DNA from: Podarcis tiliguerta
Lineage: Eukaryota
Direction: 5' to 3' (one strand)
DNA: 64,000 nucleotides
NCBI GenBank assembly: GCA_965153285.1
Contig: OZ229111.1
Below, piece after piece: positions 1-64,000 of the stretch. How positions within the stretch are numbered: position 1 is the stretch's first letter; every line of letters begins with the position of its first letter. The position numbers and the translations under genes are program-made. Below the pieces are notes generated by a model that saw only the letters and a list, made by a program, of their open reading frames with translations, had not been told where the DNA came from and did not search any database.

Positions 1-622
1 AGTTGCTGTTAATCCCCCTGCCCCTTAAGGAGCACTGGAGATTTGAACAAGAAAGTCTAGTGGAAAAAGAATGAAATGTTCTATGTGGACTCAGCCCCTT
101 TATGAGATCACATACAGTATACAGTTCTAGAATGGCATGTGCAAGATCTGGAATATGCGGTCCCATTTGAAACAGACGTAGGGAACAAATTTATGAACTA
201 GGAGAAAACTACCACTTGAAAGAGGTGAGGAACAATAAGATGAATCCAAACATTTTGGATCCAAACAATTCAGAAATCCTAAGCACTGTTACCTAAAAGT
301 CCCAGCTTGCTCAGAGTCAGGGCAAATACTTCCCTGCATTTCAGGGAATGATTGGAGGAAATTTAGCTCAAATGTACTAGAACTGTTTCCGACTGAGAGC
401 CTGGCTCTATTCTGCTAGAGAACAGGATGTTGTCCACCTAGTTTAACTGCGCCAGAAATTGGCATATTTACTGAAATACATAGGAGCATAGTGTCACATT
501 AGATCATTTAAGGTAGTGGAGTGCCCTAATAATGTACTCAGGGGGCAACAGAGACTGGCAAGAGGGTTGCCCTGCTCACCAGGTGTACCCTCTTGAACGT
601 TTGACTCCCTGCCAGTGGAGAG

Positions 623-670
623 GTGTTGTTGTTGTTTAGTCGTTTAGGACTCTTCGTGACTCCATGGACC
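623..670 (-). mobile_element. Short degenerate 3' end of RTE/Bov-B LINE
   Basis: (GTT)n-TAGTCGTTTAG...ACTCTTCGTGACTCCATGGACC; same 3' end as the copies at 37959-38053 and 62830-62974, with an internal deletion. Confidence 0.7.
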
Positions 671-876
671 CCCTTCCTCCATACAGAGAAGTAAGTTATC
701 GTGAAATGGGCCAACATTTGCTTTTCTTCCCAATCTCTCACCTTCTACTGAACACCAGTGTGGTTTGCAACACTGTCCTCATAACATATGCAACAATGAC
801 ACCTGAGATGCAACTATTTAGTTCGCACCCTATTCTTGTGTCAGTAATTGGTTCTAAACTGATTTTAATATTGTAT

Positions 877-882
877 TTTATT
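877..882 (-). terminator. Candidate PCBD2 polyadenylation signal (AATAAA)
   Basis: TTTATT on + about 1.5 kb downstream of the PCBD2 stop, with ATTAAA nearby; usage not demonstrable from sequence. Confidence 0.35.
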
Positions 883-1711
883 GTGAAGGGGCAGGTAAAC
901 ATCTGAAATGTTGATGATGATGATACCCACTGAGTACAACTGGGCTTCCACAGTGACTTAATTGTTTTGAAGATCAGAGACAAAGCCTTAATTCAGGTGC
1001 ATTAGGAGGTGTTTGCATACTTTCATCTGCTATTAGTTTTCATAGTAAGTAAATGGCTTACTTTATCATGGGAGGCAATAACATCTCAGTTATGTATTCT
1101 TTCTGGACAATCTAGTTTGTCTTCCTATATCTTCAAAAACTAAGGAGTGGCAATGCCGAATGTGCATATTCACTTTGTACTCCCCACATACCCGCCTATT
1201 ATATATTAAACCATATTATCTATGTAGTTATTGCTGCTTATTTCTCACTGGATGAAACATAAAACAGTCTCATGCTAAAAGCAAATAGCCCCAAGGCTGT
1301 AAAATATGGGACATCTGGCAACAATACCATAGGAATTTGTTTTAGGCGGACATATATAAAGATGAACATTATAAATCCAAGAATTTCCAATAAGAATATG
1401 CAGTTTATGCTAAAGCACTTTGTTACTATCACAATTATACAGAATAAAAAATACACAGAAACAAATTACAGAAGAACTCCATTTACTCATTCAAAATGTT
1501 CACATGATTTTTGCTTCTCATAACACAAGTTGTTTTTTCATTGTTTTTCCCCCCACTGAAAAATATTTTACTGCAATGTCCAGCTTTAAAACCACTCAAA
1601 TGCCTTAAATACCTAACAGGTCTTTTAAGAAAGTCATCTCAGACTACAGTCCCATCCAGGGAGTAAGCCCCAATGAACAAGGTGGGACACACTTCCAAAC
1701 TCTGCCAGCAT

Positions 1712-1761
1712 AGCATGAGACTCTTAATCTTAGGGTGGTGGGTTCAAGTCCCACATTGGGC
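1712..1761 (+). pseudogene. tRNA-Lys(CTT)-derived fragment, probably a SINE head
   Basis: AGCATGAGACTCTTAATCTTAGGGTGGTGGGTTCAAGTCCCACATTGGGC resembles the anticodon arm, T arm and 3' acceptor strand of vertebrate tRNA-Lys-CTT; the 5' half is missing and CpGs are decayed. Confidence 0.7.
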
Positions 1762-2267
1762 AAAAAGATGCAATCAACATGACTTAAAGGAACTTAACCC
1801 TAACTGGATTGTGGCCACAATTCTATTAAGTCCATAAGCCATTATGATTTTGAAGAATGCAACGTGACCTTTGCACACAGAATTAGGTCATGTGTAATGG
1901 CTGGGATCCAACAGTCCCATGCATGAGGATGGTGAGTCTTCTTTTTGGTGGGGTGGGGGGGGGGTGTCATGAGGAGCTACAGTGTGAAATGGGTGAGCCT
2001 GAAAAGCATCAGAATTTCCATAGAAATTGGAAAGGGCCTTTTAATCTCTCAGCCTTTGAGGTGCAAGTTACTACAGGTCAGGTATCAAGCAAAAGCTGCG
2101 GTTACAAATAATGCTTATCACCATTCAATGCAGTATCAGAAATTTGGGCTGCAATTCTCAGGTTGATCTGTGTCTTCTCCATTACAGGATATGAGGATAT
2201 GCCTAAGGTATCTCTCTTTCCTTACTCTTCAGCCCCGGAAGCAATGGAGAAATTTGAAATCAATTTT

Positions 2268-2270
<3 letters not shown>

Positions 2271-2298
<28 letters not shown>
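2271..2298 (+). repeat. (AG)n microsatellite in the PCBD2 3' UTR
   Basis: Direct reading. Confidence 0.95.
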
Positions 2299-2304
<6 letters not shown>

Positions 2305-2380
2305 ACAAGCGTCTCATAACAATGCAAAGAAAAATATTTTGAAGGAAATGCTATTTTGTGATGATTTCGGCATTCATTTG

Positions 2381-2476
2381 TTAGACAGATGCAGCAGCTT
2401 TGTCAATAAACTGAGCCAGCTTGACATCTCGCTTCGTCAGTCCACCGCAGTCATGGGAAATGAGAGTTATCTGGAC
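2381..2476 (-). CDS. PCBD2: PCBD2 exon 4 (last coding exon)
   Basis: CAG acceptor, then [34 protein letters not shown]; matches the DCoH2 C-terminus including the SHD histidine. Confidence 0.97.
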
Positions 2477-4373
2477 CTGTTTTAACAAGAGAAGAAGAAA
2501 ATATAATTCGCCAGCCCATGTGGTCTAATGCAGACTGACCAGATCCGGATTCAGCCTGAAACTCTTTTACACACATCTTGATTTGTATATTTACAAACAG
2601 TTGGTTTAAATAAATAAAAAAAGACCTGTCTGATTGTAAATTGGAATGGCACGGCTTTTTCAAATAAAAAGGCATCACATAACACAGCTGTCAGGTGAGC
2701 AGCCTTGAGAGAACTTGGAGACTAACCAAAGAGAGCTCCAGCGCAGAGCACAGAGAACACTTTAGGGTTAGGATTCTTGGGCGTCTTCCAGAAAGAGGTG
2801 TCCAATTAAGTTACTCAGTTTGGGGGGGGGGGGGAGTTGCACAGATTGATTTCACAAGGAAATCAAGTCATTGACTCAACTGCAAATGCTAAGTTGTGCG
2901 ACTCAAACCAGAATCCTAACGGTGAAGTGCTGGCAATACTTTGCAGATCAGCCCTGAAAGGGAAAACAAACAAGATTGGTCCTTTAATGGTAAAATACAG
3001 CTGCCTGCAAGGAATTATTGACACCTCCAGAATGGAATACTACATGCTACTTTGCTAAATTTCTGTTAGCCAAAAAAAAAAAAAAAAAGGTGGAGGGAGG
3101 TAAGTGATAGAGCCTTTAAGTCTATATGATTTTTGTCTAACTCTCAGATATGAAAACTGTGCCGGAAACATGTTTAACTCAGACTTCTTGCTTTCCAGTA
3201 CTACTGATTATCAATTTTCAATAGAAATATAGGAGTCTGTTATTATCAGAAATGATGCTGTGCATATTGCATTCATACAAGTCACCCTTAGATTTGGTTA
3301 TATTTACCTGCAAGCAAACCTTTCTCACAGTGCAATGTGAACACGTAGCAAACAGCTTTTATAATGCCCAAATCATAAGCACATAAGTTTAAGATCCTTC
3401 TCTGAGACTTTCATTTCAAGTTGCTTTCTCACAGATTCCTGCCCCCTTCACAAGTTTCCTATCCCTCATTTCAGAGCTAAGAGGCATGTTTTGGTTGTAA
3501 GTTGCTTTGGGTTGCCCTGGGCAAATTTAATAAATAATGCTAATTGTGATTCTACATTTCCTAAGAGTCTGAATTTCTGATTTCTTAATTTGTCATTAGA
3601 TTTGGAAAATTTTAAAGCGAAGAGGTCTTAATTTTCTTTTACTTTTAAGAGGTCTAAAGAGAAACCAATTTTAGAGATCTACTTTGGAAGAAGGATTGCA
3701 GCTCATGGTGTGTTGTAGGGTCATCCTAAACTCATGTATGGCAAAACAGGTTTTGAGTTGCTTTCTTCAGTTTTTAAAAAAAGCTGCACAACTTGTCTGA
3801 CCCAAAGTAACAGCGAGACAAAGGAAATAGGTCTGTACAACTTGAGTGAGGAATCTATGGCACTCCAGATGTGGTTGGTCTTCAATTCTTAGCAGCCCCA
3901 GCAACACAGCCAATGGTCAGGGACAATGGGAAGCACCATCCAACATCAGGAAACTCACAGGCTCCTCACTCCTGATGTATGTTATGGGGGGAAAAGGCCT
4001 CTCTCAAACGTCCAGCTCTTAAAACCACCATCTGTTTCCAGCATTAGATATTTAACATATTTACACAAATGTCGTCCTCAGTGTGCCATACATGATTTTT
4101 ATAAAGATGGAGTTAATATCTCTCAAGCTGCCCTAGAAGTACTGGCACCTTAAAATCAGCAAAATATAGTCTTGCTGCTGGGAGGTTAACAGAAGCAAGC
4201 AAGACTCTGAAATACCCTGTTGTGAATGGAGGAAGCACCTTTCAGGAAGGTGAGAGCAAGCGTAGGATAGCAGAAACAACAAATAAGGCCAAGATTCTGT
4301 ACTCACATTTCCAGGCTGTTTTTCAAGGAAGACCAGCCAATGAAAATAAATACATTAAGGTGCAGTTCATTAC

Positions 4374-4454
4374 CTTATTGTATACATTAAACCACTCAGG
4401 GTGGTGATTCATCTTCTCGGCCTGAAGAGCAACACGAGTCATAAAGCCAAAAGC
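4374..4454 (-). CDS. PCBD2: PCBD2 exon 3
   Basis: 81 nt, AG/GT flanked; [27 protein letters not shown] with the pterin carbinolamine dehydratase HHPEW motif. Confidence 0.97.
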
Positions 4455-4569
4455 CTGTGTTAAGAAGAAGAAAAATATTTAAAGGTATTATATGCTTTGC
4501 TGATGTTTCCCTCCTTATGGGAAAACTTTTTTAAAAAAACCACCCGCATTAAAAAAACAGTTGTAAAAA

Positions 4570-5000
4570 TAGCCTTGCTGGATCAGGCCAGTGGCCCATC
4601 TTGTCCAGGATCCTGTTCTCACAGTGGCCAACCAGATGCCAGTGGGAAACCCAAAGTTATGACCTGAGTGCAACAACATTCTTCTGTCCTACGGCTTCCA
4701 GCATACTGCCTCCGACTGTGGAGCCACTGTGGATGATAGGCACGGATAGCCTTATTCTCCATAAGTGTGTCTAATCTTCTTTTCAAGCTGTCCAAGTTGG
4801 TGACCATCACTGTCTCCTGCGGCAATGGGCCTGCACAGTTTAAATGTGCACTGAATGAAGAAATCATTTATTTTACCTGTCCTGAATCGTCACTGGATCT
4901 CCACAAGTTCTAGTCTTACAAGAGAGGGAGAAAATATTTTCACAATCTACTTTTCCCCATGCCGTGCATAATTTTATACACTCCTATCATGTCTCCTCCC
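4570..5000 (-). mobile_element. CR1 LINE 3' fragment
   Basis: Minus strand encodes GDMIGVYKIMHG, typical of the CR1 ORF2 C-terminus, followed by a CR1-type 3' UTR; boundaries approximate. Confidence 0.7.
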
Positions 5001-5624
5001 TTTTTCTTTTTTTTACATACATATGCCACTTTTAAGTTGTGCAAGAATAGTGGAAGGGAAGGGCAACTACAAAACAAGGAAGATGCTGAGAAAAGGCCTG
5101 CAATAGTTCCAATGCAAACAAAGCCCAGCATAACTTCACTTGAGGAATAGAAGCGTTAGCTGAGAATTCTCAACGGCCATTCAATATTTGACGGTGAGGT
5201 GGAAAAACATAGCAAGCCCATTCGTATAATAATCAAATCTCTCAAGTTACATCCAACATGAGTTATACTTAGAGTAAACCCATTGAAACGAATGGACATG
5301 ATTAGCTTAAGACCATTAATTTCAGTGAGTTTACACTGAGTATGACTAACACTGAACATAGGAAATATACTTTAGGGGTTGCATTCAAAGTGCTTCAAAT
5401 GGATTGTGTTGTAGATAATGAAATTCTTTTGCACATAGAACAACTTCTGCAAAAGCAATGGAACTTCGCCATCCAATCTGCTCTGGGGGATCCGCCCAAC
5501 CCTCTGGAGAATATTTGAGAATGGTTGGAGGGGGGCATGCAGGGGGAGGGAGGGGAAATTTCATTTTATGTGTGCAATGATTTGGTTTGATACATTACCT
5601 CAGCGATTCTTACAAAAGCTCTAT

Positions 5625-5659
5625 ATTACTATTACTACTACTACTACTACTACTACTAC
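5625..5659 (+). repeat. (TAC)n microsatellite
   Basis: Direct reading. Confidence 0.9.
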
Positions 5660-6959
5660 AGTTGTTGTTGGTGGAAGGGAAACTAAGACAATATTATTTG
5701 GCTTATTGACCACCTAGTGAGTTTGTGGCTGTTGTGAGATTTGAGTCAGATGCTTCCGCACACAAACTCTTATCTGCTAGGCTACACCAGCATGGCTTTG
5801 TGTGAATCTAACTCTGTAACTTGACTTCCAATACTGAAGTCAAAAGTACTACTAATAAACTAGTGTAAAGATTATTTTAAAATAAATTTATCTATGATGT
5901 ATTAAATATGTTCTTTAAAAATATATCTTTATAAATTTACCATCTAACCATAAATCTAACTGAAATCTCATTACAAAAGGGCCTGCATAGAAATATGTTC
6001 AATCCTACAGCAGCAATTTTGAATGCGCATATAATCAAGAAACAGCATAATGGTCGGTAATAGTTCCAGTATTTTTTTCCCTCCGCCACTGGTGACTGAA
6101 TGAAGTATGGCTTTGCAAACCATTTTGTCAGCAAGATGAATGCAGTCATTACAATCAGGGCAAATTATTCCAATGAAGTTTTTCATTTACAAATCACCAA
6201 ACTGTCAGCAATTGAAACGGTCAGGAGCGTTCCAATACGGGTTTCCTTGACAGTCTTGTTTCGTCGCAGCTTCAACCTAGCCATGTTTACCCGAATTTAA
6301 GCGCCACTCAGTTCTACAGGACGTGTTTTCCAGTAAACGTGAACAGAAGTGCAGCCTTTATTTCACTTGCACTAAATGGTAATGTTTTCAAAACTTTGTA
6401 AAAAGCAGTTTTGAAACCTTTGTGAATAATGTAAGTGCTCAACAGTATTTATGCAAAAGGCTTCCATAACTATGTTTAAATACCAACTGTACAAGTATTT
6501 TAATTTAATATTTGCTTTCTTCAACATATGGCTGGCTGTTGTATATGGTCAACTTCCTTTGTTTTTATAAGCAGGCCAGGGCAAGCAAATCAGAGGGTAA
6601 ATGTTAGTTGGTAGCCATCCCGTAGGGAATAATTCAGCCATTAGAATGCAGGCTAAACTTCACCGGACATAATCTAGGGAGAGTTAAGAACAGGCAAGTC
6701 TCATTCAAATAAAAAAAGTAATATTAATCAACTTGAAGTGCATTTGTAAGATGCTTCAAAGGTTACATGGCACATTTTAAGTAAATGATTTGTTCCTCTT
6801 GTAAGGACTGTTGATTTGCACATATGTAGTGTGGAATATTGGAGTCTTCTGATCAGGTTTACATGGACGTGCAAGAGGCACCAATCTTGGTTACAGTCCA
6901 TTTTAAACACGTACAGCCATCCCCCTATTGCATACATTTTGTACCATGAAAATGAGAAG

Positions 6960-7400
6960 CAGGTCTGTTGAAGTAATTTCAGCAGAGCAATCTCCATTAA
7001 GCCCCCTAAATACTTCCCTTGCTAATTAAATGAAATTAGAACTTTATTGTTTATGGATCACCTTTTGTATCTGTAGGCCTGTAACCTTCCTTTTATAAAA
7101 TACAATTGGCAGTGGAGGGAGAAGCTATTTAGGATTGATTATATATGAAAACATTATTACATAATCAGTTTGGACATTTCTTCACGTCTTGAAACATAAT
7201 CAGTAATTGGGTGTAATTGGTGATCAAGGAAACTATCTGGTGATCAATTAAAGTAATTACCAGATTCCGGCATCACGGCCAATCTTAATTTGAGCTGGAG
7301 TCTGCACTTCTTCAACTTTAATTTAAAAGAATGAATATTATTAAGCAGTCTGCGAGCCAAGATCATGGTCAAGCATACGTGATATGGCAGTAGTGTCAGA
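6960..7400. promoter_or_regulatory. Candidate developmental enhancer (homeodomain-site cluster) in PCBD2 intron 2
   Basis: Repeat-free; TTTATTG, TTTATGG, TTTTATAAAA and many TAATCA/TAATTG/TAATTA sites; conservation not checked. Confidence 0.5.
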
Positions 7401-10400
7401 TTCGTTTTGGTGAGTTTTGTTTGCCAGCAAGCCGCTTCATGTTGGAAAGTGTTTTGTTTATTCTGAAAAATACCACCATGGCCTTGACCTTCATTTCAGC
7501 ACCATATCTTTCTAGTTTACCACAATGGGAGTATTTTCATATCCAGATTTTTAAATCATTCATCAGTTTCAAAAAGCAACTCAGTGGAAAACAAAAATTA
7601 GCACTGTGATTCTTTTAATAATGAGAGCCACTTTAAGGCCAAGGTGTCTCCTTATCCCACTGATTGAAAGTGAAAAATAAACCCTGAAAAGGTTTGTTAG
7701 GGATGAAAGGCAATATAAAAATAGTTTAAAAAATAAATAAATAAGGAAGGAAGGAAGGAACCAAGCTAAAACTTCCTAAAAAATAGGTAAAATGAAGCCA
7801 AGGTAGAAACATTTGAGCAAACTACTCATACACAGCCCAAGCCTTGGGCCAGGAAGACTAGAAGTGTGCAGAATCATGCAGACTCATGTCATCCATGAGG
7901 TAAGTGGAAAAGCCATGAAAGGTCATTGGCTTCTACTGTGATCTGGCACTTGCTAGGATGAAGAAGAGGGTGTGGTTGTGTGTGTGTGTGTTTAATTTAT
8001 GAATTGTTTCCCAAAGCAATATACAATAGTCCAGGATTTCAACTCCACACCTTATCAGCAGAACTGGCCCAAAGGATAAAGAGGAGAGGGAGAAAAGTTC
8101 TTGTCTCTCTCAGTAAATGCACTCAATGCCTTTCTAAGGAAGCCCATATGAGATATGTTCAAATACAAATGTCTGATATGTCTGATTTTTCACAGAGAAT
8201 TTCTCATCATCCTCAACATGCTCCAACTAGGTTTTTTTAGTTGCAACTCCAGGAAACTATGACACATTACACAAAACCGTATTTTTTTATATAGCATATG
8301 CAGTGCACAAGCCCTAAACATCAGTAGACCTGATACCTGAATGGGGTTAGCATATTCATTCATTCATTTATATTTAGCAAATTGATGTGCACTGCTTACT
8401 AATGTAATTAAGTGGTGTAACAAACATTGCAGCCTACATTACAATTCCTCCCTCCTTCCCATATCACAACTGGGTGCCACTTCTTGATTCCTGAAGAGGG
8501 TTAGATACTTGTTTATCAGAAAGCAGCTTTGAGAAGGCTTTGTGCCTTGAAAAGTCAGATAAATAAATAGCCATTTCCAAAGGTTTCATCACACTCCAAC
8601 ATCATACTTCTGGTCATGATAACGACAGTGATTTGGCTAGAATTATTCTAAAGTGTTTTGTTTTTAAAGCACAAGCACAAAAATACAGACATTAAAATGT
8701 TCTGTCACATCTTTAAGAAGCAAAAAAAAAAAAAAAAAATTAAGTAAGTAGCTAGAAATGCATCCTTAAAAACCATAAGTAATAGTCTGCATTTACAAAA
8801 AGATGGCCTTGATAATCTAGTATTCCCAATAAAACTGAGCTGAAACTTCTCTGAAATGACGGCAAATTCCTCTGTTGTGGGCAAATACAGGTAGTTCCAT
8901 AAATGTGGGATCCTAAACATGTTGTGTTGAACTCAACAGGACTTGCTTTCTCATAATGAACATACTCTAAGAAAAACAATCTGGGGATGTCAGAAAACTG
9001 TTTTTATATGCGCCAGATATATGAAACATACAACATCCATATGCTGTGGCAATGTTTTTATGCTATCTGCATTTGATGACATCATTGTGATAAATCTGTC
9101 CAAACAGAAAAAAATGAAAGGACATTTTGTGCTACCTTCTTTGCACTCAAAATCACCAAATAGCTATCAGAGGAGGACACTGTGTCTGGGGTAATTTGCT
9201 ATTACTCTTAGATCAGGAAATAAAATTATTCCAATACTTTTTTAAACTAAATGGCTCCCAAGATGCTAGCAGAAAAACCTCTTCCCCTCATGGAAGGACT
9301 GCTTCCAACCTAACAGAAGACAAGTCATTCTGCACAAAATTGTCACAAAGTTTTTCTCAAGACCTTCTATAGCTCACTATATTTTATATAATACAGCCTA
9401 CACCTCCCCTATTTACCATGTTTCTCATACTGTAATGCAATTCACCAGGACACTGTGGTAGTATACTACAAGTCATACTCCTCTAGCTTGCAGAACAACT
9501 CTTATGCATTTTCTCCATCCACCTGGTTCTTGGGATCCAAGCCAATGATTTTGGAAGATGTTTATAAAACTTATTAAGCAATTTATCCAAGCAATGTAAA
9601 GTGCTATGGGTTGTTTGAATTAGTTTTACATGCAAACTCAGTTTGTTTCACTCCAAACAATGAGATAAAGCCGAGGTTTGTTATTGGCTTAACACTCATG
9701 GTTTATTTGGAGAAGGCAAATCATGAGCCCTGAATTACCATTACTTTGCTCCAGGTAAGAGAAATGAAGTGGATGTGATTTTCTATCTATGCACCAGCAC
9801 ACTTCCTCATTCATCTTTAGCCCTAGTTTAGGTGCAAGCAAGGGCAATATTGACACATAAGTCCACCACAGCCTTTCGTATTGCTCAGATACATTACCAA
9901 GCTTGATAAGCATTTCTTAACATGTAGGTAGATTACCCTTACAACTCTACAACTCTATGATTCTATGTTTGCTTTTATGTTGTAAAACGATTTCTGCAGC
10001 ACACATCCTATAACATTACTGCAGCAAACCATTATTCTGGTCCCATTTTGCAACACATATGCATACTATTCACTTCTAAGGATTCATACAATTTCTTTGG
10101 GAAATGGAACAAAATTACTGAAGGCCATGCTATGTTTAGAAAGCTACACACTTCCTAATTATCTTTTACTTAGCTTTGACTAGCTTCATAATATTCTCTT
10201 CTTGTGCCAATGACAATTACTATGTCCAACACACACAGCCAAAATCAATAAGACAGTTTTCTAAGTAACCGGGTATAAAATGGATCGGGAATAGATGTGT
10301 TATATAGGTCTCCATTCTACTTTCTACAAATAATTTATCAGCAAATCCAAGTTACGTGCTTCAATGCCACTCATCAACATTGCATGCCACTTCCCACATA

Positions 10401-13400
10401 TAGGAACTCCTTGCTGGATCAGAACAAGTGACCAGCTAAACCAACATTTTGTTCTGAATAGTGGCCAACCAAATATTTATCACAATCAGGGCATGAAGGC
10501 AACAGGCACCCCTAGAGTTGTCTATCCACAAACAGAGGATGTGAGTGGATTTCATGCAAACTGTACACTGTTTAATCCTTGGGTTTCCTTTTTCTGATAT
10601 CAGATCCATCATACCAAGAAAGTTTCATCACAATGAAGATGGATCCGAAATTTGTTTAAACGAACTGTGATATACTGACACTTCCTAAAAATTACACTCA
10701 GTTATGATTAATTCCTCTTTTCTCTGCAAATGACTCCTACTGGGTTACCTTGGTTTACATTTATATACACAGAGTTGATTCTGTATATAACATCATATTT
10801 GGAGAGACATGCTGCCTGCTTGCCCTAGTAACACTGAAGAAAGAGGAAAACTGCAATAGTCTGGACAACCAGCCTCCTCTAGGAGCCTACCACATCCTAG
10901 GAGGGGGTGGGGGGCATCAGGGCATTCATGAAGATAAAAATCCGAATTTTTGCACTTCTGAAAAATACAAAAGTACAGTTATAGCTGTATGGCATCAACG
11001 TGCAACTTTCACTTCATTTGCACACTAATTCATGTTGGGCTCCAAATTTAGATTCTTCCAGTAGGGCAAAAAACAAGGCATGCCACATTGGAACCTACAG
11101 AACTTCTGGTATCTGCCTCATCACAACTTATTCATATAAAACAGAGACTTTGTTCTTTTTGTGCTCAAGGGCAGGTTAGAGACCAGTGTTCAGATACTGA
11201 GCTCTACACCTCAACTCTGTATTTTTCTAAGAAAATTAGAAGAACTTTAAAGAAAATATATGGGGCTTTGCCCTTTTTACTAGGATTGTAGACTGCTCCA
11301 TAGCTTCCACACTTGTTTACAATTATGCTGGTGAAGAAACTAGCTAGCCAGCTCTATATCAAACATTTTGACAGCAAAAGCACAAACACTGATCTATTTT
11401 AAGTAGTTTGCCACTCTGTGTAATCTTGTAAAAGCCATTCTTGCCTTTGATATTTAGACTGTTTACACTAAGTATGTTATTCAAACAATGTTTTACATAT
11501 TAACAAATAATGTGAACAAAACTTCACGTTATAGCAAATTCTTTAACAACTGTCCTGCCAAAATGCTGTGATTTTCCTATAAAATTATTCCTATTTGTTG
11601 ATCTTACATTGGATGAAACATACTGTAACAATCTTCATAATTTATGTCCTGTTGGGACACCATGATTTAAAGTAACATAATACAGACCAGCACCACTGCT
11701 AATCTAAACCACCTGACCAGATAAACAACAGCTTCCCCCTCTCTCTTCACTGAGGGCATTTCTGTTTATTGTCATATGATTTGCTAATTTTCAGGACATG
11801 AAGAATAAATGCAGCCAAATCGAACTGTGGGTAAAAGTAATGGCCAGTTACACAGTATTTTCACATGCAGGTATTAGCACAACGTCAAGAGCTGCAAGAG
11901 TGGGTAGGAGATATATAGAGAAAAGATTAGTTTAAATCAGTACGCTTTAATTCTTAAGTAGTTTTGGAAGCTATGTATTTCCCAAATAAATAGAAGTAAA
12001 GACTAGGTCCAGCAGCGAGCAAAGGAGTGGGAGAAACTGGTCGGAAAACAGGTGGAAATGTATGATTTACACACCAATGATATTAAGTAGGTGTGCAAAT
12101 GAGCGGCCCTTACACTCCGTTACAGTAGTGAGGAACTAAGAGTTTAAGAATATTTTACCATTATGTTTTTTATTACTGTGTCCTATCTTAGAGGTTTTTT
12201 CAGGTCAAAAGGGAGGTTTTCGATTCTCTTATTGATAAAGAAATAACTAGCAACAATTAAGCCCACACTCTCCTTTAGTGTGACCTAATTTTGCATGGTC
12301 CAATTCCACAGGTGAACCCTGATTTCCACTGACTCAAGATGCATTCACTTCTTACATAACTATGCAAATGCCCAGCTTTGAGGTCTTTTACACAATCAAG
12401 CGGTGTATTAAATTTTGTGAAATAAATGAATAAAGTAAGTAACAATAAATAACATAAGTAACAATAAATTTACATTCAAAAGCAACTTGCAATTATAAAG
12501 CATGAACAAAATTCAGCTAAGAAGCAAGCTTGGATTCTATAGCCAGGATCCAATGAACCATGCAACAGAGCCCAGAGGGTCTCAAATTTGTTTCTCTCAA
12601 ACAACATTCCTTCCCCACACCCTGTCCAATGCCAAATGACAAACTGCCTTTGATCTGAAGGGAATTTCTAAAAAACCATTTTGATATAGCATGAAGGTCA
12701 GCTGTTTGGGAGGGTGGGATTGAAAGTTCCACGCACAAGCTTTTAAGTGAGCAGAAAGTAGCTATTTGGACCCTCGCCCACATTTCTGGCAAAGAGACTC
12801 AGAAATCATGCTAAACAGGTAGGAGCCTTGATCGTTAAACATACTGCACAGATGCTGCTTTATAAAGCCATACTTTGGGGGGGGGTTATATTTCTTCATA
12901 ACATAACACAAGTTTTTACAGCATTCTCCAGCTTCACAAAAAGGTTTGAAAGTGATGTTTTTCTTTTTATTGCTTTTTATTTGTAGTATTGTCAAAAAAA
13001 AAAAGTGTGTCGAAGGAAACAGCAAAGAAGAAAGGATGTAAGATGTTCCATGTGTTACCACAGGGTAAATATCACTTACCAGCTGACATCCCACTACCAT
13101 CTCCTTTCCCCGGGTTAGTTATCATGCTTTGTGCTCAACAAGCAGCGGGGTGGGAAAAAAGATGTCACTTGTATTAGGAAATATGCCTGTGCGGTCATGG
13201 AATGTTTTGTTCTTTGTTTTAAGTAAATGGACTTCCAGCACTCAGCCAAAATATTCTGTTATTCTATAAGCTCTAGCAGCAAAACACCTGCTAAAGCAAT
13301 CATTGGCTTTAAATAATAAAGTCTCTGTGTACAATTCAAAAGGACAGAAAGTTCATTTGTTCAAACACACTCAAAGTACTACCTTATTGTACCTCTCAAA

Positions 13401-13784
13401 GAAAACTAGACATTTCAGGCCCTTCTTAAAGTCGTTCTGATTAGAATATGTACTTTTAAACTGTCAGCTCACATGATTTTTATTCACCTGCGATTTCTGA
13501 ATATTACACAAACTTCACAGCTGTGTCAAGCAGAGCATGTCTGAAATTGTAAACTCAAGGAAAAGTGCAGTAAGATTATAAACCCAAGCATCTTGCTCAC
13601 AGAAATGCCCCTTCCCCACAAAGGAGGGCATGAAAGCACAATGGTGTATGGCAACAAAGATCCTAAAACAAGAAAGAAGTATCCACACAGAAATTCATGC
13701 GTTTATGAGCAAAGAAATCCAAAGAGGGTGGGAGAAGTACAGGATGTGTATGTTCCCCTTTTCCTTTGCTCTGCCAGAATTAGG

Positions 13785-13960
13785 ACAGTAACACAGGAAC
13801 CTTTCACCAAGCCAACCAATTGGTCCATCTAGCTCAATATTGTCTACAGCGATAGGCAGTGGCTGCAAGGTTTCAAACAAGGGACATTCACAGTCCAACC
13901 TGGAGACTTTCTCCATGCAAAATAGATTATTTGCCTCTGAGTTACGGCCCTTCCCCAGAA
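13785..13960 (-). mobile_element. Degenerate squamate tRNA-related SINE (Squam3-like)
   Basis: Reverse-complement similarity to 18766-18928 and 44790-44958; boundaries approximate. Confidence 0.55.
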
Positions 13961-14622
13961 GAGTGGGAGATGTGTAGGGTACAATTCTCCTCTTTCTTTT
14001 TTGTCCTGTTCAAGCTTAAAAGAAAAATGGGAGGGGGATTTTCCTAACCTTTATTGTAAAGTGAGGGCAGGCGCAGCTCCTACTCTATTCAGGGGTCAAC
14101 CAACACACTGGCAGGCCTCCTTTTGGCCCACATTGATGGAGGAGCACCAACTGCAGAACTTTCTCCATCCTCACAGAGCAGGCACAGGGAGTCAGATTCT
14201 CCTCTCCAAGGCCTCTGTCCCTGCCCTTGGAGAAGGGAGATCCCAAAAACCCTAGGCCCCCTGGAACACCCTCCGAGGTTAAACATATTTCCTTACATAG
14301 AAGCCTCCTGTCTGCTGCCACTGCCGCCAGACAATTTTGGGAGAGTAGAAGGGAGTGTTAGGGCAGGGCTCTGGAGCCCACAGTGGGAGGTTCCAAGCAG
14401 CTCACAGGTGGCCTCACTGAGCTCCTAATGGCAATTCTGGGTCTCTGAAAGAAACAAAGCAAGGCCAATTTCAAATCGAAAGGAGTTCTCCCATTATTAA
14501 ATAAATATTTTTTTGAAAAATTAGTAGCACTGACAGCATATGCAAAACATGCCTTCTTGAAGGTAAGAGCCCAATGGCTGGTCTCCTACTGGTTTACAGC
14601 TCACAAATATCACAAAGTAATA

Positions 14623-14864
14623 CAGTGGTACCTCGGGTTACATATGCTTCAGGTTACATACGCTTCAGGTTACAGACTCCGCTAACCCAGAAATAGTGCT
14701 TCAGGTTAAGAACTTTGCTTCAGGATAAGAACAGAAATTGTGCTCCGGCGGCGCGGCAGCAGCAGGAGATCCCATTAGCTAAAGTGGTGCTTCAGGTTAA
14801 GAACAGTTTCAGGTTAAGTACGGACCTCCGGAACGAATTAAGTACTTAACCCGAGGTACCACTG
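14623..14864 (+). mobile_element. Tc1/mariner-type MITE, copy 1 (242 bp)
   Basis: Perfect 18-bp TIRs CAGTGGTACCTCGGGTTA, TA flanks, internal CTTCAGGTTA repeats. Confidence 0.92.
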
Positions 14865-16654
14865 TATTTTCTTTTTACTTAAAATCAAGGACCAAAAAAA
14901 TATAAAAAAATATGCATGGCTAAAAATTGCCTTGGAAATCATTACTCTAAACACTAATAAATAAATGACCATTATCCAACCAATTTATTCATCTACTTTC
15001 CAACATAAATCAACTTCAATGAAACAGCATTATCATTTATACTTTTAAAACTAATTTGAAATTGACAGTAATATTATATAAAGCAACAGTTAGTGTCAGA
15101 CTTGAAGCCTACCTCAACTTTCGATCTGGTTCAGAGGCAGCCTGAGGAGTACAAGACTACAAGGGAGAACTGTAGGACACCTGCCGGTATGGACCCCCCT
15201 CATACACAAGCCCATTCTGGCCCAGATCCTCCAGACAATCCATTCAGAATTACATAGAAGAACCAGCCTAGATGGCAGCATCCCCTGCTGAGAAGTATGG
15301 AGGTGTGTCACTCCTGTACCAGAGATAGCATAAATCTGGCACACTGGCCCTTGGGAGCTGCATGTAAGTGTTCATGGCAATTAGCACTAGATTCATTTGA
15401 GAGTATAGAATCCTCCAGACTCTCTGTGCCAAATGCAAATCCCAGAGACTGTTTTGTGAACAGTGTTTTTAAAGTCTGTGCACAAATGACAATTTTCCAT
15501 ATTTTATGTCTTAATATAAAGGAGACTTTGGATCCAAGCTAAAATAAGGAAGAAGGAAAAGTGAAAATTATACCTAGCCAGCTTTCATTATGCAGTTTCC
15601 TTTTTACAAGAGAGAGGTTTAAATTGTTTAATGGAAATTTTTTATACACTGAACATACCGAGGCCTATCTTCTGCTTTTAGCATTTAAAACAATGTGTTA
15701 TGTGTGTGCGTTAGAAAAGGCATGCCGGATTATAAAACTGTTATTAAGGGTTAGGTAAAATGTCTGAATTATACCAGAAGAATGGCAACGAAGAAGCCTG
15801 CTTTGATTTTATTATGGTTGCAAATTTCAACGGGTTTGATTAGTCAACTAAATCATTAGACTATAATCCTATACTCACTTATCTTGAAGTAAGTTCAATG
15901 GGACTTACTTCTGTGTAGACATGGCTAGAATTGCACTGCTAATCAAGTTCCCTGCCCCTGAATTGTGACCCTTAAAAAGTACCATGTACTCCACCATGTT
16001 GCAGAATTTCTTCTTCTTTGTCCTTTCTGATGAAAAGGAAAGATGACAGTCTCTATCTAAAGCCAGCAGTTACTTTGAACTTGCTTGTACTTCACACTTA
16101 AGAGAAACTGCCTTTTTTTTTTTTTTTAGGAATCTCAAAAAGACATCTTCCTTGAGATTCTGCAACATACATGCTTACTGAAATGCAATAAATTGATAGA
16201 TAAATCCTTGATATACACACACAAAATGGTATATGTACTATAAATCCAGAAGATGGTCCCTTGCATGAAGAATCTACTCTAATTCACTTCTTCTACTGCC
16301 ATCTTCATCAAGAAAATAAAACCAAATCACAAGAAAATAATCCCTACCTTTCCTTTTACAATTCAAAATACTGTATTACAAGAAACTTTCGTCAATCAAC
16401 AATGTCAGAGTTTGCTAAACACAAAAATGAAGGTAATGTAGGTTCACCAACACCGTGTAAGATCTAGATGCAACAATGAAACTCTGAATTGAAATTTTCA
16501 GTTTCTAAAGGGGGTGGAATCACCTGTACATCTAGAATTTTAGACACATTCATGCTACTTTAATGCACTGACCAGTTAACTTTCTTGGCCCAGCCAGAAC
16601 AAAAATTCCAAAACAGTGCAAGCAGAGGGAAAAACTAAAAATAGAGCCCCAGCA

Positions 16655-17050
16655 AGTAAGGCTGATTTACAGCTTTATGAAAAGACAAAATGAAAAACTG
16701 TACTTGATCCCAACTGATAAACTGTGGAGCTGCCAGTGGTTTTTCAGAGCAGATGTAACATTTTAGCAAATGTGATTGTTTGTGAAAGAAATAATTCTGA
16801 TCAAAAACGAAATTGCAGCCAGCACAAGCTCTGCACTTTGTCATTGTAATCCACTCTGACAGGAAGCAGTAAGTGGAGATTCCTACTGTGAAAGGAGCAG
16901 ATGTGAAAGGTCAGCCTTGGCCTGGAACTTCAAAACCGTTAACGTGTAAAACAGTGTGCATTAAAGCCTGAAACAGCTAACCACTGGATTAACGGATGTC
17001 CGCTAAGTGGGTTTGATGTTCTTTTGGCAAGTAATGGTTAATTTTTAAAA
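16655..17050. promoter_or_regulatory. Candidate developmental enhancer in PCBD2 intron 2
   Basis: TGATTTAC, TTTATGA, 2x CAGATG, TAATCC, TGACAG, GGATTA and TTTGAT in repeat-free DNA; conservation not checked. Confidence 0.5.
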
Positions 17051-18765
17051 TAGGTATAATTGTAGTTTTTCTCTCCCACCCCCTTTATACCTTTTTACCA
17101 GCCAGAGTCGATTTTAATTACAGAGTATAATTTTTTTTAATGCTTTTAGAAAGAACGAAAAAGAACACACAATTTTTATGAACTTGTTCACGGCCGCAAT
17201 TTCAAAGTAGGTGAAGGCTGTTAAAGAGATTTGGATAGATGTAACCTCTGCACTAAATATTACATCCAAGACACCAAATATTTATCCAAAAGTGTTCATG
17301 AAATCTACAAGACAAAATGTTTATTAACATTTTAAAAATGAATGTCCAGCTGAGATCTTGTTGGAAGACGGAGGCGATGCAAAGCTAAAGACTTGCACAA
17401 CTGAAACAAAGCAGCTGAAAACAATACATGGTACAGATTGAATGAATAGTGATGGGTTTTTCAGACATGGCAGAACTCCAAATTTTAGTTAATCAAGCCA
17501 TCTTACAAGTATTCGGCAGCTCAAATTAAGAATAAATAGCTGCCTTCCTTCTGCAGTTGACCCAACCATATGTTCCTCTCCTTTTGAACGTAATGAGGAA
17601 TCATGAATTCACAAAGCTAGTAACTATGTGAAACTTCTGGATTTGGTACAGCTAAACTTGTGGCCCTGTTATACACTGAAAGATGGGCTATAAAATAAAT
17701 GTCTATGTTAAAACCAGAACATTTAATTCATTATCTATAAATACATCTCTTTTCATCCTTTCAAATTAGCTGACAAAGACAATTGCCACTATGCCTTGAG
17801 ATATCTAGTGGTGTTTTTATCCTCTTTCTTTCAAACACGCATAAAGTTTCAAAATCAGCAGGAGACACGAGGTGAGGGCTGCTATTCAGTTAATTTTTGT
17901 TTCTTACATTTACAACACATCTTTTATCCAAGAACGTAAATGCATTATATATAGTTGTCCTCTCCATTTTATCCTCACACCAAACCTATCAGGCTATGAG
18001 AGAATTACCGGCACAAATTAACCCAATAAGCTTCATGGTAGAGTCAGGATTTAAAACTGGGACTCCCCAGTCCTAGTGCAACACTCCAACTACACTGCTT
18101 CTTAAAAGCGCCAGGATTTTTTTTTTAAAAAAAAACTTTTAAAAAGTGTAAAGTCTCTCTGAGAAGCTAAGACAGTCACACAGTTGTTTGGATTACGGCC
18201 AGTGTTTTCACACATACTTAAGATTCACTGTAGAATAATTATTATAGCATATAATAGTTAATAAATCTATACTACTTTCAAAAGATTTGTTTTCATAAGA
18301 GCCAAACTGTATGGAACTTCCTGGCTCTATTTATTTTGGATAGGCCAGGATTAACATACCTAAACCTGTATTGCAATAATCACAGTAAATTCTAGAAGAG
18401 CATCTCCATTCAAGAGAAAGAGAGAGAATATACACGCACACACATGTTGTGCAGACTGTTGGGCTTGGACATGAAAACCATAGGTTCAAATCCCTATGCA
18501 GGCTTGAAGCTTTGGGGCAAGTCACTATCTCTCAACGTAATCTAACATACAGGTCTTTTATGAGTGCAAGCATCACTCTGAGGTTCTTGGAGGAAGTGAT
18601 GGGTAAATTATTTCACAGAAGAATAACAGAATCATAGTGTTGATTATTCACTTGTAACAAGTTAAATAACCTCACAACACCACTTAAAGAAAAGCCACAG
18701 CTAAATCTTACCGATAATAATATGCACCACGCCAGAAGTGTGGGGAAGGGCAACCGCATCTACCT

Positions 18766-18928
18766 TAGTGGCAGAAAGTTCCAGGTTCGGTTCCTGACAT
18801 CTCCAGGTAGGGCTGGGAATACCTCCTACCTGAAGTTCTGGGAAAGTCACTGCCAGACAGTGTAGGCAACACTGAACTAGATTGGCCAGTGGTCTGACTT
18901 AGTATAAGGCAGCTTCCTATATTCCTAT
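18766..18928 (+). mobile_element. Squamate tRNA-related SINE (Squam3-like)
   Basis: B-box-like GGTTCGGTTCC followed by the body CATCTCCAGGTAGGGCTGGGAA...GGCAGCTTCCTAT shared with other copies in the window. Confidence 0.65.
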
Positions 18929-21900
18929 GTGCAGCTAGAATCCCATTTTTATCAGCACAGCACACTAGCTCTTTTGGGCAGTTCATAGAAGGCAGACTAT
19001 AATAGCCCCAAGCCACTGTTTCTCAATTTCTATCCTTCATAGTTCAACATGGCATTTTCTGTGCCCAATCAAATTGCCAGTCTCATTCTAAAAACACAGT
19101 CAAACGGTCCCCAAAGACATCTGCAATGGTTTAATTATTAGCAATAGCTGTGCCTCCTGATACTGACCATTTATTATTTGGGCATCACAATAGCTAAACA
19201 TGAACAAAATAATACTTGGCATTTGTGCAGAATTCCGCCCCGCAACCAAGCACTCACAGGACTGACAACTGCTCCCTACCAAAACAGAGGTGAGCTCTGA
19301 TTCCTGTGTGAGCCATCACTGCCTTTATGACGCAATGGAATACAAAGGCAACAACCTAATTGGATGTCTTCTGATAAATTGTACCCAAAAAAATTGGTTT
19401 ACCAAAGGACCAGCCCCATAGTAAGAAGGCAGAATGAATGAAGGTAGTTAAGAGAGCCCAACTTCCTAAAGTTGATAAACGTGGTGAAAAATAATATATG
19501 GCAACAGTGCTAATTTCTCTTCCATAAGCATGTTGCCGTTTACAATGGCACTGTATTTTGAAATGAAATCTTGAGAAAGTATGCAACTTTGGAATCTGTG
19601 ATTGGTGGAACAACTACAGGCAGAAAGAATGGGACTCACATGGGGTAGTTTCACACCTGCCCTCTCACTCAGAAGTGGTTTGCTGCAATAGCTGCATTAG
19701 CGCTAAAGCTCTTATCTGCTGTACTACTTGCACTGCCAACACCAACTCTGTTCATTCTACTGCATTCAGACCAACTGAGAGGAAGTAGGTTTCTGCTGGT
19801 GCAAGCACACCCTTATGAAAATAGAGCTAACAATGTAGCGTGAAAGTTCGATTGTTTAAATTGGGGGGGGGGGGAGCTGATATTGTTTTTTAAACTAACT
19901 GCACATAGGGATGAATGTTGCCTTGACCTTCGGTCTCTTAACAGACTCGAGCATTTTTAGTGATGCTTTTGACTACCATTGACACACTAACTGCTGTGAA
20001 GTTAAGCATTTGAATGCAGACAACTGCAACAACCTGTGGAACTTCATAAATTCTCCTATTTACAAGGGAAAACAATGTCAAATTTCATAATAATTTAAAA
20101 AAAAACCCACGTTGATCAGGTTTACCAGTTTCCTAGTCTTTCTCTCAAGACAGAAGAAATGATAAATGGTTAATTTTAAAGTTCACTTAATCATCACCCA
20201 GAAAATTAGCTTTTGGCACTAGCAGCATGTTAAAATTACGAATGGATGGAAAGCTTCCAGGTCTCACAGCTAAACCTTTGCCCTGCAATCTTTTGAGTCT
20301 GATACAAGAGTGTTATTTACTCACCCAACGCGAAGTTATAAACCAAAAGAGAATCTGGTCTCGTCAGAACTACTTGTTTTTCATATATATATATATATAT
20401 ATATATGCTTAGAATTGTATTACCAGTCTACTCTTGCACTAAGGTTTTGATACTTTTGCACCTGTGAATTGATATCTTTGAGTCCTGGAAATTTTACCAC
20501 CAGCTTTTCATAAAAGAAATAACCTCAAACAGGTACAGAAACCAGAAGTTCAATATTCAACCACCATTTTCAAATACAGAGGTTTTTCTCCGCTTTCAAA
20601 CACTGCTCGTAAATAACCTTGATTTATAGCAAATCGGCTATTTTATCCCTGTATACAGGGAGGCTACCCATCAACCTAACTACCCAAAGAATTACTGTTA
20701 TAAACTTTGCAGGTGCGCAAATCACAGCATATGGCAGAGGACTCAGGATAATGGGAAATGAGGCGGCTCAGGAAAAAACATATGAAAAACACAGGCCCAA
20801 CGTAGGTGGATATAAAACTCATTCAAAAGGTAATCAAGTGCAACAGTATAAAATGGGAGCAACTAAGACAATGAATCCACTGAAAGCCATGAAAATGAAC
20901 TTGGCTTTTGAATGGTCAACCTATCAGATCTTCAGTGCTCTTCTTTAGAAAAGAAGCACATCCGACACAAGCTACACCCAAATGCAATCACTGGTGTGAC
21001 TCCAATAAGATTCACGCAAAAGGGCTAAATTTGTCACAAATGCTTTTGTTTCCGATCCTAATAGAGCCAAGTTGCATTACTCTGACCTCCATTTAACAAA
21101 TCAACTTAATGGGTGCTGGGAGTGCCGTAAAAACCTTAACAGTGGAGTGATTTTTAAAACTTTAAAAAATATAGTTATGAAGCAAAATGTTAGGAGAACC
21201 CCTTCAATACTGGAAATCAAATTAAATCTAGACATTTCTAACAGTCTTGACAGATATAATCCTGGTTACCATGTAAATTTATGGTAAGCTGCTGTGATAT
21301 TAGCCACAGGTGCTACTTTTAATATATGGGCCGCATCTGGCTGGGAATAAAGTTTCTCAGAGGACTAGAAATGACCTCACTATCAGACAATGGAGGGGAG
21401 GGAAACACAAGGCCACTGTGGCATATAAAAAGCAAGAGATGTGGCCCACAACTGAATATTTGACATAAAATTCATTTTAAGTTTGCAGGTTGTAGGCTAA
21501 AAGATATTATGTTTTCAGTACATAAAAAGGCGTAGACATTTTTCAGTCAAAGAGCCAAAGGATTAAGTATTGCAAGACAGCTATGAAATATTCGGACTAT
21601 GCCCATAAAAACAACTTGACTCGACTTTGATCAACAGAGAAGACAAAGGGATGTGACGAGAAAGTTACAGAGTGGCGGGGTAGGGGAAGAATGTATCCAA
21701 ATTCAAGTAAGTTCCCAAGGACGTAATTGTTTTATACAGCAAGCTGACCTACATTTAAGGAATAGCTGACTCCAGGAAGCTGCCAATTGATTAAAAACCT
21801 ATGCCAAAGAATTCTAGTACCACAGACTAAGAGAAGTATTCCCTTCATGGTACTTAATTAAGTAGAGATAAAAATAAATAAACAAAACCCAGCACCTTAT

Positions 21901-22469
21901 GCCAAGAAGCTATCACCACATATGAAGAATACCATGACTAGAGACCAGTCCATCTAGGTCTCCCCTAGTACTCCGTTTATAAGCAGAGCTGGTTGTCCCT
22001 CAGCTGAAAAGTTCCAAGTGGAGAGAATTAAATTCTTCAACTTGCGCTCTGTGCTCCGAAGTATTCACATTTTATAAAGCATGCATAACTGCAATAGCTG
22101 TGGTTTTGCAGAATTCAAAGGCCAAGATCAAAGAGCCCCAAGAACATAAAGAGGGGTTGCCAACTTGTGGCTGTGTTGACACTGAATGTCGTCATGGTGG
22201 GGAGCTGTCTCCTGACTTTCAGAAGCAGCTTTGGCAAGAGAGGTTCCAAGGGTGGGGATAAGGGGGCCTAAAAAGCCCTGGTGCACACACAGAATGCCAT
22301 GCGCAGTCTGCCAAAGCAATTCTATTTTGGTGGTAGTTAGCAAGGGAACAGGTGCTAGCAGCTATTAACAAGGAAATCTTACAAAGAAGTAAGTCCCACT
22401 GTGTTCAATGGAGCCTATTTCCAGCTAAGTACGAATGGCATTGTAGACTATGTGTAGCAATGAGCTATC

Positions 22470-23370
22470 TATTATTACTACTATGTAATGACCTACCCTT
22501 CACCAGCGGGTCCCCAGGGCAGGTGACAACAAATTACAAATCAGTATTAAAAACAGCTAAAACAAATTGCAGTCATAAGGTGGGTGCTGAAAACACGTCT
22601 CGGATGGTAAAGGCCAGAATAAAGAGGTGCGTGTTCAGCATTCAATGAAAGCTGTACAGTGAAGACACCAGACCCACGTCTGTGGGGAGGGAATTGCACA
22701 ACTCACAGGCTGCCACAAAGAATGCCTTCCCCTGAGTCAACACCACTCAAAACTTAAAAGTGTGATGGAACTATTAAGAGGGTCCCCTCTGCTGATCCTA
22801 ACACCCAAGTGGGTCTGCAGGACAGGAGATGGTCTCTAATATTTGGGCCCTAAGTAATTTAGAGCTTTAAAGACTAGTGTGAGCACCTTAAATTGGAACC
22901 AGAAATGAACTGGCAGCCACTGTAGAACAAGGCTTTTATGGGTTCTAAAGGCAACCCCTGCCAATAATCTGGCTACGGCATTTCAAAAGAGCTGAAGTTT
23001 CTGAGTTGTCTTCAAGGGCAGCCTAATGTGGAGCACATTGCAATAATCCAGTTCGGAAGTTACCAGAGCATGGGGCAATGTGGCCAAGTCATCTCTATCC
23101 AAAAGGAGCCAGGTCTGGTGAACTAACCGTTGCTGCAAATAGGTACTCCTAGCTACCAAGGCCACCTGGATCTCAAGTGACAATATGGGATCCAGGAGTA
23201 TGGACCTGATCCTTCCAGGAGAATGCAACTCTGCCTGAAACAAGCAATCTACCCACTTCCTTGAGAACTTGGAACACACAACAACTGTGTCTTTTCAAGG
23301 TTCAGCTTCAATTTATTGGCCCATATCAAGCCCATTACTGTCTCCAAATACCTGTCTAGCACCTCAGCCA
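22470..23370 (-). mobile_element. L2/CR1-clade LINE ORF2 3' fragment (decayed)
   Basis: Minus-strand translation HALVTSELDYCNVLHIRLPLKTTQKLQL matches the post-RT region of L2-type ORF2; frameshifted; boundaries approximate. Confidence 0.75.
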
Positions 23371-23573
23371 CCTGACCACTGGTTTTCAATTAGTGGGCTG
23401 GGAGGGACCCATTATTGGGTTGTGGTTTAATCCAAGAGGGGTCTGCAACAGCAGCACTACCACCATACAACTGTTTTAAGAAAATTTAAGAAATAGGCCC
23501 CCAAGTGCATGTTGGAGTTAAACGTGAGCCCCAGGGCTGAAGAGATTGGAGACAACTAATCTAGAGCCCTGAA

Positions 23574-23663
23574 CATAGCTGTCAACTTTTCCCTTTTCTT
23601 GTGAGGAATCCTATTCAGAATAAGGGAATTTCCCTAGAAAAAAGGGAAACGTTAACAGCTATG
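23574..23663. mobile_element. hAT-type MITE (90 bp)
   Basis: 24-bp TIRs CATAGCTGT(C/T)AAC(T/G)TTTCCCTTTT; perfect 8-bp TSD GCCCTGAA. Confidence 0.9.
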
Positions 23664-25921
23664 GCCCTGAATCTTTCCCCCCAAAAAACTCAGCCGAAAG
23701 CCCTGTTGGGTTTTTGAGCCATCACCAGCATAAGTACCCCCCCAAAACATAGAGTTACTATAAGGACTCAACTCTTGCAAATAATGCTAGATGGGATGGG
23801 GATGGGTAGAAAAAGATCCAAACCAGGAAGTCTGTCAATTAACAAACAAATCAACACATATCAGCCATCTTATGCAGCATATTAAATTCTACTTTTTGAG
23901 TGTGAGACTGTGGCTTTCCCCTTTGCATTCTTTGGTTCAGTGGTGCAAACCAAGATAAATCCCTATCCAACATCCTTCAGGTCCCAAACTGAGAGACATG
24001 CTGGGAGCTTGACAACCACAACAAGTGTCTATACAATCTGCTGCTGTGTTCACAAGGCAATCTGCTGCTGCGTCCCAAGACAACTGCCTTCTGTGTGGAA
24101 TCTCTCCTAACAACATTCAGTTCTAGCCTGGAAAGGGTCATCATGCTTTCCTTTTTTCTTACTCCACCCACTCAACAGCTAATGGAAGCTACTGTGTGGG
24201 GTGAAGCTTTTCAGTGATACATTACTGAGAGGATTTGGAGACAATTCCCTCTCCTTCAATTGTTGCACTGCACACAAATAGCAGGAGTCTTCCCCGCACC
24301 CCATGTGTGATGTGTCTCTACAGCAACTCCATGCATGGAAACCTATTTCTACGTGCAGATTGCTGTTGCTGTATTGAAACATTCATCTGCATTATCTCAA
24401 ACATTTCTCCAAAACTATGAGAATTAGATACTATCAATCCATGCTAAATAAGAAAATATTAATTATAAATCTCAGTTAGAGAAGAGTATCATTTAATGGG
24501 CCCAAGGACACCTACAAATGTGCAAAAAAATACCCTAATAGGATACAGGCAACTGAGAGAAACCTGTATGTTTTCAGAAATTACTAAACTTACTGGAGTT
24601 AAGGAATTGACAGTTAATAAAACTTCAGTACCAAAACTACTATTTAGTTTGCTCTGCATACTGCTCAAGCCTTTATACAAATATATGACAAGAAATCTTA
24701 TAAAGGGATATCCACTATGATTCTTATGGTTCAGGATTGTGAAATACAGTCACTGCAGATGAAGTCGAGAACCCTGAAATCTTCTCCAGGAAACTCAATT
24801 CAGCTCAGCGGGATTCCTGAAACATATTTCTTTGTACAACTGAATTGGCAACCTGCCTGCAGCCTACTTCCATTAGATTATTCATGTATCTAACAAGACT
24901 GAAACAGAACCTAGTCATGCATCTTAAAAATCAGGCTAGAAGTCTTCAAACAGGAATACCACCCTGTTAAAACATATTAACTACAGTCCTGACACTCACA
25001 GGGTTTACTTTCTCACATCAGTTATAGGACGCAAAAAAGTGGTACCAAAAGCTAAATGAAGTCTTTAACTTGAAGCCTTTATTTAATAAACATAGTAGTT
25101 TTTTGTAAACTGCCTTCAAGTATCCCAGCCAGTCCTGCGTATCTTCAACATGTGCCCCTTTTTCTAAATATCCTTCTCTCTTCTATTGCCGTTTGGCCAA
25201 AATAAACAGGAAACTTGGCTGACAATACGGGAGAAAGGAAGAAACTCCGTAACTACTTCCAAACTCAAGGAACGCCGTTTCCTCTACCCTTTCAACTGTA
25301 ATCATATTCTATGCTACCTACAAAACACACACACACACACACACAAAACCCAGAGAAGAATCTTTCCAGTCAAACACATGATTTTGAAGGGTATTCCTTT
25401 TGTGATGAAATCCAGCCTTGTGATGATGGCCCTTTTCAAGAGACAGACTGGGATGCAATCAGAAACAAACAAGAGGTGATGCAAAACAGAGATGTCTCAT
25501 CTCCAAACATCTGGTAAACTGACCTTCTCTGGTCTAGATGTTTGCAAGACTTTTGTTATGCACGCTGAGAGGAAATAGGGTTAATGAATGCTGCACTGCA
25601 GAATTCTGATACATAATGAATTAGGTTTTAATTGATAACTGCATGTGTTTTGTACTTTTAAAAAAATCCACAAGAGATGACAAATTCAAGTTATAGCTGT
25701 AATTTTCAGCGAAGCTTACTGAACTGCCTACATATTAAAACAGGAAAGTAACAGATAGCCGTTTCTCCCAAATCCCCAATTTTTCTGTTCCTTTTTAAAA
25801 AAAGAAAAAATATAGACCAAAAAAGGAAGTGTAAAGAGCTTCTTTCTGTTTGGATGTATATAATCAGCTCTTCAACAGCCATATTTCCTGGCTCAAATAA
25901 AGAGCTAGCTTTCCTCTAGAG

Positions 25922-26129
25922 CAGGGTTCACAACCTTTTTTTGCCATCCCCACCTAAGCATCTCTAAAATCCTGATGCCACCCCCTTATTATTCAAAAAG
26001 TGAACTCCCATTCACATGGAAGAAGCCTAAAAGGCCATTAACTGTTAATAACTCATTCTCGAATTGCCCCCTTTAAAAATCAAATTGCCCCCCTGTGGGG
26101 GGGGGGGTGCCCCGCGTTGGGAACCACAG
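25922..26129. mobile_element. hAT/Charlie-type non-autonomous element
   Basis: Imperfect TIRs CAGGGTTCACAAC / CTGTGGTTCCCAAC; 8-bp TSD CTCTAGAG/CTATAGAG. Confidence 0.75.
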
Positions 26130-27069
26130 CTATAGAGACTGGTTTTTCACTGTGGGCTGCGCATAAATACAGAACTCTTTTGGGTAGTAGTTGGAGACCA
26201 AGTTATGAATCAAGAACTCCCTGGTTTGAATCTTATGTCACCCATGAACTTCAGCAAGCTACTCTCTCACAGCCTCAGTCCTGGGTTGTATGGATTAAAA
26301 ATGGACAACTAAGAGTGCTATATAAATATTAAGAAACATATATTATTATGGTAAGATTTTACTATCAGATTTATATGTACCTGCAAGAATCCTATTCACG
26401 TTGATCATTCCTCTCTCCACAGATGAAAAGGATATGGTCACATGAGCAAGTTTAAGATAAAAGACCATGTCTGCATTGTTCAGACACAACATCAAAGGCA
26501 ATATAATGGTAAGTATAATCTAAAAGCAATGAAAGGAAAGGAAAAAATGGAGTTCCTATTCCGCCTTTTTATTCTTCACCTATGGTCCGAGCATAAGCCA
26601 ATAGGTCTTACGTATTTAAAAGCATTTTTATGTCTTCTTCCTTCAGCCCGAAAGGCTCCCTGAGTAGCTTTTGTAAGATAAAGAAAAACCAGATAGTCCC
26701 TGCCTATAGGCTGACTTTCTAAAAGACATGACACAAAGGAAAAAAGGAGGGGGAGGGAAGATGTTATACTATATTTACAACTTGGTAGAAGATATAGAGA
26801 TTGTCAGAATTCTAAAGCATGGTATTTTAGAACAATTCCGTAAATCCATAACTTGACAGCTTGTCAGTGAAAACTTTTACCAAGTAAACTACCTCTGACC
26901 CATATTTACCCTGATTTGCAAAGAATCTGTCCATTCTTCCTCTGCTGGATGTAATACACAAAATAATAGATATTCCTATGGGCTTACAAAACTTTGGCAA
27001 TAAGGCATGTTAACATCTGTTGATATACAGTCTTCAAAACCTGGAATGAATAAAGAGTTTTCTAAGCAT

Positions 27070-27235
27070 CATATGTCATTTGTGTTATCTGTGAAAGCAA
27101 TAAAAATTCAATGAACAGATCAATCAACTCAATATCATGTGCAACAAATAAATCTGAAATGCCTTTTATGTCATTTCAACTTGTCAGCTTTTTACACACC
27201 TGATTTTATGCCATCTGCAAAGGGCAAAGTGAAGC
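27070..27235. promoter_or_regulatory. Candidate limb-type enhancer in PCBD2 intron 2
   Basis: CAATAAAA, ATCAATCA, 3x TGTCA, 2x TTTTATG, CACACCT and CATCTG within 150 bp. Confidence 0.5.
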
Positions 27236-28180
27236 TCACTGAGGAAATTATACTTCTTGGCTGTCTGACTTTTGTTAAATAGTTGTATTATGTTCTGTAA
27301 ACTGAAGATTTACTGACTTGAGGAAGAATATGGTAGTTTACATCCTGACCTTAAACTATACTGACTGATACATAGCTGAGTTTTAGGCATAGGTTGTGTT
27401 AGATCTATTAGATCTGCTCTGTGTGTGTGTGTGCACAAACCCAAGCTTTGGGAAGTTTCTATAAATTAAAAGCATTGGGGTACTAGTAAATATTATCAAC
27501 AGCATGGAACTGAAATTGTAAAGATTTATATCTATCTCCAAAAGCAAAAAAAAAAAAAAAAGATCATTTTAACCCACATTAAGTCAAAAGAATTATATGT
27601 CACAAGTTGCTTCCTAGTACCATTTCAGTGCCTAACTAAACATGATGGTGTGCTAGAATATGGGTCATACTAAATGGGTACACAGCAGTGAGAGTAATTT
27701 AAATCAGAGAACTGGTGGGCAGAATGGGGTTACTTAATCTCCCCTTGTTCAAACTAATCCTTCTGAAACCTCCTCACCAAGCATGCTTTTCTGCTGGTGA
27801 AGCTTTCTTTCCAGAATCCTACTAGCACAGGAAAAAAGCAGCAGGAAGTATGCAAATTCTATCTGAAAATCAGACAACATGAATTAAAGTAAAGCTAAGT
27901 TTAATTAGCTTCAAATCAGGTGTGGCATCATTAAATATCCAGCGCTTCAAATGGCCTGCCCCAGTCATTCAAGTATAGAATGGCTCATCATTGTAACAGG
28001 GATTTAACACTAAAGAACTGAAATGATATATATGGAACCCAGATCAGGATTTCGCCAATACTTTTAAAGTGATAATATTTGTGTGAATAGGTTGGCCTTT
28101 GAAGAACAGGTTCCGGTAGCTAAGAAGTAAAAACATAAGCTAATTGCATTTCCTTAAAATAGCAATAATGAAGTATTTAC

Positions 28181-28312
28181 CTGGTTGAAAGTTTTGAAGA
28201 TGAATTCTTTGTATATGGCATCCCTTTCAGTCAGCTCGGACCATCCTGAAGCTTTGAGCTCGTGTAAAACTTGGTTCCTTTCTTCCGTAGTCAACCAGTG
28301 AAGCTGTGAAGA
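28181..28312 (-). CDS. PCBD2: PCBD2 exon 2
   Basis: 132 nt, TAG acceptor and GTAAAT donor; [44 protein letters not shown]. Confidence 0.97.
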
Positions 28313-28526
28313 CTATCAAGGTAGACAAAGAGGGGGGGAAATGGATTTCAAAACCATGGTTTCCAAGTTCTGCTCCTCTTCAAAAGCTGTAATGTGTTTT
28401 TTGTCATACTGGTTTGCGTAGTCACAGTGAAAATACTGCAGGACATTAACAGAAAATGTATTATATGAGGTCATTATTTTTGTATCAGGCAAACCACTTC
28501 CATCCACTTACATACAGCACCTAGGT

Positions 28527-28662
28527 CAGTGATGGCCAAACTTGGCCCTCCAGCTGTTTTGAGACTACAACTCCCATCATCCATAGCTAACGGGACCAGT
28601 GGTGAGGGATGATGGGAATTGTAGTCCCAAAACAGCTGGAGGGCCAAGTTTGGCCATCACTG
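28527..28662. mobile_element. Palindromic hAT-type MITE (136 bp)
   Basis: 56-bp arms with 2 mismatches; 8-bp TSD ACCTAGGT/ACCTAGGC. Confidence 0.92.
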
Positions 28663-29318
28663 ACCTAGGCCAAGGCCACGATGGCTCTGTGCTACCTCCA
28701 AGTTTGGATGCAGTATGCCTTTGACTACCAGCTGTTGAGGAACAAGTGAGGAAAGTGCTTTTGCACTCATGTCCTGCTAATAGGCTTCCCACGAGCACCT
28801 AGTTGGCCACTGTAAGAACGGGATGTTGGACTATGGCAGCTCCTTTGTCTGCCCATGTGTTGCTTTTAAATTAACATGTATCTTAGGTGGAATCCTAACC
28901 ACTCTCAACTAGGGAGTAAGTGCCATTGAATATAGCTTCCAAATAAACATATGCTATTAGTGTTCTAAAGCTGTGTGCATGATCCTGCCAAAGTTAAACA
29001 CTTTTTAAATCCCACTTGTCTGAATGGAATATATAAGCATATGCTTAACTCTCTCACTCTAAAAACAATACAACTCAACAGAGGTGTTTTAAATTATACA
29101 GAATTAAGTATGTAGTCAAAAGTGTTTTTGTCTTACAGTATTATTATAATTGTCTCTGAGTGATCTGAAAACTATCCAACATCAAAAGTCCTGAAGTAAC
29201 CGAAGAATCCTGTGAGTTCAACTATTTTCATTCATTCTGAAATAGCCATCTTTGAAAAGTTAGTAACCATGTACGTCAATGACATATGGCAAAGATGGTT
29301 ACACATATTGACTTATAG

Positions 29319-29454
29319 CAGGCATAGGCAAACTCGGCCCTCCAGATGTTTTGGGACTACAACTCCTATCATCCCTAGCTAACAGGACCAGTGGTCAGGG
29401 ATGATGGGAGTTGTAGTCCCAAAACATCTGGAGGGCAGAGTTTGCCTATGCCTG
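29319..29454. mobile_element. Palindromic hAT-type MITE (136 bp), related subfamily
   Basis: 58-bp arms with 2 mismatches; perfect 8-bp TSD ACTTATAG. Confidence 0.93.
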
Positions 29455-30095
29455 ACTTATAGTCAACTAAATTCTGCTCAGAGTACACCCACTGAAATTA
29501 ATACATTTTAGTCATACCCATTCAAGTCAGTGGGTGTATTCTGAGAATGACCGACACTGAATACAAACCAACGAGCTATTTTTAAATGTTCCGAGAGATG
29601 CAAGTGACAGCTGCCCATAGAACTTAATAGATATATGCTAGATTTTAATATATCTGGTGCTGGGCATTGGTGTGTTCACTCCACACAAACATCAAAACCA
29701 CCCAGTGAGCATGTTCTGTGCCCACAGAATGCTGAGTGAATGGAAAACTGAGTGGAAGTGGAATGGAACAGTGAAGATCTTGAACAGAAGCATCCCACAC
29801 GGTTAAACTGGGGCTGAAAAATGTTCTGATATCCAAATTCAGAATTTTCTCAGAATATGCATTGCTTCTGAGTAGACACAGTTGGGGTTGCACTGTAAGC
29901 CTCCAGTTTTATACCCATGTACCTGTAAGTCCGGATGAAGTAAATGAGACTTACTTCTGAGAAGACATGTATGAGATCACACTGTAAACTTCAAAATTCA
30001 ACCTCATACTCATATATATTTCAACCATGGACAATTTTAAAAAATGAATCCTTTATCTGAGCAGCTACATTTGCTGCGTGAAAATTTAAGCTTAC

Positions 30096-30109
30096 CCACT
30101 AGATGGCAC
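30096..30109 (+). promoter_or_regulatory. CTCF core motif in PCBD2 intron 1
   Basis: CCACTAGATGGCAC matches the CTCF core CCASYAGRKGGCRS. Confidence 0.6.
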
Positions 30110-31847
30110 TGTATTATTTCAAGTCTCAATAGTGATGCACGATAATATAAAACAAAACAGGCTGTTAAAATTTTCCTTTATTACAAAACGTTTTGTAGGC
30201 ACCAAAATAAATGTAAACAAATAAGTACGAAACAAATAAGTATGAAACATTACTTAATATGAAAGAGGGGAAAAAATTCCTCACAAAACAAATATCCTAT
30301 AGTATTGTATTTCTCATGTCCTTAAAATATTCAGAGTCCAATATGCATGTATGTATGTGTTTGTTTATTTATTGCAGTTAGGATTACTTTTGAAGTTTTA
30401 GAAATCTCTTACTAAACCTTTAAAAATTAATCAAATTAACTGCATATTTTAATCAAATTATTTACATATTTTAATCAAATTAACTGCATATTAAATGGTT
30501 GGTAGTAATTACAAATTTTGGAAGCCTAATGATGGGTGACAAATTTTATATCTAGCCTGTTAAGAATTACTATTCAAATTTAATGTAAAAGGATTTGTTG
30601 ATGAGATAGTTATTCTCAAAATATAAATTATCTTTAGGGGGAAGAATGCTTCTTTTTTATTTTGGAATCTTAATTGATATTTAATATAGTTAGGCTACAA
30701 TCCACTTACATGAAAGTAAGCCCCGTTTAACTTAATGGGGCTTACATCTATGTAGACATGCATAAGATTGCAGTGATAGTATATTTTTCAAGCTTGTGTT
30801 TTGTCTCTGTGTGTATATTTTTGGTATAAAAATAATAAAAAAATTCTCACTTCCAATTACACAGGGGTTTTTTTTAAAAAAAAACTGAACAATACTTTAA
30901 TATAATAAGTACATGTGAAGAATATGAGGATAAACAGGGCAGGGGGATCATGATTTTAAGCCTCAGACAGAGGTTTCAAATGCTTTCATGGAATCTGAAC
31001 CAAAGGGCACTGTTATCAAATAACTGGTCATCCTTCCATTCTTTTCTGACATCACTCTGATACCTGAATTACTGATATAGGAGGTCCGGTGGATGTCATT
31101 AGCTTTCCCAGATTATTTAAAATCGATCACTTTTATTTGCTGACCATCTTTAAAGCAGTTATGACGTAGGATGCAATGACAAGATCACGGGGTCAAGCAT
31201 AGCTGTTTCAGTTGCTTGTCCAACACTGACAATTCAATGTCCACATACTGTTTGCTTTTGATGTTGCAAAATTCCATGTCCTTCTTCAGCAGTTTTGCAC
31301 AGGAAAACCATGTCTGGGTAGTTTGTCACACTTGTCTATTTCAAAGTGTGTCCTATGTATTTGTGGAAGCCAGCAGTTAATTTAGATCTCTAACTCGTCT
31401 GTGACATAGAAAGGCAGTATTTTTTTCTTTGTACAAAGAAGGAACCTGAGGTACCAGTCTGTCACATGACTCACTTAAGCACACAGGACACACTGGCAGT
31501 CAAGGCTAAATCCCAGGTCTTGAATTTGTACACCTATGAATATTTTACTACAAAGTGTAACCCAAACCAACACTGGGTAGTAGCTGAATACGCTCTACTC
31601 AGAGGAGACCCAATGAAATTAATGAACCTAACCTTTTCATGCTCATTATTTTCAAGGGGTTGAATCTAAGTAGGACTAACATTGTAAAGTTGAAAAAGAC
31701 CACAAGGATACAACCTACTGCATTTTTTACTCAGACCCAACTTTCTTCTAACCAATTCCAAATCCGAGTTTACTAATTAAAACACTCAAATGACTCTTGC
31801 AATAAAACGATTTTTTAAAGAAAATTAAAAGTGGTTGTTATTTTTGA

Positions 31848-32052
31848 CAGTGGCGCCCTTCCTGTGGAACTCCTTTCCATCAGATCTCAAGGAGATAAAG
31901 AACTACACAATTTTTAGAAGACATCTGAAGGCAGTCCTGCATCAGGAAGTTTTATTATGTTTTCATTATTTCATTATATTAATGTTTTATTATGTTTTTA
32001 TATGTGCTTGAAGCTGCCCAAAGTGGCAGGGGAAACCCAGCCAGATGAGCAG
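31848..32052 (+). mobile_element. L2/CR1-clade LINE 3' end
   Basis: Same family as 57070-57398 (CAGTGGCGCCC..CTGTGGAAC..TTTAGAAGACATCTGAAGGCAG..GGAAACCCAGCCAGATG). Confidence 0.75.
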
Positions 32053-34199
32053 AATGTTGTGAGCCACTCTGCGTACAATTTTGTGGATTGTGGTATGGAA
32101 AGAAATTGACGATGATCACAAGTACTTGCTAACAGAAATCTACTTTGATCATAAAGAAAGCTGAAGAGGGATTAAAACCACTGGAATGCTCAGGCTTCTT
32201 AGGGCTGCATGGCTCCCTCATATAAACCCAGAGGTCCGTTGCCTACCCCCCAAACTGGCAATATTTAATTGTAGTGGATTTACTCATACTGAATTTACAT
32301 TCTCAAATGAAGCTTTCAAGGCTCTGTGGAAGATCTACATAGACAAAAATCAGCTGAAACTGGAGAGGCTGATCCCAAACCCACATCTCTCAGGTCCTAT
32401 TTGTAGGCTGCATATATCCCGAACTACATATTTTTATTAGCTAATAAAATTCTCTGTCTAGTTGTTACATTATGTACTCAGTATATATTTAAGGCATGTT
32501 ATGCAAAATAACCATACACAAATTTGTGTTTACCAACAATTGCCCCCACATTTTCAAGTCCCACTTGCCAAAAATTATGGCCAGAAACATATTTGGTGTC
32601 CCCTCACTGCCATTTAAACAAATGCTGAAGTTTTCAGACTGCTGAATTTTGCACCATGTATAATTGTGCTGAACTCACATCCCCATAAATTACTCCGTCA
32701 AGGAGGGAAATTTGTACCAAAGAGAACTGGCAGAAAGAATATGCAATTGATTTCTCTGCTTCTTATGCAAGTACAAGTCAATATTATTCAGACACAAATC
32801 CTTAATTATATGCCTGATTTCATCTATTCTATTCTTCTGTTTCAATTACTACTGCAAATGGTAATCTCTCCGTATTTTGAGGCACCAGGCATTTCCCTAG
32901 AGCAAAATAAATGTTAAAAGGTGCTTCTACAGTCACAGGTGTCTCTGCTCACCCATGAAGCGCTCTGGGTGAATTTAAGTCAGTCACTTACTCAGCCTAA
33001 GTACCTAAGGCTATAATAATAAAATGGGGAAATATATTTTTTCCCATTCTGAGCTCAGTGGAGGAAAGGTGAGATACAAACGAGTTCAATTTTGAGGAAT
33101 TCTTACCTTTAAACATAATCTACCATGCATTGTGTAATAGCAATAGGTTCCTAGTGTTTCTTATTTCATTATACTATATCTCCGCATTGCTCAAAATGTG
33201 CCTTAACTTTATCTCTTATTATTCAGTACTGATGAGCCTGCAACTAACATACAGGCTCCCTGCCAATTTAAATAAGTTTGCCATTTGTACCTCTGAATTC
33301 AAGGCTGTGAGCTTTACCTCTGAGTAAACAAACAGGCACCAGGCCACTAATATGTTGCATTGGTGAAAATTCCCTGCTTCTTCCTACAGAAGGGGTGACT
33401 GCAGAGCTGACTGATACATATATGTTCTCTGCTTACTGTGTTTAGCATCCAGTGTTCACAATAATGTGTGGAAAGAACCCGTTACAAAAAAAATTATTTT
33501 CAGTTATATTGGCTATTTTCTAAGCACCTGCATTTATTGTGATTTGTTTCAAGAGTGATGATATGAAGTTGAATCGACCAACTGTTATGCTATATTTTTC
33601 CAGTGTAAAATTATTGGGGGGGGGGGTATTGAGCAGGTTCATTGCACAAGGTCAATGTTACCAATAACAAACTTAGTTGGTCTCTAAGGAGCTACTGGAA
33701 GGAATTTTTCCCCCCAACACGGCTACCTACCTGTAACATGAATTTACAGATAAGAGTATGTGACCGTATCCTACCCAAAAGAGGTGAAAGTCTGGAAGTG
33801 CCCCATGCAATGCAGCCTAGTTGTCATTAAGGTGGTTATGGTAAACCTGTGTCTGAGCTGCACGATTTCAGGCAGGAGGTGGACTTGAACTCACTTGGAA
33901 CACAGAAAAGGAAACGTCAGTGTGTCAAGACTTCTAAGCCTGCTGTTCTCCCTGACCTGCTAGCTTGCGGTGCACAGAAATGCTTCGCCATCCCCCGAAA
34001 ACAGGGGCGCATTCCTCCGCCTGAATCCCCCTCCCAAATCTTAAATGGCACAATCCAGACACTGGGTTTTGCACCTCAGTGAGCATCTGGTAGGAAACGT
34101 TACCAAACACAGGAGACCTATTTGAATGCACTTTCTCTCCAAAGGAAGGCTCGTCCTTTCCGAATCCCAAACGTGAGAAGAGCAAAAGTTGGCGCAAGC

Positions 34200-34725
34200 C
34201 TCCCTCGCTGGGTCGGAAAGTGGGGCGCTGGAAAGCCCAAGGAAGCACTCTCAATGCTTGCCGGAGGAATCCCACTATGAATGAATGCACGGGCGGATAT
34301 AAACCAAAAGGTCCCCGGGACCCACTTTGCGCGGGAGGGGAGGCCGAGAAGTCGGGGGTGGGGTAAGAAACGAAACCCAACGCCGCCCAAGTGACGCTGT
34401 TGCCGGGGTGGGGAGAGTCCCTCCGAGGTCCCCTTCCCTTCTTCGCCGCCCAACCTCTCACCATAGCGGAGCACTCGCTTCTGCCACTGCCTCGTCCTGC
34501 CACGGACGTCAGTCCCGCTCGCAGCCACCTCAGGCCGGCCCAGGCGCCGCCTCGCATGGCTCCGGCGTGGCTTCTCCGCCCGCCCACCTGGCACCTCCCA
34601 CGGGGAAGCGCATGCGCCGCCCACTCCTCCCACCACTCCCCGGCTGAGGGAGAGGCGGGATGGAAGGCAAACCTCCTGCGCGAAAGGCCGTCGCTCTCCC
34701 CGCCCACTTTACTTTCATTATGCCC
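34200..34725 (-). promoter_or_regulatory. PCBD2 CpG-island promoter with NRF1 palindrome (GCGCATGCGC, 34608-34617) and GC boxes
   Basis: High GC and CpG around exon 1; CCGCCC boxes; perfect NRF1 core. Confidence 0.8.
34462..34557 (-). CDS. PCBD2: PCBD2 exon 1 (leader peptide plus second Met)
   Basis: GCCATG start; MRGGAWAGLRWLRAGLTSVAGRGSGRSECSAM then GTGAG donor; phase 0 joins exon 2; total CDS 405 nt = 134 aa + stop. Confidence 0.88.
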
Positions 34726-34727
34726 TG

Positions 34728-34865
34728 CAGCCTTTCTCAACCTGTGCGTCCTCAGATGTTGTTGAACTACAACTCCCATCACCCCTAGCTAGCAAGGTCA
34801 GAGCTGAGGGATGACGGGAGTTGTAGTCCAACATCATCTGGAGACCCCCAGTTTGAGAACCGCTG
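34728..34865. mobile_element. Older palindromic hAT-type MITE in the PCBD2 promoter
   Basis: CAG...CTG ends, CAGATGTTGTTGAACTACAACTCCCATCA arm related to the 28527 and 29319 copies; no TSD preserved. Confidence 0.8.
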
Positions 34866-35561
34866 CAAGCGCATCTAGCCCCTTGGCCTTCTTCTGCACT
34901 GCTGCTACCCCAGCCTGAGTATGGGAGGAGTGGGGGTCGCTTGGAGACCACCTGGCCTGCGCTCTCACAGCATAACAATTTTTAGAAGAGCAAAAGTGTT
35001 GGGGGGAAATCCCCTGCCAGAGGTTCTAGCCACCGGCCGTGTGTCCTTTGTGAGGCGCAGAAAACAGCCGCCTGATGTTTTCCCACAACAGCTACCACCT
35101 TTCTCAGCACCTGGCTCTGTCCCTATTGCCTAGGGCTTTCTTGAAAGAAAAACAGACTTTCCTATTGTACTTGCCCATCTGCATTACCCTCAGCAGACAA
35201 CTCACAAGTTTACCTGACCACAGAGAAGGAAGTCTACTGCCACTGCAGAAGGATTGCAGGGCAATAGCTGTGCCACAAATGCATGGCTAATTCTCCCATC
35301 TGCACATTTGAAGGATGCAAAGGATCTAGCAACTTGTACACCCAACTCCCAGCTTGATGAATGCACCTGAACTTCAGCCAATGTGGACAGAAGACAGCGA
35401 CCACAGCCATCTCCAGAGCTGAATGTAACCTACAGTTGCTTCGTTAGATATTTCTTGGTTTCTGGTGCCTTGTGTGATTAAAGCATTTTAGTATTCTACA
35501 CTGAAAACCATGTCAAGACCACCACTGAAGATGTCCAAAAGGATATTTGGATGTTAATGGA

Positions 35562-35567
35562 TTTATT
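35562..35567 (-). terminator. Candidate TXNDC15 polyadenylation signal (AATAAA); a second at 35814-35819
   Basis: TTTATT on + about 1 kb downstream of the stop codon. Confidence 0.5.
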
Positions 35568-36548
35568 ATGATACAGAAATCTCTAAAATGCAATAGAACT
35601 TTGGTGCTGCTGTGGTACAGAATGTGGAATGCAGCTAGCTTCATTGGATTGTATTGGCTACCCTTAAAAAGTCATACTATTTTATATAACACATCAAAAT
35701 AAGAACAGTAACATGAACAAGCAGAGATACACCCTTTCAAGGTTAACTAAGTTCACAATAGTGCTTAAATTACATTAACATTGCAAAACATGGACTATGG
35801 AGTAAAAAGTATGTTTATTATGATGTATGTGTATTCCTCTGTGTTTTCTGACTCTTTAGAACGCTGAAACATATTATTCCCAGTTCAGCTGTAAATAAAT
35901 GTCAAGTTCATGTATCAGTAGTCAGTGCAACCTTACTAAAAGCTCTGACATGTTAGCAGCAGCACTGTCATCCAAATACTGTGATCATAGCACCACATGT
36001 GTGACAGCATCAAATTGACAAGAGAGCCAATTCTTACAAATTCCCTACTTAATTTTTTTAACGTGTGTAGGAAAAACATGGGGGTCAATTGTTGCAGCTC
36101 CAAATCTAGCATAGTTAAAATGACCATCTGGGGTGGCTCAGGAAACTTTCTAAAAGCTGCATCTTACACCTACACCTGATCTTTTCCTATTAGAACTGTC
36201 TGCATCTGCAACAGTTTTCACAGATGCATAACATCCTTGTTTTTTAAACATGAAGCAGCAATCCATTTGCATTACTAGAGATCATCAGATGTCCCCCAAA
36301 AGACACCACACAGTTCCTAAAACTTAAGCATATCAGATAGGTATAGATATTTTTGTCATTCCCTCATAACAACTTTATGAACAATTTCCAGCTGTGCATG
36401 TTCATATTTGTATCACAAGGAAGTTCTGCTGAGTGATGTATGATTACCAATACAGGGTCCTGCCTAACAAGAAATCACAAAGAGTCGATCCACCATTTAA
36501 TTTAATGTTGTTTAGCTTGTTCTGAAAACAAAGTTCTCAGTTCACATA

Positions 36549-36745
36549 TCATTCCTGATGTTCCTGATCTTGACCAGGTATTAACCACCGGATGCTCTCT
36601 GTCCGGACAGTGGCATACATGATAAAGCTGATGAGGAACAATAAAGAAAATAAGAGAAGCCAGTCTATGCCTCTAGTCAGTGTGCTAGGCAGGGGACCAT
36701 CCTGATCTTCCTCAGTTACCACCACATCAGACTTGGGCTCTATTC
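36549..36745 (-). CDS. TXNDC15: TXNDC15 exon 5 (transmembrane helix, stop)
   Basis: (G)[67 protein letters not shown]; TTTTTTCAG acceptor, phase 1. Confidence 0.96.
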
Positions 36746-37958
36746 CTGAAAAAAAGTATTCATTATTAGTGTGGTGCAAGATTGAACAGAATCAACATTA
36801 AGTATAGATATTTGCACAAAGCACCTACAATTTTAAATTTAGGACTAAGCATTTTAAACTACCAGCTGCTAGAACATCATCAGAGCTCTGTAATTTTTGA
36901 ATTATAGCCTCCTGGTGCATTAAATAGGTATTTCTAACTGTAACGTAAAATATGACTCTCTCAAATTTAAGTATTTTAGTGTCATTTGGAAACAGCTCTA
37001 ATTCCACCTCTCCCTGAAAATGTACCAGTACAAAAGCTTACAACTCCTATTTTAATAACAGCTTCTTAATTAGCCAACTACAATTTCAGTTGTATGTTCT
37101 TCAGCTTCCCAGGGGAAAAGCAACAGAAACTCGACTGACAAGTTCCCTTTTATGCCCAGATAAAGATCTGTAAACACACCGGTAGAGGGAAAGGTTTATT
37201 GCTTTCTCTCGTGAGTCAGTGGTAACCAGAGCTTGCTTATGTAAGTCTATTTCAATCTTCATTTTCTTTATTATTCGCTGCAGCATGTAAGGAAGAAATC
37301 AAAGTGGATCCCAACTTACTATCCCATCTTCTGTAGAACACGTAAGACATTGGGTTTCCTCCACTACTAACATAGGTAGGAAGAGATAACTGTTGAAACA
37401 GTTACCCTTCTCCTCTTGCATTCTCCCCATGTATCACCTACATTCTCCAGGCGATACCTATTACATTCCCAATTCTTGCCACCACACAGGATCTGAAGGA
37501 TTCTTAATCCACCTTACCAAATAGGACAGGATTTGGCTGTAATAACATACTCAGGTGCTGAGTTGATGGCTACTCAGAGCTACTGAGAAAGAAAAGGGAG
37601 AGATTGGAATGCTTGGGGCTGCTCCAATCATTGGAAAAAAGAGTGGAAAATGGGAGAGGGCTGGAGAGAGAGAACGGAACAGAATGTCCCCTGAAACGAA
37701 GTATGGCCGGCTTGCTGTAACACCAAACAGAAGCACTCCAGATCACATTTTATTGCAGGTCCCACAGGCACATTTTTACTCAGAAGCATCCCTACTGTTC
37801 TTAATAGTCCTTAGTCCCAAATCAATGTACCTGGGACATGGAGCCTTATTCTGTATTGCCCCAAAATCTTACACCTTGATTAAGGCTGAAATGTTTCCCA
37901 AAACTTTAACTCAATGTTCCTGGAGATCATACAATAAACATCTTAAAACTAGCTGTAT

Positions 37959-38053
37959 GACAGTGGAAGACAGGAGTGCCTGGCGTGCTCTGGTCCATGG
38001 GGTCACGAAGAGTCGGACACGACTAAACGACTAAACAACAACAACAACAACAA
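37959..38053 (+). mobile_element. RTE/Bov-B LINE 3' end with (CAA)n tail
   Basis: GCCTGGCGTGCTCTGGTCCATGGGGTCACGAAGAGTCGGACACGACTAAACGACTAAACAAC(AAC)n. Confidence 0.85.
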
Positions 38054-38219
38054 GTTGGAAGTTGGAATCACAAACAGGGAGAGTACTTTTGGACTTGAGT
38101 CCTCCATGCAGGCTTCCCATAGGCATCTGGTTGATCACTGTAAAACGAGGATGCTGGACTAGATGGGCCTTTGGACTTATCCAGCAAGGCATGTGGCTAT
38201 CAGACTACAAAATCTGTTA

Positions 38220-38860
38220 AATGTCTTGGTTACATCCTGTTTGGACTACTGTAACAAACGCCATATGGGTCTGCCTTTGAAAAGTGTTCAGAAGCTTCAT
38301 CTGGCCCAGAATGCTGCAACCAGACTGCTGACTGGTGCTGGTTCCAGGGAGCATGTTACCCCACTGTTAAAACAACTTTACTAGCTACTGGTTTGTTCCC
38401 AGTCACAATTCAAAGTGATGGCTATAAAGCCCTATATGGCTTGGGCTCAGGCTACCCGAAATATCCCTGTATGAACCTGCCTGGGTTCTGAGACCCTTGG
38501 GTCAGTACCTCCTCTTGGTCCCATCAACATCAGAAGCATGACTGGTGGTAGCATGAGTGAGTATTTTCTGTGACTCTTCCCAAATTGTGGAATTCCCTCC
38601 TAAGAGAGATTAGATTGGCTTCCTGTTCAGACAAACCTTTGGAAACTAAGGTACAGATGATGCTAATCACTGGGCTGCTGTCAGGACAAATTGTAGTTTA
38701 ATTGTTGGTTTTAAATACGCTGAAGTGCATTTTAATTATTGTTGTCAATGAGTTTCTTTTTATTATTCTGTATTGTATAACTGATGTTTTTAAATGCTGT
38801 AAGCTGCCTTGAATCCCAACTTGGGAGGAAGGTGGAATATAAATATATTAAATAAATGAG
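38220..38860 (+). mobile_element. L2-type LINE ORF2 3' fragment (decayed)
   Basis: LVTSCLDYCNKRHMGLPLKSVQKLHLAQNAATRLLTG, then stops; AT-rich tail ends just before the TXNDC15 exon 4 donor. Confidence 0.75.
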
Positions 38861-38874
38861 TAAATAAATCCTAC

Positions 38875-39005
38875 CTGTCTGATTAAAAATGAAAGATTTC
38901 AGTGTTTCCAGGGTTCGATCTGTATGGTTAAATCTTGCCATTGGCTTAGCTCCTTGAAAAAGGAGGATGTTGGGAACAGCCACAGTTCCAAACCTGGTTG
39001 ATAAA
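38875..39005 (-). CDS. TXNDC15: TXNDC15 exon 4
   Basis: 131 nt; (S)[43 protein letters not shown](G); thioredoxin cis-Pro motif VP; AG/GT flanked. Confidence 0.96.
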
Positions 39006-39588
39006 CTGTGAAGACATAAGATAACAAAGAGTTAGCTTTGCTAAATATGTCTTGCATTTAACCCCATGATAAAATAACTGAGTGTTTTTCAGTACAAAAT
39101 TGGAACCATAGCTAATTTCAGCAGAAGAAATATATTCATTTGGTCACAACACACTTTAGACTCAAATGGGTACTCTAGAAAATTAATAGTATTGTTAATC
39201 AATTGCCTTCCATATATGGCCAAAGGCAATGTACAAAGTATAATAAAAACAACTAAAAATACTTGAAAACAGAAGTTGAGTTTTAAAACAAGACAAAGTA
39301 GACAGCCTTAGCAGAGACATATTCATCCAGCTGGGAAACTTTGTGGGAACAAAAATGTCTTCAGTTGTTTCTGCTAAGTGCTGATAATGGATACATGGAT
39401 TAGTGTGAACTGGGCAAAATGTATGCAATTAAAACAGCCTAAATTTTGGAAAATAAATTTATAGACAAATTATTATTCAATTAAAATGCACTTTTCAAGA
39501 AAAAGTCCTCTTCTGCACATTTGCTTAACCCTGATTTAAAATACATGATGGTACAATAGTCCTGAAAGGAGAGGGATATAAAAGTTAC

Positions 39589-39752
39589 CTGCTGTGCTGA
39601 GAGGCATCCAATGCCAAGAAATGAAGAGTTGGGAATGCTCGGGGCAAAGAATTAAAATGAGGAGCCAGATTGGCAGAGAAACGGCACCAAGGAGTATAAA
39701 ACAGGACTAAGGTACAGTCACTGCCATTTGGATTTAAGAACTCCATTAAATC
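39589..39752 (-). CDS. TXNDC15: TXNDC15 exon 3 (thioredoxin active-site region)
   Basis: 164 nt; [54 protein letters not shown]; atypical CRFS motif. Confidence 0.97.
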
Positions 39753-40730
39753 CTGCAAGAGAAGGAGAAAAGTGACTTTTTAAAGGCATAATGGGAACTT
39801 ATTTAACTTAGTATTGTTCACGTTAATTATCCTGATCTCAACAAGGCGGTGAAATACTTCTACGTGCAAGGTGAACTTGGTCAATTCAGGTTAAAAAATT
39901 TATTACCTGCACAACAGTTTTTAAATGACTTAGGGAGCTTTTAACTTTCATTGCAACCATGAAGTTCAGGAGATATTTTGACATTCACCTACTTGCCACC
40001 ATCAGCAGAGACACAACCCACAACCTCATCGCAGGTATAGGCCAAATTTGGCCGGCCAGGTTATTTTGGAGGACCCACACCTGCTCAACCATACACCCAC
40101 CCTACACCCAATGTCATACTGGTAAGAGTAGGGCTTCCAAAGGAGCAACCAACAGCTTAAGCAACCTCCTGGTTATTTCTTTACTGGAGCAAGGCATGTT
40201 TCTTTGCTGGAGTAAGGCATCAGCTGATAAGCAGTAGGAACGCACCTTGCTTAAGGAGGAAGACGCAGTTTCCGTGAAATAGAAATTGCCTCTCCCTCCT
40301 AGGACTGCTCTTTGAAGCAGCCCCCACAATCCCTTTCAACTTCCAAAATCAGAAGTTGAAAGGAGCAGTGTGTGGCAATTTGCAGAGAGTTCAGTTTGGC
40401 TATGCACAACTGTTCCCACACCCACCTGCCAAATTTGGCCCACCAGAGGGTAGGGAGATAACTATCTGTCCTGCCAGCCAGAAAAAGTGAGGTGGTCTAA
40501 AGTGAGATGTAAAGGAAGTAGTATAAGGTGCAGCCTTTAGGCTTGAGGAAAACAAATACAGAATATACATAGAACCCATCCTTTTTCTTCCTGAATAATT
40601 TTATTCAAGCAAGTTATGCCATCCACATTTATACAAAAAATTCTGATAATAAGAAGACAAATGAAAAAAAACTCTTAAATTAAAATAATTTAAATATATA
40701 TAAAAATCAATTAGAGTGCTTTCCACTTAC

Positions 40731-41221
40731 TTGTGAAATATTCAAGATTTGTAATGTGAAGTTTGTTATCCCTGTAATGTTTCTTTCCTCACAATTCACT
40801 TTTGGGGTTTTCATACCATCTGTGCTATTAGAGTCCTCTCCTGATGAAGGATGCACTGCTTCCAGAACTACAGGTGAATCTATTACTTGCTCTTGTATAG
40901 GAGACCCAGGTTGAGATAAAAATGAAACAATACCCTGCGTACTGCATTCACCATCAACGGCTGCATCACAGGTGCCGGTGTCATGCTCCAAGACATGTCT
41001 CTCCTTGGACTCACCTGGAACAACTGACAGAACTACAGGCTCAGCTGCAGGTATGCTGCTACCCATCATAGCATCAGCTATCTCTGCAGTCCTGTACTGT
41101 ACCGATTCTTTAGGCCCATCGCTGCTTGCAGGTACAGCACTGCTTTTCACAGCGAATGGTACAGCAGTTTCACTTAACTTTTCAGATGGCGAGTCAGTGG
41201 TTTCTTCCATTTCAGCTACTG
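40731..41221 (-). CDS. TXNDC15: TXNDC15 exon 2 (acidic low-complexity lumenal region)
   Basis: 491 nt open frame ending KVNCEERNITGITNFTLQILNISQ with GTAAGT donor; the acceptor may be at 41221, 41218 or 41215. Confidence 0.93.
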
Positions 41222-41443
41222 CTACAAAAAATACAAGGACATATAACATATTTAGTGCTGAACAATAGGAGTACATCTATCTTTATTCAACGCAACAACG
41301 CAGCAGTGGGTGGAACTTACAATCCAATGTGTGAATTGAGGGGGCTCAAAGAAAGCAAACCGTTCAGCGAGGCTCACACACTGCAGCAACCACTGCCACC
41401 CTCACCTCACCATAAATACCAGCGTGGCATGAAATATTCAGTA

Positions 41444-41685
41444 CAGTGGTACCTCGGGTTACATACGCTTCAGGTTACATATGCTTCAGGTTACAGACTC
41501 CACTAACCCAGAAATATTACCTTGGGTTAAGAACTTTCCTTCAGGATAAGAACAGAAATCGTGCTCTAGCAGCACAGCAGCAGCAGGAGGCCCCATTAGC
41601 TAAAGTGGTGCTTCAGGTTAAGAACAGTTTCAGGTTAAGAACGGACCTCCGGAACGAATTAAGTACATAACCCGAGGTACCACTG
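41444..41685 (+). mobile_element. Tc1/mariner-type MITE, copy 2 (242 bp)
   Basis: Same TIRs and TA flanks as 14623-14864. Confidence 0.92.
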
Positions 41686-42129
41686 TATTGTTGACCAAAG
41701 CCCAGTGTCATTTTTTATGAAGTCTTTCTTTGTACTGTAGATAATAGACCCCATCCAAGATATGTACAGAAAAGAAACATACAACAAAAAAACCAGAATC
41801 TTGCCACCCAAGAATACAAGTTCAACTTTGGCTACCACTCTACATATTCTACTACAGCAGGGGTGGCCAACCCCTAGGACCCGCAAGCACATTTCAAGCT
41901 TATAAAACAAGAGTACACAACACTAGATCTTTCACTTAGGCATCTGCTCCCGAGCATGCATGCAGCCTCGCTAAAGCAGCGCTTGGTTTGCTGGATCAAA
42001 CGAAGTCGCACGTAGGCCTGCAAGTTTCACAAGCGCAAGACTACATTTTACCTTCTACCCTATCTTGTTTGTTCTCCAGAGAGAGAAACAGGAGAAAGAG
42101 GAGTTGCTTCCTACTTCTCCAAAGCATTT

Positions 42130-42620
42130 AAAAAAGAAACAGCAGCAAGGGGTGGCGACGCGAGCCTAGCTGGCTCGCCCCCCCATTCCCCACAGGTGCA
42201 CGAAGGAGGCACGCAGCCTGTCCTCAGCATCTCCGCTCAGCTGCCCCTTCCCCCGGCGGTGCTACCATAGCAGCCGAGCCCTCCTTACCTGCAAGAAGAC
42301 TTGCGAGCAGCCAGGCCAGCCAGAGGCCCCGCCCCCGCCCGCGCGAGGACAAGACCTTCATCCTCGCAAGGGAGGGGGGAGCTGGGAGAGGGGGGCAAGG
42401 AAAAGACCCGGCGGATCAACCGGAAAACAAGGTCCAGTCCCACAACAGCCGCTTCCGCTCTCCACTCGTTTCCGTTTCCGGGGCACCACGAAAACAAACA
42501 AACTCTATGGAGCTTGAAAAATCCTTTTGTCCGCTGGCGGACCGGATGTCCTGACTGTTTCTCTCCAGGACCCGACTGTGCCTCGCTCGGCAGCAGGCGG
42601 CAGTGCAGAAACCCAGGACC
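42130..42620 (-). promoter_or_regulatory. TXNDC15 CpG-island promoter with ETS/GABP-type CGGAA cluster
   Basis: GC/CpG-rich; CCGGAA, CTTCCG, TTTCCGTTTCCGG and ACCGGATGT between about 42420 and 42550. Confidence 0.75.
42289..42361 (-). CDS. TXNDC15: TXNDC15 exon 1 (signal peptide)
   Basis: AGGATG start; MKVLSSRGRGRGLWLAWLLASLLA(G) then GTAAGG donor, phase 1; total CDS 1056 nt = 351 aa + stop. Confidence 0.88.
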
Positions 42621-42726
42621 TTGCCCATGTCAGGATTTGCCAGCACTGTATCTGTCTACCCCGTTTTCTAACTGTTGTGCAAGAAGAAATAAAGTGCCTG
42701 TTATTATTATCGCCGTATTGCAGTTT

Positions 42727-42805
42727 GGGGTGGCTGGGGAAACCCAGCCGGATGGGCGGAGTATAAATATTATCATCATCATTATTATTATTATTATTAT
42801 TATTA
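42727..42805 (+). repeat. LINE 3' tail remnant with (ATC)/(ATT)n microsatellite
   Basis: GTGGCTGGGGAAACCCAGCCGGATGGGCGG, as in the L2/CR1-clade tails elsewhere in the window, then (ATT)n. Confidence 0.75.
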
Positions 42806-44460
42806 GTTTAGTTTATCTGCCACCAACTTACGAGGGTGGGAAGAGAGTTCGACTGAGGCAGAGAGCTCTGTGACAATCCTGGCCTTGGTACTTTTGTCTC
42901 CCCAGCACAGATCTAAGCTAAGGAGAGCTCAGATAAAAATCGGGATTTTCCTTCCCTGTGGCAATCCCCATAAAGATCCCCGATGCGGCTGCCATTTTTA
43001 CCGTGGGAGGAGCCTTTGTTATTATCGATTTGCTTGTGGCTGCCACCTTGGGTCTGTCCGGAAACGGAATCCAAACCAGACGAGGGGCCGTCTAAAAGGG
43101 ACGGCTCGAAACCGGGCGTCTCCCCGATACATGAGGCAGCCTGAAAGGAAAAGGAGGCGTAGAACTGCGCAGCATGGGAAATGCAGCCTGTAGCGGTCGC
43201 TATAGGGCTGCTAAATGCATAGGAAGGAAAAAGAACAATACCCACTGCCGACGCCAAGCAATAACAATGAATTTACGATAGTTGTCGCAAATTGAAAGTA
43301 TTTAAAGCATTAAACCAAAATCGATTCCGCAGCACTCTGCATCCCGAGGCGGCAACATTGTTTACAACCCGCAGAATACTTTGCCCAGCCTCCAGGCGAG
43401 TATTCTGCTGCAGAGGCAATTATTTATTTACGGTAATATAGCCCTGCCTTCTACTGATTCTACGGAAGCTGATGTTAGTTTGATCTAGCTTGAACGCCTC
43501 CCCCTAATTAAGACACAGCAATAACATCTTCATACAGTTTGGGGCTCTGTAAATGAGTTGCAGTATCAGTGTCGTAGAAGAGTAGAAGTTCCTAAAGTTG
43601 GGTTCATTTACAGCAGCAGCAGCAAAACAAACAAAACACCTGCTGTAAGGAGATTCAATTTCTGCACCCAGACAACAGCAGTCAACATTTCGGATATTGA
43701 GTGTGCTGGCTGGCAATGATAACGTGGTCTCCTTCTAAAACATACCACTGCAATAACGCAGATCTTTCGGAACGTGATAAAGCAGAATAAACTATGACCA
43801 GTGGTTACCTAACACAACTTATGCCTTTAGGTAGGCAAGCAGAGCTCTTTAGTAGAGATGTTAAAAATGAACTTTTTACATGCAAAATATGTTCCCTTTC
43901 AGTGAACTAGGAGCTTTGTCTCTTAGAAGGGACACTAAGCATACACACCATACATTTAAATCACATTTAGCACACACTGCCCCCCCCAAAAAAAATTCCT
44001 GGGAACAATAGTTTAACCCTCAAAGAGCTAGCATTCCCAGCACTCTTAACAAACTAAAGTTCCCAGAATTCTTTGAGTGAAATAATCTGCTTTAAATGTA
44101 TGGCTATTTTGGTGCTTTGAAAATATTTCCTGTCCTCAGTATTATTATGAAAGAAAAATAACTTCTAAGAAATACTGTTGTGATAATATTAAGGAAGCCA
44201 ATTTATTTGGTTATTTCTACCACACATTAAAGTGGCTAGGATCTGACCAACAGTGGCCACACTCAACCTGTAAAATGCTCAGTTATTCCAACATGGAGCT
44301 AGCAGAACTGATTTGATTCTAATATTTGAAGCTGCTGTAGTCTTCACGTGTAAGCAATGTCTAGAGTGACATGACTAAAGGACCCCTAGATTATCCCAAA
44401 GATTCACCCACTGTCTTGTGCTGATATCTATGCTAATTAGCCTTTATTCTAATTATATTA

Positions 44461-44713
44461 CGGTATTGGCCCGAATATAAGCTGCACCTTTAAAATTCGG
44501 GGGGGGGGGGAGAGGAAAAAAAGACAATACCCGAATATAAGCCGCTCCCTTAAAATTCCGCTGGCACTCACACCTGTTCCATTTTACCGTATGTGTTTCA
44601 GCAGTGATATTGTAAAAGCCAGTTTTTGTAAGGTCACGAATTTAAGCCACTCTTTTAACTTTTCACGGTCGGAATTTGGGAAAGAAGTGAGGCTTATATT
44701 CAGGCCAATACGG
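44461..44713. mobile_element. Tc1/mariner-pogo-type MITE (253 bp)
   Basis: 22-bp TIRs C(G/C)GTATTGGCC(C/T)GAATATAAGC, TA flanks, internal repeat of the inner TIR segment. Confidence 0.85.
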
Positions 44714-44789
44714 TACATAGAAATAACTTCCAATGGAAGACAGTGAGGCATACTTATTTTACAGACATTTGAAGATCATAACTTTGTGG

Positions 44790-44958
44790 TACAGGCTTAC
44801 AGCATCTGCATTACATGCAGAAGATCTCAGGTTCAGTCCTCAGCATCTCCAGGTAGAGTTGGGGAAGAACCTTGCCTGAAATCTAGTTAGTGTAAACAAT
44901 ACTGAGCTACATAGACCCATGGTCTGACTCAGCATAAGATAGTTTTCCATATGCCTAT
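44790..44958 (+). mobile_element. Squamate tRNA-related SINE (Squam3-like), degenerate
   Basis: Similar to 18766-18928. Confidence 0.55.
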
Positions 44959-46712
44959 GATAATTCCAAAGCCAGCATACAAAAATGATTATCATAGAAT
45001 CATAGAGTTGGAAGTGACCCTGAGGGTCATGCAGGAATCGTGCCCACAGCTGTCCCTGTGTAGGCTCAAACCACCAACCTTCTGTTTAACAGCCAGACAC
45101 ACTAAAGTTAAACCATTTGTGCTACCTCAAGTGGTTTGTCTGGTCTATGTGCTCATGTGTGGGCATGCTGCTGCATATTGCTCTGCAGTTGGAGTAGGGA
45201 AACTTTGGCTCTCCAGTTGTTACTGAACTAGCATGCATGGCCAATTATCATGTTTGCATGTGCTATCTTCCTGAGTCTTGCATGTGTGCTTGCTCATGTT
45301 TGCATGTGATGTTCTCATGATTATTGGGTGGGTAGGTAGGAGACAGACAGACAGATAGAACGAAGGGCTGCCATGACCAGATGATCCTTTGGGTTCCTTC
45401 CAACTCTACAGTTCTCTGATTCTATTATTTGATTTTATGTCACTGGTTTGGCTCACTTCCTCAAGTGTGTTGTTCTATAACTCATCTCTTTTGGTATCTC
45501 TGCTATGTTAACTTAATTTTCAGTCTCAGATAATAAAGGATTGAATTCCAAGGCTATTGTCTCAGCTTTACTTCTTCCTCTCCAGACAGCTAATCAAATG
45601 GGACTACAGGACAAACTAGGAACAAACTAAAAACATCAACAATATGAAGATGGCCTACCTTGTAGGGGCAATATCTAATTGTGAATTTCAATACTTTAAA
45701 TCACTGCAGATTTATGTATTATAGACAAGTCATCACAATCATTGGCCTTAGGTTAATTCAATTCCATTTTCAAAAAATATCCATTAAAAACAAAAAGCTA
45801 TTTTAGGATCAAAATGCTTTTCTAAGTACAACGTAAGAGCCTGTAGAATGCATTTTTCTGCAAGCATGACTCGTTAGTTAGGGTACAGTGGCTTAACTTG
45901 CAATTGCCTTGCTTTTTAGCACATGAATTTAATTCCTAAGCATGTAAAATTTTCTCTTAAACCAAAGTTTGTTTGATTGTTTTATCCAAGAACAAATATA
46001 ATGGGAAAGATGCAGCAAAGGAACATGAATAGTCCATAGATTTATTGTTTATACTTATCTAGGGAAGCATATGCAACAACCTACTTTGGCACTGTTGGAT
46101 AACCAGACTCTCATACATCATCTCTTTCTTTTCATAGCTACCCAGCAGACTTGAAATGGCCCAAATTCAGTGCACTTTAATGTAAAATTTATGAGAATTC
46201 CGAAACAGAATAGAGTTCCCCGCACACTGTTTGCAATTGTATGTTCCAAATAAACTAGGTTTTGTATTTATTTCTACCATGACAAAAAGTATTAACTTAT
46301 TCATTAGATGGATATTATGCCAAAGAAGCCATAAAGTGGTACAGAATAATACCCATCTGCCTTTAGACCCTGCTAACAACCTAAAGCGCTCTCACTTGCA
46401 AGTTATATTTTGCTTTTAATCTTTGGAAGATTTTACAATGACGTAACTTACAACAAACTTAGAAAATAGGTTACTGTAGATTTTTTTAAAAAAACTTGCT
46501 GAGTCTAAAGAATATCCTTTTGGTATTACTTAAACATAAAGAAGAACCCTGGAAAAATGCAAAACAAAACATGCCTTAGAAAAAGAAAGCCCTTTTATCC
46601 AGGCACTTGATCCTGGAAATTATAGATTTGTTTAAGGCAGGTTTGGTTAGCAGTTGTATCTTGCAGTTTATCTATTAGTCTGCTTCATTGGGATCAGAAA
46701 CGCACAGGTGAT

Positions 46713-46869
46713 AATTGCCAATAACGTGAACAATTGAAAGGGATATTTAAGATCATGGGTGGGGAGCTTGTGGCCCTCCAGATGTTGCTGAGCTCCAAAT
46801 CCCATCAACCCCAGGCAGCATGGCCATGCTCTTAAACATCTCTTTCAATTGTTCACATTATTGGCAATT
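46713..46869. repeat. Inverted repeat (40-bp arms) around half a MITE
   Basis: 46713-46752 vs 46830-46869, 3 mismatches. Confidence 0.9.
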
Positions 46870-49149
46870 TGCTTTTCGGACACGAAGCATGCATAATTAT
46901 CTTTTATCTGCTGTGTGTCTCTGTCCCACCATGAAATGAATGCAGTGCTTGGGACCAAAAAAGATGTTCAGTTTTGATCCACACATGTCCATGCATAAAT
47001 AATATACTTTGTGAATGCCTTCCCATCTTACATTGGAGATGGGACCCATATGGGATTGGATCTCCTGTTGAAGTAAGTTCATTTGGATTCAATTCATGGT
47101 GTTTATGGAATATTAAGTAACTTATCCTGAAATAGTTATCTAACAGCTGTGATATGCATAAAAAAGGTGGGGTCTGCTTTCTGCTATTTAAAAAAAATAT
47201 CATAGAATGGTTTCTGCCCCCACCCTATATACCTGAATGATAACTTAAGGTGCAATTTTTGACATTTTTTCTGTCTTGTTATCAGTAAATACTCAGCGGT
47301 GTGTAGACCACCAAGGTGGTCAATTGTTTAAATATAGCTGTTTGGATAAAAGCCTCTTACTGAACCATAATTACCATAGCCAACAGGAACAATGCTAAAT
47401 TTTGATAGTTCAGATTTCCCCCTAATTATTATTGATATTGGAATTTTGCCACATCACAGCGATACATAGAAATGTCGAGATCTTTAAAGAGGACTACTCA
47501 TAACAACATATCTAGCAATACATCAGATATAACCCTACATATTCTAAATTTTAAGCAAAATTGTATCAAGTGCCTTACATAAATGGCATGAGCAGCACTA
47601 TAGTATAGCACCATTGTTAGCTGGATGTCTCTAAAATTTTGACTGCAAGAGGAATAAGAATCTAGAATAAGAAGAGGATTAAGAATCTGGTATTAGCTCA
47701 CAATTATCTACACTGGGTGACATGCAACATAATAAAATATTCTAAATTGCTTTGGGATGCCTCGTGGGAAGTGATTCATAGATGAAATAAATAATAGCTG
47801 CTGTAGGCCCTCCTCCCTTCTGCAGCCCCCCAAAAATTCCCTCTGTAGGGCGGGGTGGGGAAGAAGTCCATTCACATGACATTATATATCACCTATTGAC
47901 ATTGCAGACACAAGTCTTTCCCAATCCAACTTGGAGATGCTAAGGTAGAAACTTGGACATTCTGCATGCAAAGCACTGAACTACATCCCCTTTTTCTTTA
48001 TCAGGATGGGAAACATCCAACACACAAGACAAATTAGGCCCACCAGGACCCCCAGTTTTAACCTACAAGGCTGTATTCTCCAAGCCACACCCACCTGCCT
48101 CACACCTAACAGCTTAAGGTAACAGGTGTGGGGCAGGTAAAGTCACAACTGCAAAGAAACCACCAGGAGTCTTAAAGTGTGCTCTGAATTGTTCCTTGGC
48201 AAGCAAGACCTGCATTTAGTGCTTTTAAATGCAAAGACCACTGGGGTCAGCTCCACTCAGGAGCTCCCAATCAGAGCACCCAAGTGGAGCTGATCCCTGC
48301 CAAAACAGGGTGTACAATTAGCACTGCTTTCTTCAGAAGTCTTTGCGGCAGCAGTAGCAGCTTCAATTTCAAGCCAAGGCTACAAAGGAAGAAGGGAAGT
48401 CTCAGGAACGCACTTAAGAGTGTGCTGCTGATTCTTCCTTTTGGAGTTTCAATAAATGGCTGTCACATGACATCTGCCAGTCAAAAGTAGTCAGCAGAGG
48501 GTGGCTCAGATCTGGATCCAGCCTGCTGATCTGATCCGGTCCCCACCCCTCTTCTATATGCAATACCACTGTAAAAACGTTTTCCTTGTCAAATTACAGA
48601 GCAAGTCTGTTGATGTAAGCTGAAAGCCTACATATAATAAATTAAGTTCGGATAAATAAAAAACCTGAAGTCACTCAAACCAAGGTTTGAACTGTCACTA
48701 AAATTAATGCAAGGTGGTCTTATAACATTTCTGAAAGTCTTTCAAGAAATAGTGGGGCTGCAGTATTGCTGTTTATGGCCACTAAGACTATCTGCATTGC
48801 CAAGCATCCTAATTATGATTGGTAAGCTGGCCTGGAGATAACAAGCAGGAAGGGAGTAAGTAATCCCTATATGGTGGGCCCAATCCCTAATACTTTCAGA
48901 AAATAAAGTGGGGGAGAGAAGGGAGTTGGGAATTATTTTTGTTTGGAAAATATATCCATCTGATAAGAGAACAAGTGAGGGAAAGCATATAAAAAAGTAG
49001 TTCAAAACATTCCATTTTTTTTATGGGTAACAATTGAAGAGTTGCTTTATTCATCTGCAAAGCTGGTTAATTTAACAGGTGTTTGCTGGGTTTCAACTTA
49101 CACTGGGGGTGGGGGTGGCAAGAATATAAAACATACAGTAATAAAGTTA

Positions 49150-52100
49150 TTTGGTGTTTAAAGCAATTACTTTATTAATAAATATACATCCATATGATGA
49201 CGTAAATACAGATCATGAACACTACTCCATTCCCATACAGACAATTGCACACGAGTAGCTGAAGTTCATGGACATAAGAACATACACAGTATCTAATCAG
49301 ACTTTTTACAGCAGAAGACAGGGTGATAATTAATGAGCAACTGTTTCCACCAAAATAACCCATCCCATCAGAAAAGCAAACAGTGAAAGTTGAGAATCTT
49401 AAAATGGCCCATTTAAGCAGATTTCTGAAAATTTCATAAAATTACTATAACTTTCAAGATGAAATAGATTACACATCGCAGAACCTAGATTTATCTACCT
49501 GGAAAAAAATCAGAAGGAAAGGCCGCTCTAGTATTTTCTTACATGTATAATAATGTTTGAACTATGTTAAATATATGTATAATAATAAAACATAATGTGA
49601 ATATAAGTGGAATCCAAGAACTTTGATTACAAGAAACTGTTTTGTATTTAATAAATTGATTGATGCTGCTCTATACATACAGTAATAAAAACCAGAATGA
49701 CAACTTAGGAAAAAGCTGTAAAGTTATCTCTACTACTCTGTCTTTCAAAAGAAGGCAAAAGTTAATGCTCTGATATTAACTGCCTTCTGCATTGTAGATC
49801 AGGGAGTATCTCATCCCATATGCATTATCCTGACTTGCTGGGTTTGTCCCAAGACCAAAAGCAACTTCAAAGCATAACTGAAATGGACCACTGCAAAACA
49901 GAAATGCCAGATGAGTCCTGACCAGGAAGTTCTATTCTCAAAACTTGCAAAACATGAATTCATTTAAGAAAATTACCTGTATTTTTAAAAAATGCCACCT
50001 TCACAATAGTTAGCCCCTAATTAAACTTACAGCAGTGTGTGTGGTGTGTGTGTGTGTGTGTGTAAAGATTTTGAAAATATCCAGTGCAAGACTTCAAAAA
50101 TAGAAGTAAAATTATTTGGTTCTACGGTTTAAGTAAATTTCACCAGAAAGTGAACAGCAATTTCTGTAAGTGTTTAAAATAGCGGCTGTAGTATAGATCT
50201 CTCTTAATGCTTAATTATGCTAATTGCTTTATCAAAAAGTGAAAAAGGCTATTTTTAAATCAAAAGAAAAGTGAACACAAGTTTGACTTGTAGATTTTCT
50301 GAACAGTGCCAATACACATCAACAATCCTAGCTTATGAAGAGCAGAATTAAGGTATATAATATAAAATTATCAATTTGCTTTACAAATCATGTATTAATA
50401 CTACAAGGAGAAAGGGACATTCCTCCTCCCCCTCTCCAATAATATCAAAGTATAGGAATTAACATGCTGTTTCAGTGTTTGTCATGACAAGAGACAGTGT
50501 TACAAAAAAAAGAAAAGAAAAAGAAAAACACAATGTATTCTGGAGATTATATACAGGAGTAGCAAAAATATTTGAATATACCATTCAAACATCTCAAGTT
50601 CTTGACTTCTGTTTCCCCCCACAGCATGGCACTTGTAAACCGCAGTAGAGGATAAAATGAACTGGAATCAAGAAATGCCCAACAGTGTTTTTCTGGCCTC
50701 ATTAACAAATCCAGGCGTTAAACTGCCCTTTAGAGAAATGAAAGAGGATTTTTCTGGCCCCCCCTCCCAACTTACAATATTAAGTTGTTTTAATGGGTAA
50801 GTTTTCCATATGATATAATTAATAAGCACTATAAATGAACATAAATTGCTTAGATGAGTTCATTATTTTCTCAGCATATGTGAATACAAAATTCATTATA
50901 CTAGAGCAATAATGCATCTGCGTTGTCTCCCAACACACTGCACAACACCATTGAGGAGATGCACACGTGAGAAATAAAAGGGTAGCTTTAAAAAACAGGA
51001 GGAGGTAAGCAGAGTTACTCAAAGGTACATTGGTGACATGCAACTTGCTCCTTGCCAGTAAGGTGTGCCGTTCTTGTAGTTTTTACATTCAGCTGCTTTC
51101 CTAGAGAGAGTTCAGAAAGGGTCTGAAGCAGCCTCTGGGTTGGAAAAAAAAGAACCATCTAACAAAACAGCCAACACAATATATGTCCTGAGGGTGAACT
51201 AGCTCGCATTAGCACTGTGTGTGTCAGAAGTTGCACCACTGTGGGGAAAATTAATAAGAGTTTCATATTCCGAAGTTTCTTGAGGAAATATATAATGGAC
51301 TTCATAGCTTCAGCAAAAAATTATTTTACCAGCATTTAGCTGCCATTAGTTTACATGACTAAAGAGCCTTCCAGTACTGTTGAGGTTCAAGGTTGCCAGT
51401 GCATACAAAGTCCCCCCAAAACAATTCAACACACCTATTATAAAATACAGGATAAAGTCCAGCTCATTATGAGTTAGGCATCACTGGAACACCTGAAGGC
51501 TTGCTGCTTTTTTCCTGATAAAAAAGGCATGAAATGACATCCATTTCTTAAGTTGTCATTACTAAAATCAGAGTTGTCATCAAAATGTCAGCAGGCCACA
51601 ATATTTATCTTACAAAGGAAAAGAATCAATACTGTTCATTTTCATCTCTCTAATTAACCTGAAAGAAGTCTGTCCCCATGAATTTGCAAATATTTATCTA
51701 TAACCTCTCTCTTGCGTATTTGAAGATACAAATTTAAATTTTTAATCTATAACTATATGTAAACTTATTTTCAGAATAGCTTTAGTTCTAAAGAAATATT
51801 TGGAATATATTCAATATTGAGAGTTTATTCAGTTACAACGTAATGTGTGTATTATACATTGTCTCTCTCTCACACATACACATTTTAAAAAATAACAACA
51901 CATACCCAATTCAATGCAGAACATTTATTTTAGGTGCACAAAATGGCAAAATGTATGTATAGTTCTGCACCTCCATGCATAGATGTATTCCAATAGTTTG
52001 TTATATATCTGGGGTCTATAAACACATCAAATTGCAACTTGCTTGTGCATCAACTGTATCATTTCCAATTATGATCCATGAAATGTCATCCTTTGGTAGA

Positions 52101-53217
52101 TATACGCTCTCTTAGCTACAGTATGTGTGATAAATAAGACTTCCACTGGCAAAATTATTAAACATGACAAGATTATCTATCTGAAAGGTATAATTTTCAA
52201 CCACACCAAATATTTGAAATCCTCAAAAACTGCTGCCATCTATGCAGATACTGCAGTCACTTAAAATGTGTATATTTATTGACAGATCTGAGAACACAGG
52301 GCAAATCTCACATATATCTGTGTATGCCAAATGTCACTGAAATGGACTGGATTTAGGAGCACACAAATGTGCAGAAACTCAGCCACAACTTTTACTACAC
52401 CTGTACATTATTTGCATATTTGATAGCACTTTTTAGAAGTTAAATTATAAAATATTTCAAATATTTAATTCTTTTTGATTTGGTATGTGTAGTCTTAGGC
52501 TTTTATAAATTGTAAGTCAGTGTCCAACAGTTAGCATATGCAGGAGAGCTACCATACTTTAATGGAAAAATAGCACTTTGGATATATATCAGGTGCTACA
52601 TAGGATTTTTTTTTAATGTTTGGATTACTTGAAACTGATAGCACTTTAATGCAATGACTGCCTGGAATGACCACTTTTTAAAAAATATAGTTTTGAAATT
52701 TTGAAGTATCTACAAATATTGAGGTCCGTGTTAAGTTCCAGCCATTGTGGAAAATTTAGTTCTTTTTCTACTTCCTCCTATTAACAAAAAGAAAAAGAAA
52801 AAAGAGACACGTACACTGCAAACTTTACAGAACTATTCCTGGTAAAGCTGTCCTGAATAATTGGTTTCTATTAGTTTCTTCTGGTTACTTGTTGAACAAG
52901 TCTTTATTTTGACTATAAATAACCTAGGATGCAGAATTCTGCTAGTTGAATTGCTAACCACATAACTAAAATGGCCAGACAATAACTTTGACACTTAGAA
53001 TATTAGTAATTATTTTCTGGAAATAGACAAGGGCACCACTGAGGAGTCCGCTTGTAAACGTAAGAAACATTAAGTGATTATGATATGACATCTTAAAAAA
53101 AATAAAATGTAGGAAAGTAAGTTATGGAAACGTTACAAAAGAAGTGAAAAAAAACATGCCACAACTCAGATAATTTAAAAAGAATTACTGAGGAAATGTT
53201 ACTTAATTCCTCGTTTT
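49150..53217 (-). other. Probable ~4-kb C5orf24 3' UTR
   Basis: AT-rich stretch with no recognisable transposon after the stop; AATAAA candidates at 49171-49176 and 49046-49051; the end point is inferred. Confidence 0.6.
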
Positions 53218-53787
<570 letters not shown>

Positions 53788-55115
53788 CTACCAAAAGAGA
53801 GAGAGAAAGAGGGAGAGATGTAAAAAAAATTAATAAGGTAGCATTCAGCAGGGAAATATTTGCAATGCCCTCCAAAATTAGACAAATCAGCACAGGGCAC
53901 AAACCAACACCTAAACAAGACATCTTGAATATCAACAGACTCATTAATCAAATACTACTCCAAAACACTATCAATATATTACAGCATAGGTTTCTGCTAA
54001 TTTTACATTTTTGCATTAATCTTTAATTTAGCACAAATAAATCTTACACAGAGTTTCAGCATTGCAATGATAGAAAAAATCACAGTGAACCAAAAGTTTC
54101 TTTTTAAATTAATTTTTATTGGTTTCATAATCATAAAACTTACAGGAACATAAAAAATAATGTTTCAGGGGCTATTATGTATAGATAGGATTCTACTGAC
54201 TGTATTTTTTCATATTTTTCTTCTTAGTTCTTTTCAGGTATATCTGACATGACCAAGAATTGAAAAAGCCATTCCAGTAAGTGTATACTGACATTTTATT
54301 TTATTTCTATTTCTTAAATTTTTATACTGCCCTTCATCTGAAGATCATGAGCAGTTCACAACATAAAGATACAAAATGAGAACACAAAATACATAATGAA
54401 AACAAGAACAAGAACAAACCAATAACCTCCCTTCCAACAAACACATTTAAAAGGACATAGATATTTTATGGTGGTACTCCATTGTTTATATTGTGTGTGT
54501 GAATATAAATAATAAAATCAAACCATTCCAAAAATAATTCCCCCCCCCCATGCTCAGTTTATGTTAGCTTCTCTGACATAATACTTCACATTTTGCATAC
54601 TCTCTTTTGGCTCTTTTTACAAAACCAGACTGTCAATAGTAGATACAAAAGCAGAGCTTCACTTTTAATATCTGTCATTTTAGAAGCACTATTCAGAAGT
54701 GCTAACTGGGAGTCAATGTTTATTTGTTGCTTTGTGATTAGTTCCTGGAAAAATAAAGACCAGAAAGTGTTTGCACAAGTGGCAGCACATTACTTTGGCC
54801 ACACAGCCCTGCCATAAATTGAGGGTAATGGTTTTAATACAGTTTATATTGTGCATCTGGAAACTGGTTTTAAGAGTGGATAGTCTACAGTGAATTCTGG
54901 ACTGCTGCGATTTCTCTGCCACAATCAATTCCCATGTTTTCCTATATACTGAAGACCAGCCCTCTCTCAACTGTATTCATATTCTCTATTCTAAGATAGT
55001 TAAGGATGCAGGGTCAGCTCTCATATTTTAGCTTTCATTAAGAAAGTGTTTCTGCATCCATAGGAAATTAAACTATCTTCCCCATTCCAAGGCAAATATC
55101 ATTATAGAATAATAA

Positions 55116-55405
55116 TTTATTATTTATACCCTGCCCATCTGGCTGAGTTTCCCCAGCCACTCTGGGCAGCTTCCAATCAAGTGTTAAAAACAATACAGCA
55201 TTAAATATTAAAAACTTCCTTAAACAGGGCTGCCTTCAGATGTCTTTTAAAAAGAAGATAGCTGCTTATTTCCTTCACATCTGAAGGGAGGGCGTTCCAC
55301 AGGGCAGGCGCCACTACTGAGAAGGCCCTCTGTCTGGTTCCCTGTAACCTCACTTCTTGCAATGAGGGAACCACCAGAAGGCCCTCAGTGCTGGATCTCA
55401 GTGTC
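55116..55405 (-). mobile_element. L2/CR1-clade LINE 3' end
   Basis: Reverse complement of the family at 57113-57398. Confidence 0.8.
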
Positions 55406-56468
55406 TTCTAATATCGTATTCTCTTTAATGCCCCAAATTTACAGTGCCTGCCTATATTCGCAAACTCAGGATGGGAGGCCAGTAGAATCAATTATGAAGT
55501 ACCAGACATTGTTTTTTCTTTCCTGCTTTTCAGCATAGGTATGATGAATTTGTTATGAAGCAGCTCTCCTGTTTATTCATAGATAGAGAGATATGACATC
55601 TCCCATGTAAATCCTTCTGGTTTTGATGAGGATTCAATCAAACCAAAGGTTTGATGTGACCCATTGTTTATCAGTCTCTTAAAAGCCTCTGAACTGGTTG
55701 GTCTCATAATATGGGCTCACTAGTGGTGTAATTCTTTCTCTCTTTACTGATTATTTGTATAGCTGCTTCTTGTTTATTCTAGGTCTCTTTCCTTCAAAGA
55801 TGATGCTCTAGTCTACATTTCCAAAATACTAACTGTGGTCTTGGTATCCAGGTTGAAAACAAAATGGAAGTTTCTAAATGAATGTAAGCTTTGAAATATT
55901 TATCTATTTTAGAGAATATTTGAATATATTCCAAAAGTAAATCAGTATGATGTCATCTCCAATCTTAAGAAAAGCTCATTCCTTAAACAGGTACATTATT
56001 ATGAAAGGACTGTTCTTTTCCCAGATTGTTTCAAAAGCAATGGCATCAATGGAATTTTTATGGAAATGTTGTTATTAAACTTGGCCTAGAAAGAATTAGG
56101 TAATATGACACACAAATCTACTTATGTTGTAATTGTTCGGCAATCTGTGAAAACGACATTGTTGCTTAGAAAGATGACACTGAACTATTTAATTCAATAA
56201 TTTCTCCATCAAAGGGGCTTAACTTTCCCCCCAAAAAACTTACATTAATTTTCAACACCTGACCTGTCTGCTGAATAACATTTTAGAAAGGTGGGTAAAC
56301 TAGAGGTGCTAATGGTATACCAGTCAACATGTAATCTGGCCTTCGAAGTGGTGTTGAAATACAGTGTCTTAACATTAGGAAACAATGATCAACCATTTGA
56401 AGCACAAGCCCTTTTATTATCAATGACCTTGTCAATGTGACAATTTAGGATCATCTATCCTCAAAGTA

Positions 56469-56835
56469 GGGACGCGGGTGGCGCTGTGGGTAAAAGCCTC
56501 AGCGCCTAGGACTTGCTGATCAAAAGGTCGGCGGTTCGTATCCCCGCGGCGGGGTGCGCTCCCGTTGCTCGGTCCCAGCGCCTGCCAACCTAGCAGTTTG
56601 AAAGAATCCCCGGGTGCAAGTAGATAAATAGGGACCGCTTACTGGCGGGAACGTAAACGGCGTTTCCGTGTGCTGCGCTGGCTCGCCAGATGCAGCTTTG
56701 TCATGCTGGCCACGTGACCCAGAAGTGTCTCCGGACAGCGCTGGCCCCCGGCCTCTTAAGTGAGATGGGCGCACAACCCTAGAGTCGGACACGACTGGCC
56801 CGTACGGGCAGGGGTACCTTTACCTTTACCTTTAC
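56469..56835 (+). mobile_element. Full-length Sauria SINE
   Basis: GGGACGCGGGTGGCGCTGTGG tRNA-like head with A/B boxes, Bov-B-like GAGTCGGACACGACT near the 3' end, (ACCTTT)n tail, 10-bp TSD TCCTCAAAGT (56458-56467, 56836-56845). Confidence 0.93.
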
Positions 56836-57069
56836 TCCTCAAAGTGTCATGGTGCTCACTGGAGACCCCACTGTCTGTGGAGGATTTCTCCACTAACCTC
56901 AGCAGCAGCTATGCCAGTGGCTTTGTTGTAATGTAGATTGATCAAGGCTACTTATACCCTGGCTTCCAGATAGCTTTTCATGCAGTGCTGCTTCATGTAC
57001 AACAAGCTTCCTATGCTGAAGTGAATTCAAAGTAAGGAGTTGCATGAATCCCACATGCACCTGGTCATT

Positions 57070-57398
57070 CAGTATACCTGAAGTAGTGTCTCTACCCCAA
57101 TAGTTCAGCCCGGACACTGAGGTCCAGTGCCAAGGGCCTTCTGACAGTTCTCTCCCTACAAGAAGTGAGGTTACAGGGAATGAGGCAGAGGGCCTTCTCA
57201 GTAGTGGCACCCGCCCTGTGGAACGCCCTCCCATCAGATGTCAAGGAAATAAACAACTATCTGACTTTTAGAAGACATCTGAAGGCAGCCCTGTTTAGGG
57301 AAGTTTTTAATGTTTGAAGTTTTATTTTGTTTTTAGTGTTTTGTTGGGAGCCGCCCAGAAACCCAGCCAGATGGGCGGGGTATGTATAAATAAATAAA
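57070..57398 (+). mobile_element. L2/CR1-clade LINE 3' end
   Basis: Same family as 31848-32052 and 55116-55405; ends in (TAAA)n. Confidence 0.8.
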
Positions 57399-57763
57399 TC
57401 AAAACATGTTGTGTAATGCACACCATAGGAAGCTGGCATCTATCAATGCTTCCTGCCAAGTATATACATGACAATGCAGAATGTGTGTATTATAAATACA
57501 TATTATATATAACTTCCAAGTAGGGCATTTGTCTTGCATGCAGTCATGGTGTGCAGCAGGCACACTTCCAATGTTTTACTTTTAGCCAGAAGCATGTGAG
57601 GACACCATATATATTCCATCATCATCATCATTTACTTTAGTAATTTAATTCCACTTAAAAACATTGAATTATGGGCGGTTCACAAAAATGATAAAATAAA
57701 ATGTAACAAAAATATATAACAACTTGCTATTAAATATCCAGGAAAAATAATGAAACCAAGTTA

Positions 57764-57989
57764 CAGTGGTACCTCGGGTTAAGTATTTAATTCGTTCCGG
57801 AGGTCCGTTCCTAACCTGAAACTGTTCTTAACCTGAAGCACCACTTTGGCTAATGGGGCCTCCTGCTGCTGCGGCGCCGCTGGAGCAAGATTTCTGTTCT
57901 TATCCTGAAGCAAAGTTCTTAACCTGAAGCACTATTTCTAGGTTAGCGGAGTCTGTAACCTGAAGCGTATGTAACCCGAGGTACCACTG
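57764..57989 (-). mobile_element. Tc1/mariner-type MITE, copy 3 (226 bp, inverted)
   Basis: Same TIRs and TA flanks; lacks one 16-bp internal repeat unit. Confidence 0.92.
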
Positions 57990-60900
57990 TACTGAAAAAA
58001 TTCACAACACTCAAGAGTGGTTTAGTATAAAACACTTAATTTCACACAGGTTTGTTGTTGTTGTTGCTAAGGGCAACACATGGTCCTAGAATGGCCATAA
58101 AGAAGGTGCCAGTTGATCCTCTCTTGGAAGGGCACTGAACAGTTGAGGAGCTAGCACAAAAAAGACCTGGTAGCCACTGTCTTACTTCACTTGGCAAGGG
58201 CAACTGAAGCAGGCCTCTGAAGGGGATCTCAATGTTCAGTTAGGTGTATGTGAGAAAATGTGATCTTTCAGTTATCCTGCTTCAAAGCAATTAAGCGCTT
58301 TAAAGATTAAAATCAGCACTTTGAACTAGGTCCTCACATAGGACATGAGGCTGATGCAATATTATTCTACTATTCTATGTGGATAAACAATTAATTGTTG
58401 CAGGGACAAATGGGGGAAAGAGATGGATACAGGAGAAAGTTATACAGGCTATTAATAGAAGGAAAGCTGTATATGCAACTTCCTCTAGTTAAAAATATCC
58501 CAAACAATGGAAATGTTAGATTAGCTTTATGCTACTATTTGCTTCATGCTACTGATAAGAAGCAGCAGTGAATCAGGTTCAGTATCTTGAATTGAACATT
58601 AATTTAACAAAATGGCAGGCCATACATGATTAAATAAAGATGCTACAATGTTTAATCAGTTTTAACAACTTTTAAGGTGCAATCTTATATGTGCCTAAGT
58701 CTTTTTAATATATCATTTTCCCCACTTAATTTATTTATTTGGAAGGAAACTGCAAATAAGTCAATGAGACTTACTTCCAAGTAGGTACATATAGAATTGA
58801 ACTGTTAATTGGCCGAAAAAGTTACCTGGATTAATCAGACAGCATATTTTTAAGCAAAATGTTTTATAAAAGTCATAAAACTGCAAATAGCAAGTATTTT
58901 AAAAGGTGTTCCCCCTTTCATGTAACATAGGAATGTCTCTTATAAAGTACACATACAACATATGTGAGTATGCATTAACAACACAGAAATTACTCATCTT
59001 GTTTCCATTCTATTGTTTTTACCATATGGAAGTGTACTCTGTTAACTGACAAAGACTCGTACAATTAATCAATTGATATCTCTTTAATCCGGTAACAACT
59101 CTATTATCAATCCTAAAATTGCTATCTGGTCAAGGATAGAACTCTTCCACCTTGTCCCAGTAAGTTTGTATGCTGCTCTTTGCAGTTCCTGTAGCAAAGA
59201 GCAGAACAAGCATTATTATAAAACAATTATAACATTTGGTATCCTGCCTTTCTTCCATTACTCAGAGAGGAGGATACAGGTGATTTTCCATCTGGGTACT
59301 GACCAGAGCCAGAGGGTGCTACCCCATGTAGCCACAAAACATGCCCTAGGTCAGGAATGGAAAGTCTTTGGCCCTTCAAGAGCATGGACTGCAAATCCCA
59401 TCATTCCTGTTCATTCAGGAGGGAGATCGATGGAAATGGTTCCCACCAAAGTAGTCTGGTGAATAAGCACTCCAGCCTGCTGTGTCAAAATGCAGGCTGG
59501 AATGCTTTCTCACAGGAACTCCTCTAATAGAGAGGGCATTTGTGCAAGCAGAAATCTTGCCTAATCAACTTCATTCCTAAGGGACGGGGGGGCAGTTGGC
59601 ATGCTGCTTTTCTGGCTTTTACCATTAAACAAAAAACATTGCAACTGGAATTCTCATATTGTAATGGGTATTGGAGATAAAATCAGTCTGATGTACATTC
59701 TTAGGCAAATTTAATAGCTTCCACTGGGATCTTGACATATGCTCAAATGTCTAATTCTATCCTCCAAATAAAAATCTGAGGATGCAAAATAAAGACACTA
59801 TCAATAGCAGAAGAACTCTGAAACATGCTAGAGACTGTACTTTACCATGCTCTTCACTCGTTTTGCAAAGACTGTGCTGAAACCTAAGATGTTCAACAAA
59901 CATTTTCTTATATCTGCATGAGCAGAAAGATTTCTCCTAAACATCTACCATAAAATTAACCTCTAAGCTTAAAATATGTACAAGCTAAATGCATGACAAC
60001 AATCATAGTGCAATCAAAAGTAAACCACACAAGAATTTGGGACCTGCTTCCAGATAAGTGTGTATAGGATTGCAGCCTAAGGGAGCAATCCTACCTCTGG
60101 ATGGGAAACAGCAGGGCAAAATGGAGTGATAGAACCACTGGTGTCTCCAAAGCCCTCCTACTTGCATTGGCTAGATTGGAAGATGGGGAGACTGAAATCA
60201 CAATTTTTGCTGCAGACTGGTGCAGCAGAGGCACCCAATTTGGACCCCTCTCTGGGAAGTGGACCAGCTTAGGATACAGAGGATCCTTGTTACTCCAGTT
60301 CTACCCCAAACACCTTGGTATGGGGGTCCTCCAGCAGATCCATCATCAATAATACATTTGCATCTGCCATCCCTCCTGTGCTGCAGTGAGATACTCTGTA
60401 GCACCAGAAGTACCAGATAACCTGCAAGTGTAGAGAACAGTGTACGGGAATATGAGTTGGCTCCTACTCGTCTCCAGAAACACGGATTGGGGGTTAGGTT
60501 TGCATTTTAAATGTTTACAAGCATAAACTTAGATCCCATAAAACAATTCTAAAGCACACACTAATACTATACATGTAATGGTCTAATGACATGCACTTAA
60601 GCAGCAGGTCTTAATAAATGTGGGTAGCACTAATCAATATAATATTTAAGTTAACTAGCAATGCAAATATTTGTCAGTCCCATATATTAAAGGTATGCTT
60701 ACACATAAGTGCAAAATACAGGGACAGGTATTGCTTTTCATTAAACATGTAGTTGGTTAGATATAAACAAGAAATCACACATAAAGAGAACAGCTCAAAG
60801 TGCCTTTGTTAACTAATAGGACACTTAACAAGACAAATTCTAGAGAGATACTGTTATAAAAACCACAAAATGTATATCTTTCCCTGCTACTGAGTGACCA

Positions 60901-61639
60901 TAGCAGTTCAGGAACAGAAGGCAGACTGACAGCAGCTTATTCCTGCTTTCCCCTCCAACCCCATACTGGAGCATAATTGTCCTTCCTGGGACATTCATAG
61001 GGAAGACACAGTCGTTCTGCGTCTATATTAGATTGGTGCCTCATTATCAGCACTGGGGGAAATTAAATAGGTCTTGGGGCATGGGAATGATAACCTTTTC
61101 CATCATTCCACTTGGGCCAAAAAGCTGTTAAGACTCTGCATCTGCCTTACTCTGGCTAGTTAAATAAGTTACCCTTTAATACGCTCTCTCACCTACATAG
61201 CCCTTTTGTTCACACTTGGATGATAGGCAGAAGTCGAGGAGAGGAGAGGCTTCCCTCCGTTTCCCCCCCTAGGTTTTTTAGCATTCGGTTTTTTTGTTTC
61301 AATTTAGTTATATTTATGTGACGCGGCACAACTAAGCGTGGCTGCGGCGATGTTGCAAATTTAGACTGCTTCAACCACCACAAAAAGTCGTAGTTTTAAT
61401 TTTGTGAGGGCCTTTGAAGAGAACAAATGAAATAAGGTGGAGGAAGCGCCGTGTGTGTGTGTGTTGCAGACCAAGCCACCCACCCCGTCTCGCCTACATG
61501 GAGGGGAGGAAAAAGAAAAAAAAGGCTGTCCAGATCTAGTTCAACCTATTGCTGCCCTGTCTGGGTGTCTATTCTCCGGGCACCCAGTGAAAGAAGGGTC
61601 CGTCAGTTCCACCCACCTAATTGTACAATTTGATATACA

Positions 61640-62480
61640 GAAAACGGGGGGGGGGGGGTAAAAGGAAGCGGCGGAAATGGTGCCACCCCGCTAAACCCCA
61701 CGGGCACCCCGGGGTGCAAGGAGGAGGTAGGCGCAGGGGGTGCTGCCTTCCGCCGACTGCGCCCGAAAGGCGCAAGGAGAGAGAAAGGCGCTCTCCTTCC
61801 TGCCTTCCTTTCTTTGGAGCCAGCTGGGTGAGGCTCCATCTTGCGCGGCCGAGAACAGGAGAGAGAGGAGAGAAGCGGGCGGCACTCGCAGGCCCGGGGC
61901 GGCTCCTACCTGAGGGATTCTTGGCAGGGCGGAGGGGGAGGGGAGGGGACAAGGCGGCGGCGGTTGGTGGCTCGGTCCGCGAGGCGCGAGCTCGACGAGG
62001 GTTGTCGTCGTCGTCGTCGTGGGGACGCGTCGCGGGGCGCTGGGGCCCCTCCCCGCCGCCGCCGCGGGCTTCCTTCGTCGCAGGCGGCCGGGCGAGAGCG
62101 AGCGAGACCGGCGGGGGAGAAGCGGAGACGGCGGAGCGGGCCGCGAGAGCCGGGCCGGAGCAGCTGCAGGGAGCCGTGGCGGCGACGTGCGCGCTCCTGG
62201 TCTGGGCCAACGCGCCGCGGGAGCGAGCAGGAGAGGCAGAGGCCGACGGGAGGGGAGGGGGAGGGGAGGCGGCTGGTCTGTGAGGAGGAGGAGGAGGAAG
62301 GGAGCGGCAGGCGGACGCCTGAGAGGAAGGGGCCGCTCGCCGGGGGAGCCGCTCAGGGCCTGGCTCGGCCGCGGCGGAGGTGCCGCCTGCTCTGAGGCGG
62401 AAGAGGAGGAATGAGGGAGAGACGTGGGCCCACAAAGAGCCCCGCAGCGCTGCGAAGGCGAGCCGGTGCGGTATTGTTGT
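61640..62480 (-). promoter_or_regulatory. C5orf24 CpG-island promoter and non-coding exon 1 (candidate donor CAG|GTAGGA, exon ending at 61910)
   Basis: Very high GC/CpG; the coding exon has an acceptor just before its ATG, so an upstream non-coding exon is required; exact TSS not determinable. Confidence 0.75.
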
Positions 62481-62829
62481 GGCATAAGCTCATCACCCCG
62501 CCCCCATGAAATGTTAGCCCCCATTTGGCAGACGTATAAAACACAAACACACACGGGTGTGGATAGGGAAAATGTAAACAGTGGAGTCGAATTGCAATGA
62601 AACAGGAAAAGTGGAGCCCCCGAGCATTCAGCTGAAAGCTTAAACGACTGCAAAATATAAGCAAGAGGAGCGCCGGTGAGAGGGCTCTCCTAAACCCAAT
62701 TGCCAAGGAGAGGAAACACATCAGACTTTATGGGACTTGCTCCTGCCTAGCCGTGCATGCATATAGGAATATCGCCTCAACTTTCTCTTAAGAAAGTGCT
62801 TGGTGCTCTTTACGGTAATAGTAGTTCTA

Positions 62830-62974
62830 GTTGTTGTTGTTGTTTAGTCGTTTAGTCGTGTCCGACTCTTCGTGACCCCCTGGACCAGAGCACGCCAGGC
62901 ACTCCTGTCTTCCACTGCCTCCCGCAGTCTGCTCAAACTCATGCTGGTAGCCTCGAGAACACTATCCAACCATC
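62830..62974 (-). mobile_element. 5'-truncated RTE/Bov-B LINE
   Basis: (GTT)n tail, Bov-B-type 3' end, 7-bp TSD AGTTCTA (62823-62829, 62975-62981). Confidence 0.87.
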
Positions 62975-63786
62975 AGTTCTAAGTAGCCTTTCCATGTTCA
63001 GCAGCTGCCTTAATGTTGAGTAATATTAGAATTCGCTCATGATTAATGTAGGTTTGGATACAACGCATGCCAAGTTTGGAAACATTTTGGTCACTTGGAG
63101 TGGACAATTTTCATTTTTTTTAAAAAAAGGAATGTGCTGGAGGAATAATTTAAGGCAGCTATGCTATTATCCTAAGGCGGTGAAAGCTCGCCGCAAGAGC
63201 GCGTGTGTTAGAGAGGAGGGGTGGGAAGGGGATGCTCGCAGATGTGAGAGGTGGATTGGGGAGAAAGAGAAGTGTGAGACCGAAGATAGAGAAGATGGGG
63301 GGGGGGGGAGAGAGATGGCCAAGAGGGAAGAGATGAGGGACTGAGGAGAGAACAAGAGGTTCTGCAGTCTTCTGACTGGATAAACTCAGGGCGAGTAGTT
63401 TAGAATTTACCAACCAAAGCATCTTAATCAGTTTTGGTAACAATGAGTCATGAGCTGTGGAACTTTAAATGCATTTTTAAAAATTGCAGCTGGATCCTCT
63501 CAGCTTGGGTTTAAGCTGTCATAATGGCAAAAGTTGTATGAGCATCCAGTGCAAGGCAAGCAAAATGGAGTTATAGCTCTCTGCCCCACATTTCTCAAGC
63601 CTCTTCCGATGCTCTTGACATAGTTATGTGCAAGCTCTGACACTGGCTCACTGTTGTCTACAATGACACGCAGTAGTTAAGGATTTTAGACAGGGTTGTG
63701 GACCAGCCTTACCTGGTGATGCAAGGGATCGGACCTAGGATCTTGTGCATGTAAAGCAGATGCTCTACCCTTCAGCCCTTCCTTGT

Positions 63787-63878
63787 AGCTTTGATGTCAT
63801 AACAGAAGGATCATGGAAAGTTTTTAGAAAGATCTAGGATGAGTGTTACCATGATCCTTCTGTTATGACATCAAAGCT
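63787..63878. repeat. Perfect 30-bp inverted repeat with 32-nt spacer
   Basis: AGCTTTGATGTCATAACAGAAGGATCATGG (63787-63816) and its exact reverse complement (63849-63878). Confidence 0.95.
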
Positions 63879-64000
63879 GCAATCCTAAACACACTTACCT
63901 AGGAGTAAATGCCTTTCAATGCAGTGACTTTTATTTCTCAATAGATACTGATAGAATTGTACTGTAAGTGATACAGGAGATCTTAGCTTCATTCTGTGGG

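What the first reader, a model, noticed from the sequence alone, without database searches (positions are those of the whole stretch)
4455..28180. PCBD2 intron 2 as a probable host of PITX1 long-range enhancers (lizard PelB orthologue)
Seen: a 23.7-kb intron in a 134-aa enzyme gene, containing several repeat-free blocks rich in developmental TF motifs (listed separately). Known: in mammals the order is C5orf24-TXNDC15-PCBD2-CATSPER3-PITX1, and as I recall the mouse Pitx1 hindlimb enhancer PelB maps to the large Pcbd2 intron. Inference: PCBD2 is a bystander gene in a PITX1 regulatory block, with PITX1 beyond coordinate 1. A limbed-lizard copy would be the natural reference for limb-reduced squamates.
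Basis: partly seen in the sequence, partly recalled or inferred. Interest (0 to 1): 0.7.

Follow-up and report, generated by a model that had tools for sequence, protein, structure and literature searches.

The report
Lizard intron at known Pitx1 enhancer
This is the large second intron of a lizard PCBD2 gene, about 70-90 kb downstream of the hindlimb gene PITX1, and it likely holds the lizard copy of PelB, a hindlimb enhancer already described in mice, sticklebacks and anole lizards, so it is ordinary rather than new.

Summary
The gene model is confirmed. A lacertid PCBD2 (134 aa, minus strand) has a 23,726-bp GT-AG intron 2 at exactly 4455-28180. The gene order is also confirmed: CATSPER3 and then PITX1 lie beyond coordinate 1, with PITX1 facing PCBD2 and its stop codon 69-92 kb from the intron. 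The two exonic primers used there to sequence stickleback PelB map to the exons flanking this intron.

The sequence-level claim is weaker. The intron is moderately repeat-poor (lowest tenth of 60 tiles), but its motif density does not exceed GC-matched background. I obtained no cross-species alignment of its blocks, so which block is PelB remains untested.

The idea is already in print for lizards: the 2018 paper reports Anolis hindlimb H3K27ac, an Anolis alignment and partial PelB deletion in advanced snakes. Deleting PelB in mouse lowers Pitx1 by only about 15%.

Verdict: a probable orthologue of a known enhancer host, of low novelty. One side observation: a 560-bp element in the intron has a single diverged copy elsewhere in the genome.

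The parts
34462..34557 (-). PCBD2 coding exon 1, in a GC-rich stretch (likely the promoter island)
28181..28312 (-). PCBD2 exon 2; best match of stickleback PelB-sequencing primer pcbd_exon3.R (18 of 25; next best 17)
4455..28180 (-). PCBD2 intron 2, 23,726 bp, GT-AG; likely host of the PelB orthologue
   Evidence: position
4374..4454 (-). PCBD2 exon 3; best match of stickleback primer pcbd_exon2.F (22 of 25; next best 17)
2381..2476 (-). PCBD2 exon 4, coding part with stop codon
4564..5005 (.). high-copy interspersed repeat fragments
5955..6454 (.). single-copy non-coding block that keeps CpG (o/e 0.65, 12 CpG; intron average 0.23); candidate regulatory block, weak evidence
   Evidence: 2 of 338 repeat-free background windows reach 0.65, but about 47 windows of the intron were scanned
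6755..7454 (.). windows with the highest homeodomain-site count in the intron; candidate only
   Evidence: p about 0.03 before correction, not above the background maxima
8426..8990 (+). non-coding element with one detectable second copy (67% identity) at G000:C4:18323863-18324427; likely an old low-copy mobile remnant
14612..14879 (.). young high-copy short interspersed repeat (copies 93-97% alike)
22470..23373 (.). old interspersed repeat fragment (about 70% to many copies)
25906..26143 (.). interspersed repeat (81-86% to many copies)
39591..39779 (-). thioredoxin-domain exon of the upstream neighbour, read as TXNDC15 from recalled synteny
   Evidence: PF00085, E 1.4e-4, just under the curated cut-off
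53218..53787 (-). DUF5568 coding exon, read as C5orf24 (name recalled)
   Evidence: E 1.4e-85

Best explanation
This is intron 2 of lacertid PCBD2, 69-92 kb downstream of the PITX1 stop codon in the order PCBD2-CATSPER3-PITX1, and it likely carries the orthologue of the Pitx1 enhancer PelB. Shown here: the gene model, the gene order, the orientation and the distance. Shown in print for other species: PelB lies in a large Pcbd2 intron, loops to the Pitx1 promoter in mouse hindlimb but not forelimb, drives posterior hindlimb expression, supplies about 15% of Pitx1 mRNA, and is H3K27ac-marked in Anolis hindlimb. Inferred: one or two single-copy blocks in this intron would do the same in lacertid embryos, adding a modest hindlimb (and possibly jaw) input to PITX1 across CATSPER3, with PCBD2 mostly a host. 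Which blocks they are was not determined.
For: Exons and intron. PITX1 homeodomain exon at C2:65.646 Mb and last exon ending at 65,655,833 on the + strand. That exon is 95% identical to Varanus PITX1, against at most 67% to proteins named PITX2 and at most 63% to PITX3. CATSPER3 exons lie between (3 of 122 frames hit Ion_trans; best PDB hit CATSPER3 at E 3e-17 and 4e-18). PelB's location, Capture-C contact, lizard H3K27ac and conservation from fish to mammals (PMC6269122); contact also reported in PMC8668926 and bioRxiv 2023.02.06.527380 (passages). Both exonic stickleback primers have their best match in the two exons flanking this intron. The intron is in the lowest tenth for repeat content.
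Against: No block was aligned to mouse, Anolis or stickleback PelB, so orthology rests on position and on the published conservation. The four non-coding stickleback primers tested match nothing above background. Motif density is ordinary. The CpG signal at 5955-6454 is weak after allowing for about 47 windows. One of the two anchoring primers matches at only 18 of 25, one base above the next best site. The mouse paper says 'a large intron' without a number. No chromatin or expression data for this species were seen.
Confidence: 0.85

Rival explanations
1. The intron is the right one, but PelB has decayed or been partly deleted in lacertids, as reported for advanced snakes; the intron would then be ordinary long, AT-rich sequence.
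For: No motif enrichment; only modest repeat depletion; partial deletion has happened in other squamates; the mouse phenotype is mild, so loss is tolerable.
Against: PelB is reported conserved from fish to mammals, in Anolis and in python. Lacertids have full hindlimbs (general knowledge). Kilobase-long single-copy stretches remain in the intron.
Confidence: 0.06
2. The elements are present but are shared or pleiotropic: they also act on PCBD2 or on other PITX1 domains such as the jaw, so 'bystander gene with a hindlimb enhancer' is too narrow.
For: Pcbd2 was at 0.83-0.97 of wild type in four qRT-PCR runs of PelB-null limbs (p 0.09-0.71), close to Pitx1's 0.80-0.86. Stickleback PelB drives strong jaw expression, and jaw length falls in compound mutants.
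Against: The Pcbd2 change was not significant, and Capture-C links the region to the Pitx1 promoter in hindlimb only. This refines the best explanation rather than replacing it.
Confidence: 0.09

Closest known systems
PelB enhancer of Pitx1 (mouse, stickleback, Anolis; Thompson et al. 2018, PMC6269122)
   Same: Large Pcbd2 intron downstream of PITX1; the same flanking exons as the stickleback sequencing primers; convergent orientation; tens of kb from PITX1.
   Different: The species (a lacertid is not in the paper's list of 17 genomes). Sequence identity and activity were not tested here.
Genomic regulatory block with a bystander gene (concept recalled, e.g. ZRS in LMBR1 for SHH)
   Same: A small housekeeping enzyme gene with a long intron next to a developmental transcription factor, and conserved gene order.
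   Different: PelB gives only about 15% of expression, whereas ZRS is essential (recalled). A dense array of conserved elements was not demonstrated here.
Upstream Pitx1 enhancers Pen (hs1473), PDE/Pit, RA4
   Same: Same target gene in the published mouse landscape.
   Different: They lie 5' of PITX1, outside this window; Pen is pan-limb and stronger (35-50% loss on deletion).

Membership tests
PCBD2 gene | Pterin-4a-carbinolamine dehydratase domain, closest to named PCBD2 proteins | tested here: met
PelB orthologue | Lies downstream of PITX1, in the order PCBD2-CATSPER3-PITX1 | tested here: met
PelB orthologue | Lies in the Pcbd2 intron that holds PelB in other species | tested here: met
   Stickleback exonic primers match exons 2 and 3 (18 of 25 and 22 of 25); this is the gene's largest intron (23.7 kb against 6.1 and 1.9 kb). 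Indirect.
PelB orthologue | Sequence alignable to mouse PelBcon1/con2 or the 530-bp stickleback core | not testable with these tools
   No vertebrate genome collection is held, and the paper gives the sequences only as figures. Four non-coding primers gave no match above background, which is uninformative at the 51% mouse-fish identity reported.
PelB orthologue | Blocks under purifying selection among lizards | tested here: inconclusive
   Contigs of four related genomes gave no usable cover over the candidate blocks.
PelB orthologue | Hindlimb-biased open or acetylated chromatin, contact with the PITX1 promoter, reporter activity | not testable with these tools
   Needs embryos; reported for mouse and (H3K27ac only) Anolis in PMC6269122.
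Developmental enhancer cluster by motif content | TF-motif density above matched background | tested here: not met
   the consensus motifs were recalled, and this test has low power for real enhancers

The most novel reading that the evidence does not exclude
The 560-bp element at 8426-8990, whose only detectable sister lies in what is likely the first intron of a BAR-domain gene on another chromosome, is an ancient mobile remnant kept by selection and recruited as a squamate-specific module of the PITX1 downstream landscape. This lacertid intron would then be the reference for asking whether it, or PelB itself, decayed in amphisbaenians, the limb-reduced sister group of lacertids (relationship recalled), including Bipes, which has forelimbs only.
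Probability: 0.06. Interest if true: 0.55.

Novelty: already known. Interest (0 to 1): 0.15.

Why it matters
It matters little as a discovery, because the enhancer, its host intron, its lizard chromatin mark and its partial loss in snakes were published in 2018. The remaining value is practical. This is an intact locus with verified gene order in a lacertid, the nearest limbed relatives of amphisbaenians (recalled). My searches listed no paper that examines PelB in lacertids, amphisbaenians or legless lizards, but the library lacks most subscription papers and Infante 2015 was not held. The small effect of PelB in mouse makes it an unlikely main cause of squamate limb loss, as PMC9280442 argues.

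Tried and rejected
1. Footprinting with related lizards. Contigs of four genomes, about 1.4-6% different in the listed pieces, were laid on 4300-7190. None of the listed substitutions falls in exon 3, while eight are listed in the 40 bases beside it (42 rows not shown). No run covers 6143-6821, and cover is almost nil from 5949 on. The tool states that such a hole proves nothing, so I draw no conclusion.
2. No RNA holder was listed for 4300-14000; this is no evidence on expression.
3. Non-coding stickleback primers: best matches 14-17 of 20-25 bases, scattered.
4. Motif enrichment was rejected.
5. A structured RNA in the intron: no Rfam match at gathering score in 7300-64000 and none to E 1 in 8300-9100. 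The part left of 7300 was not scanned.
6. Tandem arrays in 7300-28400: five short rows, nothing notable.
7. A paralogous enhancer near PITX2 or PITX3: 5880-7190 has only its own match. The single two-copy element maps to C4, not to the PITX2-like (C9) or PITX3-like (C5) loci (paralogue names recalled from their C-termini).
8. Loss of CATSPER3 was considered after a recalled pore-motif scan and 150 frames found nothing. It was rejected when searches found its exons. The Ion_trans genome search did not list them.
9. Earlier notes of this scan: none. The protein atlas did not answer.

Full report
Gene model. Exons 2-4 match consecutive parts of Pfam PF01329. Exon 2 is 100% identical to PCBD2 of four lacertids. 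The spliced model matches three of them at 131-132 of 134 residues, and the fourth did not line up without gaps. The animal is therefore a lacertid-type lizard.

Gene order. The window is G000:C2:65720001-65784000. An OAR domain lies 64 kb to the left on the + strand, in an exon ending at 65,655,833, with a homeodomain exon at about 65,646,360. Among 70 hits its identity is 95% to Varanus PITX1, at most 67% to proteins named PITX2 and at most 63% to PITX3. PITX1 thus faces PCBD2, and its stop codon is 68.6-92.3 kb from the intron. Three minus-strand frames between the two genes hit Ion_trans (3 of 122 frames; 0 of 150). The two frames tested have CATSPER3 as best PDB match. To the right lie a thioredoxin-domain exon and a DUF5568 exon, read as TXNDC15 and C5orf24 from recalled synteny. 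The mammalian order is preserved.

What is in print. Of Thompson et al. 2018 (PMC6269122) I read parts 1-5 of 8 (abstract to methods) and parts 1 and 4 of supplementary file 1. The figures and figure supplements, which hold the VISTA plots and the stickleback sequence, were not visible and bear directly on block identity. PelB is a 9,466-bp region in a large Pcbd2 intron. It contacts the Pitx1 promoter in hindlimb, is H3K27ac-enriched in mouse and lizard hindlimbs, and drives hindlimb lacZ; its deletion leaves about 85% of Pitx1 mRNA. Anolis, python, boa and five other snakes were aligned, and advanced snakes lack part of it. I saw only passages of PMC8668926, PMC9280442, PMC8601893, PMC6226452 and bioRxiv 2023.02.06.527380. 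They repeat the location and the contact, and PMC9280442 judges PelB too weak to explain squamate limb loss alone. PMC2572835 was seen as a listing only, and Infante 2015 was not held.

Is it the same intron? The paper lists two exonic primers for sequencing stickleback PelB. In the first 36 kb of the window their best ungapped matches are in exon 3 (22 of 25; next best 17) and exon 2 (18 of 25; next best 17). That fits fish PelB lying between the exons that flank this intron. The test is indirect and one margin is thin. Four non-coding primers matched nothing above background.

Does the intron look special by itself? Only mildly. Repeat-like hits cover 4.9% of it against a median of 17% in 60 tiles, and 4-6 of 60 tiles are as low. 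More old repeats appear in whole-genome searches. Ten recalled TF motifs are no denser than in 17 GC-matched tiles, and the best windows are matched by 7 and 9 of 17 tiles. One single-copy block, 5955-6454, keeps CpG at o/e 0.65, reached by 2 of 338 repeat-free background windows. With about 47 windows scanned, roughly 0.3 such windows are expected by chance, so it is a candidate only. No cross-species conservation map of the intron was obtained, so which blocks are PelBcon1 and PelBcon2 remains open.

Mechanism. Most likely (0.85) the intron carries the lacertid PelB, which would loop across CATSPER3 to the PITX1 promoter in hindlimb buds and add a modest share of expression. Position is shown here, function is shown in other species, and activity in this lizard is inferred. 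The rivals are decay in lacertids (0.06) and a shared or pleiotropic role (0.09). The latter has some footing in the paper's own table, where Pcbd2 was at 0.83-0.97 of wild type without reaching significance.

Side observation. Bases 8426-8990 match one other place, C4:18323863-18324427, at 67% (E 4.5e-35). Neither copy has a stop-free frame over 83 codons, and the window's copy has no Rfam match. The C4 copy lies about 6.5 kb behind a frame matching the start of a BAR domain (1 of 150 frames hit), likely a first coding exon. The tool warns that its DNA search gives lower bounds on copy number. An old low-copy mobile remnant is the plain reading; exaptation is not excluded.

Verdict. Interest 0.15.

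Noticed in passing
window 8426-8990 and G000:C4:18323863-18324427 (L082): A non-coding element of about 560 bp with two detectable copies, 67% alike; the second lies about 6.5 kb behind a BAR-domain (PF16746) frame. Origin unexplained.
   Followed up: partly
window 5955-6454: Single-copy AT-rich block that keeps 12 CpG (o/e 0.65 against 0.23 for the intron); the best sequence-only candidate for a constrained element, weak after correction.
   Followed up: partly
L019:3777-4049, L019:6204-6515, L020:4082-4477 (minus strand): CATSPER3 exons between PCBD2 and PITX1; the full gene was not modelled, so whether it is intact was not checked.
   Followed up: partly
L019:4947-5990 (minus strand): A 348-codon open frame with an endonuclease domain (PF03372, PF14529) inside a CATSPER3 intron, likely a LINE fragment.
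   Followed up: no
L011-L014 (G000:C2:65.620-65.656 Mb): About 36 kb in which most 2-kb bins have CpG o/e 0.5-0.8, over and upstream of PITX1, dropping to mostly 0.1-0.35 just after its last exon, as expected for a developmental gene's hypomethylated domain.
   Followed up: no
G000:C10:54363729-54363935 and C5:67680344-67680448: Two further PF01329 matches: the C10 one spans profile positions 24-91 without an intron and may be a retrocopy; the C5 one is probably PCBD1.
   Followed up: no
window 63811-63860: A near-perfect inverted repeat read by eye (…cagaaggatcatgg… / …ccatgatccttctg…) at the window's right end; probably a small transposon remnant.
   Followed up: no
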